From: Nitrospinota bacterium
GTDB taxonomy: Bacteria; UBA8248
NCBI GenBank assembly: GCA_030754595.1
Contig: JASLZZ010000084.1
Span: 12,578-76,577 of the forward strand
Length of the DNA stretch: 64,000 nt
Direction: 5' to 3'
Below the pieces are notes generated by a model. That model was given only the letters and a program-made list of their open reading frames with translations. It ran no database searches and was not told the DNA's origin. How positions within the stretch are numbered: the first letter of the stretch is position 1; the number at the start of each line of letters is the position of its first letter. The position numbers and the translations under genes are program-made. Shown piece after piece: positions 1-64,000 of the stretch.

Positions 1-698
1 CGGCGAACGCCCGCGAGGATCCTCCGTTTCGTTTTAGCGTCCGCCGCTTTCCGGGCGAGAAGATGCTCGGCCCCGACGATTTCGAGAGTTTCGGAAAAAA
101 TCACGGTTCCGCCCGCGTTCACTACCCGGTCCGCGACCAAGCCGGTGACCGGATTCGAGACCAGACCGCAAGTGGTGTCCGAGCCGCCGCACTCCGCGCC
201 GAGAATCAGTTCGTCCAGGCCGCAGCGCTCCCGGCGGGATGCGGAGAGATGCGCGGCCACTTTTCCGGCGAGTTCGAGTGCGCGCGAGGTGGATTTCAGG
301 GTGCCGCCCACCTCGTGAATCGTGACGACTTCGATGGGCATCCAGGGCGAGGCCTTGGCCGCGGCCTCTGCGATGGCTCCGGCGGTGATGGGCTCGAGGC
401 CGACGATAATGGCCGCGCCCACGTTCGGATGGCCGGCCAGGTGGCCCATGACGCGGAAATGCTGTGCCTCGTCCTCGCCCATGAGCGCTCGGCCGAACGA
501 TGTGTTTACCGCGATCAGGTCGCTCCTGAGCGAGCAGATTCGCCTGACGAGGGGATTGGTGTTGTCCATCGCGCTGACGACGGCGAGATGGTTCCGCGCG
601 CCAGGGCCGCCCGAGGGGCGGCGATAGCCGAGAAAGCTGTCCCCTGATTTTGATTTTAACACGGAGCGCTTTTTTCGGGGCGGAGCGGATTTGGCCAC
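1..698 (-). CDS. suyB: UxaA-family dehydratase large subunit, most like (2R)-sulfolactate sulfo-lyase beta subunit SuyB; runs off the left edge
   Basis: Absent from the ORF track because it has no stop in the window. Hand translation from GTG at 698 gives ...FLGYRRPSGGPGARNHLAVV...FGRALMGEDEAQHFRVMGHLAGHPNVGAAIIVGLEP...GAECGGSD...NP...GGTVIFSETLEIVGAEH. The GR..GED...HFR and GLEP segments resemble SuyB more than the HxxGC segment of altronate dehydratase. It lies 3 bp downstream of the SAF-domain gene. Confidence 0.75.
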   Translation of the reverse strand, partial: MAKSAPPRKKRSVLKSKSGDSFLGYRRPSGGPGARNHLAVVSAMDNTNPLVRRICSLRSDLIAVNTSFGRALMGEDEAQHFRVMGHLAGHPNVGAAIIVGLEPITAGAIAEAAAKASPWMPIEVVTIHEVGGTLKSTSRALELAGKVAAHLSASRRERCGLDELILGAECGGSDTTCGLVSNPVTGLVADRVVNAGGTVIFSETLEIVGAEHLLARKAADAKTKRRILAGVR

Positions 699-701
699 GG
701 G

Positions 702-974
702 CTACCTTCTCGAGCTTTTGAGGTTGTGCACATGAACGTGCGTGCCGGCTTTGATGGCGCGAGTGGCGATGCCGATGGTCTCGCCGTACTTGAGGATTTT
801 CCTACTCGATGGAATCGGGGCAAGGGCGATCTTGTGGCCGAAGGGAACGGCCTCGGCGGCCTCGATGCGGAGAGAGTCTCCGCCGCCCTCTATATCGACA
901 TCATCGCCAGGCTCGACGTCCATCAGGACGGTGGCGACGTTGTCTTTTTTGTCCATGCGAATGGCGCGGGCCAT
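702..974 (-). CDS. suyA: SAF-domain small subunit (SuyA / UxaA N-terminal type)
   Basis: 90 aa with DNVATVL...PFGHKIAL...ILKYGETIG.A...I.AGTHVHVHNLKS; directly upstream of the suyB-like gene. Confidence 0.8.
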   Translation of the reverse strand: MARAIRMDKKDNVATVLMDVEPGDDVDIEGGGDSLRIEAAEAVPFGHKIALAPIPSSRKILKYGETIGIATRAIKAGTHVHVHNLKSSRR

Positions 975-1091
975 GCCTGAACTCCTTTTGTCGGGGGTGA
1001 TTCGGCGTCCATATTACCTTGGGCCGCGCTCGCTATCAACATCGAAAGCCGGCCTCCCCAGCCTTGCACGCCTATGGTATTTTAGCGGGAT

Positions 1092-1646
1092 ATGAACTCG
1101 ATCAATGGCTCCGAAAGTGCAAACGGCTGGCCGGCGGACATTCACCGCGTGTTCCGGTCGGCGGGTATCCGGCAGGTCGGGTATGTTCCCGATTCCGGCC
1201 ACGCTGAGTTGATCCGTCTGTGCACTTCAGACCCGGATATCGCCGCCGTCCCCCTGACGAGCGAGGAGGAAGGAGTGGGCCTGGTGGCTGGCGCCTGGCT
1301 CGGGGGGCAGCGGGGAGCGATCCTCATGCAGAGCAGCGGGGTGGGCAACTGCATGAATATGTTCACCCTGGCGTCCAACTGCCGCTTTCCTGTGCTCCTG
1401 CTCGTCACCATGCGCGGGGAGTGGGAGGAGTTCAATCCCTGGCAGATTCCCATGGGACGCTCGGCGGGCCCGATGATTGAATTGGCCGGGGGCACCGTCT
1501 ACCGGGCGGAGGACGCAGCCTCGGCCGGCCCGATGGTCGAGGCTGCCGCGGGCCTCGCCTTCAACACCTCGGGCCTCGTCGCGGTGGCGCTGGCGCAAAA
1601 ATTAATCGGCGCGAAGGCTTTTGGGCGGACGACAGGTGAAGAGTAA
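1092..1646 (+). CDS. comD: Sulfopyruvate/phosphonopyruvate decarboxylase alpha subunit (ThDP-dependent)
   Basis: YVPDS, EEEGVG, MQSSGVGN and MRGEWEEFNPWQIPMG motifs; overlaps the beta-subunit gene. Confidence 0.85.
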   Translation: MNSINGSESANGWPADIHRVFRSAGIRQVGYVPDSGHAELIRLCTSDPDIAAVPLTSEEEGVGLVAGAWLGGQRGAILMQSSGVGNCMNMFTLASNCRFPVLLLVTMRGEWEEFNPWQIPMGRSAGPMIELAGGTVYRAEDAASAGPMVEAAAGLAFNTSGLVAVALAQKLIGAKAFGRTTGEE

Positions 1647-2235
1647 CGGCGGCCGCATTGAAAGATGTCTTGCCGTCCGGGAGTTGCTCGCCGGCCGGGG
1701 GGACGAACTCGCCGTCATCGGACTGGGTTCGCCGGTGTGGGATTGTACGGCGGTGGAGGATCATACCCTGAATTTCCCCCTCTGGGGTGCGATGGGAAGC
1801 GCCGCGATGATCGGACTCGGGCTGGCGCTGGCCCAGCCGGAGCGGCGCGTTCTCGTCATCACCGGGGACGGCGAATTGTTGATGGGTCTGGGCGCCTTGC
1901 CCACCATAGCCGCCCAAAAACCGAAAAATCTGGCGATAGCCGTTCTCGATAATGAGATTTATGGCGAAACGGGAGGGCAGCCCACCCACACCTCGTTCGG
2001 TGTCTCGCTGTCGATGATGGCCAAGGGCGCGGGTTTCTCGGACGCCCTCACCGCCGCCGACGACGAAGACCTGTCCCGGGCGGTCCAGATGGTGCGCTTC
2101 GGGCGAGGGCCCGTTTTGGTCGACATCAAGGTGACCCAGGACGCATCGCCGCTCGTGATGCCGCCCCGCGAAGGGACGGCGCTCAAGAACCGGTTCAGGA
2201 AGGCGCTGCTCGGTCAGGATGCCTTGAAGGAATAA
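1636..2235 (+). CDS. comE: Sulfopyruvate/phosphonopyruvate decarboxylase beta subunit
   Basis: GAMG...GLGLALAQP, the ThDP motif GDGE...DNE and YGETGGQPT. Start uncertain (GTG 1636 or TTG 1621). Confidence 0.85.
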   Translation: MKSNGGRIERCLAVRELLAGRGDELAVIGLGSPVWDCTAVEDHTLNFPLWGAMGSAAMIGLGLALAQPERRVLVITGDGELLMGLGALPTIAAQKPKNLAIAVLDNEIYGETGGQPTHTSFGVSLSMMAKGAGFSDALTAADDEDLSRAVQMVRFGRGPVLVDIKVTQDASPLVMPPREGTALKNRFRKALLGQDALKE

Positions 2236-2296
2236 TTCTCCGGATGGACGCCTGAAAAAACCGCGGTCCGTCCGAGACGGATGCGGCGGAGCGACC

Positions 2297-3170
2297 ATGA
2301 TTAATCCGAAAATGCAGTACGAAGAAAAGAAAGTCGAGGTATTGGGCAAGAAAATGACCTACGTGGATACGGGCGAGGGGGACCCGCTCGTATTTTTCCA
2401 CGGGAACATCACATCCTCTTTCATGTACCGCAATTTCATGCCCCACCTGGAATCTTTCGCGCGGTGCATCGCCGTGGACAACATCGGACAAGGAGACTCG
2501 GATAAACTGGAAGGCTCGATGTACCGCCTCAAGGACCACCAAAAATATATCGACGGCTTCATGGAGGCGATGAGTTTAGAGGAAAACGTCACCATCATGG
2601 TGCACGACTGGGGGGCGCAGCTCGGCTTCACCTGGGCGAACAGGAACCGGGAGGCGATGAAGGGGATCGCCCAAATGCAGGGCGTCATCGGAAATTTTGT
2701 GTGGAGTAACTGGCCCGAGAAGGTCCAGATCCTCTTCAAGCGGTTTCGCTCGCCCGAGGGGGAGGAGCTGGTGATGGGGGAAAACTATTTCGCGGAAAAT
2801 ATTCTTCCCGCGATGACTCTCCGGGACCTTACAGAGGAGGAGATGAACGAGCACCGGAGGCCCTATAAAAACCCCGGCGAAGACCGCAGGCCGACGTTAA
2901 CCTGGCCAAGGGAGAATTCCCATCGAAGGCTATCCCTCCGATGTGCTCAGGGTCATCGAGGAGAACAATGCCTGGCTGAGCGAGAGCCTGCTGCCCAAGT
3001 TTTTCATCAATTCGGAACCGGGCGCGGTTCTCGTCGGCGAACACTGCGAAATGGTGCGAAGCTGGCCGAACTTCACCGAAACGACCGTCCGAGGGCTCCA
3101 CTACATCCACGAGGACTCACCCGGCGATATCGGCCGCGCCCTGGCGGACTGGTACAGGTTGCTCGGTTGA
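2297..3170 (+). pseudogene. dhaA: Haloalkane dehalogenase (DhaA/LinB type) with a +1 frameshift near 2915 (real lesion or sequencing error)
   Basis: HGNITSS, HDWGA and PTLTWPRE lie in one frame. Removing one A from GAGAATTCCCATC restores WPREIPIEGYP and joins the 2943-3170 ORF, which carries GLHYIHEDSP. Confidence 0.85.
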
Positions 3171-3178
3171 CTCTCGGT

Positions 3179-3943
3179 CTAAACCGCGGTCGCCCCGCCG
3201 TCGCTGGTGACGATTGCGCCGTTCATGAAGTCGTTTTCATCGGACACCAAGAAAATAGCGATGCCGGCCATCTCCTCGGAGGAGGCGAAGCGTTTCACCG
3301 ATATGTTCACCAGCTTCGAATCCGCGTAGCCGGGCCGGCTGTCGTGAATCTTCTTGACCCGATCGGTCTCGGTTGTGCCGGGAGCGAGGCAGTTCACCCG
3401 GATGCCGTGCGGCCCAAGCTCGGTGGCGAGGGCGCGCGTCATGTTGTGGTTTGCAGCCTTGGTGGTGCAGTAGAGGGCGTTGTTCTCGATCCCGATCATG
3501 GCGTGAATCGAACCGATGATGAGGATTCGCCCGCTTTTTTGGGCCTTCATGATCTTGGCGGCTTCGATAGATGCGCGGAAGGGAGATTTCGCATTGACCT
3601 CGAAAAGAAAATCCACATCATCGGCCGAGAAGTCGGTCATGGGCTTGTGGTTCCGGGCGCCGGCGCAGCTGACGAAAATATCGAGCCCACCGAGAAAATC
3701 CCCCCCCTCCCTGATGACGGCCGCCGCGTTGTTCGAGTCCGAGAGGTCGTAGCATTTCCCCCCGGCATTGACGCCCTCGGCGGTGCAGGCGTCCAGGGTG
3801 GCCTTGAGCCCTTCGGCGTTACTCCCCCCGGCCGTCCAGACCGAGGCGCCCTCGGCGGCGAACCGCTTGGCGATGGCGGCCCCGATGCCCGATGAGGCCC
3901 CGGTGACGATGGCGCGTTTTCCTTCGATTCTCTTGCTCGGCAT
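3179..3943 (-). CDS. Short-chain dehydrogenase/reductase (SDR)
   Basis: TGASSGIG, YCTTK (YxxxK), RVNCLAPG, DGG. Confidence 0.9.
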   Translation of the reverse strand: MPSKRIEGKRAIVTGASSGIGAAIAKRFAAEGASVWTAGGSNAEGLKATLDACTAEGVNAGGKCYDLSDSNNAAAVIREGGDFLGGLDIFVSCAGARNHKPMTDFSADDVDFLFEVNAKSPFRASIEAAKIMKAQKSGRILIIGSIHAMIGIENNALYCTTKAANHNMTRALATELGPHGIRVNCLAPGTTETDRVKKIHDSRPGYADSKLVNISVKRFASSEEMAGIAIFLVSDENDFMNGAIVTSDGGATAV

Positions 3944-3984
3944 GATTTTTCCTCGTATGGGTAAATGAAATTTTTTTTTTCGGG

Positions 3985-5016
3985 TTATTGTGCGGTCAAT
4001 GCCTGAAGATCGTACTCGGAGTCGGGCACTAGCAGAGGGACGGGTTCACCCTTCAGAAAGCAAAGCAGATTTTCGGCGGCCTGGATCTCCATCCGAAGAC
4101 GCGAGGAGCGCGAACTCGCCCCCATGTGGCAGGTGAGAATGCAATTCTCGATTTGCGTCAGCTCGCCTTCGTAGGGCTCGCGCTCGAATACATCGAGCGC
4201 CGCGCCGCCCAACCGGCCAGACCGCAGGGCCTCGGCCAGCGCTCCCTCGTCGATCAGGCCGCCCCGCGCCGTGTTGATGAGAACAGCGTCCGGTTTCATT
4301 GTCGCCAACGCCTCGCGGCTGACCACGTTCCTTGTCAGCGGAGTGACCGGAACATGAAGGCAGACAACGTCGGCCTCCCTGAACAGGCGCTCTTTTTCAA
4401 TCCACTCGATACCGAGTTCCTCTCCGATGGCTTCGTCGGGCACCAGGTCGTTGGCGATAATTTTTGCGCCGAAGGCGGCGAGGTGCCCCGCCACGAGCTT
4501 GCCGATTCGGCCGACCCCGATGATCCCGACGGTGAGTTCGTCGAGCGAGCGACCCATGACGCGGACCCAGGCCCCGTCGCGGAGAGAGGTGTCCGATTCC
4601 TTGACTCCCCTGATGAGGGAGAGTACGTGGCCCACGGTCAGTTCCGTTACCGCCACGGCATTGGCGCCGGCGACGTAGGAGACGGGGATCCCCCGTTGGC
4701 GCGCGACCAGAAGGTCCACGCTGTCCAGCCCCACCGAGCACCGCGAGATGAACCTCAATTCAGGCGCGCAATCCATCACCGCGGCCGAGATCGGCTCGGC
4801 GCCGCCGATGATTGAATCGCACCCGGTAATGAGCTCTTTCATGTCCGTTTCATTGAGAAGTCGCCCATGCGGGTTGAAAACGCACTCCACCCCGGACTCC
4901 TCGAGCATCCGAACCGGGAACGGGTCGATTTGGCCGAAACGCTCGGGCGAAATCAGCGTGCGTGTGATCGGCTGATCGGGTCCCGGCGCCGAAACATTCT
5001 GATCGTTCATGCACAT
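3985..5016 (-). CDS. D-isomer-specific 2-hydroxyacid dehydrogenase (SerA/SlcC-like, no ACT domain)
   Basis: VGLDSVD, N..AVTE, GIIGVGRIG, INTARG, LDVFEREP, HMGAS. Confidence 0.88.
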   Translation of the reverse strand: MCMNDQNVSAPGPDQPITRTLISPERFGQIDPFPVRMLEESGVECVFNPHGRLLNETDMKELITGCDSIIGGAEPISAAVMDCAPELRFISRCSVGLDSVDLLVARQRGIPVSYVAGANAVAVTELTVGHVLSLIRGVKESDTSLRDGAWVRVMGRSLDELTVGIIGVGRIGKLVAGHLAAFGAKIIANDLVPDEAIGEELGIEWIEKERLFREADVVCLHVPVTPLTRNVVSREALATMKPDAVLINTARGGLIDEGALAEALRSGRLGGAALDVFEREPYEGELTQIENCILTCHMGASSRSSRLRMEIQAAENLLCFLKGEPVPLLVPDSEYDLQALTAQ

Positions 5017-5253
5017 TTCTCCGCTGAGTAACCCCGGCGAAAAATAGGCCGCGGCGTAGACGAACCGAATGAACAGGGGCCTTAAGCTATCGAAAGGGAA
5101 GGAATTCTGTCAAGAAGATGAGAGGGAAATTGCGGTGGCCTCGGGGTCATTCCCTGGAATCCGGGGTGGTCACATGCCGTTTCGGCGCCCGCCCGGTCAT
5201 TTTCTGAAATTAGGGGGCGGGCGCACCGTTTATCGATGGAGGTTGAATTCCAG

Positions 5254-5553
5254 CTAGGCGGCCTGTGGCAGCTTTTCCTTCGTCTTTCTCCAGTGCGTTT
5301 CGAAACATTTGGCCGTCCGGCTTTTTTCCTCGAAGGCGAAGTGTTTCAGGGCGAAGAAAAAGAATATCAGGCACCAAAGAGGCAGCCACCAAAACGGCTT
5401 GCTGGATTGCATTTCGAAAATAAAGTTCATGCCGGAGGCTGCCACCCACCCCATCAGGCCCGCCGGAAGGGCGATAAACCCCGTGGAAGCAAGTGCGGCG
5501 GCGAATATTCTGGTTCTGGGTGAAACTCCGAAATCTCCGCGTAAACTGAACAT
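5254..5553 (-). CDS. Hypothetical small membrane protein (two hydrophobic segments)
   Basis: 99-aa ORF in an otherwise gene-free gap; no family recognised. Confidence 0.3.
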   Translation of the reverse strand: MFSLRGDFGVSPRTRIFAAALASTGFIALPAGLMGWVAASGMNFIFEMQSSKPFWWLPLWCLIFFFFALKHFAFEEKSRTAKCFETHWRKTKEKLPQAA

Positions 5554-5908
5554 GGTGTTTTTACCCCAATTTCTTTTGGCTCATCCTTGAGCTTGCTGCC
5601 ACAGGGGCGGTGACTTAATCACCGAGGTCTTTTTTGTCGTTCCACCGGCATCCTTGCCGGCCTATTACTAATATCGGCCTCAGCGGATAAAGGGAGAGTT
5701 CGTGGGAAAGAGATACGTGGTCCAGTTCACTAAAAATCTTGTTAAAGGGCACTAAGTGTCCGTTTGTGAACGTTTTATGCCGATTAACCGGGAGATTCGG
5801 GTTGAGAGGGGCCAGTGGAGGGCGGGTGAAATGGCCCGGTCCGCTCCTTTCCTTTACAATGAGGACATCTGATCAGCCCTGCTTTTCATGACCCCAAAGG
5901 AGAAATTC

Positions 5909-6142
5909 ATGGGTGAGGGAGATTTTCGGGGGGACGCCGGCCGTCTCGAATCCGAAATCGAGGAGATGGCCCACATCGTATACGGCCTCCCCAAAAACGA
6001 GCAGTCTAAGTCGGTCGCCAGGCAAACAGCGTCTCTTCTTCTCACGCTCTCCGGCGTTAGATTCGAGAAGGAAGAAGAGCCCATTCTTCCCCGGCCGCCT
6101 GAGTCGGGTGCATCCGGGCCGGGAGGGCGCGGCGATGGCTGA
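5909..6142 (+). CDS. Small protein overlapping the amidase start; possible GatC/AtzG-like partner
   Basis: A GGAGA RBS precedes ATG 5909. The product is helical and acidic and contains an EEEP motif; its stop overlaps the amidase start. Confidence 0.45.
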   Translation: MGEGDFRGDAGRLESEIEEMAHIVYGLPKNEQSKSVARQTASLLLTLSGVRFEKEEEPILPRPPESGASGPGGRGDG

Positions 6143-7499
6143 GCACTGGAGATTGACGCTGAGCGAGGGACTGGCCCGAATCGCGGACGGCGCCCTCACG
6201 TCGGCGGAATGGACCCGATCGCTTCTCGAACGAATAGACGGTTGCGAGGGGTGCGTGAAGGCCTGGGCGCAGGTTGATCGGGGGGGAGCCGTCGCCGCTG
6301 CCGAGGAAGCCGACCGCGCACGCGCCGCCGGCGAAGCGCAGGGGTCCTTCGCGGGAGCCGCCTTCGGCGCCAAGGATATATTTGACATCAAGGGGCTCCG
6401 GCGGGAGGCGGGCTCACCCATTTACACCGGCTATGTCCCAGAGGATGACGCCGCCTGCGTCGCTCGGCTCCGGGAGGCGGGAGCCATTCCTCTGGGAAAG
6501 ACGGTGACCACCCAGTTCGCGAATGGCGACCCGTCGATCACCCGGAATCCCTGGAGTCTGGAACGGAGCCCGGGTGGATCGAGCAGCGGCTCCGCGGCCG
6601 CCGTGGCCGCTGGAATGGTGCCCGCCGCTCTGGGCAGTCAGACGACCGGCTCGACGCTGCGGCCCGCGGCTTTTTGCGGCGTAGAGGCACTGAAGCCCAC
6701 CTACGGGCGCATTCCCCGGACCGGAGTCGTCAAGGTGTCTTGGACCTTCGACCACGTGGGCCTCATCGCCCGCTCTATCGAGGATATCGCCCGGCTCCTC
6801 GAGGTCATGTCCGGCCCGGACCCCGGCGATCACGGGGCCCCCGATGCGGAGGTTGAGGCTTACACCGATGCGTCCGCCCCCTGGCGGCCCGGGCGCGCGC
6901 TTTTTTTGAGGGAGGATTTTCTCCCCCGCTCGAGCGGGGAGGTGGCGGATCATATCTTGAGGGCGGTGGCGCGGCTCGAGGAAAACGGGGTGAAGGTCGA
7001 TGAGGGGAGGCTGCCCTGCGATTTCGATGAAATCCACGCCGCGCACTTCGTGGCCCGGTGCGTCGATTCGGCCACCTATCACGAGGACATGTTCATCGAA
7101 AACGCGGACGACTATGCCCCCGCATGCCGGACCACGGTGACGACGGGGCTCATGGTGCCCGCCGTTCACTACCTCAAGGCGCTGCGTCTGCGCGCGAGGT
7201 TCACCGAGAAAATGGACGATATTTTCGAGCGCTACGATATCGTGATCATGCCGACCCAGGTCGAGGCCCCGCCGCCAAGGGAGGAGTCCACGGGGAACCC
7301 GATTTTCAACGAACAACTCACCTTCTCGGGCCATCCCGCGGTTACCCTGCCCGTCGGGCGCGGGGAGGAGAATATTCCCATCGGAATCCAATTCGGTGGG
7401 CGCCGGTTCGGCGAGAGAGGATTACTCTCGGCCGCACGGTGGTGCGAGGAGGAGCTTGGTTGGAGGCCCGAGATCGCCGAGCCCGCCGGGCTTGGGTAG
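6135..7499 (+). CDS. Amidase-signature family protein (GatA-like)
   Basis: GAKD, GKTVTTQFA, PGGSSSGSAAAVAAG and GSQTTGSTLRPAAFCG (Ser-cisSer-Lys triad). ATG 6135 follows GGGAGG. Confidence 0.92.
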   Translation: MAEHWRLTLSEGLARIADGALTSAEWTRSLLERIDGCEGCVKAWAQVDRGGAVAAAEEADRARAAGEAQGSFAGAAFGAKDIFDIKGLRREAGSPIYTGYVPEDDAACVARLREAGAIPLGKTVTTQFANGDPSITRNPWSLERSPGGSSSGSAAAVAAGMVPAALGSQTTGSTLRPAAFCGVEALKPTYGRIPRTGVVKVSWTFDHVGLIARSIEDIARLLEVMSGPDPGDHGAPDAEVEAYTDASAPWRPGRALFLREDFLPRSSGEVADHILRAVARLEENGVKVDEGRLPCDFDEIHAAHFVARCVDSATYHEDMFIENADDYAPACRTTVTTGLMVPAVHYLKALRLRARFTEKMDDIFERYDIVIMPTQVEAPPPREESTGNPIFNEQLTFSGHPAVTLPVGRGEENIPIGIQFGGRRFGERGLLSAARWCEEELGWRPEIAEPAGLG

Positions 7500-7537
7500 C
7501 CCACCGGGCTTCGGTGGCCATGACAGGCGAGGGTATC

Positions 7538-9115
7538 TCAGTTCCGGTCTCTGAGCACCCTCCGGAGGATTTTGCCGCTTCCCGATTTTGGTATTTGACT
7601 GATGAACTCGACCTCGCGGATCTCCTTGAAGCCGGCCACCTTTCCGCGCACGAACTCGAGGATCTCTTCGGGCTCGGCGCTCTCGCCATCCTTGAGGACA
7701 ATAAACGCCTTGGGAATTTCTCCCGCCTCGGGGTCCGCCTTGGGCACGACGGCAACGTCCGCCACCAGGGGATGGTGATGGAGCAGGGCCTCAAGCTCGG
7801 CCGGCGCGACCGAGAAGCCCTTGTATTTGATCATCTCCTTGAGGCGATCGACGATGTAGACGTATTCGTCCTCGTCGATGCGGACAATATCGCCGGTGTG
7901 GAACCAGCCGCCCCGGAGGGCGCGGGCGGTCTCCTCGGGAGCGTTCCAGTAGCCCTGCATGACCTGGGGGCCTTTCAGAGCGAGTTCGCCCACTTCCCCG
8001 GTTTCCAGCTCCTGCTCGCCCGTTTCCAAATCAACAACCTTTTGCTCGAGATCCGAGACAGGCGGCCCGATGGACTCCTCTCTCACCCACTCCTCCTCGA
8101 GCGGATTCATATGGGTGACGGGCGAGGTCTCGGTCAGCCCGTAGCCCATGAAAGTCAGACACCCCGTTTTTTCCTGCGTCAGCCGCCGTACCTCAGGCGG
8201 CAGCGGCGCCGCTCCGCTCATGATGTAGCGGAGCGATGAGAGATCGTAATTCTCCGTCTCCGGGTGATGGGCGATTGCGAGTAGGGCGGGCGGGACGGCG
8301 TGAAAAAGGGTGAGGTGGTGGCGCTCGATAAGCAAAAGCGCATCCTCGACATCGAATCGGCGCATCAACACCTGCTTGGCCCCGGCGAGGATGAGGCCGC
8401 CCATGATCATGCACCCGTAGATATGGTAAAGGGGGAGAAAATTCAGGCCGCCGTCGCTCTCGCCGATCCGGTGGTTTGTGATGAACTGGTGATAATTGCA
8501 CACCAGATTTCGGTGGGAGAGCATCACGCCTTTGGGCCGCCCGGTAGTTCCGCTCGAATAGGGAAGGGCGATGAGGTCTTTGGCCTGATCGATCGAGGGC
8601 TCATCGGGCGGTTCGGTGATTTCGGCCGCAATCCATGCGTCGAAGTTCAGGAATCCAGGCGGCGCATCGCCCTCGGTGACGATGATCTCCTTTAGATTGG
8701 GAAGATCGCCGCGAACGCTCTCGACGAGGGGCATAAGAGGGGCGTGGACGATCAGGGCCCTCGCGCCCGAGTCCTCGAGCTGGTAGTGGATTTCCTCCTC
8801 TTTATAGGCCGGGTTGAGGGAGGTGAGAATCGCGCCCGCCTTCGACCCGCCGAAGAAGGTGATTTCAAACTCCACCGAGTTGGGAGTGAGGAGGGCGACC
8901 CGGTCGCCCTTACGGACCCCGAGCCGGGTGAGGGCGCGGGCGCAGGCGTTCGAGCGCTCCTCGAGGTCCCGGAAGGTGAGTTCGCGCTCTCCGTCTACGA
9001 GCGCTATTTTGTCGGGACACCGTCCGAAGGTTTGGCGCAACAGCCCGTGCAGAGGATAGCCGGGATATTCCAGAGGCGGCCGGAGGTCAGGCGGCGGCTT
9101 CGCGCGGGAGGACAC
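7538..9115 (-). CDS. AMP-dependent acyl/aryl-CoA ligase (4-coumarate or long-chain fatty acid CoA ligase-like)
   Basis: YSSGTTGRPKG, GYGLTETSP, HTGD, DRLKEMIKYKG, PKSGSGKILRR. Confidence 0.93.
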   Translation of the reverse strand: MSSRAKPPPDLRPPLEYPGYPLHGLLRQTFGRCPDKIALVDGERELTFRDLEERSNACARALTRLGVRKGDRVALLTPNSVEFEITFFGGSKAGAILTSLNPAYKEEEIHYQLEDSGARALIVHAPLMPLVESVRGDLPNLKEIIVTEGDAPPGFLNFDAWIAAEITEPPDEPSIDQAKDLIALPYSSGTTGRPKGVMLSHRNLVCNYHQFITNHRIGESDGGLNFLPLYHIYGCMIMGGLILAGAKQVLMRRFDVEDALLLIERHHLTLFHAVPPALLAIAHHPETENYDLSSLRYIMSGAAPLPPEVRRLTQEKTGCLTFMGYGLTETSPVTHMNPLEEEWVREESIGPPVSDLEQKVVDLETGEQELETGEVGELALKGPQVMQGYWNAPEETARALRGGWFHTGDIVRIDEDEYVYIVDRLKEMIKYKGFSVAPAELEALLHHHPLVADVAVVPKADPEAGEIPKAFIVLKDGESAEPEEILEFVRGKVAGFKEIREVEFISQIPKSGSGKILRRVLRDRN

Positions 9116-9155
9116 GGGGAAGATCCCTTGAATAGATGAAAAAGTTCCCTGAATT

Positions 9156-10796
9156 CTACAGCTTCGCCGTCAGGGCCCGAAGCTCTTCTATCAGCACCCG
9201 CTCGTTTTCGGAATAATCCACCGGGACTTCGATGAAATGAACCCCCGGCGAATTGATGCATTTCTTTAAAGTAACAGGAAGCTGGGCAGTCGCCTCGATG
9301 CGGTGGCCGCTGGCCCCGTAGCTTTCCGCGTACTTGACGAAATCCGGGTTTCCGTAGTCGAGGCCGAACTCCTGGAAGCCTGCTCCTGCCTGCTTCCATT
9401 TGATCATGCCGTAGGCGTTGTCGCGGAGGACAAGGACCACCAGGTCCATCCCCAACCGGACGGCGGTCTCTAACTCCTGGGAATTCATCATGAAGCCGCC
9501 GTCTCCGGCGATGGCCATTACTTTTTTGTCCGGACAAACGATTTTTGCGCCCATCGCCGAGGGCAGGCCCGCTCCCATCGTGGCCAGCGCGTTGTCGAGC
9601 AGGACGGTGTTGGGGGCGTGCGCCTTGTAGTTTCGGGCGAACCAGATTTTATAGACTCCGTTGTCGAGAGCGATGATTCCGTCGGAGGGCATCGCCTCCC
9701 GGACGGTGGCGACGAGGTGTTGCGGAATGACGGGAAAGCCCTCGTCCCCGCTTTTGTCCTGAACATGGGTTTCCACCTCAATTTTCACTCGGTCGTAGTA
9801 GCTGAAATCCCAGTGTGGATTACGCTCGAGGAGCCCGGTCAGGCCCTCGACCGTGCTGGCGATGTCCCCGACGACATCGAGTTGAGGGAAATACACTTCG
9901 TCCACGTTTGACGTGAAGTTGTTGATGTGGATGACCTTTGTTCCGCCAGGGTCCATGAAGAAGGGGGGTTTTTCGATTACGTCGTGCCCGACGTTGATGA
10001 TCAAATCCGCGCTGTGGATCGCCCAGTGGAGATAGTCGTGATCGGATAGGGCGGCGGTGCCGAGGAATTTAGGGTGCCGCTCATCAATCACCCCCTTGCC
10101 CATCTGGGTGTTGAAAAACGGAATTTCCGTTTTGTCCACGAAGGCGGTGAGTGCCCGGCTGGTGCGGTTTCGGTTAGCGGCGGCGCCGATGAGAAGAAGA
10201 GGCATTTTCGCCGCATTGATCATATCGGCCGCCTGGGCGACGACCTTGCTGTCCGCGCTCGGCCGGCGGCCCCTGAAGACCTCAAAGGTGGCCGCGTTGC
10301 TGTCCTCCGAGGCGATGTCCTCGGGCAGCTCGATGTGGACGGCTCCGGGGCGCTCCTCCTGGGCGATGCGGATGGCCTCGCGGACGAGGACGGGGACGTT
10401 GTTTCCGTTCACCACCTGCTTGGTGAACTTGGTCAGCGGGCGCATCATTTCGACAATGTCGATGATCTGAAATCGCCCCTGCTTGCTTTTCTTGATCGGT
10501 TTCTGACCGGTGATCATCAAGATCGGCATGGCGCCCAGCTGGGCGTAGGCAGCGGGGGTGACGAGGTTGGTGGCCCCTGGCCCGAGGGTGGACATGCAAA
10601 CGCCCGCCTTTCCGGTCAGCCGCCCATAGGTCGCCGCCATGAATCCGGCGCCTTGTTCGTGGCGGGTGAGGATCAGCTTGATCGATGAATTCCGGAGGGA
10701 TTCGAGAATATCGAGATTCTCCTCCCCCGGTATTCCGAAAATGTATTCGACCCCCTCCTGTTCGAGGGCCCGCACAAACAGATCTGATGTCTTCAT
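9156..10796 (-). CDS. Acetolactate synthase large subunit-like ThDP enzyme
   Basis: FGIPGEENL, RHEQGAGFMA, GPGATN, LDNALATMG, GDGGFMMNSQE...DNAYG. No small-subunit gene adjacent. Confidence 0.9.
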   Translation of the reverse strand: MKTSDLFVRALEQEGVEYIFGIPGEENLDILESLRNSSIKLILTRHEQGAGFMAATYGRLTGKAGVCMSTLGPGATNLVTPAAYAQLGAMPILMITGQKPIKKSKQGRFQIIDIVEMMRPLTKFTKQVVNGNNVPVLVREAIRIAQEERPGAVHIELPEDIASEDSNAATFEVFRGRRPSADSKVVAQAADMINAAKMPLLLIGAAANRNRTSRALTAFVDKTEIPFFNTQMGKGVIDERHPKFLGTAALSDHDYLHWAIHSADLIINVGHDVIEKPPFFMDPGGTKVIHINNFTSNVDEVYFPQLDVVGDIASTVEGLTGLLERNPHWDFSYYDRVKIEVETHVQDKSGDEGFPVIPQHLVATVREAMPSDGIIALDNGVYKIWFARNYKAHAPNTVLLDNALATMGAGLPSAMGAKIVCPDKKVMAIAGDGGFMMNSQELETAVRLGMDLVVLVLRDNAYGMIKWKQAGAGFQEFGLDYGNPDFVKYAESYGASGHRIEATAQLPVTLKKCINSPGVHFIEVPVDYSENERVLIEELRALTAKL

Positions 10797-10854
10797 CGAA
10801 CCCTCTCCCAAGGCCGCCGGAGTTTCAGGGGCGGCTGAATTGAATTCCGTTGTT

Positions 10855-12216
10855 TTAGGCGTTTCCGAACGATTCGCAAATCGCGGCCATGTATTTCGCT
10901 CCGTTGATAAGGTGCTCGACCTTGAGGTTTTCGTTCGCGCTGTGGGTCCGGGCGGTGATGTAGCCCACCCCGGTTCCCACGAGCGGAATCCCCAGGTTCC
11001 GGATGACCATCCAGGTGGGCGTGCTTCCGCTGCCGAAAGGATTGATCACCGCCTCGGCATCATACACGCGGCGCGAGGCCTCTTGGCATGCCTTGACCGT
11101 GATGCTCTCGGGGTCGCTTTTCGCCGGAAGCGATTTGAACAGAAGCTCGACCTCGATATCCTCGAAGCCGTGGCGGTCCAGATGGCGGCGGACGCAGTCG
11201 CGGATCTTTTCGGGGTCTTGGTCCACCACGAGGCGGCAATCGATCTTGGCTCTCGCCCGGCCCGAAACGATGGTCTTGACCCCCTCGCCGGTGTAGCCCG
11301 CGTCCATTCCCGCGATGTTGAAGGAGGGATTCGTCAGGTGCCGCCGGGGAAGTTCCTCGTCGGGAAGATCGAGGGCGAGGCGGCGAAGGTTGAATTTCTT
11401 TTTTCGCTCGGCGCCGTCGTAGGGCTTCATCAGCCTGACGAGCTCTTCCTCTTTTTCGGTCAGGGGGGTCACGTCGTCGTAGAATCCTTCGACAAGTACT
11501 TTTTCATCGGAGCCCTTCATCGAGGCGAGCGCCCAGTTGAGGCGCCAGGCTGCGTTTTCATAAATCTGGGCGTGGCTGCTGTGAAAATCGACGTTCGCGG
11601 TGCGGCAGCGCAACTCAAGGTAGCAAAGCCCCTTGTTGCCCAGCGAGAGGACGGGCACGTCCTCCCGGAAAGTATCCTCCCAGATGCAGCCGTCCACAGA
11701 GAGCATGTCCTTGTTCTCGTTGATGAAGGGAAGGAGGGAGGGGCTGCCAATCTCCTCTTCGCCCTCGATGATGTACATGACGGAGCAGGGAAGCTCGCCT
11801 CGCACGGCGAGAAACGCCTCGAACGCGGCGAGGCGGCTGATGATGTTGCCTTTATTATCCGTCGCCCCGCGCGCGACGACGTAGCCGTCCACCACGTTTG
11901 CCTCAAAGGGCGGGCTCGTCCACTCGTCGAGCGGGTCGGGGGGCTGAACGTCGTAGTGATTGTAGAAAAGAAGGGTCTTCGCTCCCGCTCCGGTTAGACG
12001 CCCCGTCACGATGGGGTGTCCCCCGGTTTTGTGAATTGTGGCTTCGAGACCTGCCCGCTCCAGACGCTCGAGGATGAGCGCGGCCATTTCGTCGATTCCG
12101 ATATGAGTTGTCGAGATGCTTTTCTGTCGGCAAAGCTCCTGGAGGTCCGAGACGATCCGATCGGTGTTTTCCTCGATGTGGCTGAGGACGGCATCGAGTT
12201 CATCTGAAGCAGGCAT
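10855..12216 (-). CDS. M20/M25/M40 family metallo-dipeptidase/deacylase
   Basis: YNHYDVQP, RGATDNKG, EGEEEIGS, HSANE. Confidence 0.92.
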   Translation of the reverse strand: MPASDELDAVLSHIEENTDRIVSDLQELCRQKSISTTHIGIDEMAALILERLERAGLEATIHKTGGHPIVTGRLTGAGAKTLLFYNHYDVQPPDPLDEWTSPPFEANVVDGYVVARGATDNKGNIISRLAAFEAFLAVRGELPCSVMYIIEGEEEIGSPSLLPFINENKDMLSVDGCIWEDTFREDVPVLSLGNKGLCYLELRCRTANVDFHSSHAQIYENAAWRLNWALASMKGSDEKVLVEGFYDDVTPLTEKEEELVRLMKPYDGAERKKKFNLRRLALDLPDEELPRRHLTNPSFNIAGMDAGYTGEGVKTIVSGRARAKIDCRLVVDQDPEKIRDCVRRHLDRHGFEDIEVELLFKSLPAKSDPESITVKACQEASRRVYDAEAVINPFGSGSTPTWMVIRNLGIPLVGTGVGYITARTHSANENLKVEHLINGAKYMAAICESFGNA

Positions 12217-12358
12217 GAAAACGGCTCCTTTTCTGCCAGGGATAATTCGCGCGGAGGGTTTGTGTTTTTTTTTGCCGTGAAGATATGATGCCCTATCGTT
12301 TCAATAAATGAAATCGGCGGAATATTCCGGCAAAACCCGATGAAAAGGGGATTATGCA

Positions 12359-13534
12359 ATGGCTGACGCGCCAGCGAGCAACACGTGGTTCACCTACTTT
12401 CCCAAGGACTACCGTTGGTCGTCCGCGATTTGCGGCATGCTGACCGGCGCCCGGTGGGGGGGGACCGAGATCGGAGAGGTCGATCAGGTGGGCCGCCGCC
12501 TCGCCAGGAAGATGGGCGACGATAACCACTGGTTCCGCGAGTGGGTGCGGATGGCGGACCGGGTGCGGGAGCTTGGCCGCGCGGCCGAGCGAAAGGGGAA
12601 TAACATCTCCGCCGGGGAGCACTATAAGCGCGCCTGCAACTACTACCAGATGGCCGAGCGCTTCCGCACGCCCAAGGACAAAAAAGCCCTCGACGCTTTC
12701 CGGAAGGGAGTGAACTGCTTTCACCGATTCGCCCGTTTGACCGATCAGCCCAAGATTGAAATCGTGGAGGTTCCCTTCGAGGGAAGAAAAAAACTTCCGG
12801 GGTATTTCGTTCACGCCCAGAACACCCGAAAGGCGAAACCGCCCGTCGTCGTCTTTTTTGACGGCCTCGACATCACGAAGGAGCTCCAGTTCATGCGCGG
12901 CGTGGAGGGCTTGGTGCGCCGGGGGATGAGTTGCCTTGTGATGGACGGGCCCGGTACAGGAGAGGCAATCCGGTTCCGCAAGATTTATTTGCGCCCCGAT
13001 TACGAGACCGCCGGTTCGGCCGCGCTGGACTACCTTGAAAAGCGGAAGGACGTGAACGCGAAGAAGGCGGGGATCATGGCGGTCAGCCTGGGCGGCTACT
13101 ACGCCCCGCGGATTGCCAGCCTTGAGCGGCGCTATAAGGCTTGTGTCGCCTGGGGGGCGATTTGGGACTACTACGCCACCTGGAAAAAGCGCATCGACGA
13201 ATCTTTCAAAACGGAATTGTCGGTGCCGGGCCACCATATAGAATGGATTCTGAATGCAAAGACCCTCGATGAGGCTCTCGAAAAGCTTGACGGTTTCCGC
13301 CTCGACGGGGTGGTTCAGAAGATGCGTTGTCCCTTCCTGCTTACCCACGGGGCGGATGACAAACAGATATCCTTGAAGGACGCCCGCGCGCTCTACAATG
13401 CGGTGGGCTCAAAGGACAAGACCATGAAAGTGTTCTCCGTGGCCGAGGGCGGAGCCCAGCACTGCCAGCGCGACAACCTCTCCATCGGGACGACGTATAT
13501 GTTCGATTGGCTCAAAGATAAACTGGGGGCCTGA
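12359..13534 (+). CDS. Alpha/beta hydrolase, 2,6-dihydroxypseudooxynicotine (DHPON) hydrolase / FrsA-like (paralog 1)
   Basis: FFDGLD, DGPGTGE, nucleophile elbow VSLGGYY, HGADD, GAQHCQ. Confidence 0.85.
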   Translation: MADAPASNTWFTYFPKDYRWSSAICGMLTGARWGGTEIGEVDQVGRRLARKMGDDNHWFREWVRMADRVRELGRAAERKGNNISAGEHYKRACNYYQMAERFRTPKDKKALDAFRKGVNCFHRFARLTDQPKIEIVEVPFEGRKKLPGYFVHAQNTRKAKPPVVVFFDGLDITKELQFMRGVEGLVRRGMSCLVMDGPGTGEAIRFRKIYLRPDYETAGSAALDYLEKRKDVNAKKAGIMAVSLGGYYAPRIASLERRYKACVAWGAIWDYYATWKKRIDESFKTELSVPGHHIEWILNAKTLDEALEKLDGFRLDGVVQKMRCPFLLTHGADDKQISLKDARALYNAVGSKDKTMKVFSVAEGGAQHCQRDNLSIGTTYMFDWLKDKLGA

Positions 13535-13615
13535 TCCCCCTCGGTTTTTCTATTTGATTCCGTTCGGCGTACGGGGCGCTTCGATGCGCCCCTTCCGAGA
13601 AATGGAGAGTATTCA

Positions 13616-14800
13616 ATGGCACGAAAACCAAAAGCGCTCGCGAAGGCCACCTGGTTCACCTATTTTCCCGACGACTACCGCTGGTCGGCGGCGATCAGCA
13701 TTTTATGTTCGATGGCCAACTGGGGCGGCGCCTCGATGGGCGAGATCGACCAGGTGGGCCGGCGGCTGGCGAAAAAAATCGGAGATGACAATCACTGGTT
13801 CCGCGAATGGGAGCGGATGGGAGATCGCCTGAGGGACCTGGGGCTCGCGTCGGAGCGCAAGAAAAATAACCTGAGCGCCGCCGATTTCCACAAGCGTGCC
13901 TGCATGTATTACCAGCTGGGCGAGCGCTTCAGGACGCCCAAGGACAAGAAGGCGAAAGCCTGCTACCGGAAAGCGCTCGACTGTTTCGCGCGCTTCGCCC
14001 GCCTCACCGACCGCGCGCGGATCGAGCGGGTCGAAATTCCCTATGAAAATGGGAAAAAGCTCCCCGCCTATTTCGTCCATGCCCAGAACACGAAAAAGGC
14101 GAAACCGCCGATCGTCGTTTATTTCGACGGCTTTGACGTCTCGAAGGAGATTCAGTTTGTGTTCGGTGCCGAGGATCTGATTCGCCGCGGCATCAGCGTC
14201 CTTCTCGTGGACGCGCCCGGAAACGGCGAGTCCATTAGATTCCGGAATCTCTACCTGCGCCACGATCACGAGGTCGCCGGCTCGGCGGCGCTGGACTACC
14301 TCGAAAAAAGAAAGGACGTGAACGTGAGGCGGGCCGGGGTGATGGCTATCAGCCTGGGCGGCTACTACGCGCCCCGGAACGCCAGCATGGAAAAACGCTT
14401 CAAGGCCTGCATCGCCTGGGGCGCCCAGTGGGACTACCAGAAAATATGGGAGGATCGCATCGCGGCGGCCTACAAGACGGCGCTCTCCGTGCCGGGGCAC
14501 CATCTCACCTGGATCTTCAACGTCAAGACGATGGACGAGGCCCTGGTAAAGCTCGAGGGGTTCAAGCTTGGCGGGGTGGTTGAGAAGATGCGGTGTCCCT
14601 TCCTGCTCGTGCACGGTGAGGACGACCAGCAGATTTCAACGCGCGTGGCGCGTCAGCTATTTAACGCCGTCGGCTCAAAGGACAAGACCTTGAAAGTGTT
14701 CACGGGCAAGGAGGGCGGCGCGCAGCACTGTCAGATGGACAATGTGGCCCTCGCGGTGTCCTATATGTCGGATTGGCTCAAGGAGAAGCTCAAGGCCTAG
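13616..14800 (+). CDS. Alpha/beta hydrolase, DHPON hydrolase-like (paralog 2, tandem duplicate)
   Basis: Same motifs (FDGFD, ISLGGYY, HGEDD, GAQHCQ); colinear with paralog 1 along its whole length. Confidence 0.85.
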   Translation: MARKPKALAKATWFTYFPDDYRWSAAISILCSMANWGGASMGEIDQVGRRLAKKIGDDNHWFREWERMGDRLRDLGLASERKKNNLSAADFHKRACMYYQLGERFRTPKDKKAKACYRKALDCFARFARLTDRARIERVEIPYENGKKLPAYFVHAQNTKKAKPPIVVYFDGFDVSKEIQFVFGAEDLIRRGISVLLVDAPGNGESIRFRNLYLRHDHEVAGSAALDYLEKRKDVNVRRAGVMAISLGGYYAPRNASMEKRFKACIAWGAQWDYQKIWEDRIAAAYKTALSVPGHHLTWIFNVKTMDEALVKLEGFKLGGVVEKMRCPFLLVHGEDDQQISTRVARQLFNAVGSKDKTLKVFTGKEGGAQHCQMDNVALAVSYMSDWLKEKLKA

Positions 14801-14808
14801 GAAAAGGC

Positions 14809-15732
14809 TTACTCGGCGATTCGTTTCATCCTCGGGTCGAGAACGTCGCGGAGCCAGTCGCCCAAAAGGTTAACGCTCAGGACCGTGAGCATCAGAACGA
14901 TGCCCGGAAAGAGGGCGATCCACCAGGCGGTGTCGAGAAAAGAGCGCCCGTCGGCGAGCATCCCGCCCCAGGTGGGTGTTGGCGGCGGAACGCCCAGCCC
15001 GAGGAACGAAAGCGCGGACTCGATGATGATCATCCGCCCCAGGTATAGGGTGGCGATGACGATAGTCGTGGATATCACGTTGGGAAACAAGTAGAAGAAT
15101 AGTATCCGTATCGTGCTGCATCCCGCCGCCTTCGCGCCGATCACGAACTCGTTTTCCTTCAGCGAGAGCACCTCGCCGCGCACCACGCGCGCATAGACGA
15201 TCCATGTCCTCAGGGCGATAACCAGTATGATGTTCTGAAGACTCGGCCCCAGGATGGCGACCAGACTGATGGCCAGTAGAATAAACGGCACCGCCAGCGC
15301 CGTATCGACAATCCGGCTGATGATGGTGTCCGCCCACCCTCCGAAATAGCCCGCCACAATTCCGATGGTGATTCCGATTATGCCGCTGATGATAACGGCG
15401 GTGACTCCCACGATGAGGGAGATTCGCGAGCCCCAGATGATGCGGCTGAGAATGTCCCGGCCCTGTTGATCGGTTCCCAAATGGTAGACACGGCCCGCCG
15501 TGTCAGTGAATCCGGGCGGCTTGGTGTAGCGGGTCAGGTCCTGATCGACCGGGTCGAGGGGGGAGAACGCCCCGGGAATGATGGCGAAGGTGATCACGAT
15601 GACGAGGATGATCAGGCCCAGGATGGCCGGCGGGCGCCGCTTGAGCTCGCGTATGGCCAACTGAAACTCGGAGGGCCCGCGCTCATCATCGGCGATAATG
15701 TTAGCCATGGACTGGGACTGTTCGACTGCCAT
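14809..15732 (-). CDS. Dpp/Opp-type ABC transporter permease (DppC-like)
   Basis: LGTDQQGRDILSR, EAA loop EFVIGAKAAG, ESALSFLGLG, LGDWLRD. Confidence 0.93.
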   Translation of the reverse strand: MAVEQSQSMANIIADDERGPSEFQLAIRELKRRPPAILGLIILVIVITFAIIPGAFSPLDPVDQDLTRYTKPPGFTDTAGRVYHLGTDQQGRDILSRIIWGSRISLIVGVTAVIISGIIGITIGIVAGYFGGWADTIISRIVDTALAVPFILLAISLVAILGPSLQNIILVIALRTWIVYARVVRGEVLSLKENEFVIGAKAAGCSTIRILFFYLFPNVISTTIVIATLYLGRMIIIESALSFLGLGVPPPTPTWGGMLADGRSFLDTAWWIALFPGIVLMLTVLSVNLLGDWLRDVLDPRMKRIAE

Positions 15733-15756
15733 TTCAATCGCTCCCGTACCGGTCGC

Positions 15757-16770
15757 TTAGCTGTACGAAATCCGGGGATCGAGCCAGGCGTAGAGGAGAT
15801 CCACGACCAGATTCACGAATACGAATACGAATGCCAACAAGGCCACCGCCGCCTGGACGATGGGGTAGTCCTGGTTGCTGATGGCGTCCACCACCAAAAA
15901 CCCCACGCCCGGCCAGGCGAATACGGCCTCGGTAACGACGGTTCCGCCGAGGAGGATTCCCAATTCCAGCCCCACCAGCGTCACGACGGGGATCGAGGCG
16001 TTCTTGAGAGCGTGATGGAGGATGACCAGCCATTCGGCCACACCCTTCGATCGGGCGGTGCGGACGTAATCCATCTCGAGGACATCGAGCATCTGCGAGC
16101 GCACAAGGCGCGTAATGCGGGCGGTGGCGTACAGGCCCGCCGTGACCGCCGGAAGGATGATGTAGTACCAGGCCTCGAAGCCCGAGGTGGGAAGCCAGCC
16201 GAGATAGACCGAGAAAAATATGATGAGCAGGAGGCCCAGCCAAAAATTGGGCATGGACTGCCCGAACATCGATCCCACCGAGCTTGTATGATCGATCCAG
16301 GTGTTCTTGAAGGTGGCCGAGAGCACCCCCGCCGGTATCGAAATCAAAATCGCGATGACCACCGATGTGAATGCGAGGAGGACGGTATTCGGGAAGTGCT
16401 CCAGGACAAGGCCCATCGCGGGTATTTCGTGGCGGTATGAGAAGCCGAAATCCCCGCGTATGACGCCCAGGGTTTTCACCCGCTCGGCGTTTTCTATATC
16501 GACGTCGGAAGTCTTGATATTCTGAATTTCCCCTTCCAGAAAATAATCGACGGTATCCACCCCGAAGAGGAATTTGGCGAACTGGATGGGGAGCGGCTGG
16601 TCGAAGCCCATCTCCTTGGCGAAGGCGGCCACTTCCTCTTCGGTGGACTCCAGGGGCATCAGAATCGCGGCCGGGCTCCCCGTGATCTGGAGCATCGAAA
16701 AAACGATCACCAGAATCGCGGCGAAAACGATCAGGCTCTGAAGCACTCGGCGAATAATATATGCGCGCAT
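15757..16770 (-). CDS. Dpp/Opp-type ABC transporter permease (DppB-like)
   Basis: GDFGFS, PNFWLG, DYVRTARSKG, TEAVFAWPG, DPRI. Confidence 0.93.
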   Translation of the reverse strand: MRAYIIRRVLQSLIVFAAILVIVFSMLQITGSPAAILMPLESTEEEVAAFAKEMGFDQPLPIQFAKFLFGVDTVDYFLEGEIQNIKTSDVDIENAERVKTLGVIRGDFGFSYRHEIPAMGLVLEHFPNTVLLAFTSVVIAILISIPAGVLSATFKNTWIDHTSSVGSMFGQSMPNFWLGLLLIIFFSVYLGWLPTSGFEAWYYIILPAVTAGLYATARITRLVRSQMLDVLEMDYVRTARSKGVAEWLVILHHALKNASIPVVTLVGLELGILLGGTVVTEAVFAWPGVGFLVVDAISNQDYPIVQAAVALLAFVFVFVNLVVDLLYAWLDPRISYS

Positions 16771-17051
16771 ACGGCCATCCGTGGGCAAGGACAATCGGGA
16801 AAAAATATTCCGGACTCTTTTGTTCCGTTGGCAGCGTAATCCTCGCGTTCTTTTTTGCCGCCGTCAAGGCGGAAAACGGATACGGAGAAGGGCGGCCTCG
16901 GAGATTTCCGGGCCCCCGCCGGGGTGCGCAGGCGGAGCCGCGCACATGGACATCCAGGGAGCGAATCCCGTAGGATACCCTTTGTTCAACCCCAGGTTAA
17001 GTGTGGTTTTTATCGAAACTCCGCTACCACTCGGCGCGGAGGAGAGCGGTC

Positions 17052-17288
17052 ATGTCCGTCCAGGCGAAGCTGGATCATATCGGTCTCAACGTGAGGGATC
17101 GCGAGCGTTCGATTCGCCGGTATCGTGACGTTCCCGGTTGTCGGCTATCGGATTGCCTCCCCGGTGGAGACACCGGGGAGCCCGCCGTGCCGGACGGAAT
17201 CAAAATCGAAATATCGCACGGCATGAAAACCGTGAACATGGACTACGGCAACCGATACGATATCGCCCGGAAAATCGCGGCCTCCTGA
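17052..17288 (+). pseudogene. VOC/glyoxalase family remnant with an apparent internal deletion
   Basis: 78 aa. It keeps the N-terminal LDHIGLNVRD..RS...Y.DV.G and C-terminal PDGIKIEI motifs, but the middle of the fold is missing. Good GGAGGAG RBS. Confidence 0.6.
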
Positions 17289-17322
17289 AGTCTTCTTTAA
17301 CCATGCACTTTAGGGAAATCAT

Positions 17323-18306
17323 ATGAAACTCGCCACCTACCGGAATACGGCCCCCGGCGCGACGGGAGATCGGCTGGGCGCCGTTTTGTCGAACGGAAAC
17401 ATGGCCGATCTCAGGCTCACCTATGCGGCCTATCTCGCCCGCGAGGAGGGGGAGGGGCGCCCCTACGCGATGGCGAACGCGCGGATTCCACGCGATATGA
17501 CCGAATTTCTGGCGGGCGGCGCCCCCGCCCTCGACGCCGCCAGCGTGGCGGTGGATTTCGCAGAAAGTGACCTCCGCTCCGGAGCCGATCCGGTGGGGCC
17601 AAACGGGGAGCTTTGCGCCCTCAAGCCGAAACACTTCCGCCTTCGCGCCGTGATTCCCCGCCCGGGCAAGTTTCTCCATACCGGCCTCAATTCGAAAAAA
17701 CACGTTGAGAACACCGGAAACAAAGCGCCCGAAAACGTCGCCGGCGCGCCCCGGTTCATTTCATCACTCATCGGACACGAGGAGCCGGTGGTCCACCCGA
17801 GGCAAACCCAGCGATTCGACTACGAGGTGGAGGTGGGCATTGTCATCGGAAAGCGCTGCAAGGACGTCAAGCCCGAGAATGCCTTCGACGCCGTCGTCGG
17901 TTACACGATCTACAACGACCTCACCGCCCGCGAGGTCCAGCGCTCGCCGGCGCTGGGCGGTGTTTTTCTCGGAAAGAATTTCGACACCACCAATCCAATC
18001 GGCCCCTATCTCGTCACCGCCGACGAGGTGCCCAGCCCGAACGAGCTTCTGGTGGAGTGCCGCGTGAACGGCGACGTGCGCCAGCACGAGCGGCTGACGG
18101 ACATGATCTTCGACATCCCGACCCTGGTTTCATTCTTTAGCCAGATGACACTCGAGCCGGGAGACATCATTTCATCGGGGACCTTCGGCGGAGTCGCCCA
18201 CGAACAGCCCGACCCCGAGCCTTATTTCCTGAAGCCGGGCCACGTCGTCGAGTGCGAGGTCGAGCACCTGGGCATCTTGCGTAATCCCATCGTCGCGGTC
18301 GAGTAG
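17323..18306 (+). CDS. Fumarylacetoacetate hydrolase family protein
   Basis: GLN...H, DYEVE, YNDLTAR, GKNFDT, TLEPGDIISSGT, LRNP. Confidence 0.92.
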   Translation: MKLATYRNTAPGATGDRLGAVLSNGNMADLRLTYAAYLAREEGEGRPYAMANARIPRDMTEFLAGGAPALDAASVAVDFAESDLRSGADPVGPNGELCALKPKHFRLRAVIPRPGKFLHTGLNSKKHVENTGNKAPENVAGAPRFISSLIGHEEPVVHPRQTQRFDYEVEVGIVIGKRCKDVKPENAFDAVVGYTIYNDLTAREVQRSPALGGVFLGKNFDTTNPIGPYLVTADEVPSPNELLVECRVNGDVRQHERLTDMIFDIPTLVSFFSQMTLEPGDIISSGTFGGVAHEQPDPEPYFLKPGHVVECEVEHLGILRNPIVAVE

Positions 18307-18340
18307 TTGCTGCGTGGGCGTCGCCGGGTTGTAGTCCGCT

Positions 18341-19318
18341 CTAAGCGTAATTCAGCGCTATTCTTGCGGCGGCGGCGATCTTTTCTGTGCTCGGGAGAAC
18401 GAACGCTTCCATTTTAGGCTGAACGGGTATCGGCGCGTTCAGCGCGGCCACCCGTTCGATGGGCGCCTTGAGCGAGCCGAACAACACGGCCTGAAGGGCG
18501 GCGGCGATCTCGGCGCCCACTCCCCCGTGGAGGTGTCCCTCCTCAACCACGACGCATCGCCCCGTCTTGCCCGCGGAGGCCGCCAGCCCCTCGGTGTCGA
18601 GCGGTGAGATCGTCCGGGGGTCAATCACCTCGGCGCTGATGCCGTCCGCGGCCAGCGCCTCCGCAGCCTCCATGCATTTCGGCACCTGTGAGCCCACGCC
18701 GATGAGGGTGATGTCCGAGCCCTCGCGCTTCACCGCGGCCTTTCCGAACGGAACAGCGACATCCCCCTCCGGCACAGGGCCCTCCAACGGGTAGAGCGAG
18801 CGGTACTCGGTGAAGATGACCGGGTTGTCGTCGCGGATGGCGGTCTTGAGCAGTCCTTTTGCGTCCGCCGCGTCGCTCGGGACGGCCACCTTGAGCCCCG
18901 GTATTTTCATGAACCAGCTCTCAAGGCTCTGGCTGTGCGTCGGGCCGTTCTGGACGCCGCCGCCCTGGGGGGTGCGGATGACGAGGGGAACCGAAACCTG
19001 CCCGCCCAGCATGTAGCGAAGTTTTGGCGCCTGGTTCGCAATGGGGTCGATAGCCACCAGGGTGAAATCCACAAGCCGCATATCCAGAACGGGCCTATAG
19101 CCCGCCATCGCGGCCCCGACAGCGGCGCCCGTGAAGCCGAGTTCGCTGATCGGAGTGTTGCGGACGCGGGCCTTCCCGAACCTATCCGCCAGTTCCGCCG
19201 TCAGCGGGGAGACCGATGGGGTCGATACATCCTCGCCCATCACGAAGACTTTTTCGTCGCGCTCCATCTCCTCGCGGAGCGCCTCGGTAATCGCTTCTGA
19301 AAATTTTATGTTCGGCAT
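18341..19318 (-). CDS. 2-oxoacid/acetoin dehydrogenase E1 beta subunit
   Basis: GEDV, NTPISE, HSQSLE, EVIDPRT. Confidence 0.92.
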   Translation of the reverse strand: MPNIKFSEAITEALREEMERDEKVFVMGEDVSTPSVSPLTAELADRFGKARVRNTPISELGFTGAAVGAAMAGYRPVLDMRLVDFTLVAIDPIANQAPKLRYMLGGQVSVPLVIRTPQGGGVQNGPTHSQSLESWFMKIPGLKVAVPSDAADAKGLLKTAIRDDNPVIFTEYRSLYPLEGPVPEGDVAVPFGKAAVKREGSDITLIGVGSQVPKCMEAAEALAADGISAEVIDPRTISPLDTEGLAASAGKTGRCVVVEEGHLHGGVGAEIAAALQAVLFGSLKAPIERVAALNAPIPVQPKMEAFVLPSTEKIAAAARIALNYA

Positions 19319-19374
19319 CGTCGCCTCTCGGATAACAGCGGTTTGATTAGGAACTCGAGTTGAAAATCGATCGA

Positions 19375-20322
19375 TCAGGCAAAAATATCCTCCAGCGCCA
19401 TTTCGGGTTCAGGCTCAGGACTCGCCTCGGCGAACGCCACCGCCTCGGCCAACTCTTTCTCGACCGCCGCCCGGTGGCCCTCGGCCTCCGCTTCGGAGAG
19501 CCCGAACAGCCTCCCGGCTACCGTCAGCGGATCGCGCGCCTTCCACTCGTTCCATTCCTCCTCGTCCCGGTAGGAGCCGAATTTCTTGTCGAGGCGGGAG
19601 TGCCCGTAGTAGCGGTAGGTCTTCGCCTCGATCAGGGAGGGCCCCTCGCCCGCCCGCGCCCGCTTCACCGCCTCGGCCACCGCCTCGTGGACGGCGAGGA
19701 CGTCCATGCCGTCCACGGTGACGCCGGGTGCGCCGTAGCCCTGGGCGCGGGTGGAAATGTCTTCGACCGAAGTGGAGTATTCGGCACGGGTGGAGGAGGC
19801 GAAATGGTTGTTCTCGCAGAAAAAAACGACCGGGAGCTTCCAGATGGCGCAAAGGTTCATCGATTCGTGAAACGCACCCTGGTTCGAGGCCCCGTCCCCG
19901 AAAAACGGCACCGCCACCTGGCCTCGGCCGTTGAGCTGGAAGGCGAGGCCAATCCCGGCGGCCATCGGCATGTTCGAGCCCACGATGGAATGCGCTCCGT
20001 AGTGGCCCTTCGATACGTCGGCGATGTGCATCGAGCCGCCCTTGGCGTGGCAGAGCCCGGCCGTTTTCCCGAAGAGTTCGGCCATCATTTCAGGCAGCCG
20101 TGTTCCCTTGGCTATCGAATGGCCGTGCCCCCTGTGGGTGGTCAGAATTGCATCGTCGTCGTTCAGAGCCGAGCACACACCGACCGAGCAGGCTTCCTGG
20201 CCCGCGCTCACGTGGATGCCGCCCCGGATGATTCCTCCCTTCTCGAAAAGCTCTTGCGCCGTTTCCTCGAAACGGCGTATCCGCACCATCGTGCGGTACA
20301 TCTCGCCCAGCTTTTCCCTCAT
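19375..20322 (-). CDS. 2-oxoacid/acetoin dehydrogenase E1 alpha subunit
   Basis: GQEA, HRGHGH, KGGSMH, GDGASNQG...ENN, YRYYGH. Confidence 0.92.
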   Translation of the reverse strand: MREKLGEMYRTMVRIRRFEETAQELFEKGGIIRGGIHVSAGQEACSVGVCSALNDDDAILTTHRGHGHSIAKGTRLPEMMAELFGKTAGLCHAKGGSMHIADVSKGHYGAHSIVGSNMPMAAGIGLAFQLNGRGQVAVPFFGDGASNQGAFHESMNLCAIWKLPVVFFCENNHFASSTRAEYSTSVEDISTRAQGYGAPGVTVDGMDVLAVHEAVAEAVKRARAGEGPSLIEAKTYRYYGHSRLDKKFGSYRDEEEWNEWKARDPLTVAGRLFGLSEAEAEGHRAAVEKELAEAVAFAEASPEPEPEMALEDIFA

Positions 20323-20392
20323 AAAAACTCCCTTGGAATCAGGCACGAATATCTCCTCTCGAAAAACCAAAAATTTCGATCATTGGCACAGA

Positions 20393-21571
20393 CTATCCCC
20401 CCGTCCCGAAGCGGTCCATCCACCAGTCGGCGATCCAGTTGCCGCACATGGAGAGATTGTCGAAACAGCAGTGCTGGCTGCCGCCGTCCTCGACCCGGAA
20501 AATCTTGAGTTCTTTTTCGAGCGAGCCGCAGGCCGCGTAGAGGCGGTGGGCCATATCGACGGGGACAATGTTGTCGTCCTCGCCATGGGTAATGCAGATG
20601 GGCATCCGGATATTCTCGGCGACGCCGTCGAGGGTGTAGGCCCGGCATTTTTCCATGGCGGCGTCCATGTCGGGCATGCCAAGGACCCAGGGAAGCTGCC
20701 AGATGGCCGAGGAGGAGACGGTGCCGCCGGCCTCAAGGACCTTGCGGCGGTGGAGCCAGACCTCGTGGTAGTCGAAGTGGGCGCCCCAGGTGAGGCAGGC
20801 GGCGTAGCGGTGCTCAAAGGCGGCGATGCGCGGGGCGTAGTAGCCGCCCATGCTCATCGCCATGACGCCGATGCGGGAGGAATCGACCCCCTCTCGGGCG
20901 TCGAGGTAATCGAAAGCCGCCGTACCGGGGACCTCGTAATCCGGGCGGCTGGGGATTTTGCCGAGACGCAGGGTTTCACCCTGGCCGGGGCCGTCCACGC
21001 AGAGCACCCCGATGCCGCGCTCGCTGAGGAAGCGCCCTCCCCAAAGGACGGTGAATTCCTTCGAGGCGTCGAGGCCGTCGAAGAAGGCGATAGCCGGGTC
21101 GTTTCCGGTCGGGTTGAGGGGCGGTATCCACCAGGCGGGGAGCGGTCCCTCCTCGTAGGGGACTTCGACGCGCTCGAAGCCGGGAGTCTGAAGTTTCATC
21201 CCTTTTTCGTAGTGGGGGAGCATCTCGCGGTAGGAGGCGGCTTTTCTCGGGTCCTCGGGGTGGACGAAGCGCTCGCAGGTGAAGCGGTAGATGGCGCTCC
21301 GGACGTAGGCCCCGGCGGCTGTGCGAGCGTGGCCCTTTTTCTCTTCGGCCTCGGCGAGGGCGAGGACCTTGTCGGCCATATCGATCCAGGCGTCGTGCCA
21401 GGCCTCTCCGTCGCCCACCTTGTCCTGGAGACGCTTTCCGATCTGATCCACCTCGTAGAAGGAGGTTCCCCCTAACGGGGCGAGGTTGATCTCACTGCAC
21501 ATGATCTGGGACCAGAGGTAGTGCTCGGGGAAGTATCTGAACCACGATCCTGCGATTTCCTCGGCGCTCAT
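20393..21571 (-). CDS. Alpha/beta hydrolase, DHPON hydrolase-like (paralog 3)
   Basis: WFRYFP N-terminus shared with the other two paralogs; FFDGLD, MSMGGYY, HGEDD, GSQHC. Confidence 0.85.
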   Translation of the reverse strand: MSAEEIAGSWFRYFPEHYLWSQIMCSEINLAPLGGTSFYEVDQIGKRLQDKVGDGEAWHDAWIDMADKVLALAEAEEKKGHARTAAGAYVRSAIYRFTCERFVHPEDPRKAASYREMLPHYEKGMKLQTPGFERVEVPYEEGPLPAWWIPPLNPTGNDPAIAFFDGLDASKEFTVLWGGRFLSERGIGVLCVDGPGQGETLRLGKIPSRPDYEVPGTAAFDYLDAREGVDSSRIGVMAMSMGGYYAPRIAAFEHRYAACLTWGAHFDYHEVWLHRRKVLEAGGTVSSSAIWQLPWVLGMPDMDAAMEKCRAYTLDGVAENIRMPICITHGEDDNIVPVDMAHRLYAACGSLEKELKIFRVEDGGSQHCCFDNLSMCGNWIADWWMDRFGTGG

Positions 21572-21804
21572 CGGGTATCTCCTTCAAAATTGGGCTGTTA
21601 CCGCCGGAGGGGCTCCCCGGTACTCCTCTGGAATAATTCGGTCTCTCGATTACTCCGAAATAGATTGTTTTTGATCTTTACATTTAAGGGTGTTACCGTA
21701 ATACCTAATCTTTATAACTTATGCCACCTGCAACGGGGAGGTGGACGATGCACCCGGTCTTGGGAACCAAGGCAAATCAACAGGACATATGGGGAGGAAG
21801 AGGT

Positions 21805-23343
21805 ATGCGCAGACTGGTCGTTATTTTATTGGTTTTGGCGCTGGGCGTCTTCAGCGTTTCCTGGACGGTCGAGGCAGCGTCGAAGGGTTCGGTAACGATC
21901 GCCCTGTCGGGCGAGCCGCCCACGATGGACCCGCACCGCACGTCGAATTTCGTTGGCGCCATGGTTTGGCGCTGGCCCTATGACACTCTGCTTTCGAGGG
22001 AGACGGGCACGGGTAAAATCATTCCCTGGCTGGCGGAGAAATACGAACTGCTTGAGGGGACAAAGAAGATCAAGTTCTGGCTCCGCAAGGACGCGGTTTT
22101 CTCCGACGGCTCTCCCGTCACATCGAAGGCGATGGTCTGGTCAATCAGCCGCGTGCTCAAGGCCGCCCGGCAGAAGAAGTATTTCTCCTCGTTCGACCGG
22201 ATAGAGATCATCGACGATAAGACCTTCATCTGGCACAACAAGACGCACGACAACGGCGTCCTGTCCCGGGTCACCCGCTGGGCGGGCCTGATGAGTCTCA
22301 ACGCCAAGGGCAAGAAAAAGGCCCATCTTTCGCGGAACACCTACGGCTCGGGCCCCTACGTCCTCAAGTCCTGGACCAAAGGCAACAAGATGGTGTTTGT
22401 GGCGAACAAGAAGTGGTGGGGCAGGAAGCAGTTCCCCGATATGCCGAATACGGTTGTCCTCAGGCGAATCAAGGAAGCGGCGACGCGCGTGAAGGCGCTT
22501 GAAGCCGGCGAGGTCGACGTTGCCTGGGGCGTGCTTCCGCAGTTTGTCAAGGCCCTCCAGAAGAACCCGAAAACGAACGTGAAGGCCGTTCCGGCCGTCC
22601 GGATTATGTTCCTGAGCTTCTTCTCCAAGCACGGCGGCCCGTTCGCGAACCAGAAGGTTCGTCTCGCGGTAAACTATGCCATCGACGATGCGCTCATCCG
22701 CAAGACGATCCTGGGCGGGCGTGCCGATGCCATCGGTGGTCAGCTCCATCCCTGGAACTTCTCGGGCTATAACCCGAAGCGGAAGTGGTGGGGCTACGAT
22801 GTGGCGAAGGCTAAGAGCCTGCTGAAAGAGGCCGGCTACGGGAATGGTTTCAAGGCCGAACTCATCGCGACGAACGGCCGCTACCCGGGCGACAAGCCGA
22901 CCTGCGAGGCCATCGCCGGAATGCTCAAGAAAATCAAGATCAACGCTACCTGTAACTCACAGCGGTTCCCGCTCTTTAAGAAGTATCACCGCGCCTATCA
23001 GGCCGGAAAACGGAAGGGCGCCGCGATGTACTACATGGGATTTGGCAACGGCGGCGGCGAGCCTGGCCTCTTGTTCTCGGGCACGACAATGTGCGGCGGC
23101 GCTTGGAGCGGTCACTGCTTCAAGGATATCGACGCCCAGGTGATGAAGGCGAATGCCGAGCCCAATCCCAAAAAGCAGCATGCGGAGTATGACAAAGTAA
23201 CCGGGATGACGAAGGCGAAAGCCACGGCCAAGGTCGTGGCGAAGATTCACGACGTGCTCGGGTACAGCAACCGGATCAACTGGACCCCCCGGCACGACGA
23301 GACGCTGTATCCCTGGGAAATCAGCATGAAGGCGACGAACTAG
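21805..23343 (+). CDS. ABC transporter substrate-binding protein, family 5
   Basis: Signal peptide MRRLVVILLVLALG..., EPPTMDP, LR.D..FSDG, GSGPY, VRLAVNYAID, AKSLLKEAG. Confidence 0.92.
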   Translation: MRRLVVILLVLALGVFSVSWTVEAASKGSVTIALSGEPPTMDPHRTSNFVGAMVWRWPYDTLLSRETGTGKIIPWLAEKYELLEGTKKIKFWLRKDAVFSDGSPVTSKAMVWSISRVLKAARQKKYFSSFDRIEIIDDKTFIWHNKTHDNGVLSRVTRWAGLMSLNAKGKKKAHLSRNTYGSGPYVLKSWTKGNKMVFVANKKWWGRKQFPDMPNTVVLRRIKEAATRVKALEAGEVDVAWGVLPQFVKALQKNPKTNVKAVPAVRIMFLSFFSKHGGPFANQKVRLAVNYAIDDALIRKTILGGRADAIGGQLHPWNFSGYNPKRKWWGYDVAKAKSLLKEAGYGNGFKAELIATNGRYPGDKPTCEAIAGMLKKIKINATCNSQRFPLFKKYHRAYQAGKRKGAAMYYMGFGNGGGEPGLLFSGTTMCGGAWSGHCFKDIDAQVMKANAEPNPKKQHAEYDKVTGMTKAKATAKVVAKIHDVLGYSNRINWTPRHDETLYPWEISMKATN

Positions 23344-23366
23344 TCCGCCTCACTAGGGTGTAATCG

Positions 23367-23402
23367 CGCGGGGGGCCGGTTTCGGCCCCCCGCGTTTTTT
23401 TT
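23367..23402 (+). terminator. Rho-independent terminator
   Basis: Perfect 12-bp stem CGCGGGGGGCCG-gttt-CGGCCCCCCGCG followed by 8 T, downstream of the SBP gene. Confidence 0.85.
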
Positions 23403-23426
23403 GACACTGCGCAAGAGGGAGTCCGA

Positions 23427-24617
23427 ATGACACTCGAGAAAGATCATCCCCGCCACTCGAAAGAAGAGTATCGCCGCCGCTACCGCGAGATCAGAAAGCG
23501 GATGCGCGAACGAAGGCTCGATGTTCTCGTCATGTACGGCGACTCGGGCAGTCACGGCGGCAACCAGGCCAGCATCAAGTATGTGTCGAACTACAAGGAC
23601 CCGGTCAGCAGTTTTATCGTCTTCCCGCTCAAGGGCGATCCCGCTCTTTACATGTCGAACCGCCTTTATCTGCCCTACGCGAAGCAGATGAGCGTCATCC
23701 GGCGGACCGAGGCGGTCGACTACGACCCCGGCGGCAAGGTCGAGCGGAGGCTCCGCGAACTGGGACTCGAGAAGGCAGCGATCGGGGTTGTCGGCTACCG
23801 GGGAATTCTCCAGACCTCGATTCCCTTCAGCGTGATGGACCACTGGCGGCGCGAACTCAAGGGGGCCTCTTTCATCGAGGCGACCGATCTCCTCCACGAG
23901 GTCCGTGCCATCAAGAGCAAGGAGGAGTTGAAATGGTTCCGCAAGGGCGCCGCCCTGACGGACATGGCATTCGAAGCGCTGGATAAAAAAGCCCGCGAGG
24001 GGATGACCGACTACGAACTGGCGGCGGTGGTGTCGAACGGTTACATGCCCAGCGGCGGCGGACAACAGCTCATCTTCGTCGGCTCCACCTCGATGGCCCG
24101 GCCTCACCTGATCTTTCCGAACCAGTTCCCTACCCACAGAAAGACCCGGAAAGGCGACATCGTTTTGACCGAACTCTCGGCCGACTATTATATGCACTCC
24201 GGGCAGGCGCACCGTCCGATCGTGGTGGGCGCGAAACCCACCCCCATCTATCGAAAGCTCTACGATGTGTCCGTCGAGGCCTACGAACGGATTCTCAGGG
24301 CAGTCAAACCAGGCGCGGGTCACGAGGATGTGCGCAGGGCGGGCGCGATCATCGGCGAAGAGGGGTTCACCACCTTCGACACCACCTTCCACGGGTGGGG
24401 ACTACTAATCGAAAATCCCCGGGTGGACGTTGACGCCACTATTATCAAGCGACCTCAGAACGAAGTCGTATTCAAGGAGGGGATGTTGATGGTGATCCAG
24501 CCCAATGTCCTGACGGCGGACGGCAGGCGCGGCCTCCAGGTGGGAAATCTCGTCGAGGTGACGAAAACCGGTGCGCGCTCGCTTCAGAAATTTCCCATGA
24601 AATTCATGCGGATTTAG
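23427..24617 (+). CDS. M24 (Xaa-Pro peptidase/creatinase) fold protein, probably metal-independent
   Basis: Creatinase-type N-domain, RAIKS.EE, VKPG and HGWG; the usual acidic metal ligands are substituted. Confidence 0.8.
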   Translation: MTLEKDHPRHSKEEYRRRYREIRKRMRERRLDVLVMYGDSGSHGGNQASIKYVSNYKDPVSSFIVFPLKGDPALYMSNRLYLPYAKQMSVIRRTEAVDYDPGGKVERRLRELGLEKAAIGVVGYRGILQTSIPFSVMDHWRRELKGASFIEATDLLHEVRAIKSKEELKWFRKGAALTDMAFEALDKKAREGMTDYELAAVVSNGYMPSGGGQQLIFVGSTSMARPHLIFPNQFPTHRKTRKGDIVLTELSADYYMHSGQAHRPIVVGAKPTPIYRKLYDVSVEAYERILRAVKPGAGHEDVRRAGAIIGEEGFTTFDTTFHGWGLLIENPRVDVDATIIKRPQNEVVFKEGMLMVIQPNVLTADGRRGLQVGNLVEVTKTGARSLQKFPMKFMRI

Positions 24618-24708
24618 AAAAAAAGCAGGTTTTACAGTGGGTTTGCAAGCGGGGCCGCAGCGTTTTCGTTCCGTTTGGGGCTGCTCAATGTCATCTCCTT
24701 GAAGTTGC

Positions 24709-26112
24709 CTAAATCTTCCAGGCGACCCCCGCGATTTGCCACCAGAAGAGCGTCGCCGTCAGGGTAGTGGCGAAGGCTATCGCGGTCATGAACATTCCGA
24801 ACCGGAAGATCTCTCCCGCGGTTAAATGCCCCCGTTCGTAGACGGCGAGGCTGCTCGGACTCTGCGCCGGGTAGAACAGGATCGAATCTCCCATCAGAAG
24901 AACACCGAGGGCGCACACGAGCGGGTTCAGGCCGCCGCCCTGGCCGATCTCGATGGCAATCGGAATCGTGATGGCGAGGTAGCCGGTGATGTTGGGAACT
25001 AGAATCCGCACCGGAACGCTCACCGCCAAAATAACGGCGAAGAGGAAATACGGCCGCTCGGCGATGGCCGGGGCCAGTTGCAGCAAAGTGAAGGCCAGCC
25101 ATTTCGCAGCCCCGGTGTGTACCATCGTCCAGCCGAGGGAAAGCGAGGCGCCCAGGAGAAAAAACGTCGCCCATGAAAACCTCGTCTCGAAGTCATTCCA
25201 TTCGAGCACGCCGACGCCGGGGGCGAGGAGGAGCGCCCAGGCCATCATCGCCGGCACCGCGGGGTGAAGGCCGTGGATCGGGTCCGAGAGCCAGAGCGCC
25301 GAGGCCATGAGAATGATCAGGGCGGTTCGGATCTCGCCGCTTTTTAAGGGAGTTTTTTCGGCTTCAGGGAGGTCGAGCCGGACGCTCTCGCCGCGCATGT
25401 ACCAGAGGTAAAGGAATAACGAGCCGATGAACAGCGTCAGATAGTAGGGAACGCCCAGAAGGAGAAACCACCGGCCCCATCCCATCCCCCCGATCAGCGA
25501 GGCGGCCACGATTGAGGTCATTCCGCCGGTGAGAAGGGCCGAGGAGGCGAGGCGGTTCAGAGAATGAAGCGCCATCATGACGGCGCGGGCGACGGGTGCC
25601 CCTTTCTTAACGCCGGTGAGCGTGAAGGTGCGGTCGAAAACTTCGGCGAGAATGAGAGACCGGCTGTTCGCCGAGGGCATGATCAGCGCCATCGGCGGAA
25701 ACGAGACCACCATGAACCAGAATAGCGGGCCGCTCTTTCCGCCCGAGAGGCGAAGAAAGAAACGGCCGATTCGCTCGGCGAGGCCGACGCGCTCGACGGC
25801 GATGGCGATGGTGAATACGCCGATGAGGAAAAAAATCACGGGCTGTGAGAAACCGACAAGAGCCTCGCTCACCGACGAGGAGGCCCCCGTCAGAATCAGC
25901 AGCAGGATAACCAGCCCGCCGGTCAGCCCCGCCGGAAGGATTTCGCTTGTCCAGAGGACGACCGCCGCCGCCGCGACGAGCAGCGTCCGGTAGCCCGGCA
26001 CCGAAAGACCGGTTGGCGGGGGAAGAAACAGACAGATGAAAAACGCTAAAAGAAGAAGTGGGGGCAGGCGGCCGAAAGCGCCCGCGCGGGCGGTGTGAAC
26101 CGTTTGGCTCAT
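24709..26112 (-). CDS. SLC13/DASS family anion (dicarboxylate/sulfate) permease
   Basis: About a dozen hydrophobic segments; LWTSEILP, MPSANSR, TGAAKWLA and PAQSPSS motifs of DASS transporters. Confidence 0.8.
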   Translation of the reverse strand: MSQTVHTARAGAFGRLPPLLLLAFFICLFLPPPTGLSVPGYRTLLVAAAAVVLWTSEILPAGLTGGLVILLLILTGASSSVSEALVGFSQPVIFFLIGVFTIAIAVERVGLAERIGRFFLRLSGGKSGPLFWFMVVSFPPMALIMPSANSRSLILAEVFDRTFTLTGVKKGAPVARAVMMALHSLNRLASSALLTGGMTSIVAASLIGGMGWGRWFLLLGVPYYLTLFIGSLFLYLWYMRGESVRLDLPEAEKTPLKSGEIRTALIILMASALWLSDPIHGLHPAVPAMMAWALLLAPGVGVLEWNDFETRFSWATFFLLGASLSLGWTMVHTGAAKWLAFTLLQLAPAIAERPYFLFAVILAVSVPVRILVPNITGYLAITIPIAIEIGQGGGLNPLVCALGVLLMGDSILFYPAQSPSSLAVYERGHLTAGEIFRFGMFMTAIAFATTLTATLFWWQIAGVAWKI

Positions 26113-26367
26113 TTCCGGTTCTCCGGTAAAAACATAATCTCGCCTCCTTTTCCCTCTGCCGGGGCTTCCGCCGAGGGAAATGGGTTTTGTCGATGAGTCT
26201 ATTGGGGATTCTAACGCCTTCGAGCGGGCGAATCGATCCGGCCGCGTAAGAAGCTTCTCCGGAACGGTTGACACGGCGTGGGCGGGCTCGTTCATACTCG
26301 GGTTTCGAGTCTTGAGTCTCGGGCCTTTTCGGACCCGGCCCTATTTCCATGAATTCGGGGAGCGAAT

Positions 26368-27354
26368 ATGCCGTTCGAGCGCGACGAAAGTGACCTCGTC
26401 GAAGTGTATTACGAAAAAGGTTGGACGGACGGGCTTCCCGTCGTGCCCCCGACGCGAGAGAAGGTGGACGCCCTGCTTCGGGCGGGCGGTCTTCCCGCGG
26501 ACGACGTCCTCGGAGAAATCGCACCCAATTACGGCGCCGCCACCGGCGAGAAGGTCGCGATCAACGCTGTGATGGCGGGCTGCGCTCCCGAGCATATGCC
26601 CCTTGTCGTCTCGGGCGTCCGTATCATGGCGGACAAGGAATTCAACCTTCACGCGATCGGGGGAATGACCGATTCCGCCTCGCCCCTCGTCATCGTCAAC
26701 GGGCCCGCCCGAGAAGCGGGGGGCATTAACTGCGGAAACGGGGTTTTCGGGAACGGAACGCGCGGGAACGCCGTCGTCGGCCGAGCGTTGATGCTGGTGC
26801 TCGCCAACATCGGGGGTTCGCGGCCGGGCGGGATTTCCCGGACGATGTTCGGCTCGCCGGCAAGGTACTCCTACTGCATCGGCGAGAACGAGGAGGAAAG
26901 CCCCTGGGAGCCGCTTCACGTAGAGCGCGGGATCGAAGCTGGCCGGGGGGCGGTGACGATGCTCCCCTGCGAGTCGCCCCACGAGATTCGGATCGAGGGG
27001 GTGACTAAGGCGGAGGAGATGGCCGATATCCTGGGGCGCTCGATGTGCAGCGTCTGGTCGGCGAACAAGCATCATATTCACATCAGCGGGGTGATTCTGG
27101 CGCTGGGGCCGATGCATGCGGCCGTGTTCGGAGGCGCGGGCTGGAGCAAGGCTGCTACGCGGAACGTTATTTTTCAGTCTGCGATTATGCCCGACGAGGA
27201 AAACGGCTCCCCTTTGCGAAAGTTTTTGTCGCCCGAGGCTATTACGATAATCGTGGCGGGCGGCGCAGGTGGAATTTACAGCATGCTCTTGCCCGGCATC
27301 GCAGACTACATGGGGACGAACATGGTCACCCGGCCGGTCGAGCCCGCGGGGTAG
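26368..27354 (+). CDS. Conserved protein of the type found next to UGSC selenoproteins (unknown function)
   Basis: GWTDGLPVVPPT...EKVAINAVMAGC...VNGP...GENEEESPWEPLH...IIVAGG motif set; immediately upstream of the UGSC gene. Confidence 0.75.
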   Translation: MPFERDESDLVEVYYEKGWTDGLPVVPPTREKVDALLRAGGLPADDVLGEIAPNYGAATGEKVAINAVMAGCAPEHMPLVVSGVRIMADKEFNLHAIGGMTDSASPLVIVNGPAREAGGINCGNGVFGNGTRGNAVVGRALMLVLANIGGSRPGGISRTMFGSPARYSYCIGENEEESPWEPLHVERGIEAGRGAVTMLPCESPHEIRIEGVTKAEEMADILGRSMCSVWSANKHHIHISGVILALGPMHAAVFGGAGWSKAATRNVIFQSAIMPDEENGSPLRKFLSPEAITIIVAGGAGGIYSMLLPGIADYMGTNMVTRPVEPAG

Positions 27355-27409
27355 ACAGAAGTCCCCGGAGCGGCAGGCAGGCGCGGATTTTTTTCTGAAG
27401 GAGAGGATT

Positions 27410-27940
27410 ATGCCCGAGCTATTCGATCCGACCGCGAAGCCGAAGCGCCGCGTCGAGAACCTGGCGGTGCGCCCCGGCAGCCTCGCGGGAAAGGTGATTG
27501 GCCTTCTGGACATCGGCAAGCCGAAGGGGGATTGGTTTCTCGAGGCGGTGGGGGAGCTTCTCAGGGAGAACTACGGGGCCCGCGAGACGGTCTACTACCG
27601 CAAACCGACGCACGCCAAGCCCGCGCCCGGTGAGTTGGCCGAGGAGATCGCCCAGCGGTGCGACGCCGTTGTCGAGGCGCTCGCCTACTGAGGAAGCTGC
27701 ACGACGTGCAGTTTGCACGATGCGGCCTTTTTCGAGCGCTGGGGAGTGCCGGCGGCGCCGGTGGTGACGCGGGAGTTTCTTCAGGCGGGGGAATTTCAGG
27801 CGAAGGCCCTCTTCGGCGGAGACTACCCGATCGTTTTCACCCCTCATCCGGTCGCCCACATGGAAAAGGAAGAGTTCTCCCGGCTCGCGCAGGATGCGCT
27901 CGAGGGGATCGCCGGCCGGCTCATGTCCGCCTCCTCATAA
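27410..27940 (+). CDS. UGSC family selenoprotein (176 aa; Sec at codon 94, TGA 27689-27691)
   Basis: ORFs ending at 27691 and 27940 are in frame across one TGA: ...VEALAY-U-GSCTTCSLHDAAFFERWGVP... Strong RBS before 27410 and a SECIS-like hairpin downstream of the UGA. Confidence 0.9.
27692..27726 (+). promoter_or_regulatory. Candidate bacterial SECIS element
   Basis: GCUGCA-cga-CGUGCA-GUU-UGCACG-a-UGCGGC stem-loop with a G-starting apical loop after a 19-nt spacer from the UGA. An alternative fold AAGCUGCAC/GUGCAGUUU is also possible. Confidence 0.6.
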
Positions 27941-27967
27941 CCTCGACTTAATGAACTGGAGCCCGGT

Positions 27968-29710
27968 TTGAGCAACTCCGCTTTCCAGGTCCGTAAATGC
28001 GATGTGCTCATCCTGGGATCGGGGGGCGCCGGGCTGCTCGCGGCGCTGGCGGCCTACGAGGCCGACCCCGCCCTCGATATCCTCATCGCCGTCAAGGGCC
28101 TGTTCGGGAAAAGTGGGTGCACCCGCATGGTCCAGGGCGGCTACAACGTCGCCCTCTCCGATAGCGATTCGGTCGAAAACCACTTCATGGACACGGTGCG
28201 GGCGGGTGCCTGGCTCAACGACCAGGACCTCGCATGGGAACTCGTCAGCCGCGCTCCTGGCTGCATCCGCAGGCTCGAGACCGTCTGCGGCGCCTTCTTC
28301 GACCGGAGTCCGGACGGCGAGATCCACCAGAAGGCCTTCGCCGGCCAGAGTTTCGACCGCACCGTCCACAAAGGCGACCTCACCGGCATCGAACTCACGA
28401 ACCGCGCCTCCGAGCAGATAATCCGCCGAGGGATTCCCGTTCTCGAGGAGCGCCGCGCAATCGCTCTCTTGCCCGATTCGGGTGCGGCCGGCCGGGTCGC
28501 CGGGTCGATGCTCCTCGATATCCGGAGCGGTGAGTTCACCGCCGTCAACGCGAAATGCACCCTTCTCGCGACCGGCGGAGGCCCCACATTCTACAAATAC
28601 TCGGCCTGCGCGCAGGAGCTCGCCACCGACGGGATGGCGATGGCCTGGGAGGCGGGCGCGGACCTTTGCGACATGGAGATGGTCCAGTTCCATCCGACGG
28701 GAATTCTCACGGGCGAGGGACTCCAGATCACCGGAACCCTGCTGGAGGAGGGGCTGCGCGGCGCGGGTGGCCATCTGCTCAACGGCCGTGGTGAGCGCTA
28801 CATGGAGCGCTACGACCCCGAGCGGATGGAGCGCTCAACGCGCGACCTGGTGGCTCGCGCGGGCTACACCGAGATCAAGGAGGGCCGCGGCACCGAGAAC
28901 GGCGGCGTTTTCATCGACGTAAGCCATCTCGGGGCGGATTTCGTCCGAAAGAATTTCAGGGGGATGGTGGATCGATGCGCCGATTTGGGCTTCGATCTCG
29001 CGGGAGCGCCCGTCGAGGTCTCCCCGACGGCGCACTACATGATGGGTGGCGCGAAGATAGACACCGGCTGCCGGACGAGTCTCCCAGGCCTTTTCGCGGC
29101 GGGCGAGGACGCCGGCGGCACCCATGGGGCGAATCGCCTCGGTGGAAACGGGGTAGCGAACTCCACCGTGTTCGGCGAGGTGGCCGGGCGAGAGATGGCG
29201 GCCGAGGCCGGCGGCGCTCCGTTCGAGAGTTTTGATCGCGGCTCGGCTGAAGCGTCGGTTGAGGAAGCGTTGGCAGCCCTCGGCGACGGGGACTCTCCTT
29301 ATCCCGTCCGCGCCTCGCTCAAGGAGCTGATGTGGAAAAAAATCGGTCTTCGGCGCAACGGGGCCGACCTGGCTGCGGGCCTCGAGGAAATCGCCTCTCT
29401 CGGGGAGCGGGCGGCCCGGGCCCGCGCCGGTGGAGGCCGGGCCTACAACATCGCCTGGCAGAATGTCCTTGACGTTTGCAACCAGATCGCCGTGGCGGAG
29501 TTGATCGCACGGAGCGCCATCGAGCGCGACGAGAGTCGGGGCAGCCACTACCGGGACGACATTCCCGAGCAAAAACAGGGCGCGCTCTATAACGTTTTCA
29601 TTTCGAAGCGGGGCGAGAAGGCCGCCGTCGAACGCCGTCCGGTCCGCTTCACCCGTGTCAAGCCGGGCGAGGAACTCGCCGCCGCCGAGCCCGTCAATTT
29701 TATGGATTGA
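27968..29710 (+). CDS. Succinate dehydrogenase/fumarate reductase-like flavoprotein subunit (divergent)
   Basis: GSGGAG, LATGG, MEMVQFHPTG, STRD, AHYMMGG, HGANRLGGN, RDESRGSHYRDD. Confidence 0.9.
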   Translation: MSNSAFQVRKCDVLILGSGGAGLLAALAAYEADPALDILIAVKGLFGKSGCTRMVQGGYNVALSDSDSVENHFMDTVRAGAWLNDQDLAWELVSRAPGCIRRLETVCGAFFDRSPDGEIHQKAFAGQSFDRTVHKGDLTGIELTNRASEQIIRRGIPVLEERRAIALLPDSGAAGRVAGSMLLDIRSGEFTAVNAKCTLLATGGGPTFYKYSACAQELATDGMAMAWEAGADLCDMEMVQFHPTGILTGEGLQITGTLLEEGLRGAGGHLLNGRGERYMERYDPERMERSTRDLVARAGYTEIKEGRGTENGGVFIDVSHLGADFVRKNFRGMVDRCADLGFDLAGAPVEVSPTAHYMMGGAKIDTGCRTSLPGLFAAGEDAGGTHGANRLGGNGVANSTVFGEVAGREMAAEAGGAPFESFDRGSAEASVEEALAALGDGDSPYPVRASLKELMWKKIGLRRNGADLAAGLEEIASLGERAARARAGGGRAYNIAWQNVLDVCNQIAVAELIARSAIERDESRGSHYRDDIPEQKQGALYNVFISKRGEKAAVERRPVRFTRVKPGEELAAAEPVNFMD

Positions 29711-29744
29711 TGACTGAGAAATCAGGCATGAGAAAGGAGATGTG

Positions 29745-30089
29745 ATGGCTTCCCTGTCCGGCCCTCCGGCCCGGCCCCCGTTTTGGAATCTTTCGGCGTG
29801 GCGGGCCATGTATCCGGGCATGTGGGCGTGGGTGATTCAGCGCCTCTCGGCTGTGGTGCTGCTCGTTATTTTTCCTTTCCATGTCCTGAATCCCTACAAT
29901 AAGTGGCTGCGGATTGCCGTGCTGGCGCTCGTGATTCTTCACGGAATGCACGGCCTCAAGGTGATTTTCACCGATTTCGGGTTTCCCGCGCGGCATCAAC
30001 GCAAGTTGCTTTGGGTCTTGACGGCGCTAGGAGCCGCCGCGTTTTTCTGGCTCGCCTATCTCCGAAAGGCCTTTTGGGGATTTTTTTGA
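29745..30089 (+). CDS. SdhC-like cytochrome b membrane anchor
   Basis: GMWAWVIQRLS, three TM segments, H...HG..GLKVI..D; its TGA overlaps the next ATG. Confidence 0.82.
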   Translation: MASLSGPPARPPFWNLSAWRAMYPGMWAWVIQRLSAVVLLVIFPFHVLNPYNKWLRIAVLALVILHGMHGLKVIFTDFGFPARHQRKLLWVLTALGAAAFFWLAYLRKAFWGFF

Positions 30090-30847
30090 TGGTGGGTGGC
30101 GGCGTCATTTTCCGCGTTCGGCGCGGCGGCGAGGCGGGCGATCCCCAAGAGCGATACCAGACCTACGCCATCACGCCGCGCCCGAGGATGACCGTCCTCG
30201 ACGTGCTGACCTCCATCCAGAGCGAACAGGACGCCTCCCTTGTGTTTCGCTATTCCTGCCGGGTGGGAATGTGCGGAACCTGCGCCCTCCGGGTGAACGG
30301 GCGGCCCCGCTGGGCCTGCCGGACGCTGATCACGGAGCTGGGCGAAAGCGTAACCCTCGAGCCACTGGCGAATTTCCCCCTCATCCGCGATCTGGCCGTG
30401 GACATGACGCCCTTCAGCGACGGCCTGAAACGCGTGCGGGCCTGGGCCGAGCCCACCGAGGCCGCCGCCTCCGCTCCGGCGCGGATCCTTCCCAGCAGTA
30501 GAGAGCGGGTCCGGATCGATCCCCATATCGAGTGCATCACCTGCGGTATCTGCTATTCTGCCTGCTCCATGCTGGGACACGATCCGGCTTTTCTGGGACC
30601 CGCGGCGCTCAACCGGGCCTATACCCTGGTGTGTGACAGCCGAGACGCGGCGAGCGCGGAGCGGTTGGCCGAGGTGTCCGGGGAGCAGGGCATCTGGCGG
30701 TGCCACAGCCAGTTCAACTGCACCGAGGCCTGCCCAAAAGGAATCAGTCCGGCCACCGCCATTCAGGGCCTCAAGCGACAGGCGGCGGCGAGCGGGGCGA
30801 AATCTTTTGTCTCGTCCATCATCGGGGGCCGCGCCCCCGGAGCATAA
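30089..30847 (+). CDS. SdhB/FrdB-like iron-sulfur subunit
   Basis: SCRVGMCGTC...C (2Fe-2S), CITCGICYSAC and CHSQFNCTEACP cluster motifs; DLAVD. Confidence 0.92.
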   Translation: MVGGGVIFRVRRGGEAGDPQERYQTYAITPRPRMTVLDVLTSIQSEQDASLVFRYSCRVGMCGTCALRVNGRPRWACRTLITELGESVTLEPLANFPLIRDLAVDMTPFSDGLKRVRAWAEPTEAAASAPARILPSSRERVRIDPHIECITCGICYSACSMLGHDPAFLGPAALNRAYTLVCDSRDAASAERLAEVSGEQGIWRCHSQFNCTEACPKGISPATAIQGLKRQAAASGAKSFVSSIIGGRAPGA

Positions 30848-30893
30848 TAATAATTATCTCTCCTACAGGAGAGATTTTTAGGAGGATCAGGCG

Positions 30894-31844
30894 ATGCCTA
30901 CCGCAACCGGCGCCTTCATCGGCGCCGACCTTACCCGGGAAGTCGCTTTCGAGCTCAACCGACGCGCTGCGATTCACATTCCGGGCGATGTCCGCCAGAG
31001 CGTTCGTGGCATGGCCGAGCGCGAGACCGAGCGGCTGTCGAAATTCGTCCTGCTCGAAATCGTGAACAACTACGAGGTGGCGGACGAGGACCTCCGTCCC
31101 ATGTGCGCCGACACCGGGCTTCCGCGCTTTTACGCCAAGGTTGGGAACGAGGCACGCCTTGAGGGCGGTTTCGTCGCTTTCGAGAGGAGCATTCGCGAGG
31201 CGACTGCCCGCGCGACGACTGAAATTCCCCTTCGCCCGAACCGCGTTCATCCGATCACGCGGTACGATTACAACAACAACGTCGGCATCCACGCGCCGAG
31301 CGTGGACTACTCCTGGGAGCCCGGGGCCGACTGGGTGGAAATGACCGCCTTCCACAAGGGGGGCCTGTTTGGCGGCGACTACCGGATGCTCTTCCCCGGG
31401 GACGGAATCGACGGAATCCGCCGATTCTACCTCGATGTCATCAGCGAGTTTTTCAAGCGCGGGCTTTCCTGCCAGCCGGCCATCGTCGGCATCGGCATCG
31501 GCGGGACGAAGGATACCTGCGTGAAACTGGCAAAGGAGGCGGCCTGCCTGCGCGTGGTGGGCGACCGGAATCCCGATCCACAGATCGCCGATCTCGAGGA
31601 CGAGCTCGTCGAACTGGGCAAGCGATCCACCCTCGGTGCGATGGGCTTCAAGGGCGAAGGCGCGGTGATGGACGCCCACATCGAGGTCGCCTACACTCAC
31701 ACGGGCGGGATGCCCGTTTCCATTCACCACCAATGTTTCGCCCTGCGGCGGAGCACCGCGCGGATCCACCCGGACGGGGAGGTCGAGTACCGCGAGGACC
31801 CGCGGTGGTTCACCGATTACTACCGCCGCGATTCGGTGAGTTGA
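30894..31844 (+). CDS. Fe-S hydro-lyase alpha subunit (class I fumarase / tartrate dehydratase family, divergent)
   Basis: PMCADTG, PLRPN, CQPAIVGIGIGG, LGAMGFKG, CFALRR. Confidence 0.88.
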   Translation: MPTATGAFIGADLTREVAFELNRRAAIHIPGDVRQSVRGMAERETERLSKFVLLEIVNNYEVADEDLRPMCADTGLPRFYAKVGNEARLEGGFVAFERSIREATARATTEIPLRPNRVHPITRYDYNNNVGIHAPSVDYSWEPGADWVEMTAFHKGGLFGGDYRMLFPGDGIDGIRRFYLDVISEFFKRGLSCQPAIVGIGIGGTKDTCVKLAKEAACLRVVGDRNPDPQIADLEDELVELGKRSTLGAMGFKGEGAVMDAHIEVAYTHTGGMPVSIHHQCFALRRSTARIHPDGEVEYREDPRWFTDYYRRDSVS

Positions 31845-31861
31845 CCGGGGATTTTTTGGCC

Positions 31862-32551
31862 ATGAGCGAAAAGAACACATCGGACCTCCTGATGGACGAG
31901 CACCTCCTCGAGACTTCCGTTTCGCGGGAGGCGCTGGATAAGCTCAGGATAGGCGACATCGTGCGTCTGAACGGCGTGATTTTCACGGGCCGAATCGGGC
32001 TTTATAAAAAACTCTTTGACGAGGAGGCCGAGCCGCCCGTCGATATCGCCGCACTCACGAACGTTACTTTTCATTGCTCCCCCGCGGTGGGCGAAAAAGC
32101 GCCCGGCGAGTGGGAGGTCTCAGCCGTTACGGCGACGGCGAGTTTTCGATTCGAGAAGCATCTGCCTCTGCTCATGGAGCGGCACGGCGTCCGCTGTGTG
32201 ATTGGCAAAGGGGGAATGTCCCCCGAGTTCTACCGGGACCATTTCAAGCGCCTCGGCGGGGTGTTCTTGAATACGGTGGGGTACGGCATCGGTGCGCAGT
32301 ACGGCAGGGGCGTCCAGAGGGTCGAGGCGGTGCACTGGCTCAAGGAGCTGGGCATTGCCCAGGCGATGTGGGTGCTCCGGGTGAAAAACTTCGGGCCATT
32401 CCTCGTCGAGTGCGATACGGAAGGAAACAGCCTCTACGAGATGGCGATGAAGGAAACCAACGAGAATCTCAAGGGGCTTTACGCCGATCTCCCGCTGCCC
32501 ACCCTCAAGCGAATGGGCGAGGTGCATAACCCCGAGGACGAAGTGTTCTGA
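31862..32551 (+). CDS. Fe-S hydro-lyase beta subunit (fumarase / tartrate dehydratase family)
   Basis: LRIGDIVRLNG.IFTGR, IGKGGM, ELG..AMW.L.VKNFGP...D..GNSLY. Confidence 0.88.
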   Translation: MSEKNTSDLLMDEHLLETSVSREALDKLRIGDIVRLNGVIFTGRIGLYKKLFDEEAEPPVDIAALTNVTFHCSPAVGEKAPGEWEVSAVTATASFRFEKHLPLLMERHGVRCVIGKGGMSPEFYRDHFKRLGGVFLNTVGYGIGAQYGRGVQRVEAVHWLKELGIAQAMWVLRVKNFGPFLVECDTEGNSLYEMAMKETNENLKGLYADLPLPTLKRMGEVHNPEDEVF

Positions 32552-32566
32552 TCCGGGTCGCTCTCA

Positions 32567-33853
32567 ATGGGAAAAATTCGAATGAACCAAAATCAGGTTA
32601 TACGGGCCAACCGCGCCCGCATGAAAAAAGAGTTCGACGCGCAGTCGAGGATCGGCCGCCACGGCAAAACCGGGTTGGCGAGAGTCGCCCTCACCCCCGA
32701 CTACAACCGGGTACGGGAACTCGTTCGGCGATGGATGGAGTCCGCCGGGCTCAAGACGCGGGTGGACGCCGTGGGGAATCTCATCGGCAGGAAAGAGGGC
32801 CGGGTGAAGGGGTTTCCCGCTGTGATGGCCGGCTCACATCTGGACTCGCAGAATCCGGGAGGGCGCTTCGACGGCCCCGCCGGGGTGCTGTCCGCCCTTG
32901 AGGCCGTCCGACGAATCGGCGAGACGGGCGCCGCCCACGACCATCCACTGGAGGTCGTCGCCTTCGTCGGAGAAGAATCCACCTGCGGGCTCGTGACGTT
33001 CGGGAGCAGTGTCATGGCCGGGCAGGTGGGAGCCGCTGCGATGAAGGCGGCGGTTCACTCACCGACCGGCAAGTCGGTCTACGAGGCGGTCCGGCTGGCG
33101 GGGGGGAATCCTTCGCGGGTGAAAAGCTGCCGCCTCCCCCGGGATTCGCTGAAGGCGTTTATCGAGCTTCACATCGAGCAGGGACCCGTTCTCGAGGCGG
33201 CGGGGGTGCCCGTCGGTGTCGTCGACACCATCGTCGGTGCGCTCAGGGGGGATATTCACTTCGAGGGCCAGACGGCTCACTCGGGCGGACAGCCCATGCC
33301 CTACCGGCGCGACGCGGCCATGGCCGCCGCGGATTTCATGTTGGAGATGGAGGGCGCGGCGCGGCGGGCGCCCGAGAGCCAACGGATGACGCTGACGTTC
33401 GGGGTGATATCGGCCCGGCCGGGATGGGTTTCGATTGTGCCGGGCGGAGCGAGCATTTCATTCGATCTGAGAAGCAAAAGCGATAAGGCGTCGGCGGCGA
33501 TGCTCGGGCGGATGAGGAAAGCGCTCGGGCGAATTCAAAAAAGACGCGAGGTGAGGGGGCAGCTTAAGCTTAGTGTGAAGTACGCGGCCTGTCCGGCCTC
33601 TCGGGGAATCCGCCGGGCGATTGAGCGGGCGGCCGGTGAGACGGGCCACCCTTCGATGACGCTATCGAGCGGGGGAATTCACGACGCCTGCCGGATCGCC
33701 GCCCTGTGTCCGATCGGGATGGTTTTTGTACCCTCGGTGAAGGGGCTTTCGCATACTCCGGAAGAGTACACGCGGTTTCAAGATATCGCGGTCGGGGCCG
33801 AGGTGTTGACCTCGGCGATGTTGCGGCTGGCCGGACGCCGCGTGAAGGCGTAA
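32567..33853 (+). CDS. Zn-dependent N-carbamoyl-amino-acid / allantoate amidohydrolase family (M20)
   Basis: DAVGN, GSHLDS..GGRFDG..GV, GEE, ELHIEQGP, HSG..PM..RRDA, HDA, SH.PEE. Confidence 0.92.
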   Translation: MGKIRMNQNQVIRANRARMKKEFDAQSRIGRHGKTGLARVALTPDYNRVRELVRRWMESAGLKTRVDAVGNLIGRKEGRVKGFPAVMAGSHLDSQNPGGRFDGPAGVLSALEAVRRIGETGAAHDHPLEVVAFVGEESTCGLVTFGSSVMAGQVGAAAMKAAVHSPTGKSVYEAVRLAGGNPSRVKSCRLPRDSLKAFIELHIEQGPVLEAAGVPVGVVDTIVGALRGDIHFEGQTAHSGGQPMPYRRDAAMAAADFMLEMEGAARRAPESQRMTLTFGVISARPGWVSIVPGGASISFDLRSKSDKASAAMLGRMRKALGRIQKRREVRGQLKLSVKYAACPASRGIRRAIERAAGETGHPSMTLSSGGIHDACRIAALCPIGMVFVPSVKGLSHTPEEYTRFQDIAVGAEVLTSAMLRLAGRRVKA

Positions 33854-33871
33854 GGGCCGGCGCCTCTTTTC

Positions 33872-34483
33872 TTATTTTTCCTCGATCCATCTTGCGGCAA
33901 AGGGACGGCCGCCGCCGGTGATGATCCCGGCGTCGGAGTCCGCCCAGTCGGCGTAGAAAATCAGGGAAGCTTCATAACTCGTGGCGCGGGTGTTGCTAGC
34001 CCGCGTGTGAGTGATGACGAGATGGGCGAGTTCCATCGCCTTGGGCAGGTCTTTCTCCCAGATTTTATGCGCCCCGTAGACGCCGTGCTGAATTTTCGAG
34101 CCGAATTCGGTTTTCCTAGCGGACAGGATGCTACCTCCGCTCGGCTGCCCTCCCGGGTCGGGCTCGCTTTCGATGGGTTTTGAAATATCGTGGAGGAGGC
34201 AGGCGGCGATGAGCAGGTCGCCGTCCACGGTGATTCCGTGAATTTTCTCCGCAACCTCGGCCAGGGCGAGGGCCATCCGGGTAACGCCCTGGATATGGCC
34301 TATTAGGGGTTCGTGTTTTTCAAGCGTCAGGTTCTTTGGAATATCCTCGAAGCGCTCCCAGGCGGTCTCGTCGGCGAGTTCGAGCCAAATCTCAACGACC
34401 CCCTCTCTAAGGGTCTTGTCCTGAATCTGGTCCACCTCGGGAAATATTTTTCGGATCCCCTCGGCGTCGATCTGGATGGCCAT
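33872..34483 (-). CDS. HD-domain phosphohydrolase
   Basis: H...V, D.LIAACLLHDISK, QHG, TH, EA..I.YAD. Confidence 0.82.
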   Translation of the reverse strand: MAIQIDAEGIRKIFPEVDQIQDKTLREGVVEIWLELADETAWERFEDIPKNLTLEKHEPLIGHIQGVTRMALALAEVAEKIHGITVDGDLLIAACLLHDISKPIESEPDPGGQPSGGSILSARKTEFGSKIQHGVYGAHKIWEKDLPKAMELAHLVITHTRASNTRATSYEASLIFYADWADSDAGIITGGGRPFAARWIEEK

Positions 34484-34719
34484 GCGGTATGCCCCCCGGT
34501 TTGTGAGAAAAGGAAATAGGGTAATGCGTGAGGGTGAGATTTTATGCCGGAGGAGCGCCCGAAACAACGGACAGGGCGCGCGGGGGAAAGGGGTCCCACC
34601 ATTCGCGGGGAGGGCGGGATAAGTCCCCCCCGGCTTCAACCAGAGGCGGAATTGGTCTAACATGGCGGGGCGCCACCGCAATTTCGAGGAATTTCGGGGA
34701 AATACCCGAGGAGTCCACC

Positions 34720-35862
34720 GTGCCCATCGCCACCCACCCGGAACTCAACGACGCTCACGCAGCGCTGAAGGAGTTATCGAATTCTTTCGCTAATAGCCGC
34801 CTTTTGCCCGGCGCCGCCGAGCGCGATCGCAGCGGCGAATTTCCCGACGACATTTATAGAGAAGCGGCCGGCCACGGTCTGGTTGGACTGAACATCCCCG
34901 AGCGCTTCGGCGGGGGCGGCCTCGGTCTGACGGAATCGGCGCTCGTTCTTGAGGAACTGGCGTGTGTAGATGGCAGCTTCGCGCTGACGGTGGGCGCCTC
35001 GGCCGGTCTCGCGGCGGGGCACATCCTGCGGGCGGGGACCGAGGAGCAGGCAGCTCGGTGGCTACCTCTTCTCACGGGCGGCGAACTCGGTGCGTGGGCG
35101 CTGACCGAGCCGGGTTCGGGGAGCGACGCAGCGGCCCTCCGCTGCAGAGCGGAGCGAAAGGGCGGCTCCTACACCCTCAACGGCTCAAAAATGTTCATTT
35201 CGCAGGGCAGCCTTTTTTCGGTCATGGTCCTCATCGCCCGTACGGGGGAGGGAAGGGGCGGAATCAGCGCTCTCGCGGTCGAGGCTTCCGACGCGGGCCG
35301 CGAGAGCCGCCCGATTCCCGGGAAACTGGGCATGCGGTCGATGGACACCGCCGAGGTCGTGTTCGAGGGTTGCGAAATTCCCGCCGGCCGCCTCCTCGGC
35401 GGGGAGGGAGAGGGATTCTCGCACGTGGTGGATGTATTGACGGAGGGTAGAATCAGCGTGGGCGCGATCGCCCTCGGTCTCGGGCAGGGGGCGCTCGATG
35501 CGGCCCTTGACCATTCTCGAAGCCGGGAGGCGTTTGGGCGGTCCATCGAGAGATTCACAGGAATCAGGGAGCAGCTTGCCGACTGCGCGATTGCGCTGGC
35601 GGCGGGCCGGGGGTTGGTCTACCGGGCCGCGCGGTATGCCGATTCGGGCAAGGACGCGGGCGTCCTCGCGCCCAAGGCGAAACTCTTTTCCAGCGAGGCG
35701 GCCCTGCGCGTCTGTGACCGGAGCATTCAGATCCACGGTGGTTATGGGTATATCGACGAATACCCCGCGCACCGCTTCTGGCGGGACGCGCGGCTGCTCA
35801 CCATCGGCGAGGGGACGAGCGAGATCCTTCGAGGGTTCATCTCGCGGTCCGAGTTTAAGTAA
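34720..35862 (+). CDS. Acyl-CoA dehydrogenase
   Basis: ALTEPGSGSD, LNGSKMFI, KLGMR, QIHGGYGY, IGEGTSEI. GTG start after GAGGAG. Confidence 0.93.
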   Translation: MPIATHPELNDAHAALKELSNSFANSRLLPGAAERDRSGEFPDDIYREAAGHGLVGLNIPERFGGGGLGLTESALVLEELACVDGSFALTVGASAGLAAGHILRAGTEEQAARWLPLLTGGELGAWALTEPGSGSDAAALRCRAERKGGSYTLNGSKMFISQGSLFSVMVLIARTGEGRGGISALAVEASDAGRESRPIPGKLGMRSMDTAEVVFEGCEIPAGRLLGGEGEGFSHVVDVLTEGRISVGAIALGLGQGALDAALDHSRSREAFGRSIERFTGIREQLADCAIALAAGRGLVYRAARYADSGKDAGVLAPKAKLFSSEAALRVCDRSIQIHGGYGYIDEYPAHRFWRDARLLTIGEGTSEILRGFISRSEFK

Positions 35863-35876
35863 TATTGAGGCCGGCG

Positions 35877-37019
35877 ATGGCGGACGATGATATTTTAACC
35901 GAAGAGCAGAGCATGGTTCGCGGGATGGTTCGCGATTTTTGCGAGAGCGAGGCCGCCCCGCGTGCCGCCGAGACGGATGCCGGCCGGTTTCCCCGGGAAC
36001 TGGCCGGAAGGATGGCGGAGCTCGGGCTGCTCGGAATGACCGTCCCCGCCAGTGAGGGTGGCGGCGGAATGGATGAAGTTTCCCTTGCGCTCGCGATGGA
36101 GGAAATTTCGGCGGTATGTCCCTCGCTGAGCGTGGTCTTCGCCGTGCAAAATTCCCTGGTCTGCGCTCCACTCCACCATTATGGAAACGGGGAGCAAAAG
36201 AGGTACATCCTCCGGCCCTTGATTTCAGGTGAAAAACTCGGGTGTTTCGGGCTAAGCGAGCCCTCGGCCGGCTCGGACGCCGCCGCCCTCCGGACGGCGG
36301 CAACGCGCACCGGCGGCGGCTGGCGAATCAACGGGGCCAAGCGTTTTATATCGAACTCGAAAGAGGCCGATCTCTGCATCATTTTCGCCCTGACGGACCG
36401 GGAACTTGGCCACAAAGGGATTAGCGCCTTCATCGCCGATACGGGCGCCTCGGGGTTCGAGGTGGGCCGCCTCGAGGAGAAATTGGGCCTCGGCGGAAGC
36501 TCGGCCTGCGACCTGAGATTCGAGAACCTCGAGGTAGGCGGCGAATGCCTTCTTGGCGAGGAGGGGCAGGGCTTTGAGATCGCGATGACCATCCTCGACG
36601 CCGGGCGCATCGAGGTGGCGGCCCAGGCCGTGGGCTTCTCGAGGACCTGCCTGGACGCCTCCGTCGCCTATGCCCGGGAACGCGAATCCTTCGGACGGCC
36701 CATCGCCGGGCACCAGCCGATCAAGTGGAAAGTCGCCGACATCGCGACGGATATCGACGCCGCCCGGCTCCTCTACCTCCAGGCGGCCCGGCTCAAGGAC
36801 GCGGGCCGGCCCTTCTCGGCCGAGGCCGCGATGGCGAAGGTATTCGCCTCGGACATGGCCCAGCGCGCCACGAGCGAGGCCGTCCAAATCCACGGCGGGA
36901 ACGGCTACATGAGAGACTACCCGGTCGAGAGATTCTTCCGCGCCGCCAAGGCGACCCAGTTATACGAAGGCACCAACGAGATCCTCCGCCAGCTCATCGC
37001 CAAGCACCTCCTCTCCTAG
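35877..37019 (+). CDS. Acyl-CoA dehydrogenase (short-chain/butyryl-CoA type)
   Basis: LSEPSAGSD, INGAKRFISN, QIHGGNGY, LYEGTNEI. Confidence 0.93.
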   Translation: MADDDILTEEQSMVRGMVRDFCESEAAPRAAETDAGRFPRELAGRMAELGLLGMTVPASEGGGGMDEVSLALAMEEISAVCPSLSVVFAVQNSLVCAPLHHYGNGEQKRYILRPLISGEKLGCFGLSEPSAGSDAAALRTAATRTGGGWRINGAKRFISNSKEADLCIIFALTDRELGHKGISAFIADTGASGFEVGRLEEKLGLGGSSACDLRFENLEVGGECLLGEEGQGFEIAMTILDAGRIEVAAQAVGFSRTCLDASVAYARERESFGRPIAGHQPIKWKVADIATDIDAARLLYLQAARLKDAGRPFSAEAAMAKVFASDMAQRATSEAVQIHGGNGYMRDYPVERFFRAAKATQLYEGTNEILRQLIAKHLLS

Positions 37020-37642
37020 GCGGGCCCCCCAGGGCGAAAATTTCGGTCTCGTTCATAACGCCTTTAATAAAAATAGCTTGAATGTGAGTGCCATGCGGCT
37101 TGAATCTATAAACTCACGGCTCGAATCCAAAGGCCCCTCCGCGGGAGGCCCGCCCCGAATCCGTCCAACCGGTTTCAACTACTTTTCTATCAATCTGTTA
37201 TGGGTGCATGAGCGGTCTTTTCAGGTGAGGTGTAGGATGGGGTGCCCGCCGGGGCCAGCGGGAGGGGGAGGTCCCCGGCCAGCCCCTCGGACTTCGCCTC
37301 TCGCGCTTTTCTCATCCAGAGATCGAATTTTCCGGGATCAAGTCAACAATCGGGAAAGTCTTCGTCCCGCGCGCCCGGACCGGCCCCGCCGGGGGAGGAC
37401 GCGCGGGGTCACAGGCGGTTTTGTGATCGGAGGGAGATCAATCATTTGCGCCCCAAAATGGAGAAAATCGCTTTTTCATTAGCCGGTTATAGGCTTCCCG
37501 GCGGGAGGCGGCGCGGAGGAAGGAAAATTAGGCCGGATTTTGCTAGATTGAAAACAACGACACATTATTCCGGAAAAGAGCGGTGATGCCGTAATTCCTT
37601 TCAACCGGAACCAACATGCAACCATTCATAAGGGCTTAAAAC

Positions 37643-38677
37643 ATGGACAAGAAAATCGCGGTGCTCGGCACAGGCGCCATCGGAAGCAGCGTGGCCGCCG
37701 ACCTCACGAAAGCGGAATACGATGTGACCATCGTCGACCAGTGGGCGGAGCACGTCGAGGCGATGAAAAAAAATGGCCTGCACATCGAGCTGCCGGACAT
37801 GGAACTGAAAGTGCCGGTGAAAGCCTGCCACCTTTACGAAATGGCCTCGTCGAATCCCGAGTTCGACATCGTATTTCTCTGTGTAAAATCCTACGACAGC
37901 CGCTGGATGGTTGAGTTCATCAAACCCTATTTAAAGAGCGACGGCGTGCTCGTCGGCCTTCAAAACAGCCTGAACGACGATTCGCACGCCTCCATCCTCG
38001 GCCGTGAGCGGGTGGTGGGCTGCGCCATCGAGCTTTCGGCGGAAATCTTCACACCCGGCCTGGTGCAGCGTAACACCAGCCATGCGGGCACCTGGTTCGG
38101 CCTCGGCGAACTCGACGGGTCCGTTACTCCCCGGGTCAAGGAGCTTCAGGAAATCCTGAGTCACGTAGCCAAAGTGGATATCACCCAAAATATTTACGGG
38201 GCAAGGTGGACAAAGCTCCTGGCCAACTCGATGACGATGGGACCATACGGCCTCCTTGGCATCCAGAACGCCGAGGCTGTGAAGATGGACGGGATGCTTG
38301 AAATACAAATGCACCTCGGCAAGGAATCAATGGAAGTGGGCACCGCGATCGGCCATAGCATAGAACCTGTTTTCGGTCTGAACGCGGACGACTTCGCCGG
38401 CTCGGACGATCAGGTGTTGATGACGGCGATGAAAACGCTGATGAGTCATGTCGGCACACGCGCTAGAACCGCCCCGATTCAGGATCACATCAAGGGCCGC
38501 AGGAGCGAGATGGCGTTCATCAACGGCCTGGTGTCGAGCAAGGGACGAGAGGTCGGAATACCGACGCCCTATAACGACGCCGTGACCGAAATCGCCCTCG
38601 ATATCGACAAGGGCAAACTCAAAATGGATAGATCGAACTTTGAAATTCTACAGGCGAAGATAGCCGAGTCTCGTTAG
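37643..38677 (+). CDS. Ketopantoate reductase (PanE/ApbA) family oxidoreductase
   Basis: GTGAIG, VKSY, LQN, WTKLLAN, RSE..FING, PTPYN. Confidence 0.85.
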   Translation: MDKKIAVLGTGAIGSSVAADLTKAEYDVTIVDQWAEHVEAMKKNGLHIELPDMELKVPVKACHLYEMASSNPEFDIVFLCVKSYDSRWMVEFIKPYLKSDGVLVGLQNSLNDDSHASILGRERVVGCAIELSAEIFTPGLVQRNTSHAGTWFGLGELDGSVTPRVKELQEILSHVAKVDITQNIYGARWTKLLANSMTMGPYGLLGIQNAEAVKMDGMLEIQMHLGKESMEVGTAIGHSIEPVFGLNADDFAGSDDQVLMTAMKTLMSHVGTRARTAPIQDHIKGRRSEMAFINGLVSSKGREVGIPTPYNDAVTEIALDIDKGKLKMDRSNFEILQAKIAESR

Positions 38678-38831
38678 GGAGCCTCCAGGAACCGCTTAAT
38701 TTCCCGGGATACCAAGGGGAGGTTTCGGACTAACGGAGGAGGGTCGCTCTTCATTTTCCTGCCCGGGCGGCCGGACGTGTCCCGGCATTCCGGCGCGGTT
38801 GAATCGCGGAGCGCGGCCCCCGCCCCTCCTG

Positions 38832-39683
38832 TCAGACGTGAATCCGATCGTTGAGAGAAAAATCGGCCTCTATCGGGGAATGATCGCTCAACCTGTTCAC
38901 CCTGGCGGCCTCGAGGTAGCGGCACCGGACCGCGTTCAGCGAATCCGAGGCGAAAATATGGTCGAACCTTCTTCCCGGGGCCTTAGTTTTCTTTCGAATC
39001 GGATACCAGCTGAAATCCCGCGCCTCCCATCCACGAAGCGCCCGGTACACATCCGGAAGATCGTATTTTCCCAATCCCGCCATGATGTTGCGCTCAGCCG
39101 CGTCCCAGCGCGCGCCGTCCCCGTTCCGGAACCGCTTCCGCGTCACGGCCTCGCCGTCCGACCGTATCCGCTGGGCCCAAGTGACGATCTCTCCCGACGG
39201 GTATTCTTCCTGCGGGGCGTTGAAATCCCCGCATAAAATACGGGGCCGCTTCGTTTTCCTGGAAAGACCCCGGTAAATTCCCTCGAGCGTTTCCACCTTC
39301 TTCCATCCATTCGTCGAGCCGGGCGGAATATAGGCGGCGTGCAAATCGAAAGAAATTTCCGGGCCTTCAATCGAGACGGACAGAAACTTTTCCTTCCACG
39401 GAACCCGGAAATTTTTCCGGCGAATCAATCCGACGGGATACCTAGAGGCGATCATCACCCCGTACCGCCTCGGCCCCTTTAACAGCGATGAATTCCGGAA
39501 CGACTCGAAACTGTCATGGATGAACGGGAGTCCGATTTCCCGGAAACCTTCGCGAAACAGCGGAACGCTATTGGGGGTCACTTCCTGGAGGGCGATGAGG
39601 TCCGGTTTTCTTTTCCGAAGGAATTCCACCAGATGGGCGACCCTTCGGGTCCGGGCGTTCGTATTCCAGGAAATCAATCGCAT
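38832..39683 (-). CDS. Endonuclease/exonuclease/phosphatase (ExoIII-like) protein
   Basis: SWN, LQE, Y.P.G, GDFN, RFDHIF, SDHSPI. Confidence 0.9.
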   Translation of the reverse strand: MRLISWNTNARTRRVAHLVEFLRKRKPDLIALQEVTPNSVPLFREGFREIGLPFIHDSFESFRNSSLLKGPRRYGVMIASRYPVGLIRRKNFRVPWKEKFLSVSIEGPEISFDLHAAYIPPGSTNGWKKVETLEGIYRGLSRKTKRPRILCGDFNAPQEEYPSGEIVTWAQRIRSDGEAVTRKRFRNGDGARWDAAERNIMAGLGKYDLPDVYRALRGWEARDFSWYPIRKKTKAPGRRFDHIFASDSLNAVRCRYLEAARVNRLSDHSPIEADFSLNDRIHV

Positions 39684-39942
39684 GAATCGCTCTCTGAAAA
39701 ACTGACGCGCCGCATCGAAAAGGCCCGTTTCAAATATCCGGGGTTGTGTTTAAAAACCGGTATTTCCCGAATGGTAGCTTGAATAGCGCCATTCTAGCCT
39801 CGAATGGCGTCTTCATGACAAGGCTTTCAACTGTGCGCCCGAATCGGCCCCGCGCCACCCCACGCCCCCTGCCGGTTTGCTATGATAAATCTCAGTATAG
39901 ATGGCCCGGCGTTTGGCTGGCCCGGCTTTTATCCAATAATTC

Positions 39943-40410
39943 ATGGATGAAAACGAAATGCTCCACCTCGCGCTCTACCGCCCCGCGATACCGCAGAACA
40001 CCGGAAACATCGGCCGCCTCTGCGTCGGGATGCGGGCGCACCTCCACATCATCCGGCCCACCACTTTCGAACTCTCGGACAAGACGCTGAAGCGGGCGGG
40101 GCTCGACTACTGGGGGGACCTCGAATACACCGTCCACGAGAGCGCCGATCATTTCCTGGGCTGGCTGGGCGGGCGGGAGCCCTGGCTGATTACCAAGCTG
40201 GGCGACCTGCGCTACGACAAGGCCCCGTACGAGGACGGGGACGTGCTCATCCTCGGGAACGAGAACACCGGGCTGCCCGGGGCCTGGCACGAGCGCTGGC
40301 CGGGCCGCCGGGTGTTCGTGCCGATCATCGGCCCCATCCGCTCCTACAACGTCGCCAACACCGCCGCGATCGTCTTGGCGCAAGGGATGTTGAGCGTGAA
40401 CGGTGGGTGA
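39943..40410 (+). CDS. trmL: tRNA (cytidine/uridine(34)-2'-O)-methyltransferase TrmL
   Basis: P.IPQNTGNIGRLC, KRAGLDYW, GNENTGLP, RSYNVAN. Confidence 0.92.
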   Translation: MDENEMLHLALYRPAIPQNTGNIGRLCVGMRAHLHIIRPTTFELSDKTLKRAGLDYWGDLEYTVHESADHFLGWLGGREPWLITKLGDLRYDKAPYEDGDVLILGNENTGLPGAWHERWPGRRVFVPIIGPIRSYNVANTAAIVLAQGMLSVNGG

Positions 40411-40468
40411 GGGGAAGATAAGTTTGAACGGCGGATGTGGCTAGACTGCCGGGGATCGTACCCGTGAC

Positions 40469-41440
40469 TCACTCCCCCGCCATCTCCATCATCTTTCGGG
40501 CCATCCCGGCGGTGACGTTTCCGCCGGTGACGCAGGCGACGGTCTTGCGGCCGGTGTCCACCTTGCCCGCCAAAAACCCGGCGGCGGCGACGGCCCCGGC
40601 GGGCTCGGCCATGATCTTCGCGCGCATGAGCAGCGAGCGGAAGGCGCGGGCGATGTCGGCCTCGGAGACGAGTACAATCCCGTCCAGATATTTCTGGATG
40701 TGGCGAAACGGAAACGCCCCGGGCCGGACGGCGGAGAGTCCGTCGGCGACGGAGTCCCAGTAGTCGATGGCGGTGGGCTCTCCCTTTTGAAGGGAGACGT
40801 AGGCGGCGTTCGCCCGCTCGGGCTGGACGCCGACGACGCGGACGTCCGGAAGCGTCTCCTTGATCGCCGCCCCTACCCCGGCGGCGACTCCGCCGCTGCT
40901 CACCGGGACGAGGACGGTCTCCACATCCGGCATGTCCTCGGCGATTTCGAGGCCGAGGCTCCCGTGGCCGGTGGTTCCCATCGGCTCCTCCCAGGTGTCG
41001 ATGGCGGTCATCCCGCGCTCTTCGGCGATTCGCTCGACGGCGGGCTGGCGGCCGAGGGCGTCCTCGCCGCAAAAAACCACCTCGGCCCCGTAGCCCTTGG
41101 TGGCGGCGACCTTGTAGGGGCTGGTGCGGTCGAGCATGACGACGGTGACCGGCGCCCCCATCAACCCGCCCGCGAAGCCGAAGGCCTGGGCGAAATTTCC
41201 GGACGAGGTGAGGACCACCCCCTTCCGGCGCTCCTCGGGGGAGAGGGCGCCCAGGATCGTGAACGCGGCGCGGACCTTGTAGGCGCCGGTGACCTGGAGG
41301 TTCTCGGCCTTGAGGAAAAGTCGCTCGGCGCCCACATCGGGGGAGTCCGCGGAAAAGGGAATAATGGGGGTCCGCCGGACGGCGGGGGGGAGCGCCGCGC
41401 GCGCTTTCTCGATCTCGGCGAGCGTGACGAACCTGTCCAT
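40469..41440 (-). CDS. PLP-dependent Ser/Thr dehydratase / serine racemase family protein
   Basis: RTP, LKAENLQVTGAYKVR, SSGN.AQ, SVADGL, EPAGA, TGGN. Confidence 0.88.
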   Translation of the reverse strand: MDRFVTLAEIEKARAALPPAVRRTPIIPFSADSPDVGAERLFLKAENLQVTGAYKVRAAFTILGALSPEERRKGVVLTSSGNFAQAFGFAGGLMGAPVTVVMLDRTSPYKVAATKGYGAEVVFCGEDALGRQPAVERIAEERGMTAIDTWEEPMGTTGHGSLGLEIAEDMPDVETVLVPVSSGGVAAGVGAAIKETLPDVRVVGVQPERANAAYVSLQKGEPTAIDYWDSVADGLSAVRPGAFPFRHIQKYLDGIVLVSEADIARAFRSLLMRAKIMAEPAGAVAAAGFLAGKVDTGRKTVACVTGGNVTAGMARKMMEMAGE

Positions 41441-41534
41441 GCGCGGGTCTCCCTGATAGATTATCGAGGGACATTCTAGCAGAACGGCCCATGGACGTGC
41501 GCCCCTCGCCCGTGCTCATGGAGAGGTTGTCGAG

Positions 41535-42449
41535 ATGACTGGTCCTGAGATCGCCCGGCTGGTGGACTCGGTGAGGGAGGATGAACTGAGGCGGTGGGTG
41601 GAGCGGCTCTCGTTTCTCCGCCACGGCCAGCTGAACCCGGAAGCGCTCGAGGAGGCGGGCCGCATGGTCGAGGAGCGCTTCGCGGAGCTGGGCATGAAGT
41701 CCGAGCGGCAGGTGTTCGAGTACCGGGGGAGGGCCTTTTTCAACGTCGTGGCCGAGCTGCCGGGGCGGGAGGCGGGGCTTCCCCCGTTTCTCGCCGGGGC
41801 GCACTACGACGCGGCCTGGGGCTCGCCCGGGGCGGACGATAACGCGAGCGCGGTCGCGGCGATGCTGGTGGCGGCCGGAGCGCTGGCCGGGGGGGGCCTG
41901 GCCGGGCATGCGCCGCGGAGAACGATCCGCTTCGCGGGCTTCAGCATCGAGGAGCCCCAGGACGAGCGCGACCGGCGCTGCCGCCACGGGAGCCGCCACT
42001 TCGCCCGGCGCGCGTTTTGGGGGCGAGAGCGCTACGCGGGGGTTTTCATCCTCGAGTCGGTGGGCTACACCGATCCCGCGCCGGGGAGTCAGCAGGTTCC
42101 CCTGAACCTGCCGCTCGCGGTGCCGGAGGCGGGAACATTCCTCGGGGTGGTGGGAAACCGCCGGGCGAAAAAAATGATGGCACTATTCACTCGCGCGGCA
42201 CGGGAGTACGCCCCCGATCTCAAGGTCGTCTCCCACCGCTTTCCGCTGGCCGGGTGGCTGGTCCCCGCTACCCGGATGAGCGACCACGCGCCGTTTTGGG
42301 ACCGGGGCTACCCTGCGGCGATGCTGACGGACACGGCGTTCTTGAGGAACCCGAACTATCACCGCGCCTCCGACCGGCCCGAGACGCTCGACTACGCCTT
42401 CATGGCGAACGTGACGCGGGCGCTCGCCGCCGCGATGGCCGAGGGGTGA
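41535..42449 (+). CDS. M28 family peptidase
   Basis: GAHYD, GADDNAS, EEP, SDHAPFW, RNPNYH..SD. Confidence 0.88.
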   Translation: MTGPEIARLVDSVREDELRRWVERLSFLRHGQLNPEALEEAGRMVEERFAELGMKSERQVFEYRGRAFFNVVAELPGREAGLPPFLAGAHYDAAWGSPGADDNASAVAAMLVAAGALAGGGLAGHAPRRTIRFAGFSIEEPQDERDRRCRHGSRHFARRAFWGRERYAGVFILESVGYTDPAPGSQQVPLNLPLAVPEAGTFLGVVGNRRAKKMMALFTRAAREYAPDLKVVSHRFPLAGWLVPATRMSDHAPFWDRGYPAAMLTDTAFLRNPNYHRASDRPETLDYAFMANVTRALAAAMAEG

Positions 42450-42517
42450 GCCTCGATTGGGGTGAACTCCGCTCCGGGACAGGCTCCGCAACGAGGTAAG
42501 GATCTCTAGAGGACGAT

Positions 42518-44092
42518 GTGAATTTCACGGGCTGGATGTACGACATCGCGCGGGAGCAATCGCCGGGCGAGGACTATCTGCTCGAATTGATCGGGCGCTC
42601 GGCCGGGGCCGGCTATAACGCGGTGGGCCTTTACCTCGAGCACCGCTTCGCCTACCCCTCGGCCCCCTGGGCGGCAGGGCCGGGCTGCCTGACGCCGGAG
42701 ACGGCGGGGCGGCTGTCGAAGGCGGCGCGGGAGTTCGGGGTCCGCCTCATCCCCTTTTTAAATACGCTGGGCCACATGGAGGGATTCATCCGGGCCGAGG
42801 GGGGCCAGTGGCTTGCCGAGGCGCCGGGGCGGGGGGTTTTGCAGATTTGCCCGAGCCGGGAGGAGTGCCGCGAGTTCGCCTCCGGCCTCGTGGCCGACGC
42901 GGCGGCGGCCTTTGACGACGAATGGATCCACCTGGGCGGGGACGAGACGCATCAACTGGGCGAGTGTCCCCGCTGCCGGGAGCGGGCGGCGGAGATCGGC
43001 GAGGTGGGCCTTTATGCCGAGTTCTATGGGAGACTCTGCCGCGAGGCGATCGCCCTCGGGCGGCGGCCCTGCCTCTGGGGTGACATGCTCGCCAAGTATC
43101 CCGATGCGCTCGGCGGGATTCCCCCCGAGACGGTGATTTTCGACTGGAACTACGAGGAGGCTCCCTCGGAGACGAGCGCGATGTTCCGCGAGCGGGGCTT
43201 TGATGTGGTGCTCTCCTCGGCGGTGCGCTCCTACGACGCGAACTGGTGTTTCCTGGACGATACCCGCCGGGTGATCGACTCCCACCGGGAGGAGGCCCAA
43301 AGGGCCGGCGCGGACCAGTCCGGCACAGAGCAATCCGGCGCCCGCAGGGCCGGGCAGCTTGTTTGCGCCTGGGAGTTTTTCGGGTTCTCCCCGTTCGAGT
43401 CGGTCCTGCCGGTGGTGATGGCGGCGGGCCGGCGGATTTCGGCGGGTGAAGAGTGGGGGGCCGCGCTCGAGGCCGAGGGCGGCGAGGCGTTCGCCCGCGC
43501 GGTCGAGATTCTTGGGAGTGAAATCCCCCGGCTCTCCCCGTTTCTCGCGCCGGGGGGGTGGCGCTCGCTCCGCGAGCCGCTCATCAAGCAGGGCGACCCT
43601 TTTCGCCTCTGGCGGGCCTGGCGGGAGGACGCCTGCAGTAGAGTGGGCGATAGGGTCCTCGAGGCGCTGGAGGAGGCGGGCGATCTTATCGGGCCGGAGA
43701 GCCCCGGGCCGGAAAACCCGCTCCGCTTCCCGGTGGATTTTCACCGCGCCTGTCTGGAGTGGGTGCGCCTGGTGGAGCGGGCGGCGGAGCGATACGCCGC
43801 CGGAAATGTGGAGAGCGCGGCGGCGCTATTGGGCGAGGGCGCGCGCGTCCTCGTCCGGCTCAGGCCGGGGCTCGAGAGGATCGCGGCGGGCGGGGGCTCC
43901 GGGGCCGACCCCCTCCGGCTGGACGGCCTCCTCGAGGCGATCGAGCGCGCCCAGGGCAACCTCCGCGCCGCCCCTGAAACCGGCGGCGGCAGGCCCGCCT
44001 TCGAGATACTCACCCAGGCGGGATACATCCCCGGCGATCAGGCGGGCTGGCCGGCCGAGGGGACGGCCTCGGGCTGGCGGGAGCGCGGCTAG
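42518..44092 (+). CDS. Glycoside hydrolase family 20 (beta-N-acetylhexosaminidase-like)
   Basis: MYDIAR, IP..N.LGH, the catalytic HLGGDE motif, WGDM, DWNY. No signal peptide. Confidence 0.82.
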   Translation: MNFTGWMYDIAREQSPGEDYLLELIGRSAGAGYNAVGLYLEHRFAYPSAPWAAGPGCLTPETAGRLSKAAREFGVRLIPFLNTLGHMEGFIRAEGGQWLAEAPGRGVLQICPSREECREFASGLVADAAAAFDDEWIHLGGDETHQLGECPRCRERAAEIGEVGLYAEFYGRLCREAIALGRRPCLWGDMLAKYPDALGGIPPETVIFDWNYEEAPSETSAMFRERGFDVVLSSAVRSYDANWCFLDDTRRVIDSHREEAQRAGADQSGTEQSGARRAGQLVCAWEFFGFSPFESVLPVVMAAGRRISAGEEWGAALEAEGGEAFARAVEILGSEIPRLSPFLAPGGWRSLREPLIKQGDPFRLWRAWREDACSRVGDRVLEALEEAGDLIGPESPGPENPLRFPVDFHRACLEWVRLVERAAERYAAGNVESAAALLGEGARVLVRLRPGLERIAAGGGSGADPLRLDGLLEAIERAQGNLRAAPETGGGRPAFEILTQAGYIPGDQAGWPAEGTASGWRERG

Positions 44093-45777
44093 CCCCGCTG
44101 TTTCACGGCGTCCTTGCGCCGGGGCTCGGGGTAGATGTCGGCGTCGATGATCACGTCCACCAGAACGGGCTTGTTCTGCTTCAACGCTTCCGAGTAGACA
44201 TCCTCCAGCTCGCTCGGGTCCTCGACCCGGTAGCCGACGGCCCCGAAGGCGCGCGCGTAGTCGTCGAAGCGGGGGTTGCCGATGGCGTCGCCGATGTAGC
44301 GCTCGTTATAGAAGTGGTTCTGGTAGGCCCGCTCGGAGCCCAGGTTGTGGTTGTTGAGGATGATGGTCACGGTGTTGAGCTTCTCGCGGACGGCGGTTTC
44401 GAGCTCGGCCCCGTTGAAGAGGAAGGCGCCGTCCCCGCTGATGGTGACGACGGGGCGGTCTGGGCAGGCGAGCTTCGCCCCCAGCCCGAGGGGGTAGCCG
44501 ATACCGATGGCGGCCAGGTCCTGCGGGGCGAGAAAGCTGCGAGGCCGGTCGAACTGGTGGTACTCGTAGACGTAGCCCGCCGCGCTCCCGGCGTCGAGCG
44601 TGATAATGGCGTTCTGGGGAATCACCTTGGCGAGGGCCATCTGCGCCCGGCGCGGGTCGATGGGCTTGGCGCCGTAGGTCAGGCCTTTTTCACGGTGGGC
44701 GCTCTGTGCCGCCATGACCTCATCCGCGCGGCGTTTCCAATCCGAACCAGACCCTTCCGCAGCGGAGCTATTGTCTCCCGTGAGGGCGAGCAGCCCTTGC
44801 AGTACGAGTCCCGAATCGCCGATGAGGCCGACCTCGGCCGGGTAGTGGCGCTCGACGCTTTTCTGATCGTGGGCCGCATGGATCAGTTTCGTCCCCTCGC
44901 CGAGGAAAGTGTCCCGCAGGAAGGTGGTGCTGTGGGCGAGCCGGGTCCCCACGGCCAGGACGACGTCGGCCTCCTTGAAGAGCGCGCCCGCCTCGGGGAT
45001 GGTGCCGCGCCCGATCGAACCCAGGAAAAGCGGGTGGGCGGTCGGAACCACGTCGTCCCTGCCCGTCGAGGTCATGATCGGCGCGCCGAGGGCCTCGGCC
45101 AGCGCGATGAGATCGTCGGTCGCCTCGGCCCAGATGACTCCGCCCCCCGCGAGGATGAGGGGCCGCGCCGCTTTTTTTAGCAGCTCGGCCGCCTCGGCGA
45201 GCCTCGCCGGGTCGGCCCCGGCCCGGGGGAGATCGTCTGAGCCGCGGCTGTTCAGCCGGGGGACATCCACATCCTCGAGCATGATGTCGCGCGGGATGTC
45301 GAGGTGAACCGGCCCCGGAACGCCCGAGATTGCCGTGTGATAGGCCTCGCGGACGAGATTGGCCGTCTGCCCGGCCTTCCGCACCTGGATGGTTCGCTTG
45401 ACGACGGGCGCGAACATCGCCAGGTGATCGATTTCCTGGGTGGACTCGTAGAACATGTCCTTCGTCATCGGCGCGCCCGTGATGACGACGACCGGGCTCT
45501 GCGCCAGCTTGGCGTGGGCCACCCCGGTGATGAGGTTGGTGGCGCCCGGCCCGTTTGTCGCCATGCAGACGCCGGGGGATCCGGTAAGGCGGCCGTGGGC
45601 GCTCGCCATCAGCGCTCCGCTCTGCTCGTGGCGCACGGTGACGAACCCCAGGTCCTCCCGGCCGTACATGCCGTCGAGAATTTCGACCAGGCACGAACCC
45701 GCCATCCCGATGACGTTTCGCACCCCCAGTTGAGCAAGCGACTCGGCTACCGCGTATCCCGCAGACATCTTGGCCAT
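44089..45777 (-). CDS. ThDP-dependent enzyme resembling sulfoacetaldehyde acetyltransferase (Xsc)
   Basis: RHEQ, NGPG, F.RPRSFLAP, GAK.A.PDRP, GDGAF...GSER..Q..FY..RY.G and a C-terminal EP.R.DA.K, which recall Xsc rather than ALS. Confidence 0.75.
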   Translation of the reverse strand: MAKMSAGYAVAESLAQLGVRNVIGMAGSCLVEILDGMYGREDLGFVTVRHEQSGALMASAHGRLTGSPGVCMATNGPGATNLITGVAHAKLAQSPVVVITGAPMTKDMFYESTQEIDHLAMFAPVVKRTIQVRKAGQTANLVREAYHTAISGVPGPVHLDIPRDIMLEDVDVPRLNSRGSDDLPRAGADPARLAEAAELLKKAARPLILAGGGVIWAEATDDLIALAEALGAPIMTSTGRDDVVPTAHPLFLGSIGRGTIPEAGALFKEADVVLAVGTRLAHSTTFLRDTFLGEGTKLIHAAHDQKSVERHYPAEVGLIGDSGLVLQGLLALTGDNSSAAEGSGSDWKRRADEVMAAQSAHREKGLTYGAKPIDPRRAQMALAKVIPQNAIITLDAGSAAGYVYEYHQFDRPRSFLAPQDLAAIGIGYPLGLGAKLACPDRPVVTISGDGAFLFNGAELETAVREKLNTVTIILNNHNLGSERAYQNHFYNERYIGDAIGNPRFDDYARAFGAVGYRVEDPSELEDVYSEALKQNKPVLVDVIIDADIYPEPRRKDAVKQRG

Positions 45778-45918
45778 CGTATCCTACCGGCTAAATCATG
45801 CCGTTGTTTTAAGCCGTTTAAATGAAATGAATGGGATTTTGACCCTCGAAACGAGACTAGGCCGCGTCAGGAGGCATGTCAAGGAAGCGGGGCGAAGCGG
45901 CGGAGCGGGCTCCTCCGC

Positions 45919-46776
45919 CTACTTCGGCTTGCAGGCGAAGGGCCAAACAACCTTGGCGCCCTCGGGGACGATTTTTCCGGTGGTCGTTTTGTAGGCGAAT
46001 TTTACGGATTTTTGATCGTCCGGCAGGGCTTTTAGCTCGGCTGACTTCGTAGGCCCTCCCTTGTAGAGCGCCATCGGATCCATCCACTCTCCCTTGAGGG
46101 GCACGAAAATCCGCTTGGCGATGTATTTGTTCCCCGGACTGAAAAAGGCGGTGAAGTGAAGATGCGCGTGCCCGAGCGAGCCGTAGTAGCCTCCCTGGGT
46201 GCCGGTGTCGCCGGAGGGGGCGATGACCTCGCCCATTTCGACCCGCTGGCCGATCTCAAGGTCCGGCATCTCGCGCAGGTGCTTGTACTCGGTATAGGTC
46301 CAGACGCCGAGGCCGGTATCCTCGGGCGAATGCTGGAGCATCATCCCGATCCCGCCGATGCCCTCGCCCTCTTTCTTTTGAATAACCCGCCCGGCAGCGA
46401 CGGCGAGGATGGGCGTACCCTCCGGCGCGGGAATGTCCATCCCGCCGTGGTAGCCGTTGTAGTATTTCTGGGTGCGAAAGCTCCCGTCCCCCCGCGAATC
46501 GGAGCCGAACGGCGAGTTCATGATCAGGCAATCGGCGTTCTTGGGATAAACGGGCACTAGGCCCGTCTCAACAAAGCCCTTCGCCCGCATATGGTCAAGG
46601 TCCGCCATCTTGGAAGAGAAGGCGCCGATGATCTCGGGGCTGGGCCGCCCGCCAGGGCCCTTTCTCTTCATCCCGCCGCCGCCCATTCCTCTTCGGCCCC
46701 GCTGGGAGTCCGCGCTATCCACAGCGGCAAGGCAGATGGCGGCCACCAGCAAAACAAGCAGCGACAAACGTTTCAT
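45919..46776 (-). CDS. Secreted M23 family metallopeptidase
   Basis: Signal peptide, Gly/Arg-rich linker, HGGMD (HxxxD), YKHL, GDTG...HLH. Confidence 0.88.
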   Translation of the reverse strand: MKRLSLLVLLVAAICLAAVDSADSQRGRRGMGGGGMKRKGPGGRPSPEIIGAFSSKMADLDHMRAKGFVETGLVPVYPKNADCLIMNSPFGSDSRGDGSFRTQKYYNGYHGGMDIPAPEGTPILAVAAGRVIQKKEGEGIGGIGMMLQHSPEDTGLGVWTYTEYKHLREMPDLEIGQRVEMGEVIAPSGDTGTQGGYYGSLGHAHLHFTAFFSPGNKYIAKRIFVPLKGEWMDPMALYKGGPTKSAELKALPDDQKSVKFAYKTTTGKIVPEGAKVVWPFACKPK

Positions 46777-46803
46777 GGCGTCTCTCCTCTTATCCGGAGT
46801 TGA

Positions 46804-47409
46804 TCATCCTGGGATGTTCATGTTCGCCGTGTCATCGGGCTGGAACCCGATCCGCTCGCCCGGAGGCTCGGGCAGAAGGTGAAGCGCCTCGGCGACGCGG
46901 TTCGAGCAATTGGTGAACCTGGCGACGGCGGTGAGGGTGATGATGTCCCTGTCGTCGAAATTGCGGCGCACCGCCCCCCAGGCCGCCTCGTCGGTCTTGG
47001 CGGTCATCCTGGTCACGGCCTCGGCCCAGCCGATGACCGCCTTTTCCCGCTCGTTGAACAGGCCGCTCTCGCGCCACCCGTCTCCCGAGAGCAGTTCGGT
47101 GTGTTCGTGCGTGTAACCCAGAGCCCGACCGAGCTCTTCGTTGTGCGCGTATCAGTGGCTGCAGGCGTTGATGGCGCTCGCCTTGACGATCATCAACTCC
47201 TCGAGCTTGACGAACTCGACCTCGCCGGATTTGAGGCGCTCGAGCCGCAGCCCCTTGTCCTTGGCGAGCCAGGCCCGGACGAAGGCGGGCGCCCGGCCCA
47301 TGAGCCTGAACAGGTTCGGCACGCTTCCCCACTGGCGCTTGCTCTCCTCGAAAAGATCGGCCACCTCGGCGGGGGTTTCCACTTCGTCGCAAAACGGTAT
47401 TCTCGGCAT
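46804..47409 (-). CDS. AhpD/carboxymuconolactone decarboxylase-like selenoprotein (201 aa; CxxU, Sec at codon 86, TGA 47154-47152)
   Basis: ORFs 47152-47547 and 46804-47016 are in frame across one TGA: ...GSVPN...ELMIVKASAINA-C-S-H-U-YAH...F.EREKAVI.WAEAVT...NRVAEAL. The TGA sits at the second Cys of the AhpD CxxC motif. Confidence 0.88.
47115..47151 (-). promoter_or_regulatory. Candidate bacterial SECIS element
   Basis: AGAGCUC-GGUC-GGGCUCU hairpin with a G-starting tetraloop after a 21-nt spacer from the UGA. Confidence 0.65.
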
Positions 47410-47908
47410 CGGTTCACTCTCCTCGACTTTACGGGCGGCGCGCCGAAGGATGTAGATGAAGCGGCCCGGTCCGGGGAAAAAAAATTCAAAATTCGTTATT
47501 CGGGCAGTACTATCATGAATTATGCGGTAATGCTCTCCCTTTTTCAATTCCGGCCAACGCTCGTCGGCCCGGGCCGGCGGCGCCGCGTGTTCAGGAACGG
47601 GATTGGTGCGGTCTCGTATGTTTGGCCGGATTCACTGGGCCCTGAGAGTGTCCCAGGCGACGGGGGCCGGCGTTTCGGATCATGAATGGGATTTGGAGAA
47701 CATTGTGGATTTAGGCTGAAACCGACCCGCCGCCCGTAATTGGCATAAATTTTATTATTTAAGGCAGCGCTTTTTTAATTTGCCGGGTGAAATGTTGAAA
47801 AATGATCGCCCGGGAAAATGCATAATCCCGATTCTTTCACTATAACGGGGCTAACGGCTTTTATTGCCGGGACAGCCCCTTTTTTTATTGACGCCCTGGA
47901 ATTAATTT

Positions 47909-48773
47909 GTGATGGAAGAGTCGAGGAAGTATTTCGAGCGAGCGCTTGTCGAGGTGGACGCCCTGCCTCCCATCTCGAAGGTTTTCCATAAAATCATGGA
48001 ACTCACCAACGAGGGCGAGGCCGCGCGCGCGGAGTTGATTCACTGCGTCTCGCTCGATCAGGGAATCGCGTCGAAAGTTTTTCAGACGATCAATTCGGCC
48101 TATTTCGGGATACGCCAGGAAATTTCCAGTCTCGAGGTGGCGGTGGGCCTGCTGGGCGACAGAGAGATTCGCGACATCGCCATGATATGCGCCTCCTCGG
48201 GTCTGCTTCGGTGCAACATCCGTGGCTACGGAATTCCGGCCGATCAACTCTGGTTTCACTCGGTCGCGGCGGCGGTCGCCGGGCGCCTGATCGCGGCCCG
48301 CCTTCTGCCGGATATGAAAGAGGCCGCGTTCGCGGCGGGCCTGCTCCACGACATCGGCAAGCTGGTGATAGACCGTTTGATCGAGGAGCCGGAGCGGGAA
48401 GTTTTCAAGGAGCTGGCCGAGGAGATTTCCCCGGGGGTATCACTCCACGGAGATGGACCTGTACGGATTCGATCACTGCACCATCGGATTTTTCCTCGCC
48501 CGTAAATGGAATTTCTCCGAAGAGTTGACCGCGGCGATCGCCTTTCACCACTACCCCGATTTCGATGTCGCTCAAAGGGAATTTATCCGGGTGGTCTGCG
48601 CCGCCGACCTGATGGCTCATCTGGCGGAATCGGAGGAACTCGAGCCGGGCCAGGTGGCCTCCCTCAAGGAGGAGGGCAAGATTCCCATCGAACTCTCCCA
48701 CCCCTAGGTCGAGGAAATTTTCCAAAACCTGATTGAAGAAATCGACGAATCCCGGTCATATCTGAGGATATAG
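47909..48773 (+). pseudogene. HDOD-domain protein disrupted by a frameshift (~48430) and an in-frame TAG (48705-48707)
   Basis: LPP, D..IASK....NSAYFG, AV.LLG and AGLLHDIGKL in the first frame; E...GFDH..IG..LA.KW..S...AI..HH in the second. A plausible helical tail continues after the TAG to a stop at 48773. Confidence 0.8.
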
Positions 48774-49087
48774 CTCAACAAATCGGGGCGCTTTCGGGCC
48801 AACCCCCCCGGAGGTCCTTTCCGCCCTCCCATCCGGCCCCCTTCCGAACCCCCTCGAATAGCCGGAAATTCGGATTTTTTCGGGGTTTATGGCTTCGCCC
48901 GTCTTGATTCGGGCGGGGACATCGTGTAAATGACGTTGGACCTGTTCCGCATGTCCACCCGTCCGATTCCTAAACGCCCCGGTGGAGCCAATGTTCACCC
49001 GCTTCCCGTAAAGCATCAGAGAAAAAAAAGGTAAAGATTTATTCATTATATGGGTTTCTGGCTGGAGAAGGCCGCGATTGGAGCGTC

Positions 49088-50062
49088 ATGAAAATTCTGA
49101 TTACGGGAGGCGCCGGATTCATCGGCTCTCATCTCGCGTCCGAGCTTTTTGAACGCGGACACGAAATAACCATCATCGACAACTTTTCGACCGGACGAAA
49201 GGATAATCTTCGTCACCTCGCGCCGAACTCCGGGATTCGTGTGGAGGAGGGCAGCATCCTCGACGCAGAGGTCATCGAGCCCCTCGTCGCGGATTGCGAC
49301 GAGGTCTACCATCTGGCGGCGGCCGTGGGCGTTCGCCTCATTCTGGAGAATCCCGTCGAGACCATCATGACGAACGTCCGGGGCGCCGAGGTGACCCTGG
49401 ATCTGTGCCGAAAGCATTCGAAGAAAATTTTCATCGCTTCGACCTCCGAGGTTTATGGGAAGAACAATAACGGCTCCCTCGGCGAGGATGACGACAGGAT
49501 TCTGGGAACGACCAAGAAACAACGATGGGCCTATGCCAACACGAAGACCCTGGACGAATTCCTCGCTCTGGCCTATCACCAGGCCTACGGCCTCCCCGTG
49601 GTGATCGCCCGGTTGTTCAACACCGTGGGCCCCCGGCAGACCGGACGCTATGGAATGGTGATTCCGAATTTCGTGCGGGCGGCGCTGGACGGGAAACCCA
49701 TTTGCGTTTTCGGGTCCGGAAAACAGTCGCGCTGCTTCGCCCATGTGAACGATGTGGTGAAAGGCATTATCGGTTTGATGGCGCACCCGGACGCTGTCGG
49801 GGATGTTTTCAATGTCGGCAACAACGAGGAAATCACCATCGAGGAGCTTGCCCTCCGGGTGAAGAAGCTCTCGGGCTCGTCCTCCGAGATCCAGTATATC
49901 CCCTACGAAGAGGCCTACGGGGACGGATACGAGGACATGGAGCGGCGCGTCCCCAGTTTGAAGAAAATCAAAGGCCTCATCGGGTACGAGACCCGTGAGC
50001 GGCTGGACGACATTCTCCGGTCGGTGATCGCGTATTTCAGGGAAAACGCCTCGGACAGCTGA
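49088..50062 (+). CDS. NAD-dependent nucleotide-sugar epimerase/dehydratase
   Basis: TGGAGFIGSH, HLAA, STSEVYG, YANTK, RLFNTVGPRQ. Confidence 0.92.
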   Translation: MKILITGGAGFIGSHLASELFERGHEITIIDNFSTGRKDNLRHLAPNSGIRVEEGSILDAEVIEPLVADCDEVYHLAAAVGVRLILENPVETIMTNVRGAEVTLDLCRKHSKKIFIASTSEVYGKNNNGSLGEDDDRILGTTKKQRWAYANTKTLDEFLALAYHQAYGLPVVIARLFNTVGPRQTGRYGMVIPNFVRAALDGKPICVFGSGKQSRCFAHVNDVVKGIIGLMAHPDAVGDVFNVGNNEEITIEELALRVKKLSGSSSEIQYIPYEEAYGDGYEDMERRVPSLKKIKGLIGYETRERLDDILRSVIAYFRENASDS

Positions 50063-50118
50063 TGGGCGTTGCCGGCGGGTTATCTCGCGGGCGAAATTAG
50101 TTATGGAGATGTGTACGC

Positions 50119-51075
50119 ATGGATCGTGTATTGGTGACGGGGGGCGGGGGGTTCATCGGCTCCCATCTGGTGCGGGCGCTTCTCGCCGAAGGCTACGCCG
50201 TCCGGGTGGTGGACAATTTTTATTCCGGCCGGAGGGAAAACCTGAGCGATGTGCTGGGCGACATCGAACTGATCGACGACTCCGACGGAATCGTTTCGGA
50301 GAGAATTTGCGGCGAGGCCGTTCGGGACGTGAAATGTATCCTCCACCAGGGGGCGATACCGTCGGTCCACCGCTCGCTGGAGGATCCTGTCCTCACCAAC
50401 CGGGTGAACGTCGGGGGGGCGCTGACTCTTCTCGAGGCGGCGCGAAAGGCCGGGGTCTCGCGGTTCGTTTATGCGTCGTCTTCCTCGATTTACGGGAACG
50501 CCGAGGGCGATGTCCGGAGCGAGGAAGACGCCCCCCAGCCGCTTTCGCCGTACGCGGTCTCGAAGCTGGCCGCCGAGAAATATGCGATGATGTACCACCA
50601 GTTGCACGGGCTCGAGACGGTGGGCCTCCGTTATTTTAATGTGTTCGGACCGCGCCAGGACCCGAATTCTCCGTATTCGGCGGTGATCCCGCTATTCGCG
50701 CGGGCTCTCCTGGCCGGGGATTCTCCCCAAATATTCGGGGACGGCCATCAATCGCGCGACTTTACGTTCATCGACAACGTGGTGGCGGGGAATCTGCTTG
50801 CCATGAAGGCCGGCCGCGTGGGCGGCGAGGTGATCAATCTGGCGGCCGGAAGCAATCATTCGGTGAACGATTTGTTCGGGAAGCTCCGGGGAATCATCGG
50901 CGCCGAGGGAATCGAAGCCACCTACTCTCCCGCCCGGAAAGGTGACGTATTCCGCTCCCAGGCCGATATCTCGAAAGCGAAAAAACGATTGGGTTATGAG
51001 ATCAAGGTGTCTTTTGACGAGGGTCTCAGCCGGACGGTGGATTGGTACCGTTCTTTCTCCGATGGGCATTTATAA
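50119..51075 (+). CDS. NAD-dependent nucleotide-sugar 4-epimerase (WbpP/TviC-like)
   Basis: TGGGGFIGSH, HQGAIPSV, SSSSIYG, PLSPYAVSK, RYFNVFGPRQDPNSPYSAVIP. Confidence 0.92.
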   Translation: MDRVLVTGGGGFIGSHLVRALLAEGYAVRVVDNFYSGRRENLSDVLGDIELIDDSDGIVSERICGEAVRDVKCILHQGAIPSVHRSLEDPVLTNRVNVGGALTLLEAARKAGVSRFVYASSSSIYGNAEGDVRSEEDAPQPLSPYAVSKLAAEKYAMMYHQLHGLETVGLRYFNVFGPRQDPNSPYSAVIPLFARALLAGDSPQIFGDGHQSRDFTFIDNVVAGNLLAMKAGRVGGEVINLAAGSNHSVNDLFGKLRGIIGAEGIEATYSPARKGDVFRSQADISKAKKRLGYEIKVSFDEGLSRTVDWYRSFSDGHL

Positions 51076-51239
51076 TGTTTCGCGCGATACTGGGCACCCT
51101 CCGGGAACTTTTTGAGTTCATGTGGGAGAACAAGATCTGGTGGATGGCGCCGATCGTGATCGTGTTGCTGCTCTTTTCGGGCCTGATGTTCATGGCCCAG
51201 TCGAGCGCGCTGGCGCCGTTCGTATATACGTTGTTCTAG
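51075..51239 (+). CDS. DUF5989 / SxtK-like single-pass membrane microprotein (54 aa)
   Basis: ATG overlaps the upstream TAA (TAATG). EL..FM...K.WW.API...LL...SSALAPFVYTLF is the pattern of this family. Confidence 0.85.
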   Translation: MFRAILGTLRELFEFMWENKIWWMAPIVIVLLLFSGLMFMAQSSALAPFVYTLF

Positions 51240-51257
51240 GAGCGCGGGGAGCGGGCG

Positions 51258-51476
51258 ATGCTGAAGAGGCTGTGGGAGGGCTGGAAGCGGCTGGCGAAGT
51301 GGATCGCTTGGTTCAACTCGCTCGTTTTGTGCACGATTCTTTATTTCGTCCTCCTCCCGCTGGTGGCGATACCGTTTCGCCTGTTCAAGGACCCCCTCCG
51401 CCTCGACGGCCCGGCCGAGTTCGTGGACCGCGAAGAAAAAGAAGCCAGCCTAGAGGATGCCCTTCGCCAGGGATAA
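51258..51476 (+). CDS. SxtJ-like small membrane protein
   Basis: W..W..LA..I...N...L....YF..L......R...DPL pattern; sits between the DUF5989 and carbamoyltransferase genes. Confidence 0.75.
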   Translation: MLKRLWEGWKRLAKWIAWFNSLVLCTILYFVLLPLVAIPFRLFKDPLRLDGPAEFVDREEKEASLEDALRQG

Positions 51477-51480
51477 TAAA

Positions 51481-53256
51481 TTGTACATTCTTGGAATTAG
51501 CTGTTTTTACCATGACTCTGCGGCTGCACTATTGTGCGACGGCGAGCTCGTCGCGGCGGCCGAGGAGGAGCGTTTCAGCCGCGTCAAGCACGACTTCGGT
51601 TTCCCGGAACTGGCGATTGAGTTCTGCCTGAAGAAGGCGGGCATCGAGGCCGGCGATCTCGATTACGTGGTCTTCTACGAAAAACCCTTCCTCAAGTTCG
51701 AGCGTCTTCTCAACACCATTCTCCAGACGTTCCCCTCGTCGCTGAATGTTTTTCAGGGTTCGATGATCAACTGGTTCGGCGACAAGCTGTGGGTGAAGGG
51801 AATCATTTACAAACGGCTGGGCATCGCGCTGGACAAGATACTTTTCACCGAACACCACATGTCGCACGCCGCGAGCGCCTATTTCGCCTCGCCCTTCGAG
51901 GAGTCGTCGGTCCTCACCGTGGACGGGGTGGGGGAGTGGGCGACGACGACGATGGGCCGCGCGCGGGGCCAGGAGATCGCCCTCGAGCGCGAGCAGCGAT
52001 TTCCGCATTCGCTGGGTCTGCTCTACAGCGCTTTTACGGCCTATCTGGGTTTCGAGGTGAACGAGGGCGAGTACAAGGTGATGGGCATGGCGCCCTACGG
52101 CGAGCCCAAGTATCTCGACGAGGTGTGGAAGACGGTCCGCCGGGAGGGGAACGGGAGTTTTTCGCTGGACATGGACTACTTCACTTTCCACCGCTCCACG
52201 ACTCGGAGTTTCGGCGAGAAGCTCACCGATCTGTTGGGACCCTCCCGCGAGCCCGAGAGCCAGTTCTTCACGCGCAGCTCGGGCTATCCCGGCTACTACG
52301 GTCCAAAGCCGGCCGACTACGAGGCGGCCTGCCGGAGGAACGAGCACTACGCCGACATCGCCTCGAGCATCCAGCGCGTGACCGAGGAGTTGGTGCTCGA
52401 CATGGCGGGCGCCCTCCACCGCTCGACGGGCCTGGACAAGCTCTGCATGGCCGGAGGCGTCGCGCTCAACTCGGTGGCGAACGGGCGCCTGCTCAGGGAG
52501 TCGGGTTTCAAGGAAATCTATATCCAACCCGCCGCGGGCGACGGGGGCGGCGCGCTGGGGGCGGCGCTCTATGTGCACAACGCCGTTCTTAAGGGCAAGC
52601 GCTCGCCCGTGATGACCCACGCATACTGGGGCGAGGAGTACAGCGCCGCCGAGGCGGCCGATCAGCTCAGCGCCGAGGGCGCCCGGTGGGAGGAGATCGC
52701 GGACGAGGGCGAGCTCCTGGGCCGGGTGTCCGAGTCCATCATGGCGGGCGACGTGATCGGCTGGCACCAGGGCCGTTTCGAGTGGGGCCCCCGCGCGCTT
52801 GGCCATCGCTCGATCCTGGCGAACCCGACGAGCGAGGCGATGAAGGAGATCGTCAACACCAAGATAAAATTCCGCGAGCCCTTCCGGCCCTTCGCCCCCT
52901 CGGTGCTGGCCGATAAGGCGGGCAAGTATTTCGACATCGACGAGCCCGAGCGCCACTACCCGGCGCGGTACATGCTCCTGGTGGTGCCGGTGCGCGAGGA
53001 GGCCAAGTCCAAGCTTCCGGCGATCACCCACGTGGACGGGACGGGCCGCCTCCAGACGGTGGTCAAGGAGGAGAGCCCGCTCTACTACCGCCTGATCGAA
53101 ACCTTCGGGGAGGCCTCGGGGGTGCCCGTCGTGCTCAACACCTCGTTCAACCTCCGGGGCGAGCCGATCGTCAACACCCCGGCCGACGCATGGCGGACCT
53201 TCACGGCCTCGGAGATGGACAAGCTCGTCGTCGGCAACTTCCTCATGTCGAAATAA
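51481..53256 (+). CDS. O-carbamoyltransferase (NodU/CmcH/TobZ/SxtI family)
   Basis: ILGIS.FYHDSAA, EEERF.R.KH, HH.SHAAS, DGVGE, EYKVMG, GGVALN, EWGPRALGHRS, KFRE.FRPFAP, LNTSFN. TTG start at 51481 preferred. Confidence 0.95.
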   Translation: MYILGISCFYHDSAAALLCDGELVAAAEEERFSRVKHDFGFPELAIEFCLKKAGIEAGDLDYVVFYEKPFLKFERLLNTILQTFPSSLNVFQGSMINWFGDKLWVKGIIYKRLGIALDKILFTEHHMSHAASAYFASPFEESSVLTVDGVGEWATTTMGRARGQEIALEREQRFPHSLGLLYSAFTAYLGFEVNEGEYKVMGMAPYGEPKYLDEVWKTVRREGNGSFSLDMDYFTFHRSTTRSFGEKLTDLLGPSREPESQFFTRSSGYPGYYGPKPADYEAACRRNEHYADIASSIQRVTEELVLDMAGALHRSTGLDKLCMAGGVALNSVANGRLLRESGFKEIYIQPAAGDGGGALGAALYVHNAVLKGKRSPVMTHAYWGEEYSAAEAADQLSAEGARWEEIADEGELLGRVSESIMAGDVIGWHQGRFEWGPRALGHRSILANPTSEAMKEIVNTKIKFREPFRPFAPSVLADKAGKYFDIDEPERHYPARYMLLVVPVREEAKSKLPAITHVDGTGRLQTVVKEESPLYYRLIETFGEASGVPVVLNTSFNLRGEPIVNTPADAWRTFTASEMDKLVVGNFLMSK

Positions 53257-53355
53257 CGCCGCCCGGTCGTCGCCCAACTCCCAGCCGGACATCTCTTTGC
53301 TACAATGGACCGTTTCTTTTTGCCCTGGTTTGCGCCGAATCGAGGAAATCGCCGG

Positions 53356-55149
53356 ATGAAGAATTGGCTCATCGCCCTGCTCTCCGTTTTTTGCGCCGCC
53401 TGGGCGGCCCAGCTAGTCGCCGATTCGGACCCGGGGCCCGTGCGCAAGCGGTTTCCGGTCTGGGACGTGCGCGCGCCGGGGGATTGGACCTCTCCCGCCC
53501 TGTTCCGGGGGAGGCGGGGTGTGATAGCCAGCCGGGCCGGGAGGCCGAGGCTGTTTGTCTCGAACCCGGCTTCTGAGGCCTATAGGGTCCGCGTTTTTTA
53601 TGTGCTCGAGGGAGAGCCCGCCGATGTAATGGTTTCGGGCGTGCGGGCCGCCCGCCTGGAGCCCGGCGGAAAATGGCGCCGCACGGTTTTCTCCGCGCCC
53701 TTCTCGGCCAAGGGGGAAAAACTCGAAATCGCCTTTGGGCTCACGGCCGGGAGCCGCCTCCACCTCCGCCGGATCGATTACCGGAACTATTTCTTCAGGC
53801 TCGGGTCTTTCTTTTCCATCAAGCCGCCGGGGGGCGCGAGGGTCCCTGCCGGGGCGGCCTGGCGGCTGCTTATCGCGGCGCTCCTCATCGCCGCCGGCGC
53901 GGTGGGAGTGTATCTCAGGCTCGAGACGGAAGGCGCCCCGGCCGCCCTCGAGAGGACCTTCCTCTCCGCGGGTCTGATCGGCCTCGCCGCGATTCTGGCC
54001 CAGCTGATCGCCGGCTATTCTCTTCACGCCCATCCGGCCTTCGCGGCCGCCGTGTTCGCCGGGGTGTCGGCGGCGGAGTCGTTCCCGGCCGGGAAGCGGA
54101 ACTGGCGCCTCGCCTTGGGGCGGCTGGCGGCCGCGTCGGTGGCCACGGCCCTCGCGCTGGCGGCCGCCGAGGTGGCGCTCGTGATCTGGGACCCGCCCAT
54201 GAGCCGCCCGCGCGTGAGGAGCTACTCGAAGTATTCCCCCGAATTCGGCTGGGTGAACCGGCCCGGCGCGCGGGGCTGGCACGTGGATATCGGCTACCAC
54301 ATTCGGATCGACGAATTCGGCCACCGGGGGCCCGATCGCTCCCCTGAAAAGCCCGGGGGTGTGTTCCGGATCCTGGGCCTGGGCGATTCCTTCGGCTTCG
54401 GGTGGGGGGTGGAGGACGAGCGGACCTTCCTCCGCGTTCTCGAGTCGAGGCTCCGCGCCGAGGGCCACCGGGTCGAGGTCATCAACGCCGGGGTGCCCGC
54501 TTGGCACAGCGTCCAGTCGCTCGCCTATTTGCTCGGGCGCGGCGTCCGCTTTAAGCCCGATTTGGTGGTCGCCGAGTTCTTTATCGACGATGTGACCAAA
54601 ACCAGTCTGAAGAAATTTTTGAACGGAGAGAAAGCCACGCGGCTCAGGGAAGAGGAGGCGGCGGTCACCCGCCTCCAAAAATCTTCGTGGTCCCCCCGGC
54701 TCTATCACTACTGGTTCAACTACCGGAAAATCCGCCGGGCCGCGAAAGAGCACCTGCGCCGGAATCCATACCCGGATTTCGAGTCCGAGCGAAAAACGCT
54801 CCGTCGGGATTTCGATAATAACAAGGAGGACGTCGCCGGCCTCGAGGGGATCGTCGCCGAATGGAGGCGGGCCCGCGAGAAAATCGGTGTCCCCATCGTC
54901 ATGACCTATGTCCCGGCCGGCGGGTCGCTGGGCTCTCCCCGCCACCAGGGCGAGTTCCGGGCGTTTCGGCGCATCACCCGGGCCCGGGGATTTCCGTTTC
55001 TCGATGTCGTCGGCCTGTTCGAGAAACATCCCGCGCCCCGGAGCCTCTATCTCCACCCCCGGGACGGGCACATGAGCGCCGAGGGTCACAGGGTGATGGG
55101 CGAAGCCCTGGCGAAGCTTATTCTCAAGGGCGGCTGGCTGAAGAAATAG
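53356..55149 (+). CDS. Membrane-anchored SGNH/GDSL-family protein
   Basis: N-terminal signal-like segment, a beta-rich domain and about four TM helices, followed by LGDSFG, NAG, PDLV and DGH catalytic blocks. Confidence 0.85.
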   Translation: MKNWLIALLSVFCAAWAAQLVADSDPGPVRKRFPVWDVRAPGDWTSPALFRGRRGVIASRAGRPRLFVSNPASEAYRVRVFYVLEGEPADVMVSGVRAARLEPGGKWRRTVFSAPFSAKGEKLEIAFGLTAGSRLHLRRIDYRNYFFRLGSFFSIKPPGGARVPAGAAWRLLIAALLIAAGAVGVYLRLETEGAPAALERTFLSAGLIGLAAILAQLIAGYSLHAHPAFAAAVFAGVSAAESFPAGKRNWRLALGRLAAASVATALALAAAEVALVIWDPPMSRPRVRSYSKYSPEFGWVNRPGARGWHVDIGYHIRIDEFGHRGPDRSPEKPGGVFRILGLGDSFGFGWGVEDERTFLRVLESRLRAEGHRVEVINAGVPAWHSVQSLAYLLGRGVRFKPDLVVAEFFIDDVTKTSLKKFLNGEKATRLREEEAAVTRLQKSSWSPRLYHYWFNYRKIRRAAKEHLRRNPYPDFESERKTLRRDFDNNKEDVAGLEGIVAEWRRAREKIGVPIVMTYVPAGGSLGSPRHQGEFRAFRRITRARGFPFLDVVGLFEKHPAPRSLYLHPRDGHMSAEGHRVMGEALAKLILKGGWLKK

Positions 55150-55206
55150 TGGTGTCGGGGCTCCCTGGCGGGAGCCACCGCTAAGGAAGCCTCCGAACTT
55201 TAAACC

Positions 55207-55746
55207 TTAAAGATTCCCCAGCGAGCGTCTGCGGCCCCGCTCTTTTTTCGGCAGTTTTCTCGGATTCCCCTTCTTTTTCGTCGAGACCCGGCCCGGGCGA
55301 TCCTCTGATTCCTCTTCCTCGGGCTCTCCGCCCTCCATCGTCATGAGGAGGCGGCCGGTGAACTCGCCCGAGCGCACGACGGTGGCGCCCAGCGCCCGGG
55401 CCGACTCGCCGAGGGCGCGGTCCGAGGTGACCAGCGTCGCGCCCCGCATTTCCTTTTCGAGCATTCTCAGGATCAGGTCGTCGGCGATCTCGTTACGCGA
55501 GAAACGCACATTGACGCCGTGAACGCGGCCGGCGTGCTCCCGGTCGGCCCGGTCCCGGCCGGTGTGGCGCTTCCCGTCGAAGATCACAGTGATGTCGAGC
55601 GAAGCCGGGGAGGCGCGCCTGTACTCGCCGAGGAGGGCGAGGAACGCCTCCCGGCCCTCTTCGAGGTCTTTTCGGAGGATTCGCCCCAGCTCCGGGATGG
55701 CGGGGATGACGTTGTATCCGTCGATGAGGAGTTTAATAGGGGCCAC
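55207..55746 (-). CDS. NYN-domain (YacP/Rae1-like) ribonuclease
   Basis: IDGYN, VIFDG, ADD.I, VTSDR; basic C-terminal tail. Confidence 0.85.
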   Translation of the reverse strand: MAPIKLLIDGYNVIPAIPELGRILRKDLEEGREAFLALLGEYRRASPASLDITVIFDGKRHTGRDRADREHAGRVHGVNVRFSRNEIADDLILRMLEKEMRGATLVTSDRALGESARALGATVVRSGEFTGRLLMTMEGGEPEEEESEDRPGRVSTKKKGNPRKLPKKERGRRRSLGNL

Positions 55747-56079
55747 CTTCCGGGGGGTCTCGGTTAACTGGATGAATTTATTATATCCAATTGAAAATAA
55801 GTGGATTGAAGGGATAGGTCAAGCCCCCGGGAGGGCTGGGATTTGTAGGATATTCAGGGGATTTAGGTGAGAATTCTAGTAACGATGTGAGAACGGCATG
55901 GGCCAGAGGCCCGGAGTGGGCCGTTAAAGGGTGGTGTCCTAAATAAAATTAATTCGTTTCGGGTCATGTCTAAGGTTCGGAGGAAAGTGATGATTTGATA
56001 GGATAATCCCGATTTTTTTGCTGCGACCTCGCGCGAGGCCCGGCGCGGCATCCCCGAACCTCCCGATACGGAGACATCC

Positions 56080-56451
56080 ATGACCAGCGACGGCATATTC
56101 GAAAAAGGAATGGCGAACCGGACCAAGGTTTTCGGAGCCATGGGCGAGGACAGGCGCAAGCGGTACGAGGACGCCTGCCCGGATTTCGCCCGCTTCATGA
56201 TGGAAAGCGTCTACGGCGAACTCTACGAGCGGAAGGGGATTTCCGATCAGAACCGCGAGAGGGTCATCCTCGCCATCTTGTGCACCCTCGGGCGGGACCG
56301 CGAATTCGAACACCACGCCCATGCCGCGCTCAACCTGGGCATGCCCCGGGAGGACATCGAGGAAATCATCATGGTCTGCGCCTACTACGCCGGCGGGCCG
56401 AACGCCCTCGGGGCGACCAAGGCCATGATCAACGTGATTCAGGAGCGGTAA
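56080..56451 (+). CDS. Carboxymuconolactone decarboxylase (PcaC-like) family protein
   Basis: G...R..V.G, YG....R, H.HAALNLG...E.I.E, YAG.P. Confidence 0.85.
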   Translation: MTSDGIFEKGMANRTKVFGAMGEDRRKRYEDACPDFARFMMESVYGELYERKGISDQNRERVILAILCTLGRDREFEHHAHAALNLGMPREDIEEIIMVCAYYAGGPNALGATKAMINVIQER

Positions 56452-56470
56452 TCCTGGGGGTGCTCTACGG

Positions 56471-56935
56471 TCAGGGGGAGAGGTCCCAGTTTTCCTTCAT
56501 CTCGGCCCCGCTGGCCGCCAATACGCAGTGGACCGGGCAGCGCCGCCGCCGGTCGGTCTTGATCCGCTCGAGCTGCTCTGGGGTGGCGCCGGTGCCGATC
56601 TTGATATCGACCTCTACTTCGGTGTAGCGGGGGTGATAGCCCTCCATCCCGGCGATCCCGCGCGGGCTGTAGGTCCCCCGGGCGTCCACCTCGAGCGAGT
56701 GGATGGCGACCTCCATACCCTGCGTGATGCGGTAGAGGAGCATGGCGGTGGCCCCGGCGTAGGCGCACATCATCATTTCGGTGGGGGCGGGGCCCTTGGG
56801 CTCTCCTCCCGCGTAGGCGGGCGAGTCGATATGGACGGTCTGCCCGGAGGGGGTTGTGATTCGCGAGCACTCCGCGCCCCCCCAATCGGCGTGGGCTTTC
56901 GCGATGTTGACCTCGGGTAGCTCTTTTTTCGCCAT
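56471..56935 (-). CDS. OsmC/Ohr family protein
   Basis: IDSP...GG...GP.P.E and CPV; the first catalytic Cys position holds Ala. Confidence 0.8.
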   Translation of the reverse strand: MAKKELPEVNIAKAHADWGGAECSRITTPSGQTVHIDSPAYAGGEPKGPAPTEMMMCAYAGATAMLLYRITQGMEVAIHSLEVDARGTYSPRGIAGMEGYHPRYTEVEVDIKIGTGATPEQLERIKTDRRRRCPVHCVLAASGAEMKENWDLSP

Positions 56936-56947
56936 GTCCGGCCTCGT

Positions 56948-57307
56948 TTACCTAGAAAGGAAAGATGAATAGCTCGCTAATAAAATCCTGCTATTAGTAG
57001 CCCGATAAAACAGGTTGAAAAGGATTTTCATGAACGCTTCGGCCTTGGCGGCGTCGCCCTCGATCTTCAGCGCGCCGGCGCTTCGCCTGGCCCCGATGCC
57101 GGCGGCGGGGCCGATGCCGGAGCGGCCCGAAGCGAGGAGGATCATGTCGCTGGCCCGGCCGAAGGGGCTTCGCACGACCGCCACGTGGAGCGTTCCGGGA
57201 AGCTCGATGTCGTCCACGTAGCGGGCGAGGCCCCGGAGGAGCTTGGGGTCCTCCCGCCGCTTGATGGGAGAGCCGATGAATTTTGGGGCTTCCGGCGCTT
57301 TGGCCAT
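56948..57307 (-). pseudogene. Truncated CoxL/xanthine dehydrogenase large subunit (first ~49 aa) fused to an unrelated C-terminal fragment
   Basis: IG.PIKRREDPKLLRG.ARYVDD...PG.LH...VRSP is the N-terminus of a ~780-aa molybdoenzyme subunit; similarity stops near 57160. Confidence 0.8.
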
Positions 57308-57363
57308 TTTTCATTGCCTCGGTCTGTTCTGGACGGTGTGCGGCACGGAGGTGCGCTACGTCC

Positions 57364-57828
57364 CTATTTTTTCACTTCCCCGGCGGCCGCCTGAATCGCG
57401 TCCACGATGTGCTGATATCCCGTGCACCGGCAGATGTTGCCATCGATGCCGCGGCGAATTTCCTCCTCGGAAGGGTCGGGGTTCCGCTCGAGCAGTTGAT
57501 AGGCGGTGAGGATCATCCCCGGTGTGCAGAAGCCGCACTGCAGTCCGTGTTTTTCCCAGAACTGTTCCTGGATGGGATGGAGTTTCCCTTCCCCGGCGAG
57601 GCCTTCGATGGTCGTCACCTCGCAGCTGTTGGCCTGGACGGCGAGGACGGTGCAGCTCTTCACGGCCTGGCCGTCCAGGAGCACGGTGCAGGCGCCGCAG
57701 ACCGAGGTTTCGCAGGCCACGTGCGCGCCGGTCAGCCTGGCGTGATCGCGCAGCAGGTGGACCAGCAGGGTCCTCGGCTCGACCTCGAAGGATTGCACTT
57801 CGCCGTTGATGCTCAGTGAAATTTTCAC
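57364..57828 (-). CDS. CoxS-like (2Fe-2S)-binding small subunit of a molybdenum hydroxylase
   Basis: CETSVCGACTV...SC, TIEG, QCGFCTPG, GNICRCTGY. Confidence 0.93.
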   Translation of the reverse strand: MKISLSINGEVQSFEVEPRTLLVHLLRDHARLTGAHVACETSVCGACTVLLDGQAVKSCTVLAVQANSCEVTTIEGLAGEGKLHPIQEQFWEKHGLQCGFCTPGMILTAYQLLERNPDPSEEEIRRGIDGNICRCTGYQHIVDAIQAAAGEVKK

Positions 57829-58249
57829 TCGCTGTCTCCCGGAAGGCGGCGGCCCTGACCGAAGGGAAAAACCTCACCACCACCCCGAATTCCCCTACGG
57901 CACAGTAGGCGGCCAGTCCGCTTTCTTTAATATATCCGATAGGGGAAGTATCGGAAGGAAGGGTGGGAGATGTCAAGACAAAAGGGTGAGCCGGCGGGCG
58001 GGGAGCCGAAATCCCTGTGCGGATCGCCCCCGGTGTGGATAGGGTGTAATATGGATTTGCTGAGATACATTTCATTTTCTGCAGAATTTAAGATGGCCTA
58101 TTCCGGTCAGGCCACGCCCGAGGTTTTTCCGGGCTTGGGCGCAGGCGTCGCTCGGTCAATTCATGAAAATGTTTCGCGAGGCGTGTCGATTGAAAGTGTG
58201 AAGGATTTTCTAGTTTTCTCAACGAACTGATAGAAAGGGGAAATCATCA

Positions 58250-59521
58250 ATGTCCAGACCTTATTACAATCCGAATCCGGTCAGGGGCGGGGGGCCGGAG
58301 GCTTATATCGGCGTCGATCATCCGCTCACCGAGCCCTGGCCCGAGGAGAGCCGCAACGTCCGGCTGGTCGCCCACTCCGACCTGAACGGGTGGGGCGACG
58401 CGTTTCAGATCCAGGTGGGCGGCGGGCTCTGCTATGTGGCGGCCTCCGGGGTGAACGGCCACGACGGCATGACGATTCTCGACGTGAAGGACCCGGCGAA
58501 TCCGAAGATCCTTAACCAGATAGTGGACAGCCCCGCCGCCCGTACGCACAAGGTGCTCCGGATCAACGACGAGGTTCTCATAACGAACAGCGAGATCAGG
58601 CCCAGTTTCAAGGACGAACCCGAGGTCGTCGGCGGGTTGCGCATCTTCGACAACACCGACCCCATGCACCCCAAATTCATCAACTATGTCGAGGTGGACG
58701 GGTTCGGCATCCACCGCCCGATCTACGACCGCAAGAGAAAGTTGATGTATAGCTCGGGGTTCAGGGATGGCTACGAGGGAAAGGTGCTCCTCGTCCACGA
58801 CATGAAGGACCCCTGGGCGCCCGAGTTCATCGGTCTCGGCTGGCTCGAGGGCCAGAAGGATGGCGAGTCGCCCAGCTGGGACCCCGAGATCGTCGGAGAC
58901 GGCGCCTGGATTCACGAGGGAAACCCCTTCGGCAACTATGTCACCTGCGGCTACTGGGACAGCGGCATCGTGATGTTCGACCTCACCGACCCCGCCAAGC
59001 CCGAGTTCATGTGGCGCCAGAACCCGCACGAGACCCACGGCTGGCCGGGATGCTATCACAGCTTCCTCGTCCCGGACGGCTCGGAGTTCGCCATCGTGAC
59101 GCACGAGACGACGACGGTGAACTGCGACCATCCGCCCGCCTTCGTGACTTTCTACGACATGCGGAACATCAACAATCCGATTCCGGTAAGCACCTTCATG
59201 CCCCATGAAACCGATCCCATCGAGATGCGTCCCGTCGACAAGAAATGGTCCCAGACGGGTTCGCGCTACGGGGCGCACAACGTCTGGCTCGACATGACCA
59301 AGGACGATCTGATGTACATCTGCTGGTTCAACGCCGGGCTGCGGATCGTGGACTGGTCGAATCCCTTCAGTCCCAAGGAGGTGGGCTACTACATTCCGGA
59401 GGGAACGAAGGAGCGCTGCTGCCCCCAGAGCAACGATGTCCAGGTCGATAAGGACACCGGCCTGATCTACGTCGCCGACCGCTGGGGTCTCGGCCTCCAC
59501 ATCCTCGAATATACGGGTTAG
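58250..59521 (+). CDS. LVIVD-repeat beta-propeller protein
   Basis: Repeats ILDVKDPANP, IFDNTDPMHP, VHDMKDPWAP, MFDLTDPAKP, FYDMRNINNP, IVDWSNPFSP. Good RBS. Confidence 0.88.
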   Translation: MSRPYYNPNPVRGGGPEAYIGVDHPLTEPWPEESRNVRLVAHSDLNGWGDAFQIQVGGGLCYVAASGVNGHDGMTILDVKDPANPKILNQIVDSPAARTHKVLRINDEVLITNSEIRPSFKDEPEVVGGLRIFDNTDPMHPKFINYVEVDGFGIHRPIYDRKRKLMYSSGFRDGYEGKVLLVHDMKDPWAPEFIGLGWLEGQKDGESPSWDPEIVGDGAWIHEGNPFGNYVTCGYWDSGIVMFDLTDPAKPEFMWRQNPHETHGWPGCYHSFLVPDGSEFAIVTHETTTVNCDHPPAFVTFYDMRNINNPIPVSTFMPHETDPIEMRPVDKKWSQTGSRYGAHNVWLDMTKDDLMYICWFNAGLRIVDWSNPFSPKEVGYYIPEGTKERCCPQSNDVQVDKDTGLIYVADRWGLGLHILEYTG

Positions 59522-59549
59522 CTTTTGGAGCCCACCCGGGCGAATTCGG

Positions 59550-59593
59550 AAACCCGCGCCGCCGCGATTTTTGTCACGCCGGCGCGGGTTTTT
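59550..59593 (+). terminator. Probable intrinsic terminator / stem-loop
   Basis: AAACCCGCGCCG...CGGCGCGGGTTT inverted repeat ending in a short T-run after the LVIVD gene. Confidence 0.55.
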
Positions 59594-60146
59594 CGCTTCA
59601 GGAGGCCGGGTGGTTTTTTTGAGCTTGGACATTGACGGCAGGTCCGGCCGTTCGCGATGAAAACGGCCTTGGATTTCCCGGAGGGATTTTCAGGGCGGGT
59701 AATTGCTTCAATTTGGAATTATACTGACGGCGGATCCAAGAGCGGTGGACCTCCGAGGGGTGGACCCCCGAGTCGGGGGTCCCCACCCACCACCCGCCCC
59801 GAAACCTCCGGTGATCAGGAGTGCCTTGAGAGATGCAATCGAGCCGGCTGTGCGGCAATGAGGCTTTTGACGGCTTTCGGAGCAGGTGGGTGTTCCCCGA
59901 TTCCAGGTCTGGAAATGTAGATCAAGGTGACAGCCGCCGGTTGCAACCTTCCCCCAATTTCGTTTATATGGTTCCCGATTCCGATATTTTAAGGCGGCAC
60001 CACTATACGGGGCATCCCGGAGGGGCCTCCGTTACAGGACGTTGCCGGGCCGCGGGGGTATCCCGGTGAGTTATAGCGACAATTCAAGGAACCGGATAGC
60101 CGCCCCCTCGCCCAAGGAAAGTCAAACATCCATTTAGGAATCTTTC

Positions 60147-60728
60147 ATGGAAGAAGAAAGAACATCTGACATACCAAACCGCTCGCTCATCATCATGGCT
60201 CTGGCGGTGGGAGGGTTTTTCACCCTCGGCGCGCTGACCTTATTCGCCAAGATGCCAAGCCTCATCGCCCAGGGAGGAATTCCCGAAGCCCAAACGGACT
60301 TCCTGAGACTTTCGCCGGTCTTTTTTCCCCGACTGGCATTCGCCATTCTCGCCGGGCTCTCATTGACCTATTTCATCGGCTCCGTCCGCCTCCTCAACCT
60401 TGCCGAGGACGGAAAGTTATTCGATGATTCGGGAGCGTTACAGCGAATCCTGTCTTTGTATTCTATCGCAGTCGTTTATCCTTTCCTCCTTCCCCCGCTC
60501 GGCTATGCGGTCTCCACCGCTCTCCTGATGGGGGGGATGACCCTGTTTCTGGGGACCCGGGTCTGGTGGCAGGTTTTGTCCTTTGCGGTCCTCACGCCAG
60601 TGGCGATTCGATTCGTTTTTGAGCGCCTGTTGTCCATATCGCTGCCAAGATCCGGCTACTCCCTGATCGCCGACGCCGAAGAGGGCCTGATGAAGATTCT
60701 TGTGAGCATTTTTTTGGGATGGAAATAA
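60147..60728 (+). CDS. tctB: Tripartite tricarboxylate transporter TctB
   Basis: Four to five TM segments, P.FFP, LG...ST and F...L...LP motifs; 3 bp upstream of tctA. Confidence 0.82.
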   Translation: MEEERTSDIPNRSLIIMALAVGGFFTLGALTLFAKMPSLIAQGGIPEAQTDFLRLSPVFFPRLAFAILAGLSLTYFIGSVRLLNLAEDGKLFDDSGALQRILSLYSIAVVYPFLLPPLGYAVSTALLMGGMTLFLGTRVWWQVLSFAVLTPVAIRFVFERLLSISLPRSGYSLIADAEEGLMKILVSIFLGWK

Positions 60729-60731
60729 TAA

Positions 60732-62237
60732 ATGATTGAAGCTTTTTTTCAGGGATTTTCTCTCCTTGTCCGGGTAGACACCTATATATATATTTGCCTC
60801 GGGCTTGCGGTGGGCATGTTTGTCGGCGCGATGCCGGGGCTGACGACTACCCTGACCATGGCTATTCTGCTTCCGGTCTCCTTTAAACTGGAGCCCATGC
60901 TCGGCATCCCGTTTCTTATCGGCATCTACAAGGGGGGCATCTACGGCGGGAGCATCTCGGCCATTCTGGTGGGCATTCCGGGAACAGGCGCCTCCATCGC
61001 CACCACATTCGACGGCCCCGCTCTCACCCGAAAAGGGCAGGGGCGCAAAGCCCTCGAAATGGCGCTTTACGCCTCGGTCACCGGCGACACCTTGTCGGAT
61101 ATTTTCACTCTGTCCATGATCGGGCCCATTGCCCTGGTCGTCCTGATGGTCGGCCCCCCCGAAGTGTTCGCCATCATCATCTTCTCGCTCGTCCTCATCG
61201 CGAGCGTATCGAGCGAATCGGGTCTCAAGGGCGCCATCGCCGCCTGCATCGGGCTGGGTCTGGGCCTGATCGGCACCGACGCCGCCACCGGCGCGACAAG
61301 ATTGACGTTCGGGCTGGAGATTCTCTCGGCTGGCATTCCGATCATTCCGCTGGTCATCGGCATTTTCGCGGTGCCAGAGGTGCTGGAAGCCGTCCAGTCG
61401 CGCGCGCCGCGGTTCATCGACGAGCACATCGACCTCTCCAGGACGGGCGAACGCCTCAGGTGGCCCGAGTTCAAGCGATCAATCCGCACCATTCTCAGAT
61501 CGACAGTCATCGGCACCGGAATCGGGATGGTGCCCGGCGTGGGCCAGGTTGTCGCCGCCTTCATCAGCTACAGCGCCGCCAAGCGGGCCTCGGACGATCC
61601 GGACAGCTACGGCAAGGGCAATCTCGACGGAATCGCCGCCCCCGAGGCCGCCAACAACGCGGTCAACGGCCCCACCCTGGTGCCATTGCTCACGCTCGGC
61701 ATCCCCGGCGACAACATCACGGCCATCCTCCTGGGAGCTTTCGTGGCGCACGGTATGCGCCCCGGCCCCGCGATCTTCGAGGAACAGGGACCTCTGATGT
61801 ACGCCCTTCTCCTGACCATCGTCTTCGCCAACATTCTGTTCCTGTTCCTAGGCTATGTTCTGCTCAAGCCTTTCGCCTATGCGATTCAGGCCAAGAAAGC
61901 CTACCTTGTTCCGATCATCCTGGGGCTGGCGTTCGTGGGCACCCTTTCGACGGGGGTTTATACCGACGTCATGATCATGATAGTCGTCGGGATATGCTCC
62001 TTTATTCTCCGAAAGCTCAGATTCGATCTCGCTCCACTCGTTATTGCTTTCGTACTCTCGGAGCCCATCGAATACCGTTTGGCGCAGACCATGCTCTACG
62101 CGAAAGGGTCGCTCTTCCACTACGTGTTCGTGCAGCGGCCCGTCGCTTCATTGTTCCTGAGCGCAGCTATCATCTGGACAGGCTATTTGGTCATTCGCCC
62201 CTGGCTGAACAACCGAAAACAACTACAAGGGGCTTAG
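60732..62237 (+). CDS. tctA: Tripartite tricarboxylate transporter TctA
   Basis: GAMPGL, YGGSISAIL.GIPG, APEAANNA, PLLTLGIPG, G..PGP. Confidence 0.95.
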   Translation: MIEAFFQGFSLLVRVDTYIYICLGLAVGMFVGAMPGLTTTLTMAILLPVSFKLEPMLGIPFLIGIYKGGIYGGSISAILVGIPGTGASIATTFDGPALTRKGQGRKALEMALYASVTGDTLSDIFTLSMIGPIALVVLMVGPPEVFAIIIFSLVLIASVSSESGLKGAIAACIGLGLGLIGTDAATGATRLTFGLEILSAGIPIIPLVIGIFAVPEVLEAVQSRAPRFIDEHIDLSRTGERLRWPEFKRSIRTILRSTVIGTGIGMVPGVGQVVAAFISYSAAKRASDDPDSYGKGNLDGIAAPEAANNAVNGPTLVPLLTLGIPGDNITAILLGAFVAHGMRPGPAIFEEQGPLMYALLLTIVFANILFLFLGYVLLKPFAYAIQAKKAYLVPIILGLAFVGTLSTGVYTDVMIMIVVGICSFILRKLRFDLAPLVIAFVLSEPIEYRLAQTMLYAKGSLFHYVFVQRPVASLFLSAAIIWTGYLVIRPWLNNRKQLQGA

Positions 62238-62268
62238 GCAACACCACCGTAAAAAAGGAGGAACCATC

Positions 62269-63249
62269 ATGAAGCGCAGAATCATAGTTCTCATGGCTGC
62301 ACTGGCGATCCTCGTTTCGCCGATGATGAATACCGGCGCCTCGGCGGCGGCGTATCCCGATCGTCCCATCGTCGTCGTGATTCCCTTCAGCGCCGGGGGG
62401 AGCCACGACCTTCACGCGCGCGGCATCACCAGCATCATGGCCGACATCATCGGCCAGCCCATGATCGTCAAACTCCTGCCGGGCGGAGCCGGAATGAAGG
62501 CCACCAGCTTTGTCGCCAAGTCCAAGGCGGACGGCTACACCCTTCTCTTCACCCACAACGGCATCGACATGATCGTGCCCCAGACCCGGAAGGTTCCCGT
62601 CAATACACAGACAGCCTTCAAGACCGTTTGGAAGATCAACCACTCCGACGGCATGCTCGCCGTCAACGCCAAATCGCCTTTCAAGACCTTCCAGGACATG
62701 GTCGCCGCCGCGAAGAAAAGCCCCGGAACGCTCAACTGGGGCCACAGCGGTGTTTGGGGAAGTTCCTATACGAGTTCGGTGCAAATCTTCAAGGCCTTCG
62801 GCATCAAGGTGAATCTCATCCCGCATAAGGGCGGCGGCCCGCTGCTGCGCGCCACGATCGCCGGGCGGCTCGACGTCGGCTCGTGCCAGACGACGCAGTG
62901 CCGGTCGGTATACAAGGCCGGAAAAGTGCGTCCCCTCGTCGTCATGGGCCCGGACCGCTACAAGAACGACCCAGACTTCGGGAACGTTCCCTCCCTCGGC
63001 GAGTTGGGGCATCCGGAAGCGGGATTCCGGATGGACCGAATTTTCATGGCTCCCTCGGGAATCTCTGGCAAACGGATGAAATACCTGCAGGAATCGTTCG
63101 CCAAGCTGATGAAGCATAAGTCCTTCAAGCGCTTCATGCGCAGCATCGGAATGCCCATAAACAGCATGAGCGGAACGGATTACGACAAAACCCGGCCCGG
63201 CAGGTACAAGGGCTACACCAAACTCATCAAGTCTTTAACGGGTAAATAA
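62269..63249 (+). CDS. tctC: Tripartite tricarboxylate transporter substrate-binding protein TctC (Bug family)
   Basis: Signal peptide, YPDRPI..VIPFSAGGS.D..AR, PGG.G, ADGYTL, P.KGGG, VP.L.ELG. Confidence 0.93.
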   Translation: MKRRIIVLMAALAILVSPMMNTGASAAAYPDRPIVVVIPFSAGGSHDLHARGITSIMADIIGQPMIVKLLPGGAGMKATSFVAKSKADGYTLLFTHNGIDMIVPQTRKVPVNTQTAFKTVWKINHSDGMLAVNAKSPFKTFQDMVAAAKKSPGTLNWGHSGVWGSSYTSSVQIFKAFGIKVNLIPHKGGGPLLRATIAGRLDVGSCQTTQCRSVYKAGKVRPLVVMGPDRYKNDPDFGNVPSLGELGHPEAGFRMDRIFMAPSGISGKRMKYLQESFAKLMKHKSFKRFMRSIGMPINSMSGTDYDKTRPGRYKGYTKLIKSLTGK

Positions 63250-63271
63250 AAGCCCGAATCTGTTGAAAATC

Positions 63272-63318
63272 AGGCTCCCGGCTCATATTCATGATATGGG
63301 CCGGGAGCCTTTTTTTTT
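63272..63318 (+). terminator. Rho-independent terminator
   Basis: AGGCTCCCGGCTCATAT...ATATGGGCCGGGAGCCT stem followed by a long T-run after tctC. Confidence 0.88.
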
Positions 63319-63573
63319 GGGCTGAAGTTGAATGCCATATTCCCTTTTGCCGGGCGCGGCGGGCAACGCTCGCCGGACGCAGCCTGCCGGGCGCCGCACG
63401 GCGCTCCCGGCTTCGGCAAAAATCCTCCCTCATCCCCTCCCGCGGCGCGAGAATTTCAAACCGGGCGGCGATGGGGCATTCTCGGCGAAGGCCCGGCCGG
63501 GGGAGCGGGCGGGCGCCTGGCGCGGCTTCAGGATTTTGACGCGGAATTTTTTTATGTGGGGACAATAAATCTC

Positions 63574-63783
63574 ATGTGGGAGCTTGCCATCGTAACCGAC
63601 GAGGTGGATGACGACCTGGAGGTGGCCCTGCGATACGCGAAGGAGTGGGGGATGAGGCGCGTCGAATTTCGGACGCTCTTCGGAAAGGGGGCCTGGAACC
63701 TGGCCGCGTTCGAGCAAAACGAGGCGCTCGCCATGGTGCGCGGAGAGGGCTTCGAGGTTGCCGGCATCGGCTCGCAGTTCCTG
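63574..63783 (+). pseudogene. 5' fragment of a sugar-phosphate isomerase/epimerase (xylose isomerase-like TIM barrel)
   Basis: L...TDE..DD.E.AL..A...G...VE.R...G...V..IGS.F; the sequence then switches to antisense istA. Confidence 0.7.
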
Positions 63784-64000
63784 AGGATCTCGTCGATGAT
63801 GCCGGTGAAGGGGTCAAGCTTGGGACGGGAGCGGGGATGGCTACGCTGGTAGCCGGGCGGCACTGAATAACGCAGCATCTTGCGAACCGTGGAACGGTGC
63901 AGTCCGAAAACTCGCGCCGCCTCGCGGATGCTCTTCCCCTCCACGTGACAGGCATACCGAACGCGTGCGTACAGGTCCACTTTGTACATTCCCCCCGCCT
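63784..64000 (-). mobile_element. istA: IS21-family element fragment: N-terminal ~69 codons of IstA (ATG 63989), truncated
   Basis: MYKVDLYARVRYACHVEGKSIREAARVFGLHRSTVRKML.YSVPPGY.R..P..RPKLDPFTGIIDEIL is the IS21 IstA HTH N-terminus; the DDE domain and istB are absent. Confidence 0.88.

Follow-up and report, generated by a model that had tools for sequence, protein, structure and literature searches.

Parts of the locus reported here resemble complex II, as in E. coli SdhCDAB (1NEK) and FrdABCD (1KF6), the thiol:fumarate reductase subunits TfrA and TfrB, the two-subunit class I fumarate hydratase of M. jannaschii (7XKY) together with E. coli TtdAB (b3061/b3062), and the UGSC-containing selenoprotein family described by Zhang and Gladyshev in 2008 (PMC2398784), whose function is still called uncharacterised in the available text of a 2026 review (PMC13188914). 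In the window, by which we mean the whole 64,000-nucleotide stretch of Nitrospinota DNA that was analysed, relatives of these proteins are encoded by eight consecutive genes on the + strand (Table 1): a UGSC partner, the UGSC selenoprotein, SdhA-, SdhC- and SdhB-like proteins, the alpha and beta subunits of an Fe-S hydro-lyase, and an M20 amidase. The intergenic gaps are, in order, 55, 27, 31, -1, 46, 17 and 15 nt, the SdhC-like stop and the SdhB-like start overlapping by 1 nt. A consensus scan found no sigma-70-like promoter within the array, and the hairpin at the M20 stop is the probable end of the transcription unit. Between the divergent DASS permease and the called start of the partner are 72 nt; the permease scores 133 bits against TIGR00785, under the cut-off of 198.6, and probably begins downstream of its called start. 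The M24 hydrolase beyond it attains no NCBIfam cut-off, its best match being ectoine hydrolase, with 80 of the 575 bits required. A first-pass annotation of this DNA had described eight co-directional genes with gaps under about 60 bp, a divergent permease, and Sdh-like and fumarase-like enzymes with altered motifs, and had taken the whole for a single selenoprotein-led pathway acting on a substituted C4-dicarboxylate analogue. The description was borne out in full and the interpretation is partly supported. The reading that we prefer, with a probability of roughly 60%, is that three units were brought together in the array recently and at genus level, as a mosaic whose core would be an accessory complex II look-alike with its own hydro-lyase. 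The partner and UGSC genes would form a two-gene selenoprotein module that does not regularly accompany the other genes; the functional core, bound to the membrane, would be the five-gene cassette SdhA*-SdhC*-SdhB*-HlyA*-HlyB*; and the M20 amidase, of the carbamoylase family, would be a local addition.

Table 1. The array and its immediate neighbours, with positions counted from the first nucleotide of the window
Feature	Position	Strand	Match or basis
M24 creatinase/prolidase-like hydrolase	23427..24617	+	Peptidase_M24 + Creatinase_N
DASS-family anion permease	24709..26295	-	Na_sulph_symp 128 bits, CitMHS
UGSC partner, 328 aa	26368..27354	+	no named family
UGSC selenoprotein, 176 aa, Sec at residue 94	27410..27940	+	PF24696, NF041046
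Hairpin at UGA, candidate SECIS element	27689..27734	+	-21.6 kcal/mol fold
SdhA/FrdA/TfrA-like flavoprotein, 'Cys/Glu-Glu' clade (GKSGCTRMVQGG; LEEGLRG)	27968..29710	+	FAD_binding_2 + Succ_DH_flav_C
SdhC-like single small membrane anchor, 115 aa	29742..30089	+	Sdh_cyt, PF01127 32.8 bits
SdhB-like Fe-S subunit	30089..30847	+	Fer2_3 + Fer4
Fe-S hydro-lyase alpha, 'CADTG' type	30894..31844	+	Fumerase
Fe-S hydro-lyase beta, 'TATASFRF' type	31862..32551	+	Fumerase_C
M20 amidase, hydantoinase/carbamoylase family	32567..33853	+	TIGR01879
Terminator-like hairpin + T-run at M20 stop	33846..33865	+	consensus match only
HD-domain protein, next gene after M20	33872..34681	-	domain match

The cassette has in common with complex II both domains of the flavoprotein, the residues His242, Arg286, His354 and Arg399 (E. 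coli SdhA numbering), an anchor of the Sdh_cyt type and motifs for three Fe-S clusters (2Fe-2S, 4Fe-4S and 3Fe-4S), whose cysteines can be read in the SdhB-like sequence; the best solved match is M. smegmatis Sdh1 (7D6V, 302 bits). It differs from complex II in having Cys at the position of the FAD-linking His45 and Glu at that of Thr254, in its one small anchor, and in the hydro-lyase encoded with it. This Cys and Glu signature recurs in 117 of the 120 best database homologues, the remaining three being fragments, and in 80 of the 90 rows of the flavoprotein tree, where the clade that carries it has an SH-aLRT support of 97%, which by sequence places the flavoprotein in a large unnamed clade. 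The active-site Thr, which we take to hydrogen-bond a substrate carboxylate, is Thr or Ser in the canonical copy and the outgroups, whereas Glu is found across the clade with the signature. Among NCBIfam models the flavoprotein scores highest against TfrA (NF004900), yet its 553 bits are below the cut-off of 718; unlike the TfrA system, the cassette includes a membrane anchor, and its Fe-S subunit is of the short SdhB type, with 135.7 bits against a TfrB cut-off of 385. That subunit reaches 210 bits for TIGR00384 (cut-off 88) and 226.1 for PRK05950 (cut-off 228).

The hydro-lyase belongs to the same fold family as 7XKY and TtdAB, with which it shares all three cluster cysteines, the CxDTG Asp, the beta-motif Arg and GKGG, while its alpha subunit carries a C-terminal extension and its motifs read CADTG for CQDTG, CFALRR for CxADRR, TATASFRF for GPTTSxRM and RIGLY for RDxxH. 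Three canonical polar residues are thereby missing, namely the Gln (now Ala), the second Thr (now Ala) and an Asp (now Leu or Ile). The Gln is absent from all 120 of the best hydro-lyase homologues (CADTG in 105, CSDTG in 12, CGDTG in 3); CQDTG and GPTTS are kept in E. coli TtdAB and in the FumAB of this same genome. The window hydro-lyase scores 209.5 bits with the fumarate hydratase model (cut-off 276) and 153 with that of TtdA (cut-off 365).

The cassette is accessory, because a canonical set elsewhere in the genome passes curated NCBIfam cut-offs: contig C114 carries a type-B sdhC(b558)-sdhA-sdhB (190, 1157 and 416 bits against 96, 866 and 243), and contig C78 carries icd-mdh-fumA-fumB (632, 491, 369 and 265 bits against 567, 352, 276 and 238). 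The window flavoprotein and hydro-lyase miss every NCBIfam equivalog cut-off, and the first-pass view that this was not the housekeeping TCA set therefore holds. Five complete relatives have two SdhB-type and two Fumerase-type genes apiece, and the cassette was found in 32 of 51 genomes of the phylum. It can still be proposed that the cassette is a second quinol:fumarate reductase and fumarase for a TCA-cycle branch that runs reductively or at low oxygen, with the motif changes only tuning direction. That the four flavoprotein residues, the Fe-S motifs, the catalytic Asp and the cysteines of the hydro-lyase are retained would agree with this, as would genus g3, in which neither a transporter nor a regulator adjoins the cassette and its neighbours are housekeeping-like. 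As far as the available text of PMC9557727 goes, homologues with noncovalent FAD reduce fumarate and cannot oxidise succinate, so that, with the histidyl-FAD site lost, the window enzyme may run as a reductase. We nevertheless consider a second fumarate reductase unlikely: Glu replaces Thr throughout the clade, the hydro-lyase lacks polar residues kept in both fumarases and in tartrate dehydratase, a sister clade that shares the flavoprotein signature sits amid sulfonate genes and not TCA genes, and the full canonical set is present elsewhere.

If the cassette is instead the accessory core of a mosaic, a succinate analogue X-CH2-CH2-COO- would be desaturated at the flavin of SdhA*, the three Fe-S clusters would carry the electrons on to quinone at the small anchor, and the hydro-lyase, at its [4Fe-4S] cluster, would hydrate the enoate to a 2-hydroxy acid. 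The likeliest X for the window's clade, although we put it at somewhat less than even odds, is a sulfonate, in which case 3-sulfopropanoate would be converted through 3-sulfoacrylate to 3-sulfolactate. According to the available text of PMC11489063, which cites a thesis and does not name the genes, Roseovarius nubinhibens degrades 3-sulfopropionate via sulfoacrylate and sulfolactate. The chemistry of that route, which continues with desulfonation of the SuyAB/ComDE/Xsc type, suits a dehydrogenase and hydratase pair. The support for a sulfonate is by extrapolation from the sister clade, where the neighbours in 80 metagenome loci include TauE (19), split SuyB-like GD_AH (18), ComD-like (10), TauD (5), SorA-like (4) and YeiH (4) genes. 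At least one sulfonate marker occurs in 39 of the 80 loci, and in 28 of the 39 that are at least 8 kb long, these being raw counts. Some loci with the window-type hydro-lyase have TauD after the cassette (L091, L126) or TctCBA, a ThDP enzyme and TauE nearby (L121). On the contig of the window, 22-27 kb upstream, there are a ComDE-like pair, a split SAF and GD_AH pair and a 2-hydroxyacid dehydrogenase, the ComD-like gene being 52% identical to that of the metagenome loci.

The window's clade (26 tree rows) is sister to the sulfonate-marker clade and not nested within it, with about 55% identity between the two. A tblastn search of the 34 genome-contig loci found no TauE, TauD, SorA or ComD-like gene, and GD_AH only in L043 and L046, both outside the window's clade; queries from the marker loci found no close TauE or TauD homologue in this genome. 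The distribution of the ComE-like gene does not follow that of the cassette: the gene is present in none of 23 genomes of genus g3, though 21 of them hold the cassette, and in two of four genomes of g9, which lack the cassette. Of the N-carbamoyl, thio and sulfo substituents suggested at first pass, the gene neighbourhoods of the sister clade favour the sulfo option most. The Glu in place of Thr has no obvious fit to an anionic sulfonate, and the residues could be taken to indicate a neutral or cationic distal group (an amide, an onium compound such as dimethylsulfoniopropionate, or an acid with an alkyl or thio substituent), which the new Glu would bind while the Phe, Phe and Tyr introduced in TATASFRF and RIGLY, with the loss of Gln, Thr and Asp, would make the hydro-lyase pocket less polar. 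The lack of sulfonate genes adjoining the cassette in the window's clade would agree. Residue chemistry is the sole basis for such a substrate, though, with no gene context to indicate it; TauD or TauE occurs at three loci that have this type of hydro-lyase, and the Glu is common to the sister clade, itself linked to sulfonates. We regard it as quite unlikely.

The mosaic character of the array emerges from comparison of loci. Of 34 related genome loci, 24 have the full gene order A-C-B-HlyA-HlyB and two more have it cut short by a contig end. The UGSC and partner genes precede the cassette in all four assessable species of the window's genus, g1 (the window, L019, L022 and L142; in L020 the contig ends 435 nt upstream), and at none of 21 assessable loci of other genera or 80 metagenome loci; one search returned the pair at 2 of 114 loci, with L142 added by a later one. 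The selenoprotein link, confined to one genus, thus appears recent and local and not part of a conserved pathway. A 2-hydroxyacid dehydrogenase follows the cassette in 21 loci, most of which also have the SDR, methyltransferase and M16 genes. The genome of the window has the SDR, that methyltransferase, the dehydrogenase and the M16 pair contiguous on contig C56, with about 150 nt at the junction; the cassette has been translocated, its older flanks joined there without it. The M20 amidase (348 bits for TIGR01879, cut-off 204; no NCBIfam equivalog cut-off reached) has orthologues, 65-67% identical, in three relatives, where they lie apart from the cassette; DinB adjoins them in the two relatives annotated there, and in the one with downstream annotation a LIV-type ABC transporter follows. 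Its distribution suggests a local addition, in genera g1 and g4.

These comparisons bear directly on the proposal that all eight genes make one pathway, in which the Sec enzyme handles or cleaves an N-carbamoyl, thio or sulfo substituent and the M20 amidase removes the carbamoyl. The tight spacing, the absence of a predicted internal promoter and the single terminator-like site past M20 speak for it, as does the retention of the whole array with the DASS and M24 genes in the four g1 species, although only some 431 residues of the permease align in L022. The gap between the UGSC and SdhA-like genes stays at 19-27 nt in these species, at 78-97% identity, which fits co-transcription and leaves room for a functional coupling specific to the genus. 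In the other lineages examined, however, the units occur apart, and the selenoprotein link claimed at first pass fails there since the adjacency is not conserved. Neither Pfam nor NCBIfam has a family that matches the partner, and no solved structure does so at E < 0.07; it has six paralogues in this genome, and g3 relatives have 14-15 family copies each, at best 45-46% identical, so that none of five cassette-bearing relatives has an orthologue. With 6-15 copies of the family per genome, chance adjacency becomes more likely. Taken with the separate location of the M20 orthologues, this makes a single eight-gene pathway improbable.

The UGSC protein itself is a regular member of its family and only its neighbourhood, confined to one genus, is unusual. 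An in-frame TGA at 27689-27691 is read as U within A-Y-U-G-S-C, the motif that it shares with the family, and the scores are 158 bits for PF24696 and 136.4 for NF041046, above the curated cut-off of 125. The genome encodes a tRNA-Sec. The candidate SECIS hairpin is weak evidence taken alone, its fold (z = -1.66) being not clearly better than shuffles, 14 of 200 of which fold equally well. The available text of PMC2398784 describes a UGSC protein fused to a domain named 'Unknown_1', which may be the window's partner. The genome holds three UGSC genes, each with one in-frame TGA, and the other two have neighbours unrelated to those of the array: MarR and CoA-transferase genes in one case, and enoyl-CoA hydratase and molybdenum enzyme genes in the other.

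The eight genes that the first-pass annotation had read as one array are real and co-directional, with intergenic distances of 55, 27, 31, -1, 46, 17 and 15 nt, in a source genome of 3.55 Mb in 138 contigs. In order they encode the 328-aa partner and then, named by profile matches, the UGSC selenoprotein, a flavoprotein resembling SdhA/FrdA/TfrA, an anchor of 115 aa that resembles Sdh_cyt, an Fe-S protein of SdhB type, both subunits (alpha, then beta) of an Fe-S hydro-lyase of class-I type, and an M20 amidase. A DASS permease gene lies upstream and is divergent, and an HD-domain gene lies downstream in convergent orientation, beyond a terminator-like hairpin (see table). Among the sequencing runs listed in a search with this stretch, none was of RNA. 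The M20 protein carries both the M20 and the dimerisation domains and scores 348 against TIGR01879 (cut-off 204); its scores against the equivalogs are below cut-off (ErtE, 369 vs 520; allantoate amidohydrolase, 373 vs 399). On its profile scores it classifies as a hydantoinase/carbamoylase-family amidase.

Coordinates of the array and of related features
Feature	Sequence	Positions	Strand
Eight-gene array, partner to M20	window	26368-33853	+
In-frame TGA of the UGSC gene	window	27689-27691	+
Terminator-like hairpin	window	33846-33865	
Split SAF + GD_AH (SuyAB-like), two-subunit ThDP decarboxylase and D-2-hydroxyacid dehydrogenase, lying together; first part	window	702-974	-
Further part of this set	window	1092-2235	+
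Further part of this set	window	3985-5016	-
Further part of this set	C84 (L057)	12061-13275	
First of two further ThDP enzymes	window	44089-45777	-
Second of these ThDP enzymes	L057	1612-3405	-
SDR, methyltransferase, 2-hydroxyacid dehydrogenase and two M16 peptidase genes; cassette absent	C56	67309-73062	
Cassette of decayed appearance	L051	10001-14594	
Three tandem partner paralogues, opposite-strand molybdenum hydroxylase gene, then UGSC gene	C116, L015	4683-11899	-
MarR regulator, partner paralogue and third UGSC gene in a row	C109, L014	9748-11692	-

While all eight genes were thus confirmed, the headline drawn from them, a single selenoprotein-led pathway, was not supported, as the adjacency of the UGSC pair is limited to one genus and that of M20 to two genera. 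The comparison covered 34 related loci taken from species genomes, besides 80 metagenome loci. The order SdhA-SdhC-SdhB-HlyA-HlyB was whole in 24 of the 34 genome loci, and a contig end cuts two more. The UGSC and partner genes were found 5' of this cassette only in L019, L022 and L142, which together with the window represent four of the five species of its genus; the locus of the fifth species, L020, is cut 435 nt upstream. None of the 21 loci that could be assessed in other genera has the pair, nor does any of the 80 metagenome loci, and a tblastn search of the 114 loci (1.42 Mb in total), with three UGSC and six partner paralogues as queries, found UGSC or partner sequences in two. M20 was seen 3' of the cassette only in the window's genus and in one further genome (G042). 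Its orthologues in three relatives, 65-67% identical, lie apart from the cassette, with a DinB-like gene upstream in both of the relatives annotated there and a LIV-type ABC transporter 3' in the one relative that is fully annotated downstream. The conserved object is the five-gene cassette; UGSC with its partner, and likewise the carbamoylase, were added to it locally.

In 21 loci a 2-hydroxyacid dehydrogenase gene follows the cassette, which in most of them also has a methyltransferase gene on one side and two M16 genes on the other. In the window's genome these flanks, together with an SDR gene, are joined on C56 with about 150 nt between them, and the site that the cassette occupies in other genera is empty. 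Since the older flanks are joined there without the cassette, the cassette moved as a unit; the cassette of L023 has a third context. The 2-hydroxyacid dehydrogenase, considered as the next step of the pathway, was rejected as a functional partner because it was left behind on C56, with the methyltransferase and M16 genes, when the cassette moved. In one relative, L051, the cassette looks decayed, with scrambled flavoprotein and hydro-lyase beta motifs, and in an 8-Mb genome (G034, contig C24) the match to hydro-lyase alpha holds two TGA codons.

The claim that the window set is not the housekeeping TCA set held up. The genome encodes eight SdhA-type flavoproteins, two proteins of SdhB type that exceed the family cut-off, and two Fumerase-type alpha subunits, and canonical copies are found elsewhere, sdhC(b558)-sdhA-sdhB on C114 and icd-mdh-fumA-fumB on C78. 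All seven of these proteins score above curated NCBIfam cut-offs (the C114 SdhA, 1157 vs 866), whereas the window flavoprotein falls below the cut-off of all 37 models that it matched, SdhA, FrdA and TfrA among them, the top one being TfrA at 553 vs 718. Similarly, the hydro-lyase misses every equivalog in both subunits: alpha scores 209.5 vs 276 for fumarate hydratase and 153 vs 365 for TtdA, beta 118.5 vs 269 and 116 vs 264, and the one cut-off that alpha exceeds is that of TIGR00722, a broad domain model (222 vs 100). Five complete relatives likewise carry two genes of the SdhB type and two of the Fumerase type apiece. An SdhA-like paralogue on C46 had been flagged for a Sec codon; its TGA, when read, is an ordinary stop codon. 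Catabolic families are strongly expanded across this genome, with tblastn hits to the acyl-CoA dehydrogenases of the window on about 30 contigs and to its M24 creatinase-like protein on 15.

The altered hydro-lyase motifs that had been described were borne out by comparison with three references that keep the canonical forms: the fumarase of M. jannaschii, TtdAB of E. coli and the FumAB of this genome. With fumarase residue roles as we take them to be, the window enzyme shares with class I Fe-S fumarate hydratase and TtdAB the three cluster cysteines and the catalytic Asp of CxDTG, and also keeps the beta Arg and GKGG, but it has CADTG for CQDTG, CFALRR for CxADRR, TATASFRF for GPTTSxRM and RIGLY for RDxxH. 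The Gln of CQDTG is missing in all 120 of the best alpha-subunit homologues, which by their source names come from several phyla, with Fidelibacterota, Binatia and Gammaproteobacteria among the lineages named. A literature search joining class I fumarate hydratase, Methanocaldococcus jannaschii and crystal structure gave no result.

The flavoprotein is altered in a comparable manner, again as had been proposed. It has the domains of complex II (FAD_binding_2, 242.8 bits; Succ_DH C-terminal domain, 81.2 bits), and its SdhB-like partner subunit scores 210 bits against TIGR00384 (cut-off 88), with readable 2Fe-2S, 4Fe-4S and 3Fe-4S cysteine patterns. On alignment to E. coli SdhA, however, Cys replaces His45, the site of the 8-alpha-N3-histidyl-FAD, and Glu replaces Thr254, so that four of the five residues that we assume to form the dicarboxylate site are kept (His242, Arg286, His354 and Arg399). 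Both substitutions, which we call the Cys/Glu-Glu signature, are invariant within the window's clade and are shared by 117 of the 120 best homologues in the database (the remaining three are fragments) and by 80 of the 90 rows of the tree; at these positions the canonical SdhA of this genome has His, and Ser-Glu. In a tree with SH-aLRT supports from a short search, the signature clade comprises 81 rows (97%) and the A-C-B clade of the window 26 rows (100%), the latter being sister to a 55-row clade (83% support) and not within it. Metagenome stretches that code for relatives of this flavoprotein number at least 591. The Cys and Glu pair offers a simple sequence rule for telling a very large group of proteins, now labelled 'fumarate reductase', apart from genuine complex II. 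The loss of His45 may mean a cysteinyl-FAD, or else a noncovalent flavin and the reductase direction, a possibility for which a passage of PMC9557727 is cited. The single small anchor fits neither the type B nor the type E SQR described in the portion consulted of the N. gracilis genome paper (PMC3578206), and a literature search joining Nitrospina gracilis, fumarate reductase and fumarate hydratase gave no result. Within an uncharacterised family of complex-II-like enzymes, the cassette represents a new version, set apart by its gene order, by the number of its anchors and by the type of its hydro-lyase.

The best lead to a substrate comes from the metagenome neighbourhoods, and it points to a sulfonate, a reading to which we give a probability of about 0.4. 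Genes were called and clustered on the 80 metagenome loci, which encode relatives 52-57% identical to the window flavoprotein, a few at 64-75%, and clusters were named by Pfam. As raw counts out of 80 loci, these neighbours included Fumerase alpha (43) and beta (37), TctC (32), SdhB (31), SdhC (27), SdhD (22), TauE (19), a split SuyB-like GD_AH (18) and its 107-aa companion without Pfam match, SAF-like by position only (15), 2-hydroxyacid dehydrogenase (13), a ThDP enzyme (12), ComD-like (10), TauD (5), SorA-like (4) and YeiH (4). At least one sulfonate-type marker was present in 39/80 loci and, among loci of at least 8 kb, in 28/39 (raw counts). The window matches this marker-linked complex-II-like module in its Cys/Glu-Glu signature and in having its own hydro-lyase, and among loci with the window-type hydro-lyase TauD occurs at L091 and L126 and TauE at L121. 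On the other side, the window's clade is sister to the marker-rich clade and lies outside it, and at the 34 loci on genome contigs none of TauE, SuyAB-like, TauD, SorA and ComDE adjoins the cassette. Going by residue chemistry alone, one could also propose an onium or amide substrate, which we offer as a rival and not as a finding; the marker neighbourhoods fit the sulfonate, and more precisely the route from 3-sulfopropionate through sulfoacrylate to sulfolactate in R. nubinhibens, the sole chemical report found. In the sections seen of that report (PMC11489063) the route is given citing a thesis, with genes unnamed, and bacterial degradation of 3-sulfopropionate is said not to have been reported previously; similarly, a passage of PMC12890257 describes how B. 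wadsworthia breaks the compound down as 'unclear'.

The window contig itself carries a ComDE-like pair, a SAF and GD_AH pair and a gene for a 2-hydroxyacid dehydrogenase, at 22-27 kb upstream of the cassette. The idea that ComDE-like genes always accompany the cassette was rejected: across 51 genomes they occur in 0/23 of a related genus, 21 of which have the cassette, and the ComE-like gene shows no co-occurrence with the cassette across the family. The SAF/GD_AH genes, the ThDP decarboxylase and the D-2-hydroxyacid dehydrogenase could form a C3-sulfonate gene set, judged by their matches, and their spacing to the cassette is the same in a genus relative (G055). The two subunits of the decarboxylase have sulfopyruvate decarboxylase alpha and beta as top matches, both below cut-off. 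The two further ThDP enzymes match sulfoacetaldehyde acetyltransferase at 285-371 bits, below cut-off, and score about equally against acetolactate synthase models.

A fuller reading, which we consider rather unlikely as a whole, would be that the genes still missing for the conversion of 3-sulfopropanoate to sulfoacrylate and sulfolactate are those of the Cys/Glu-Glu flavoproteins and of the hydro-lyases dedicated to them, with the window's A-C-B cassette (one anchor, CADTG/TATASFRF) as a second, undescribed version in Nitrospinota/Tectomicrobia-like bacteria that may carry 8-alpha-S-cysteinyl-FAD and into whose transcript UGSC was wired in one genus. If the cassette does oxidise and hydrate 3-sulfopropanoate, its genes would fill a step of the organosulfur cycle that the recent papers cited above treat as open. 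To judge by the titles of the closest records, the host lineage is common in metagenomes of deep-sea, oxygen-deficient and groundwater origin. Were the whole of this reading true, it would also give the orphan UGSC selenoenzyme its first testable metabolic context.

In the case of UGSC itself, the comparison counsels caution, as the window neighbourhood gives no conserved clue to its substrate. By score and by its AYUGSC motif, which has the U/C-G-S-C form, the window protein belongs to the UGSC (seleno)protein family (NF041046, 136.4 vs cut-off 125; PF24696, 158 bits). The genome has a tRNA-Sec gene, and each of its three UGSC paralogues has a TGA; the hairpin at the UGA of the window gene is at most marginally better than shuffled sequence. 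Sequence searches against solved structures gave nothing up to E = 1 for UGSC and nothing below E = 0.07 for the partner, which also had zero matches in Pfam and NCBIfam. The partner family has six copies in this genome and 14-15 in each of five relatives, where the best copy is only 45-46% identical to that of the window. The partner adjoins UGSC on C84 and C109, while on C116 three partner copies sit 2.7 kb off, and the neighbours of these other two UGSC loci are unrelated to those in the window. On C116 an enoyl-CoA hydratase gene lies directly 3' of UGSC, and downstream on C109 are genes for a family III CoA-transferase, an FAA-family hydrolase and a class III aminotransferase.

Follow-up and report, generated by a model that had tools for sequence, protein, structure and literature searches.

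The gene at 27410..27940 of the window (the whole stretch of DNA analysed, 64,000 nucleotides of a Nitrospinota contig) encodes a UGSC selenoprotein in which Sec94 and Cys97 probably act as a redox pair within a minimal GrdB/PrdB-like domain, and which probably works together with the 328-residue protein encoded upstream of it. The gene pair and its immediate signals are as follows.

26368..27354, + strand: partner gene, an ORF for a 328 aa protein of the 'Unknown_1' domain family, ending 55 nt upstream of the selenoprotein gene
27398-27403, + strand: Shine-Dalgarno box AAGGAG, 6 nt 5' of the selenoprotein ATG, by direct reading
27410..27940, + strand: UGSC-family selenoprotein gene, 176 codons and a TAA stop, by translation with TGA as U
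27689..27691, + strand: UGA codon read as selenocysteine (U94), from conservation of the TGA, Cys homologues and the contigs of four runs

When 27410-27940 is translated on the + strand with TGA as U, a single frame of 176 residues results, with one internal TGA at codon 94 (27689-27691). The protein reads ...CDAVVEALAY-U94-GSCTTCSLHDAAFFERWGVPAAPVV... around this residue (also given as ...EALAY-U-GSCTTCSLHDAAFFERWGVP...), so that the context of Sec in the read-through product is AY-U-GSCTTC. The ORF list made with table 11 splits the gene into 27269..27691 and 27713..27940, which share a frame; the first-pass annotation had joined these two fragments through the TGA to give AY-U-, and the translation confirms the junction. 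The gene is covered by contigs assembled from four runs, which belong to four studies; one of these runs may be the source of the DNA. The contigs carry no variant at 27689-27691 and differ from the window solely at 27153, 27184 and 27915. Near-identical DNA is present in seawater and marine metagenomes from a dozen studies, and the three RNA runs listed contain at most 0.04 of the sampled sequence words, too little for reading expression.

As judged by its sequence, the gene product is a member of the catalogued UGSC family. It scores 136.4 bits against NCBIfam model NF041046, "UGSC family (seleno)protein" (cut-off 125, residues 27-170), and 158.2 bits against Pfam PF24696, "UGSC" (cut-off 25, residues 4-171), and the U94-G-S-C97 motif, encoded by the in-frame TGA, lies at the conserved position of the family. 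Two papers of 2007 and 2008 (Zhang and Gladyshev; PMC1976440, PMC2398784) already have the UGSC-containing protein in print as a selenoprotein without an assigned function; the second gives 255 Sec and 21 Cys sequences for UGSC, ranks it as one of the major families in the GOS selenoproteome and describes its fold as "likely" Trx. A 2022 review (PMC9312934) still gives it no function, and a 2026 review (PMC13188914) places it among the selenoproteins with largely uncharacterized functions. The gene had been presented in the first-pass annotation as a hidden selenoprotein, although the family (NF041046, PF24696) and also its association with the partner domain (PMC2398784) are on record.

The suggestion of the upstream 328-residue protein as a partner is supported by gene order and fusions. 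A scan for relatives, taking one genome per species, gave at least 600, of which the best 80 loci were analysed; a homologue of the partner is present in 72 of these 80 and directly precedes UGSC, on the same strand, in 69. Of the eight loci that lack it, five have less than 750 nt of sequence 5' of the Sec codon. The two genes overlap in at least seven loci, with an ATGA in which the TGA stop of the partner meets the ATG of UGSC. Two further arrangements occur in the same genome, where the UGSC copy on contig C109 has a partner paralogue immediately 5' of it and the copy on contig C116 has three tandem paralogues approximately 2.7 kb upstream. A partner-like domain is also present in every one of the 16 UGSC-family representatives that reach 280 aa, 15 in the order UGSC-partner and one in the order partner-UGSC. 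On this basis the two proteins probably form a two-subunit enzyme, with the argument for binding drawn from gene order and fusions alone. We note that the association is already published, since Fig. S1A of Zhang and Gladyshev (2008; PMC2398784) draws the conserved block of the partner, as the "Unknown_1" domain, in a fusion with UGSC.

The partner is itself a member of a large protein group: of 8000 scored candidates at least 6813 are homologues with E ≤0.001, and all 120 of the homologue entries listed carry the source name "hypothetical protein". The names of its nearest homologues point to a Nitrospinota bacterium. It has no Pfam or NCBIfam match even at an E-value of 10, and its AF2 model (pLDDT 86.8) gave no clear structural relative. 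Invariant residues include D21, C72, R132, N134, R139, E173, E175 and H250, with Cys72 lying within the sequence AINAVMAGC, and one homologue is fused to an N-terminal ferredoxin-thioredoxin reductase beta domain. Comparison of the partner with full-length GrdB, with the GrdB N-domain and with UGSC gave HHalign probabilities of 0.1-0.3 %. A pyruvoyl proprotein of the GrdE/GrdG/PrdA type was also considered for the partner and rejected, the HHalign probability being 0.1 % against 23 GrdE/GrdG-like proteins of the phylum. UGSC has an almost obligatory partner, one whose modelled fold has no clear structural relative and which is covered by no family model.

The pair is surrounded by peptide ABC transport genes and genes for an FAA hydrolase, an M24 peptidase and a divergent transporter of the divalent-anion/Na+ symporter family (DASS), and is followed by genes for a Sdh/Frd-type flavoprotein, cytochrome b and Fe-S subunits, a class I fumarase, an M20 peptidase and two acyl-CoA dehydrogenases. 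Pfam scans of 21 ORFs between 14.8 and 39.7 kb of the window found no Grd/Prd accessory families (grdA, grdC, grdD, prdC and others). The order DASS-partner-UGSC-SdhA is kept in all three same-genus loci, and neither DASS nor Sdh/Frd genes were found in the flanks of about 1.5 kb at the loci of two other genera. Across the 80 loci there is no third conserved gene, as far as crude ORF picking that includes shadow ORFs can tell; the commonest neighbour is an acyl-CoA dehydrogenase (15 loci), and selA and selB each occur in five. Since the neighbours vary beyond the pair, they point to no substrate.

The AF2 model of the UGSC protein, built with a 45-sequence alignment, has a pLDDT of 91.4 and a pTM of 0.87 and consists of five successive beta-alpha units, with Sec94 between strand 86-92 and helix 95-110. 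The PDB matches listed for it are flavodoxin, CheY, SDR and periplasmic-binding-protein domains; thioredoxin is not among them, an absence that does not by itself exclude that fold. The protein is thus predicted to be a single flavodoxin/Rossmann-like (beta-alpha)5 domain. Sec94 would stand at the start of helix 3 with Cys97 one turn further, so that the pair could form a selenenylsulfide. The mechanism that we envisage is one in which the partner would bind the substrate and Sec94 would serve as nucleophile or redox centre; Cys97 would then resolve the intermediate to give the selenenylsulfide, and a donor of the thioredoxin or ferredoxin type may re-reduce the Se-S bond.

The conservation of individual residues was read from Cys-type relatives. 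Among 1.84 billion representative proteins, searched with a profile, 4605 matched at E ≤0.001, and from the best 150 of these 123 homologues of 150-300 aa were kept and 27 truncated or fused entries dropped. Within the Sec string only U/C94, G95 and C97 are conserved family-wide across these 123, and further conserved residues around the site are K37, K65, D104, E109 and H146-P147. It is conceivable, if rather unlikely, that UGSC is a dedicated small redox carrier, similar to thioredoxin or GrdA, which hands electrons to the partner by selenenylsulfide exchange and leaves all of the substrate chemistry to it. The limitation of the conserved string to what is in effect a CxxC-like pair would suit such a carrier, as would the partner's own invariant Cys72 and the single fusion of a partner to a ferredoxin-thioredoxin reductase domain. 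What the profiles resemble, however, is the Sec domain with which GrdB/PrdB attack their substrates and not the thioredoxin fold, the arrangement of the model is not thioredoxin-like, and the conserved lysines, Asp104, Glu109 and His-Pro pair are seemingly beyond the needs of a simple carrier.

A Sec domain that itself takes part in the chemistry, as we prefer, is what its resemblance to GrdB and PrdB would suggest. The first-pass annotation had proposed this resemblance from the active-site motif, with the same fold and chemistry. It was tested here by profiles, because sequence searches of the PDB turned up no experimental structure of GrdB or PrdB (there were no matches for PrdB-like and GrdB-like queries, and E ≥0.28 for the UGSC profile). 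Comparators came from the same genome and phylum and comprise GrdB-like proteins with ...LTST-U-GTSTRSG...ELEKAGIP and ...U-GTCTRCG...EIEREGLP, and short PrdB-like selenoproteins with ...IPV-U-PLCxRSG...EIEKAGI; the spacing U, C+3 (in most), E+15, G+18 and P+20 is common to these and to UGSC. HHalign of 45 UGSC sequences against 34 GrdB/PrdB-like sequences gave a probability of 90.9 % (E-value 1.1e-6) over 154 columns with Sec aligned on Sec, the controls being 1.5 % for the reversed target and at most 0.3 % for five column shuffles. With richer profiles (168 UGSC against 48 GrdB/PrdB-like sequences) the probability was 96.1 % (E-value 3.3e-9), again Sec on Sec, and the controls were 0.1 % for the reversed target and at most 0.5 % for ten column shuffles.

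Parts of the UGSC protein were also compared separately. The Sec core alone (residues 90-116, 27 residues) matches GrdB/PrdB with P 1.1e-6, and residues 117-176 alone, 60 residues that do not include the Sec motif, match in collinear register with P 5.7e-5 (P 0.03 for the C-terminal part with the smaller profiles); residues 1-89 alone give no significant match (P 0.05-0.07). The similarity is carried mainly by the 27 residues around Sec and by the C-terminal part. When 18,950 models were searched with hmmscan, weak reciprocal matches appeared at the Sec region, from UGSC to TIGR01917 (E-value 0.21) and from a GrdB-like protein to NF041046 (E-value 0.035). None of the Grd/Prd models TIGR01917, TIGR01918, TIGR04483 and PF07355 was reached, the best being TIGR01917 with 10.4 bits against a cut-off of 602; PF07355 has no match to the UGSC protein even at an E-value of 10 and did not find the UGSC loci of the genome, and UGSC against a GrdE-like profile gave an HHalign probability of 0.9 %. 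Since no model cut-off was approached, UGSC is not a member of a Grd/Prd family. The GrdB/PrdB idea of the first-pass annotation is partly supported, at the level of profiles, and reductive C-N cleavage would be a putative activity of UGSC.

A convergent or generic likeness offers another account, in which a U/CxxC at a helix N-terminus after a strand, followed by E..G.P and a further strand, is simply a recurrent feature of Rossmann-like folds. We regard this as unlikely, since the C-terminal 60 residues match by themselves with no Sec motif, the probability rises from 90.9 to 96.1 % on enriching both profiles, the hmmscan matches, though weak, are reciprocal among 18,950 models, and the spacing of the five shared positions is identical. 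True homology of the Sec domain of UGSC with that of GrdB/PrdB is, in our estimation, a likely conclusion, and the UGSC domain is most likely a remote homologue, in minimal form, of the Sec-bearing C-terminal domain of those proteins, as far as sequence comparison can indicate. It would appear, then, to be related to a substrate-attacking domain, as against the thioredoxin-like suggestion of the literature. The likeness was not found stated in the passages on UGSC of papers that mention both UGSC and GrdB; the contribution of the present analysis is quantitative support for it.

The Sec-type proteins present a further pattern that could be read as a ligand set, namely three thiol or selenol ligands, a His and an Asp within 11 residues, all invariant in 45 Sec-type sequences. 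If U/C-x-x-C(-x-x-C)-x-x-H-D bound a metal or cluster, the protein would be a metallo-cofactor carrier. This is very improbable, for in the 123 Cys-type homologues the column of Cys100 holds Cys in 36, Trp in 40 and Ala in 19, and His103 is kept in 35; because the third Cys and His103 are so often replaced, the extra ligands are not a feature of the family.

All of these readings suppose that the UGA is decoded, and comparison of relatives argues strongly that UGA94 is a selenocysteine codon and the gene a genuine selenoprotein gene. The Sec column has TGA at each of the 80 loci analysed (the best 80 of at least 600 relatives), and the scan was not biased towards TGA because its search patterns lay elsewhere in the protein. 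Within the phylum of the window the family occurs in 43 of 51 genomes, with up to nine matches each, and exactly one TGA is present in all 150 of the phylum matches listed (89 more lie beyond the list). A search for Cys at the UGA position, suggested by the first-pass annotation, was productive: the 123 full-length, stop-free homologues have Cys in 119, Ser in three and Gly in one. The sequence AY-U-GSCTTC and the protein sequence downstream are kept in orthologues of four related genomes. The residue before Sec is Asp in 117 of the 123 homologues and Tyr in the orthologue group of the window, and it is this Tyr-for-Asp variant adjoining Sec that is the one qualitatively new aspect of the gene. 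A search for database proteins of near length gave five matches, every one a truncated N-terminal half of 98-103 aa, and genome annotation routinely splits UGSC family genes at the UGA. The expectation that the Sec machinery would be encoded elsewhere in the genome was also borne out, as selA (551.8 bits) and selB (364.5 bits) lie on contig C113, selD (345 bits, itself Sec-containing with one TGA) on contig C16, and tRNA-SeC(tca) on contig C102. That the TGA is instead a true stop or an error, giving two small ORFs or a broken gene, would agree with the split of the frame under table 11 and with a hairpin energy that alone is unremarkable, and has a negligible probability in view of the constant TGA column (80 of 80 loci and 150 of 150 phylum matches listed), the Cys in 119 of 123 uninterrupted homologues, the downstream half conserved as protein among orthologues, the complete Sec machinery and the identity of the codon across contigs of four runs.

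SelB and tRNA-Sec would read UGA94 as selenocysteine under the guidance of a small hairpin downstream, for which there are two candidate features.

27689..27734, + strand: SECIS-like two-tier hairpin, from the MFE fold of the gene in the window; lower tier partly conserved
27705..27719, + strand: apical SECIS hairpin CGUGC-AGUUU-GCACG, 16-30 nt downstream of the UGA; conserved

The folding energy is not exceptional for a sequence this rich in G+C (z = -1.06, with 29 of 200 shuffles folding at least as well), and an Rfam scan of 27500-27900 gave chance-level matches only (E-values 3.7 and 5.2). Across 83 homologous genes 99.4 % of the cells of the apical hairpin are paired, with a consensus of CGUGC-AGUKU-GCACG and 5-6 bp. 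The lower helix has 57.7 % of its cells paired in the same 83 sequences, no better than shuffles; at its outer end, the first five pairs (columns 1-5 against columns 42-46) are of standard type in 59 to 83 sequences, and its middle is paired in a minority in the register of the window. No significant covariation was found in the two-tier hairpin, shuffles not being exceeded in the 83 sequences. Codon usage is constrained at the apical loop. The Ser seven codons past the UGA, which lies in this loop, is encoded by AGT in all 80 cases of Ser, and the Ser two codons past the UGA uses six codons, with AGT in 15 of 83; the Cys that comes just before this invariable AGT uses TGC in 82 of 83, as against 64 of 83 at the earlier Cys. 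The G and U of the loop fall at nt 23-24 counted from the U of the UGA, which we take to be the position of the essential G and U in the E. coli fdhF SECIS. The two-tier hairpin of the first-pass annotation is thus recovered as a fold, and conservation extends to its apical tier and outermost pairs and not to the middle of the lower stem.

More speculatively, UGSC and 'Unknown_1' might together constitute a widespread, pyruvoyl-independent, Se-dependent reductase, whose Sec subunit would be a minimal 'selenoprotein B' module that shares its ancestry with GrdB/PrdB, came to serve a different substrate-binding subunit and receives its electrons from donors of the thioredoxin or ferredoxin type. 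The substrate in this genus could possibly be a C4-dicarboxylate derivative, because the pair is fixed there between the DASS transporter and the fumarate-reductase-like operon. We offer this only as a tentative proposal, and note that there are Cys-type and fused versions of UGSC, whose expression does not require the Sec machinery.

Several known systems invite comparison. With the GrdB/GrdF/GrdH and PrdB proteins UGSC shares a Sec placed where a helix begins after a buried beta strand, and a later H-P loop, a likeness drawn at the level of profiles and not of superposition, and like PrdB it lacks the N-terminal domain of GrdB. It differs from GrdB/PrdB in lacking an insertion of about 47 residues after strand 1, in having a partner that is not a pyruvoyl proprotein of the GrdE/PrdA type, and in the absence of grdA/C/D or prd genes near it. 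The partner, for its part, shares with "Unknown_1" the block AINAVMAGC(x)PE...FN(L/I)H...VNGP with its conserved Cys. The thioredoxin-fold selenoproteins with UxxC or CxxU (Trx-like, Prx-like and SelW-like) resemble UGSC in placing Sec and Cys, with a spacing of three residues, at the N-terminus of a helix and in redox cycling of the thiol type, which is probable in UGSC. They differ from it in that the UGSC model has five parallel beta-alpha units and not the thioredoxin arrangement, and whereas the literature considers a Trx-like fold likely for UGSC, the AF2 model is of the flavodoxin/Rossmann-like (beta-alpha)5 kind. The closest relationship is to the UGSC family itself, with which the window protein shares the U-G-S-C motif, the Sec/Cys pattern, the marine setting and a full-length match, although its orthologue group departs from the near-universal Asp before Sec in having Tyr.

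The residue directly preceding Sec in the orthologue group of the window's UGSC gene is tyrosine (Tyr93, window 27686-27688), and AY-U is retained in four orthologues of related genomes. Aspartate occupies this position in 117 of the 123 full-length, mostly Cys-containing homologues and in 75 of the 80 best Sec-type loci, the other five having glycine.

Conservation of the gene order DASS-partner-UGSC-SdhA is limited to the genus. An Sdh/Frd-type operon lies directly 3′ of UGSC (window 27968-31844), and after it comes the gene for the alpha subunit of a class I fumarase; the top model for the Sdh/Frd-type flavoprotein is thiol:fumarate reductase TfrA, at 553 bits, which is below the cut-off of 718. 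Two long ORFs in the window are without a Pfam match:

window 20024-21472, (+) strand, ORF of 483 aa
window 15737-16945, (-) strand, ORF of 403 aa

The third-position G+C of the 403-aa ORF is low (0.42), and it may not be a gene.

The window's genome encodes six partner paralogues versus three UGSC genes. Three of the former stand in tandem 5′ of a second UGSC gene (contig C116:5511-11827, covered in part by locus L017); the gene immediately after this UGSC gene encodes an enoyl-CoA hydratase, and a long ORF on the opposite strand of this region looks, by eye, molybdenum-hydroxylase-like; another paralogue, on contig C50, has no adjoining UGSC gene.

The selD gene (L011, contig C16:24543-25505) contains one in-frame TGA and thus encodes a Sec-containing selenophosphate synthetase. 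Among the 80 loci, five have selA, and five have selB, no more than 5 kb away from the partner-UGSC pair, so that UGSC may be one of the chief proteins that the Sec machinery serves in these organisms. Examples of such loci are:

L085:5735-7141
L092:1691-3388

Three short PrdB-like selenoproteins, with the Sec motif V-U-PLCxRS or A-U-GLCNRS, are also encoded in the window's genome:

L021:1126-1986, (-) strand, contig C108
L022:1405-2310, (+) strand, contig C109
L023:1369-2169, (+) strand, contig C94

They match TIGR04483 with E-values of 4e-35 to 6e-47, yet below its cut-off, and no PrdA was found near the three genes. Since Pfam PF07355 ends just before the Sec, ordinary annotation shows complete-looking, Cys-less ORFs.

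Two full-length GrdB-like selenoproteins are present in this genome as well, in these regions:

L019:1258-2559 and L019:2583-3860, both (-) strand, contig C66
L020, contig C18, GrdB-like locus

Their Sec contexts are LTST-U-GTSTRSG and LPAT-U-GTGTRSG, both lacking cysteine at position +3. The GrdB-like gene on C66 has a gene for a GrdG/FarE-like subunit immediately 5′ of it. GrdB-like and GrdG-like pairs were found across the phylum, which is surprising in a marine Nitrospinota-like lineage. With every score below cut-off, the top models for the pair are those of sarcosine reductase, GrdF/GrdG.

Follow-up and report, generated by a model that had tools for sequence, protein, structure and literature searches.

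A very probable AhpD-fold selenoprotein, divided in public protein sets, in the genome of a Nitrospinota bacterium

AhpD-like selenoproteins with a CxxU motif were first found in Sargasso Sea and GOS data (PMC2398784), and Table 2 of that source counts, in GOS, 299 selenoproteins alongside 902 Cys homologues for the family 'AhpD-like 1' (COG2128, CxxU), and 255 UGSC-containing proteins. A review of 2026 includes an 'AhpD-like protein, TIGR01926, CxxU' along with several related families (PMC13188914). In the AhpD of M. tuberculosis the active site is the tetrapeptide C-S-H-C, and the proton relay is described as comprising Glu118, Cys130, His132, Cys133 and His137 (PMC3141380). With regard to the organism, three MAGs labelled 'Nitrospinota/Nitrospinaceae/Nitrospinae' (GTDB phylum UBA8248) are listed by BSepDB among the ten most selenoprotein-rich bacteria, with 48-54 genes; this 2026 database paper (PMC13326102), the only one found in the literature on selenoproteins with Nitrospina, means that the selenoprotein richness of similarly labelled MAGs is already in print. 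SOD, SOR and catalase were all missing from the Nitrospina gracilis genome according to the paper describing it, which does not mention selenoproteins (PMC3578206). The AhpD-like CxxU family has been in print since 2005-2008 and the gene analysed here is an added member of it, so that a preliminary description of the locus overstated its novelty: such proteins form a long-known and abundant marine family according to the GOS source (PMC2398784).

The gene lies in a stretch of 64,000 nucleotides, hereafter the window, from a Nitrospinota bacterium (assembly GCA_030754595.1, contig JASLZZ010000084.1, positions 12,578 to 76,577). Its coding sequence occupies 46807..47409 on the minus strand and, when translated with TGA as U, has 201 codons with Sec at codon 86. 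The ATG start was read from the sequence at 47409-47407 (-), and the in-frame TGA, placed by translation and by homologous sites, is at 47152..47154 (-), where the encoded residues are I-N-A-C-S-H-U-Y-A-H-N and the motif is C83-S-H-U86. The frame remains open for 115 codons past this TGA (87-201) and reaches a terminal stop at 46804..46806 (-), another TGA, which precedes the next gene's ATG by 27 nt. A recoded first UGA and a terminating second UGA would be the pattern expected of SECIS-dependent decoding. A Shine-Dalgarno-like GAGGAGAG at 47417..47424 (-), found by direct reading of the sequence, is located 7 nt upstream of the ATG, and the protein begins with MPRIP, as do seven public fragments of 85 aa. 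A promoter-like site, TTGAAA-17-CATAAT, at 47519..47547 (-), about 110 nt upstream of the gene, is a consensus match only, and two such sites occur in 45800-47950 against 0.7 expected from shuffles. Gene finding with table 11 yields a single ORF here, 47152..47547, which ends at the recoded TGA. The TGA in C-S-H-U, the 115-codon open frame and the GGUC hairpin of the preliminary description were all found in place; the start coordinate it gave, 46804, is the final base of the stop codon on the minus strand, and its spacing is correct, the first loop base lying 22 nt past the A of the UGA.

Comparison of the protein with the described families revealed that none of its NCBIfam matches reaches a curated cut-off. 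The sub-threshold matches are to TIGR01926, NF053654 and three weaker AhpD-type models. The best of them, TIGR01926 'peroxidase-related enzyme' (E 2.8e-15, residues 3-182), scores 56.6 bits against a cut-off of 81.8, followed by NF053654 'YciW-related (seleno)protein' with 54.9 against 310, TIGR00777, the M. tuberculosis-type AhpD, with 19.4 against 191.95, and NF041238 'alkylhydroperoxidase-related (seleno)protein' with 18.2 against 175. For NF053654 and NF041238, both families of the AhpD fold, Sec is already anticipated by NCBI, and the window protein falls in neither. It resembles the marine 'AhpD-like 1' family in its CxxU motif with Sec for the second Cys and in having common Cys homologues, and differs from it by this score below the TIGR01926 cut-off and by its position in a small subclade of five Sec rows. 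In Pfam no family is matched at E <= 0.01, PF02627 (CMD) included, a domain that is carried by a 27%-identical homologue (P0003).

More distant comparisons point to the same fold. A profile of 73 homologues searched against PDB sequences retrieved AhpD-core proteins, with 2oyo at E 8e-34 and further matches to PA0269 (2ijc/2o4d), the D. radiodurans AhpD 6k40 and the debrominase Bmp8 (6ohi). The AlphaFold2 model (pLDDT 93.1, pTM 0.89) is all-helical, with a helix at residues 84-96 that begins at the redox motif, and Foldseek gave TM-scores of 0.73-0.80 to the AhpD-core structures 2prr, 6k40 and 2oyo. The best matches overall, 2prr, 2oyo, 2pfx, 3c1l and 6k40 (TM-scores 0.70-0.80 over ~180-197 columns, profile E 8e-34 to 4e-27), belong to uncharacterised 'peroxidase-related' AhpD-core structures that agree with the window protein in length and single-domain architecture; all are Cys proteins, 22-27% identical to it. 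The AhpD-like identity first proposed from the sequence is thus backed by the NCBIfam matches, the PDB-sequence profile search and the fold search, and with the model in hand the AhpD-core fold can be predicted with confidence. Likenesses to the M. tuberculosis AhpD include the C-S-H-(C/U) tetrapeptide, the helix-turn-helix AhpD core and an acidic residue 12 positions before the first Cys (E71 before C83 here, Glu118 before Cys130 there). On the other hand, Foldseek TM-scores of the window model to 1gu9 and 1lw1 are just 0.39-0.45, the His conserved at +4 in AhpD and PA0269 is at +3 in the window protein (H89, with Asn at +4 relative to U86), Sec replaces Cys, and the gene stands without an adjacent ahpC. 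The gene very probably encodes a 201-residue all-helical redox protein of the AhpD core (CMD superfamily), in which the second, putatively catalytic 'cysteine' of a C-S-H-C type motif is U86.

Among 18 full-length homologues the first Cys position of the motif is occupied by C, S or T (Ser in P0027 and P0028). Since the second Cys/Sec is the only invariant residue and the first may be Ser, we infer that U86 would be the nucleophile and C83 the resolving residue. By analogy with described AhpD chemistry, the selenolate of U86 would attack an oxidised substrate, which could be a peroxide itself or a peroxiredoxin in its sulfenic or disulfide form; C83 would resolve the adduct as a selenenyl-sulfide, and a cellular thiol system would re-reduce it. 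The chemistry, the substrate and the reductant are all putative in this scheme, and the chances of a specifically peroxide- or peroxiredoxin-reducing role may be put at roughly even.

A genuine selenoprotein might instead belong to a diversified set of AhpD-fold selenol reductases, each with its own small-molecule substrate and possibly including dehalogenation, rather than recycle AhpC or reduce peroxides. Bmp8 is a Cys-dependent debrominase that carries out reductive dehalogenation, and its structures 6ohi and 6ohj are matched by the window protein with a profile E of 1e-30 and TM-scores of 0.63-0.72. Such a reading is also consistent with the 13 divergent Sec paralogues of this genome, which are spread over different subclades that all have Cys relatives of their own, with the lack of a peroxiredoxin neighbour, and with the replacement of the first Cys by Ser in the subclade (S-D-Y-U in the paralogue on contig C105, as well as P0027 and P0028), which fits a chemistry with a single nucleophile. 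We nevertheless consider it rather unlikely, as peroxidase-related AhpD-core proteins match the structure more closely, no gene of halogen metabolism was found close by, and C-S-H-C is the tetrapeptide given for the AhpD active site (PMC3141380).

Downstream lies an M23 peptidase gene (45919..46776, (-); Pfam PF01551, E 9.8e-16), which is possibly co-transcribed with the AhpD-like gene; no terminator-like site was found between the two on this strand. The M23 neighbour is kept beside a 91% orthologue (L049) and not beside a 66% orthologue (L047), and no conserved operon partner was found. Beyond the M23 peptidase is a TPP enzyme gene, and upstream, on the other strand, an HDOD gene. No peroxiredoxin or ahpC gene adjoins the AhpD-like gene, and no gene of halogen metabolism was found near it. 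With no adjacent peroxiredoxin and an M23 neighbour that is not always kept, the context says little on the substrate.

Three further observations may be added here. The HDOD gene (47909-48707, (+)) seems split across two overlapping frames, 47909-48505 matching profile positions 1-153 and 48453-48707 positions 164-196, which could reflect a frameshift or faulty assembly. In the 97% sister MAG, at the start of an ODZ_NOB7a contig (L025, 1-280), the stop of the AhpD-like gene is followed almost directly by the last ~18 codons of the M23 gene, most of which seems to have been deleted or misassembled there. Finally, two closely similar FrsA-like/alpha-beta hydrolase genes lie in tandem and in the same frame at 12359-14797 (+) of the window, with a TGA at 13532 between them; this pair was considered as a selenoprotein and rejected, because the second copy has its own N-terminus and the arrangement looks like a tandem duplication.

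The status of the in-frame TGA was assessed across homologous loci, 24 from species-representative genomes and 52 from metagenomes. A motif scan located the site in 73 of these 76 loci (it missed L025, L098 and L099), and two loci with two tandem copies each bring the total to 75 sites, one of them in a locus (L048) that is identical to the window and may share its source. The codon is TGA at 65 sites, TGC at eight and TGT at two. Several phyla are represented in the labels of these loci: the TGA bearers include records titled Betaproteobacteria/Burkholderiales, Gammaproteobacteria, Syntrophobacteraceae and Chitinophaga-labelled MAGs, and the three titled Cys records (L030, L033 and L045) name Alphaproteobacteria and Terriglobia, the other Cys sites being on untitled metagenome contigs. 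At the protein level, an exhaustive HMMER search returned 1847 proteins at E <= 0.001; in all 18 full-length homologues that were aligned, Cys stands opposite U86. These 18 proteins and the 10 of 75 DNA sites with TGC or TGT agree with the placement, in the preliminary description, of the TGA on the second Cys of a CxxC motif. The nearest public records are 'bacterium isolate ODZ_NOB7a' (97%) and 'Nitrospinaceae bacterium'. Two contigs, L046 (843, 3250) and L064 (766, 1500), contain two AhpD-like Sec genes each, 0.7-2.4 kb apart; as these contigs are unrelated, tandem paralogues also occur outside the window's lineage.

Public protein sets hold the same genes in pieces. Among proteins of similar length only two matches were found, a 111-aa C-terminal piece and the 27%-identical CxxC protein with PF02627 mentioned above. 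The 23 shorter ones consist of seven N-terminal pieces, each of exactly 85 aa and ending ...CSH (six) or ...CNH (one), and 16 C-terminal pieces that start downstream of the TGA; the C-terminal fragments are 56-98% identical to the window protein. Such 85-aa heads and separate tails indicate that in many assemblies (NCBI, ENA, JGI and Logan data) gene calling ends at this one codon, just as had been anticipated for standard pipelines. Coding conservation continues past the UGA, as seen in the identities of the fragments, in the family profile match, which extends through residue 182, and in pN/pS values below 1 downstream of the TGA (0.34 and 0.41 in comparison with the 91% and 97% orthologues, respectively).

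Another explanation is a pseudogene or a sequencing error, in which a Cys codon was turned into TGA by one base change, the gene being dead or the base miscalled: TGC or TGT becomes TGA by a single substitution, and public gene calls do end at this codon. Against it stand the TGA at 65 of 75 homologous sites in many independent assemblies, the conservation of the 115 downstream codons, with 60-97% identity in the fragments and pN/pS below 1, and a conserved hairpin specific to the TGA forms. In addition, contigs from two other studies (X7 and X13) span 46700-47476 without any difference at 47152-47154, X13 having three differences from the window elsewhere. These independent contigs exclude a sequencing error as well as a private nonsense mutation, so that reads with TGC or TGT, named in the preliminary description as an outcome that would undo its claim, did not materialise, and any form of this explanation appears highly improbable. 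Contigs from RNA libraries (X16 and X17) cover 46816-47137 and 47147-47298, with possible DNA carry-over in the libraries; none was found that bridges the TGA with at least 31 bases on each side.

Bacterial SECIS elements are stem-loops just 3' of the UGA with a G early in the apical loop, and both features are present here. The core hairpin at 47120..47137 (-), a 7-bp stem with a GGUC loop assigned by folding and covariation, has its arms at 47137-47131 and 47126-47120 and its loop at 47130-47127. It reads AGAGCUC-GGUC-GGGCUCU, with seven pairs of which one is G-U, and spans nt 18 to 35 when the U of the UGA is counted as 1; the GGUC loop is presumably similar to that of the E. coli fdhF SECIS. 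Extended lower stems at 47109..47148 (-) come from a single-sequence minimum-free-energy prediction only. The minimum free energy of the hairpin region, -16.5 kcal/mol, shows no significance over shuffles (z = -0.57, with 59 of 200 shuffles folding at least equally well), and comparison among relatives was therefore used as evidence for the hairpin instead. An Rfam scan of 46950-47300 (E <= 10) returned three chance-level matches (E 6.6-8.2) and no SECIS family.

For this comparison, 50 distinct Sec-form sequences of 51 nt from the TGA onward were aligned free of gaps, and covariation was tested on the core 7-pair helix, columns 18-24 with 29-35. Pairing is observed in 99.1% of the 350 helix cells, with compensatory changes on both sides in three of the seven pairs (11 cells), and the covariation score was reached by none of 500 shuffles; when the 3' arm was slid by 1-3 columns, pairing was only 29-45%. 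Compensatory changes separate the window clade (GAGCUC/GGGCUC) from the Burkholderiales-type clade (GUGCUU/AAGCAC), with the GGUC loop kept in both. In the Cys forms (eight distinct sequences), which serve as a natural control, only 39.3% of cells are paired, no better than in their own slid controls. Moreover, the loop's Gly codon is GGT with C as the next base in 49 of 50 Sec forms and in one of eight Cys forms, a synonymous position that is fixed only where the UGA needs recoding. Judged from these alignments, Sec forms alone keep the predicted hairpin, with compensatory changes, which bears out the SECIS-like element first noted from a single sequence.

The absence of selA, selB or selC would also have spoken against a selenoprotein. 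The genome containing the window (3.55 Mb in 138 contigs, completeness 96.9%, contamination 6.4%) was found to carry selB (364.5 bits) and selA (551.8 bits), both on contig C113, selD (345 bits), which has one in-frame TGA of its own, and a tRNA-Sec (73.6 bits), each above its curated cut-off. In the mechanism we propose, the hairpin with its GGUC loop 22 nt past the UGA would recruit SelB with Sec-tRNA(Sec), Sec would then be inserted at codon 86, and the next UGA, 115 codons on and lacking such a signal, would terminate translation. A genome-wide reading of UGA as Trp or Gly (genetic codes 4 or 25), with no Sec, would account for the open frame and nothing beyond, and its probability is next to nil, as the gene's own stop is TGA, the homologues have Cys rather than Trp or Gly at the column, the full Sec machinery is present, and the TGA-containing AhpD-fold matches have one TGA each, at the redox motif. 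On sequence evidence, we regard the gene as very probably a true selenoprotein gene with a functional SECIS.

A second selenoprotein gene is located in the same window, on the plus strand at 27269-27940, with its TGA at 27689-27691, 19.5 kb from the TGA of the AhpD-like gene. The frame 27269-27937 matches the UGSC family (Pfam PF24696, E 6.3e-46) across the TGA, with the motif U-G-S-C; the start is likely an ATG near 27410. The start of a 6-bp hairpin, which has a GUU loop, lies ~22 nt past the U of the UGA. The two selenoproteins within 20 kb that had been announced at the outset are therefore both accounted for.

Genome-wide, 16 matches to an AhpD-fold profile were obtained. A single in-frame TGA lies in 13 of these, and in all 13 it coincides with the second redox-motif position (12 CxxU and one SxxU). 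The twelve besides the window gene are on contigs C50, C30, C102, C64, C105, C72, C109 (three sites), C126, C122 and C137 and comprise 11 CxxU and one SxxU, the S-D-Y-U paralogue of C105; in several, a GGUC loop follows the UGA with equal spacing. The TIGR01926 cut-off is passed by only two of the 13 (117.1 and 134.4 bits). TGA-containing matches were also found for the UGSC family (three of three), Rdx/SelW-like proteins (one of one) and AhpC-TSA (PF00578; eight of 16, of which six have one TGA, one has two and one has a TGA and a TAA), and for none of seven thioredoxin matches. The eight AhpC-TSA matches, on C65, C17, C109 (twice), C43 (twice), C110 and C114, are candidate genes for Sec-containing peroxiredoxin-like proteins. 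With selD included, the genome has at least 26 candidate selenoprotein genes, half of them of the AhpD fold, the position of the TGA having been checked in the 13 AhpD-fold genes and the UGSC gene of the window and the other candidates being counted by TGA presence. These figures agree with the view of a selenoprotein-rich organism put forward in the preliminary description. A region of contig C109 at ~8.3-66 kb contains three Sec AhpD-fold genes, a non-Sec paralogue, a UGSC gene and two AhpC-TSA matches with TGA, and may be a selenoprotein-dense region. A crude window scan for TGA plus hairpin was noisy, missed the AhpD-like gene through its ORF rules and was dropped; a stricter genome-wide filter gave 220 unvalidated candidates, which are leads only and were left out of the counts.

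The comparison was extended to a set of 21 genomes, the present one and 20 relatives from the same genus to the same class. AhpD-fold profile matches at E <= 1e-10 occur in every one of the 21 and number 249 in all; among the best 150 of these, counted by hand, 129 have one TGA, 16 none, three two TGA and two TAG, and relatives down to class level show the same expansion of AhpD-fold Sec genes. In a quick tree of 96 rows the window protein belongs to a well-supported clade of five Sec rows, the neighbour of which is a paralogue paired with a Cys protein; the Sec and Cys labels require at least six changes on starred branches of this tree, in which several branches are long. A search for catalase (PF00199) gave no match in the present genome or in 11 of 12 relatives. 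Fe/Mn SOD domains are present in this genome and in 11 of those 12, which makes the parallel with N. gracilis only partial.

Taken alone, the gene is unremarkable among marine selenoproteins, but it points to a genome with 26 or more candidate Sec genes. In the public protein sets (NCBI, ENA, JGI and Logan) it is held solely as an 85-residue head and a separate tail, and its subclade is captured by no curated model; as none of these models reaches its cut-off, the subfamily is systematically missed in annotation. A broader possibility, which we advance tentatively and with more doubt than confidence, is that the window gene is part of a lineage-wide radiation of AhpD-fold selenoproteins, most of them outside curated models and overlooked by standard annotation, in a marine lineage of MAGs labelled Nitrospinaceae/Nitrospinota and 'ODZ_NOB', with catalase not found in most of the genomes searched. 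Protection against peroxides and redox stress could then depend mainly on these hidden proteins, together with Sec peroxiredoxin-like, UGSC and SelW-like proteins. Some of the AhpD-fold paralogues may have turned to a different selenol chemistry, for instance dehalogenation. The Sec-containing AhpD-fold and peroxiredoxin-like proteins would then carry the peroxide defence and, if this is true, the supply of selenium would matter to these organisms, for which it would be a limiting micronutrient.
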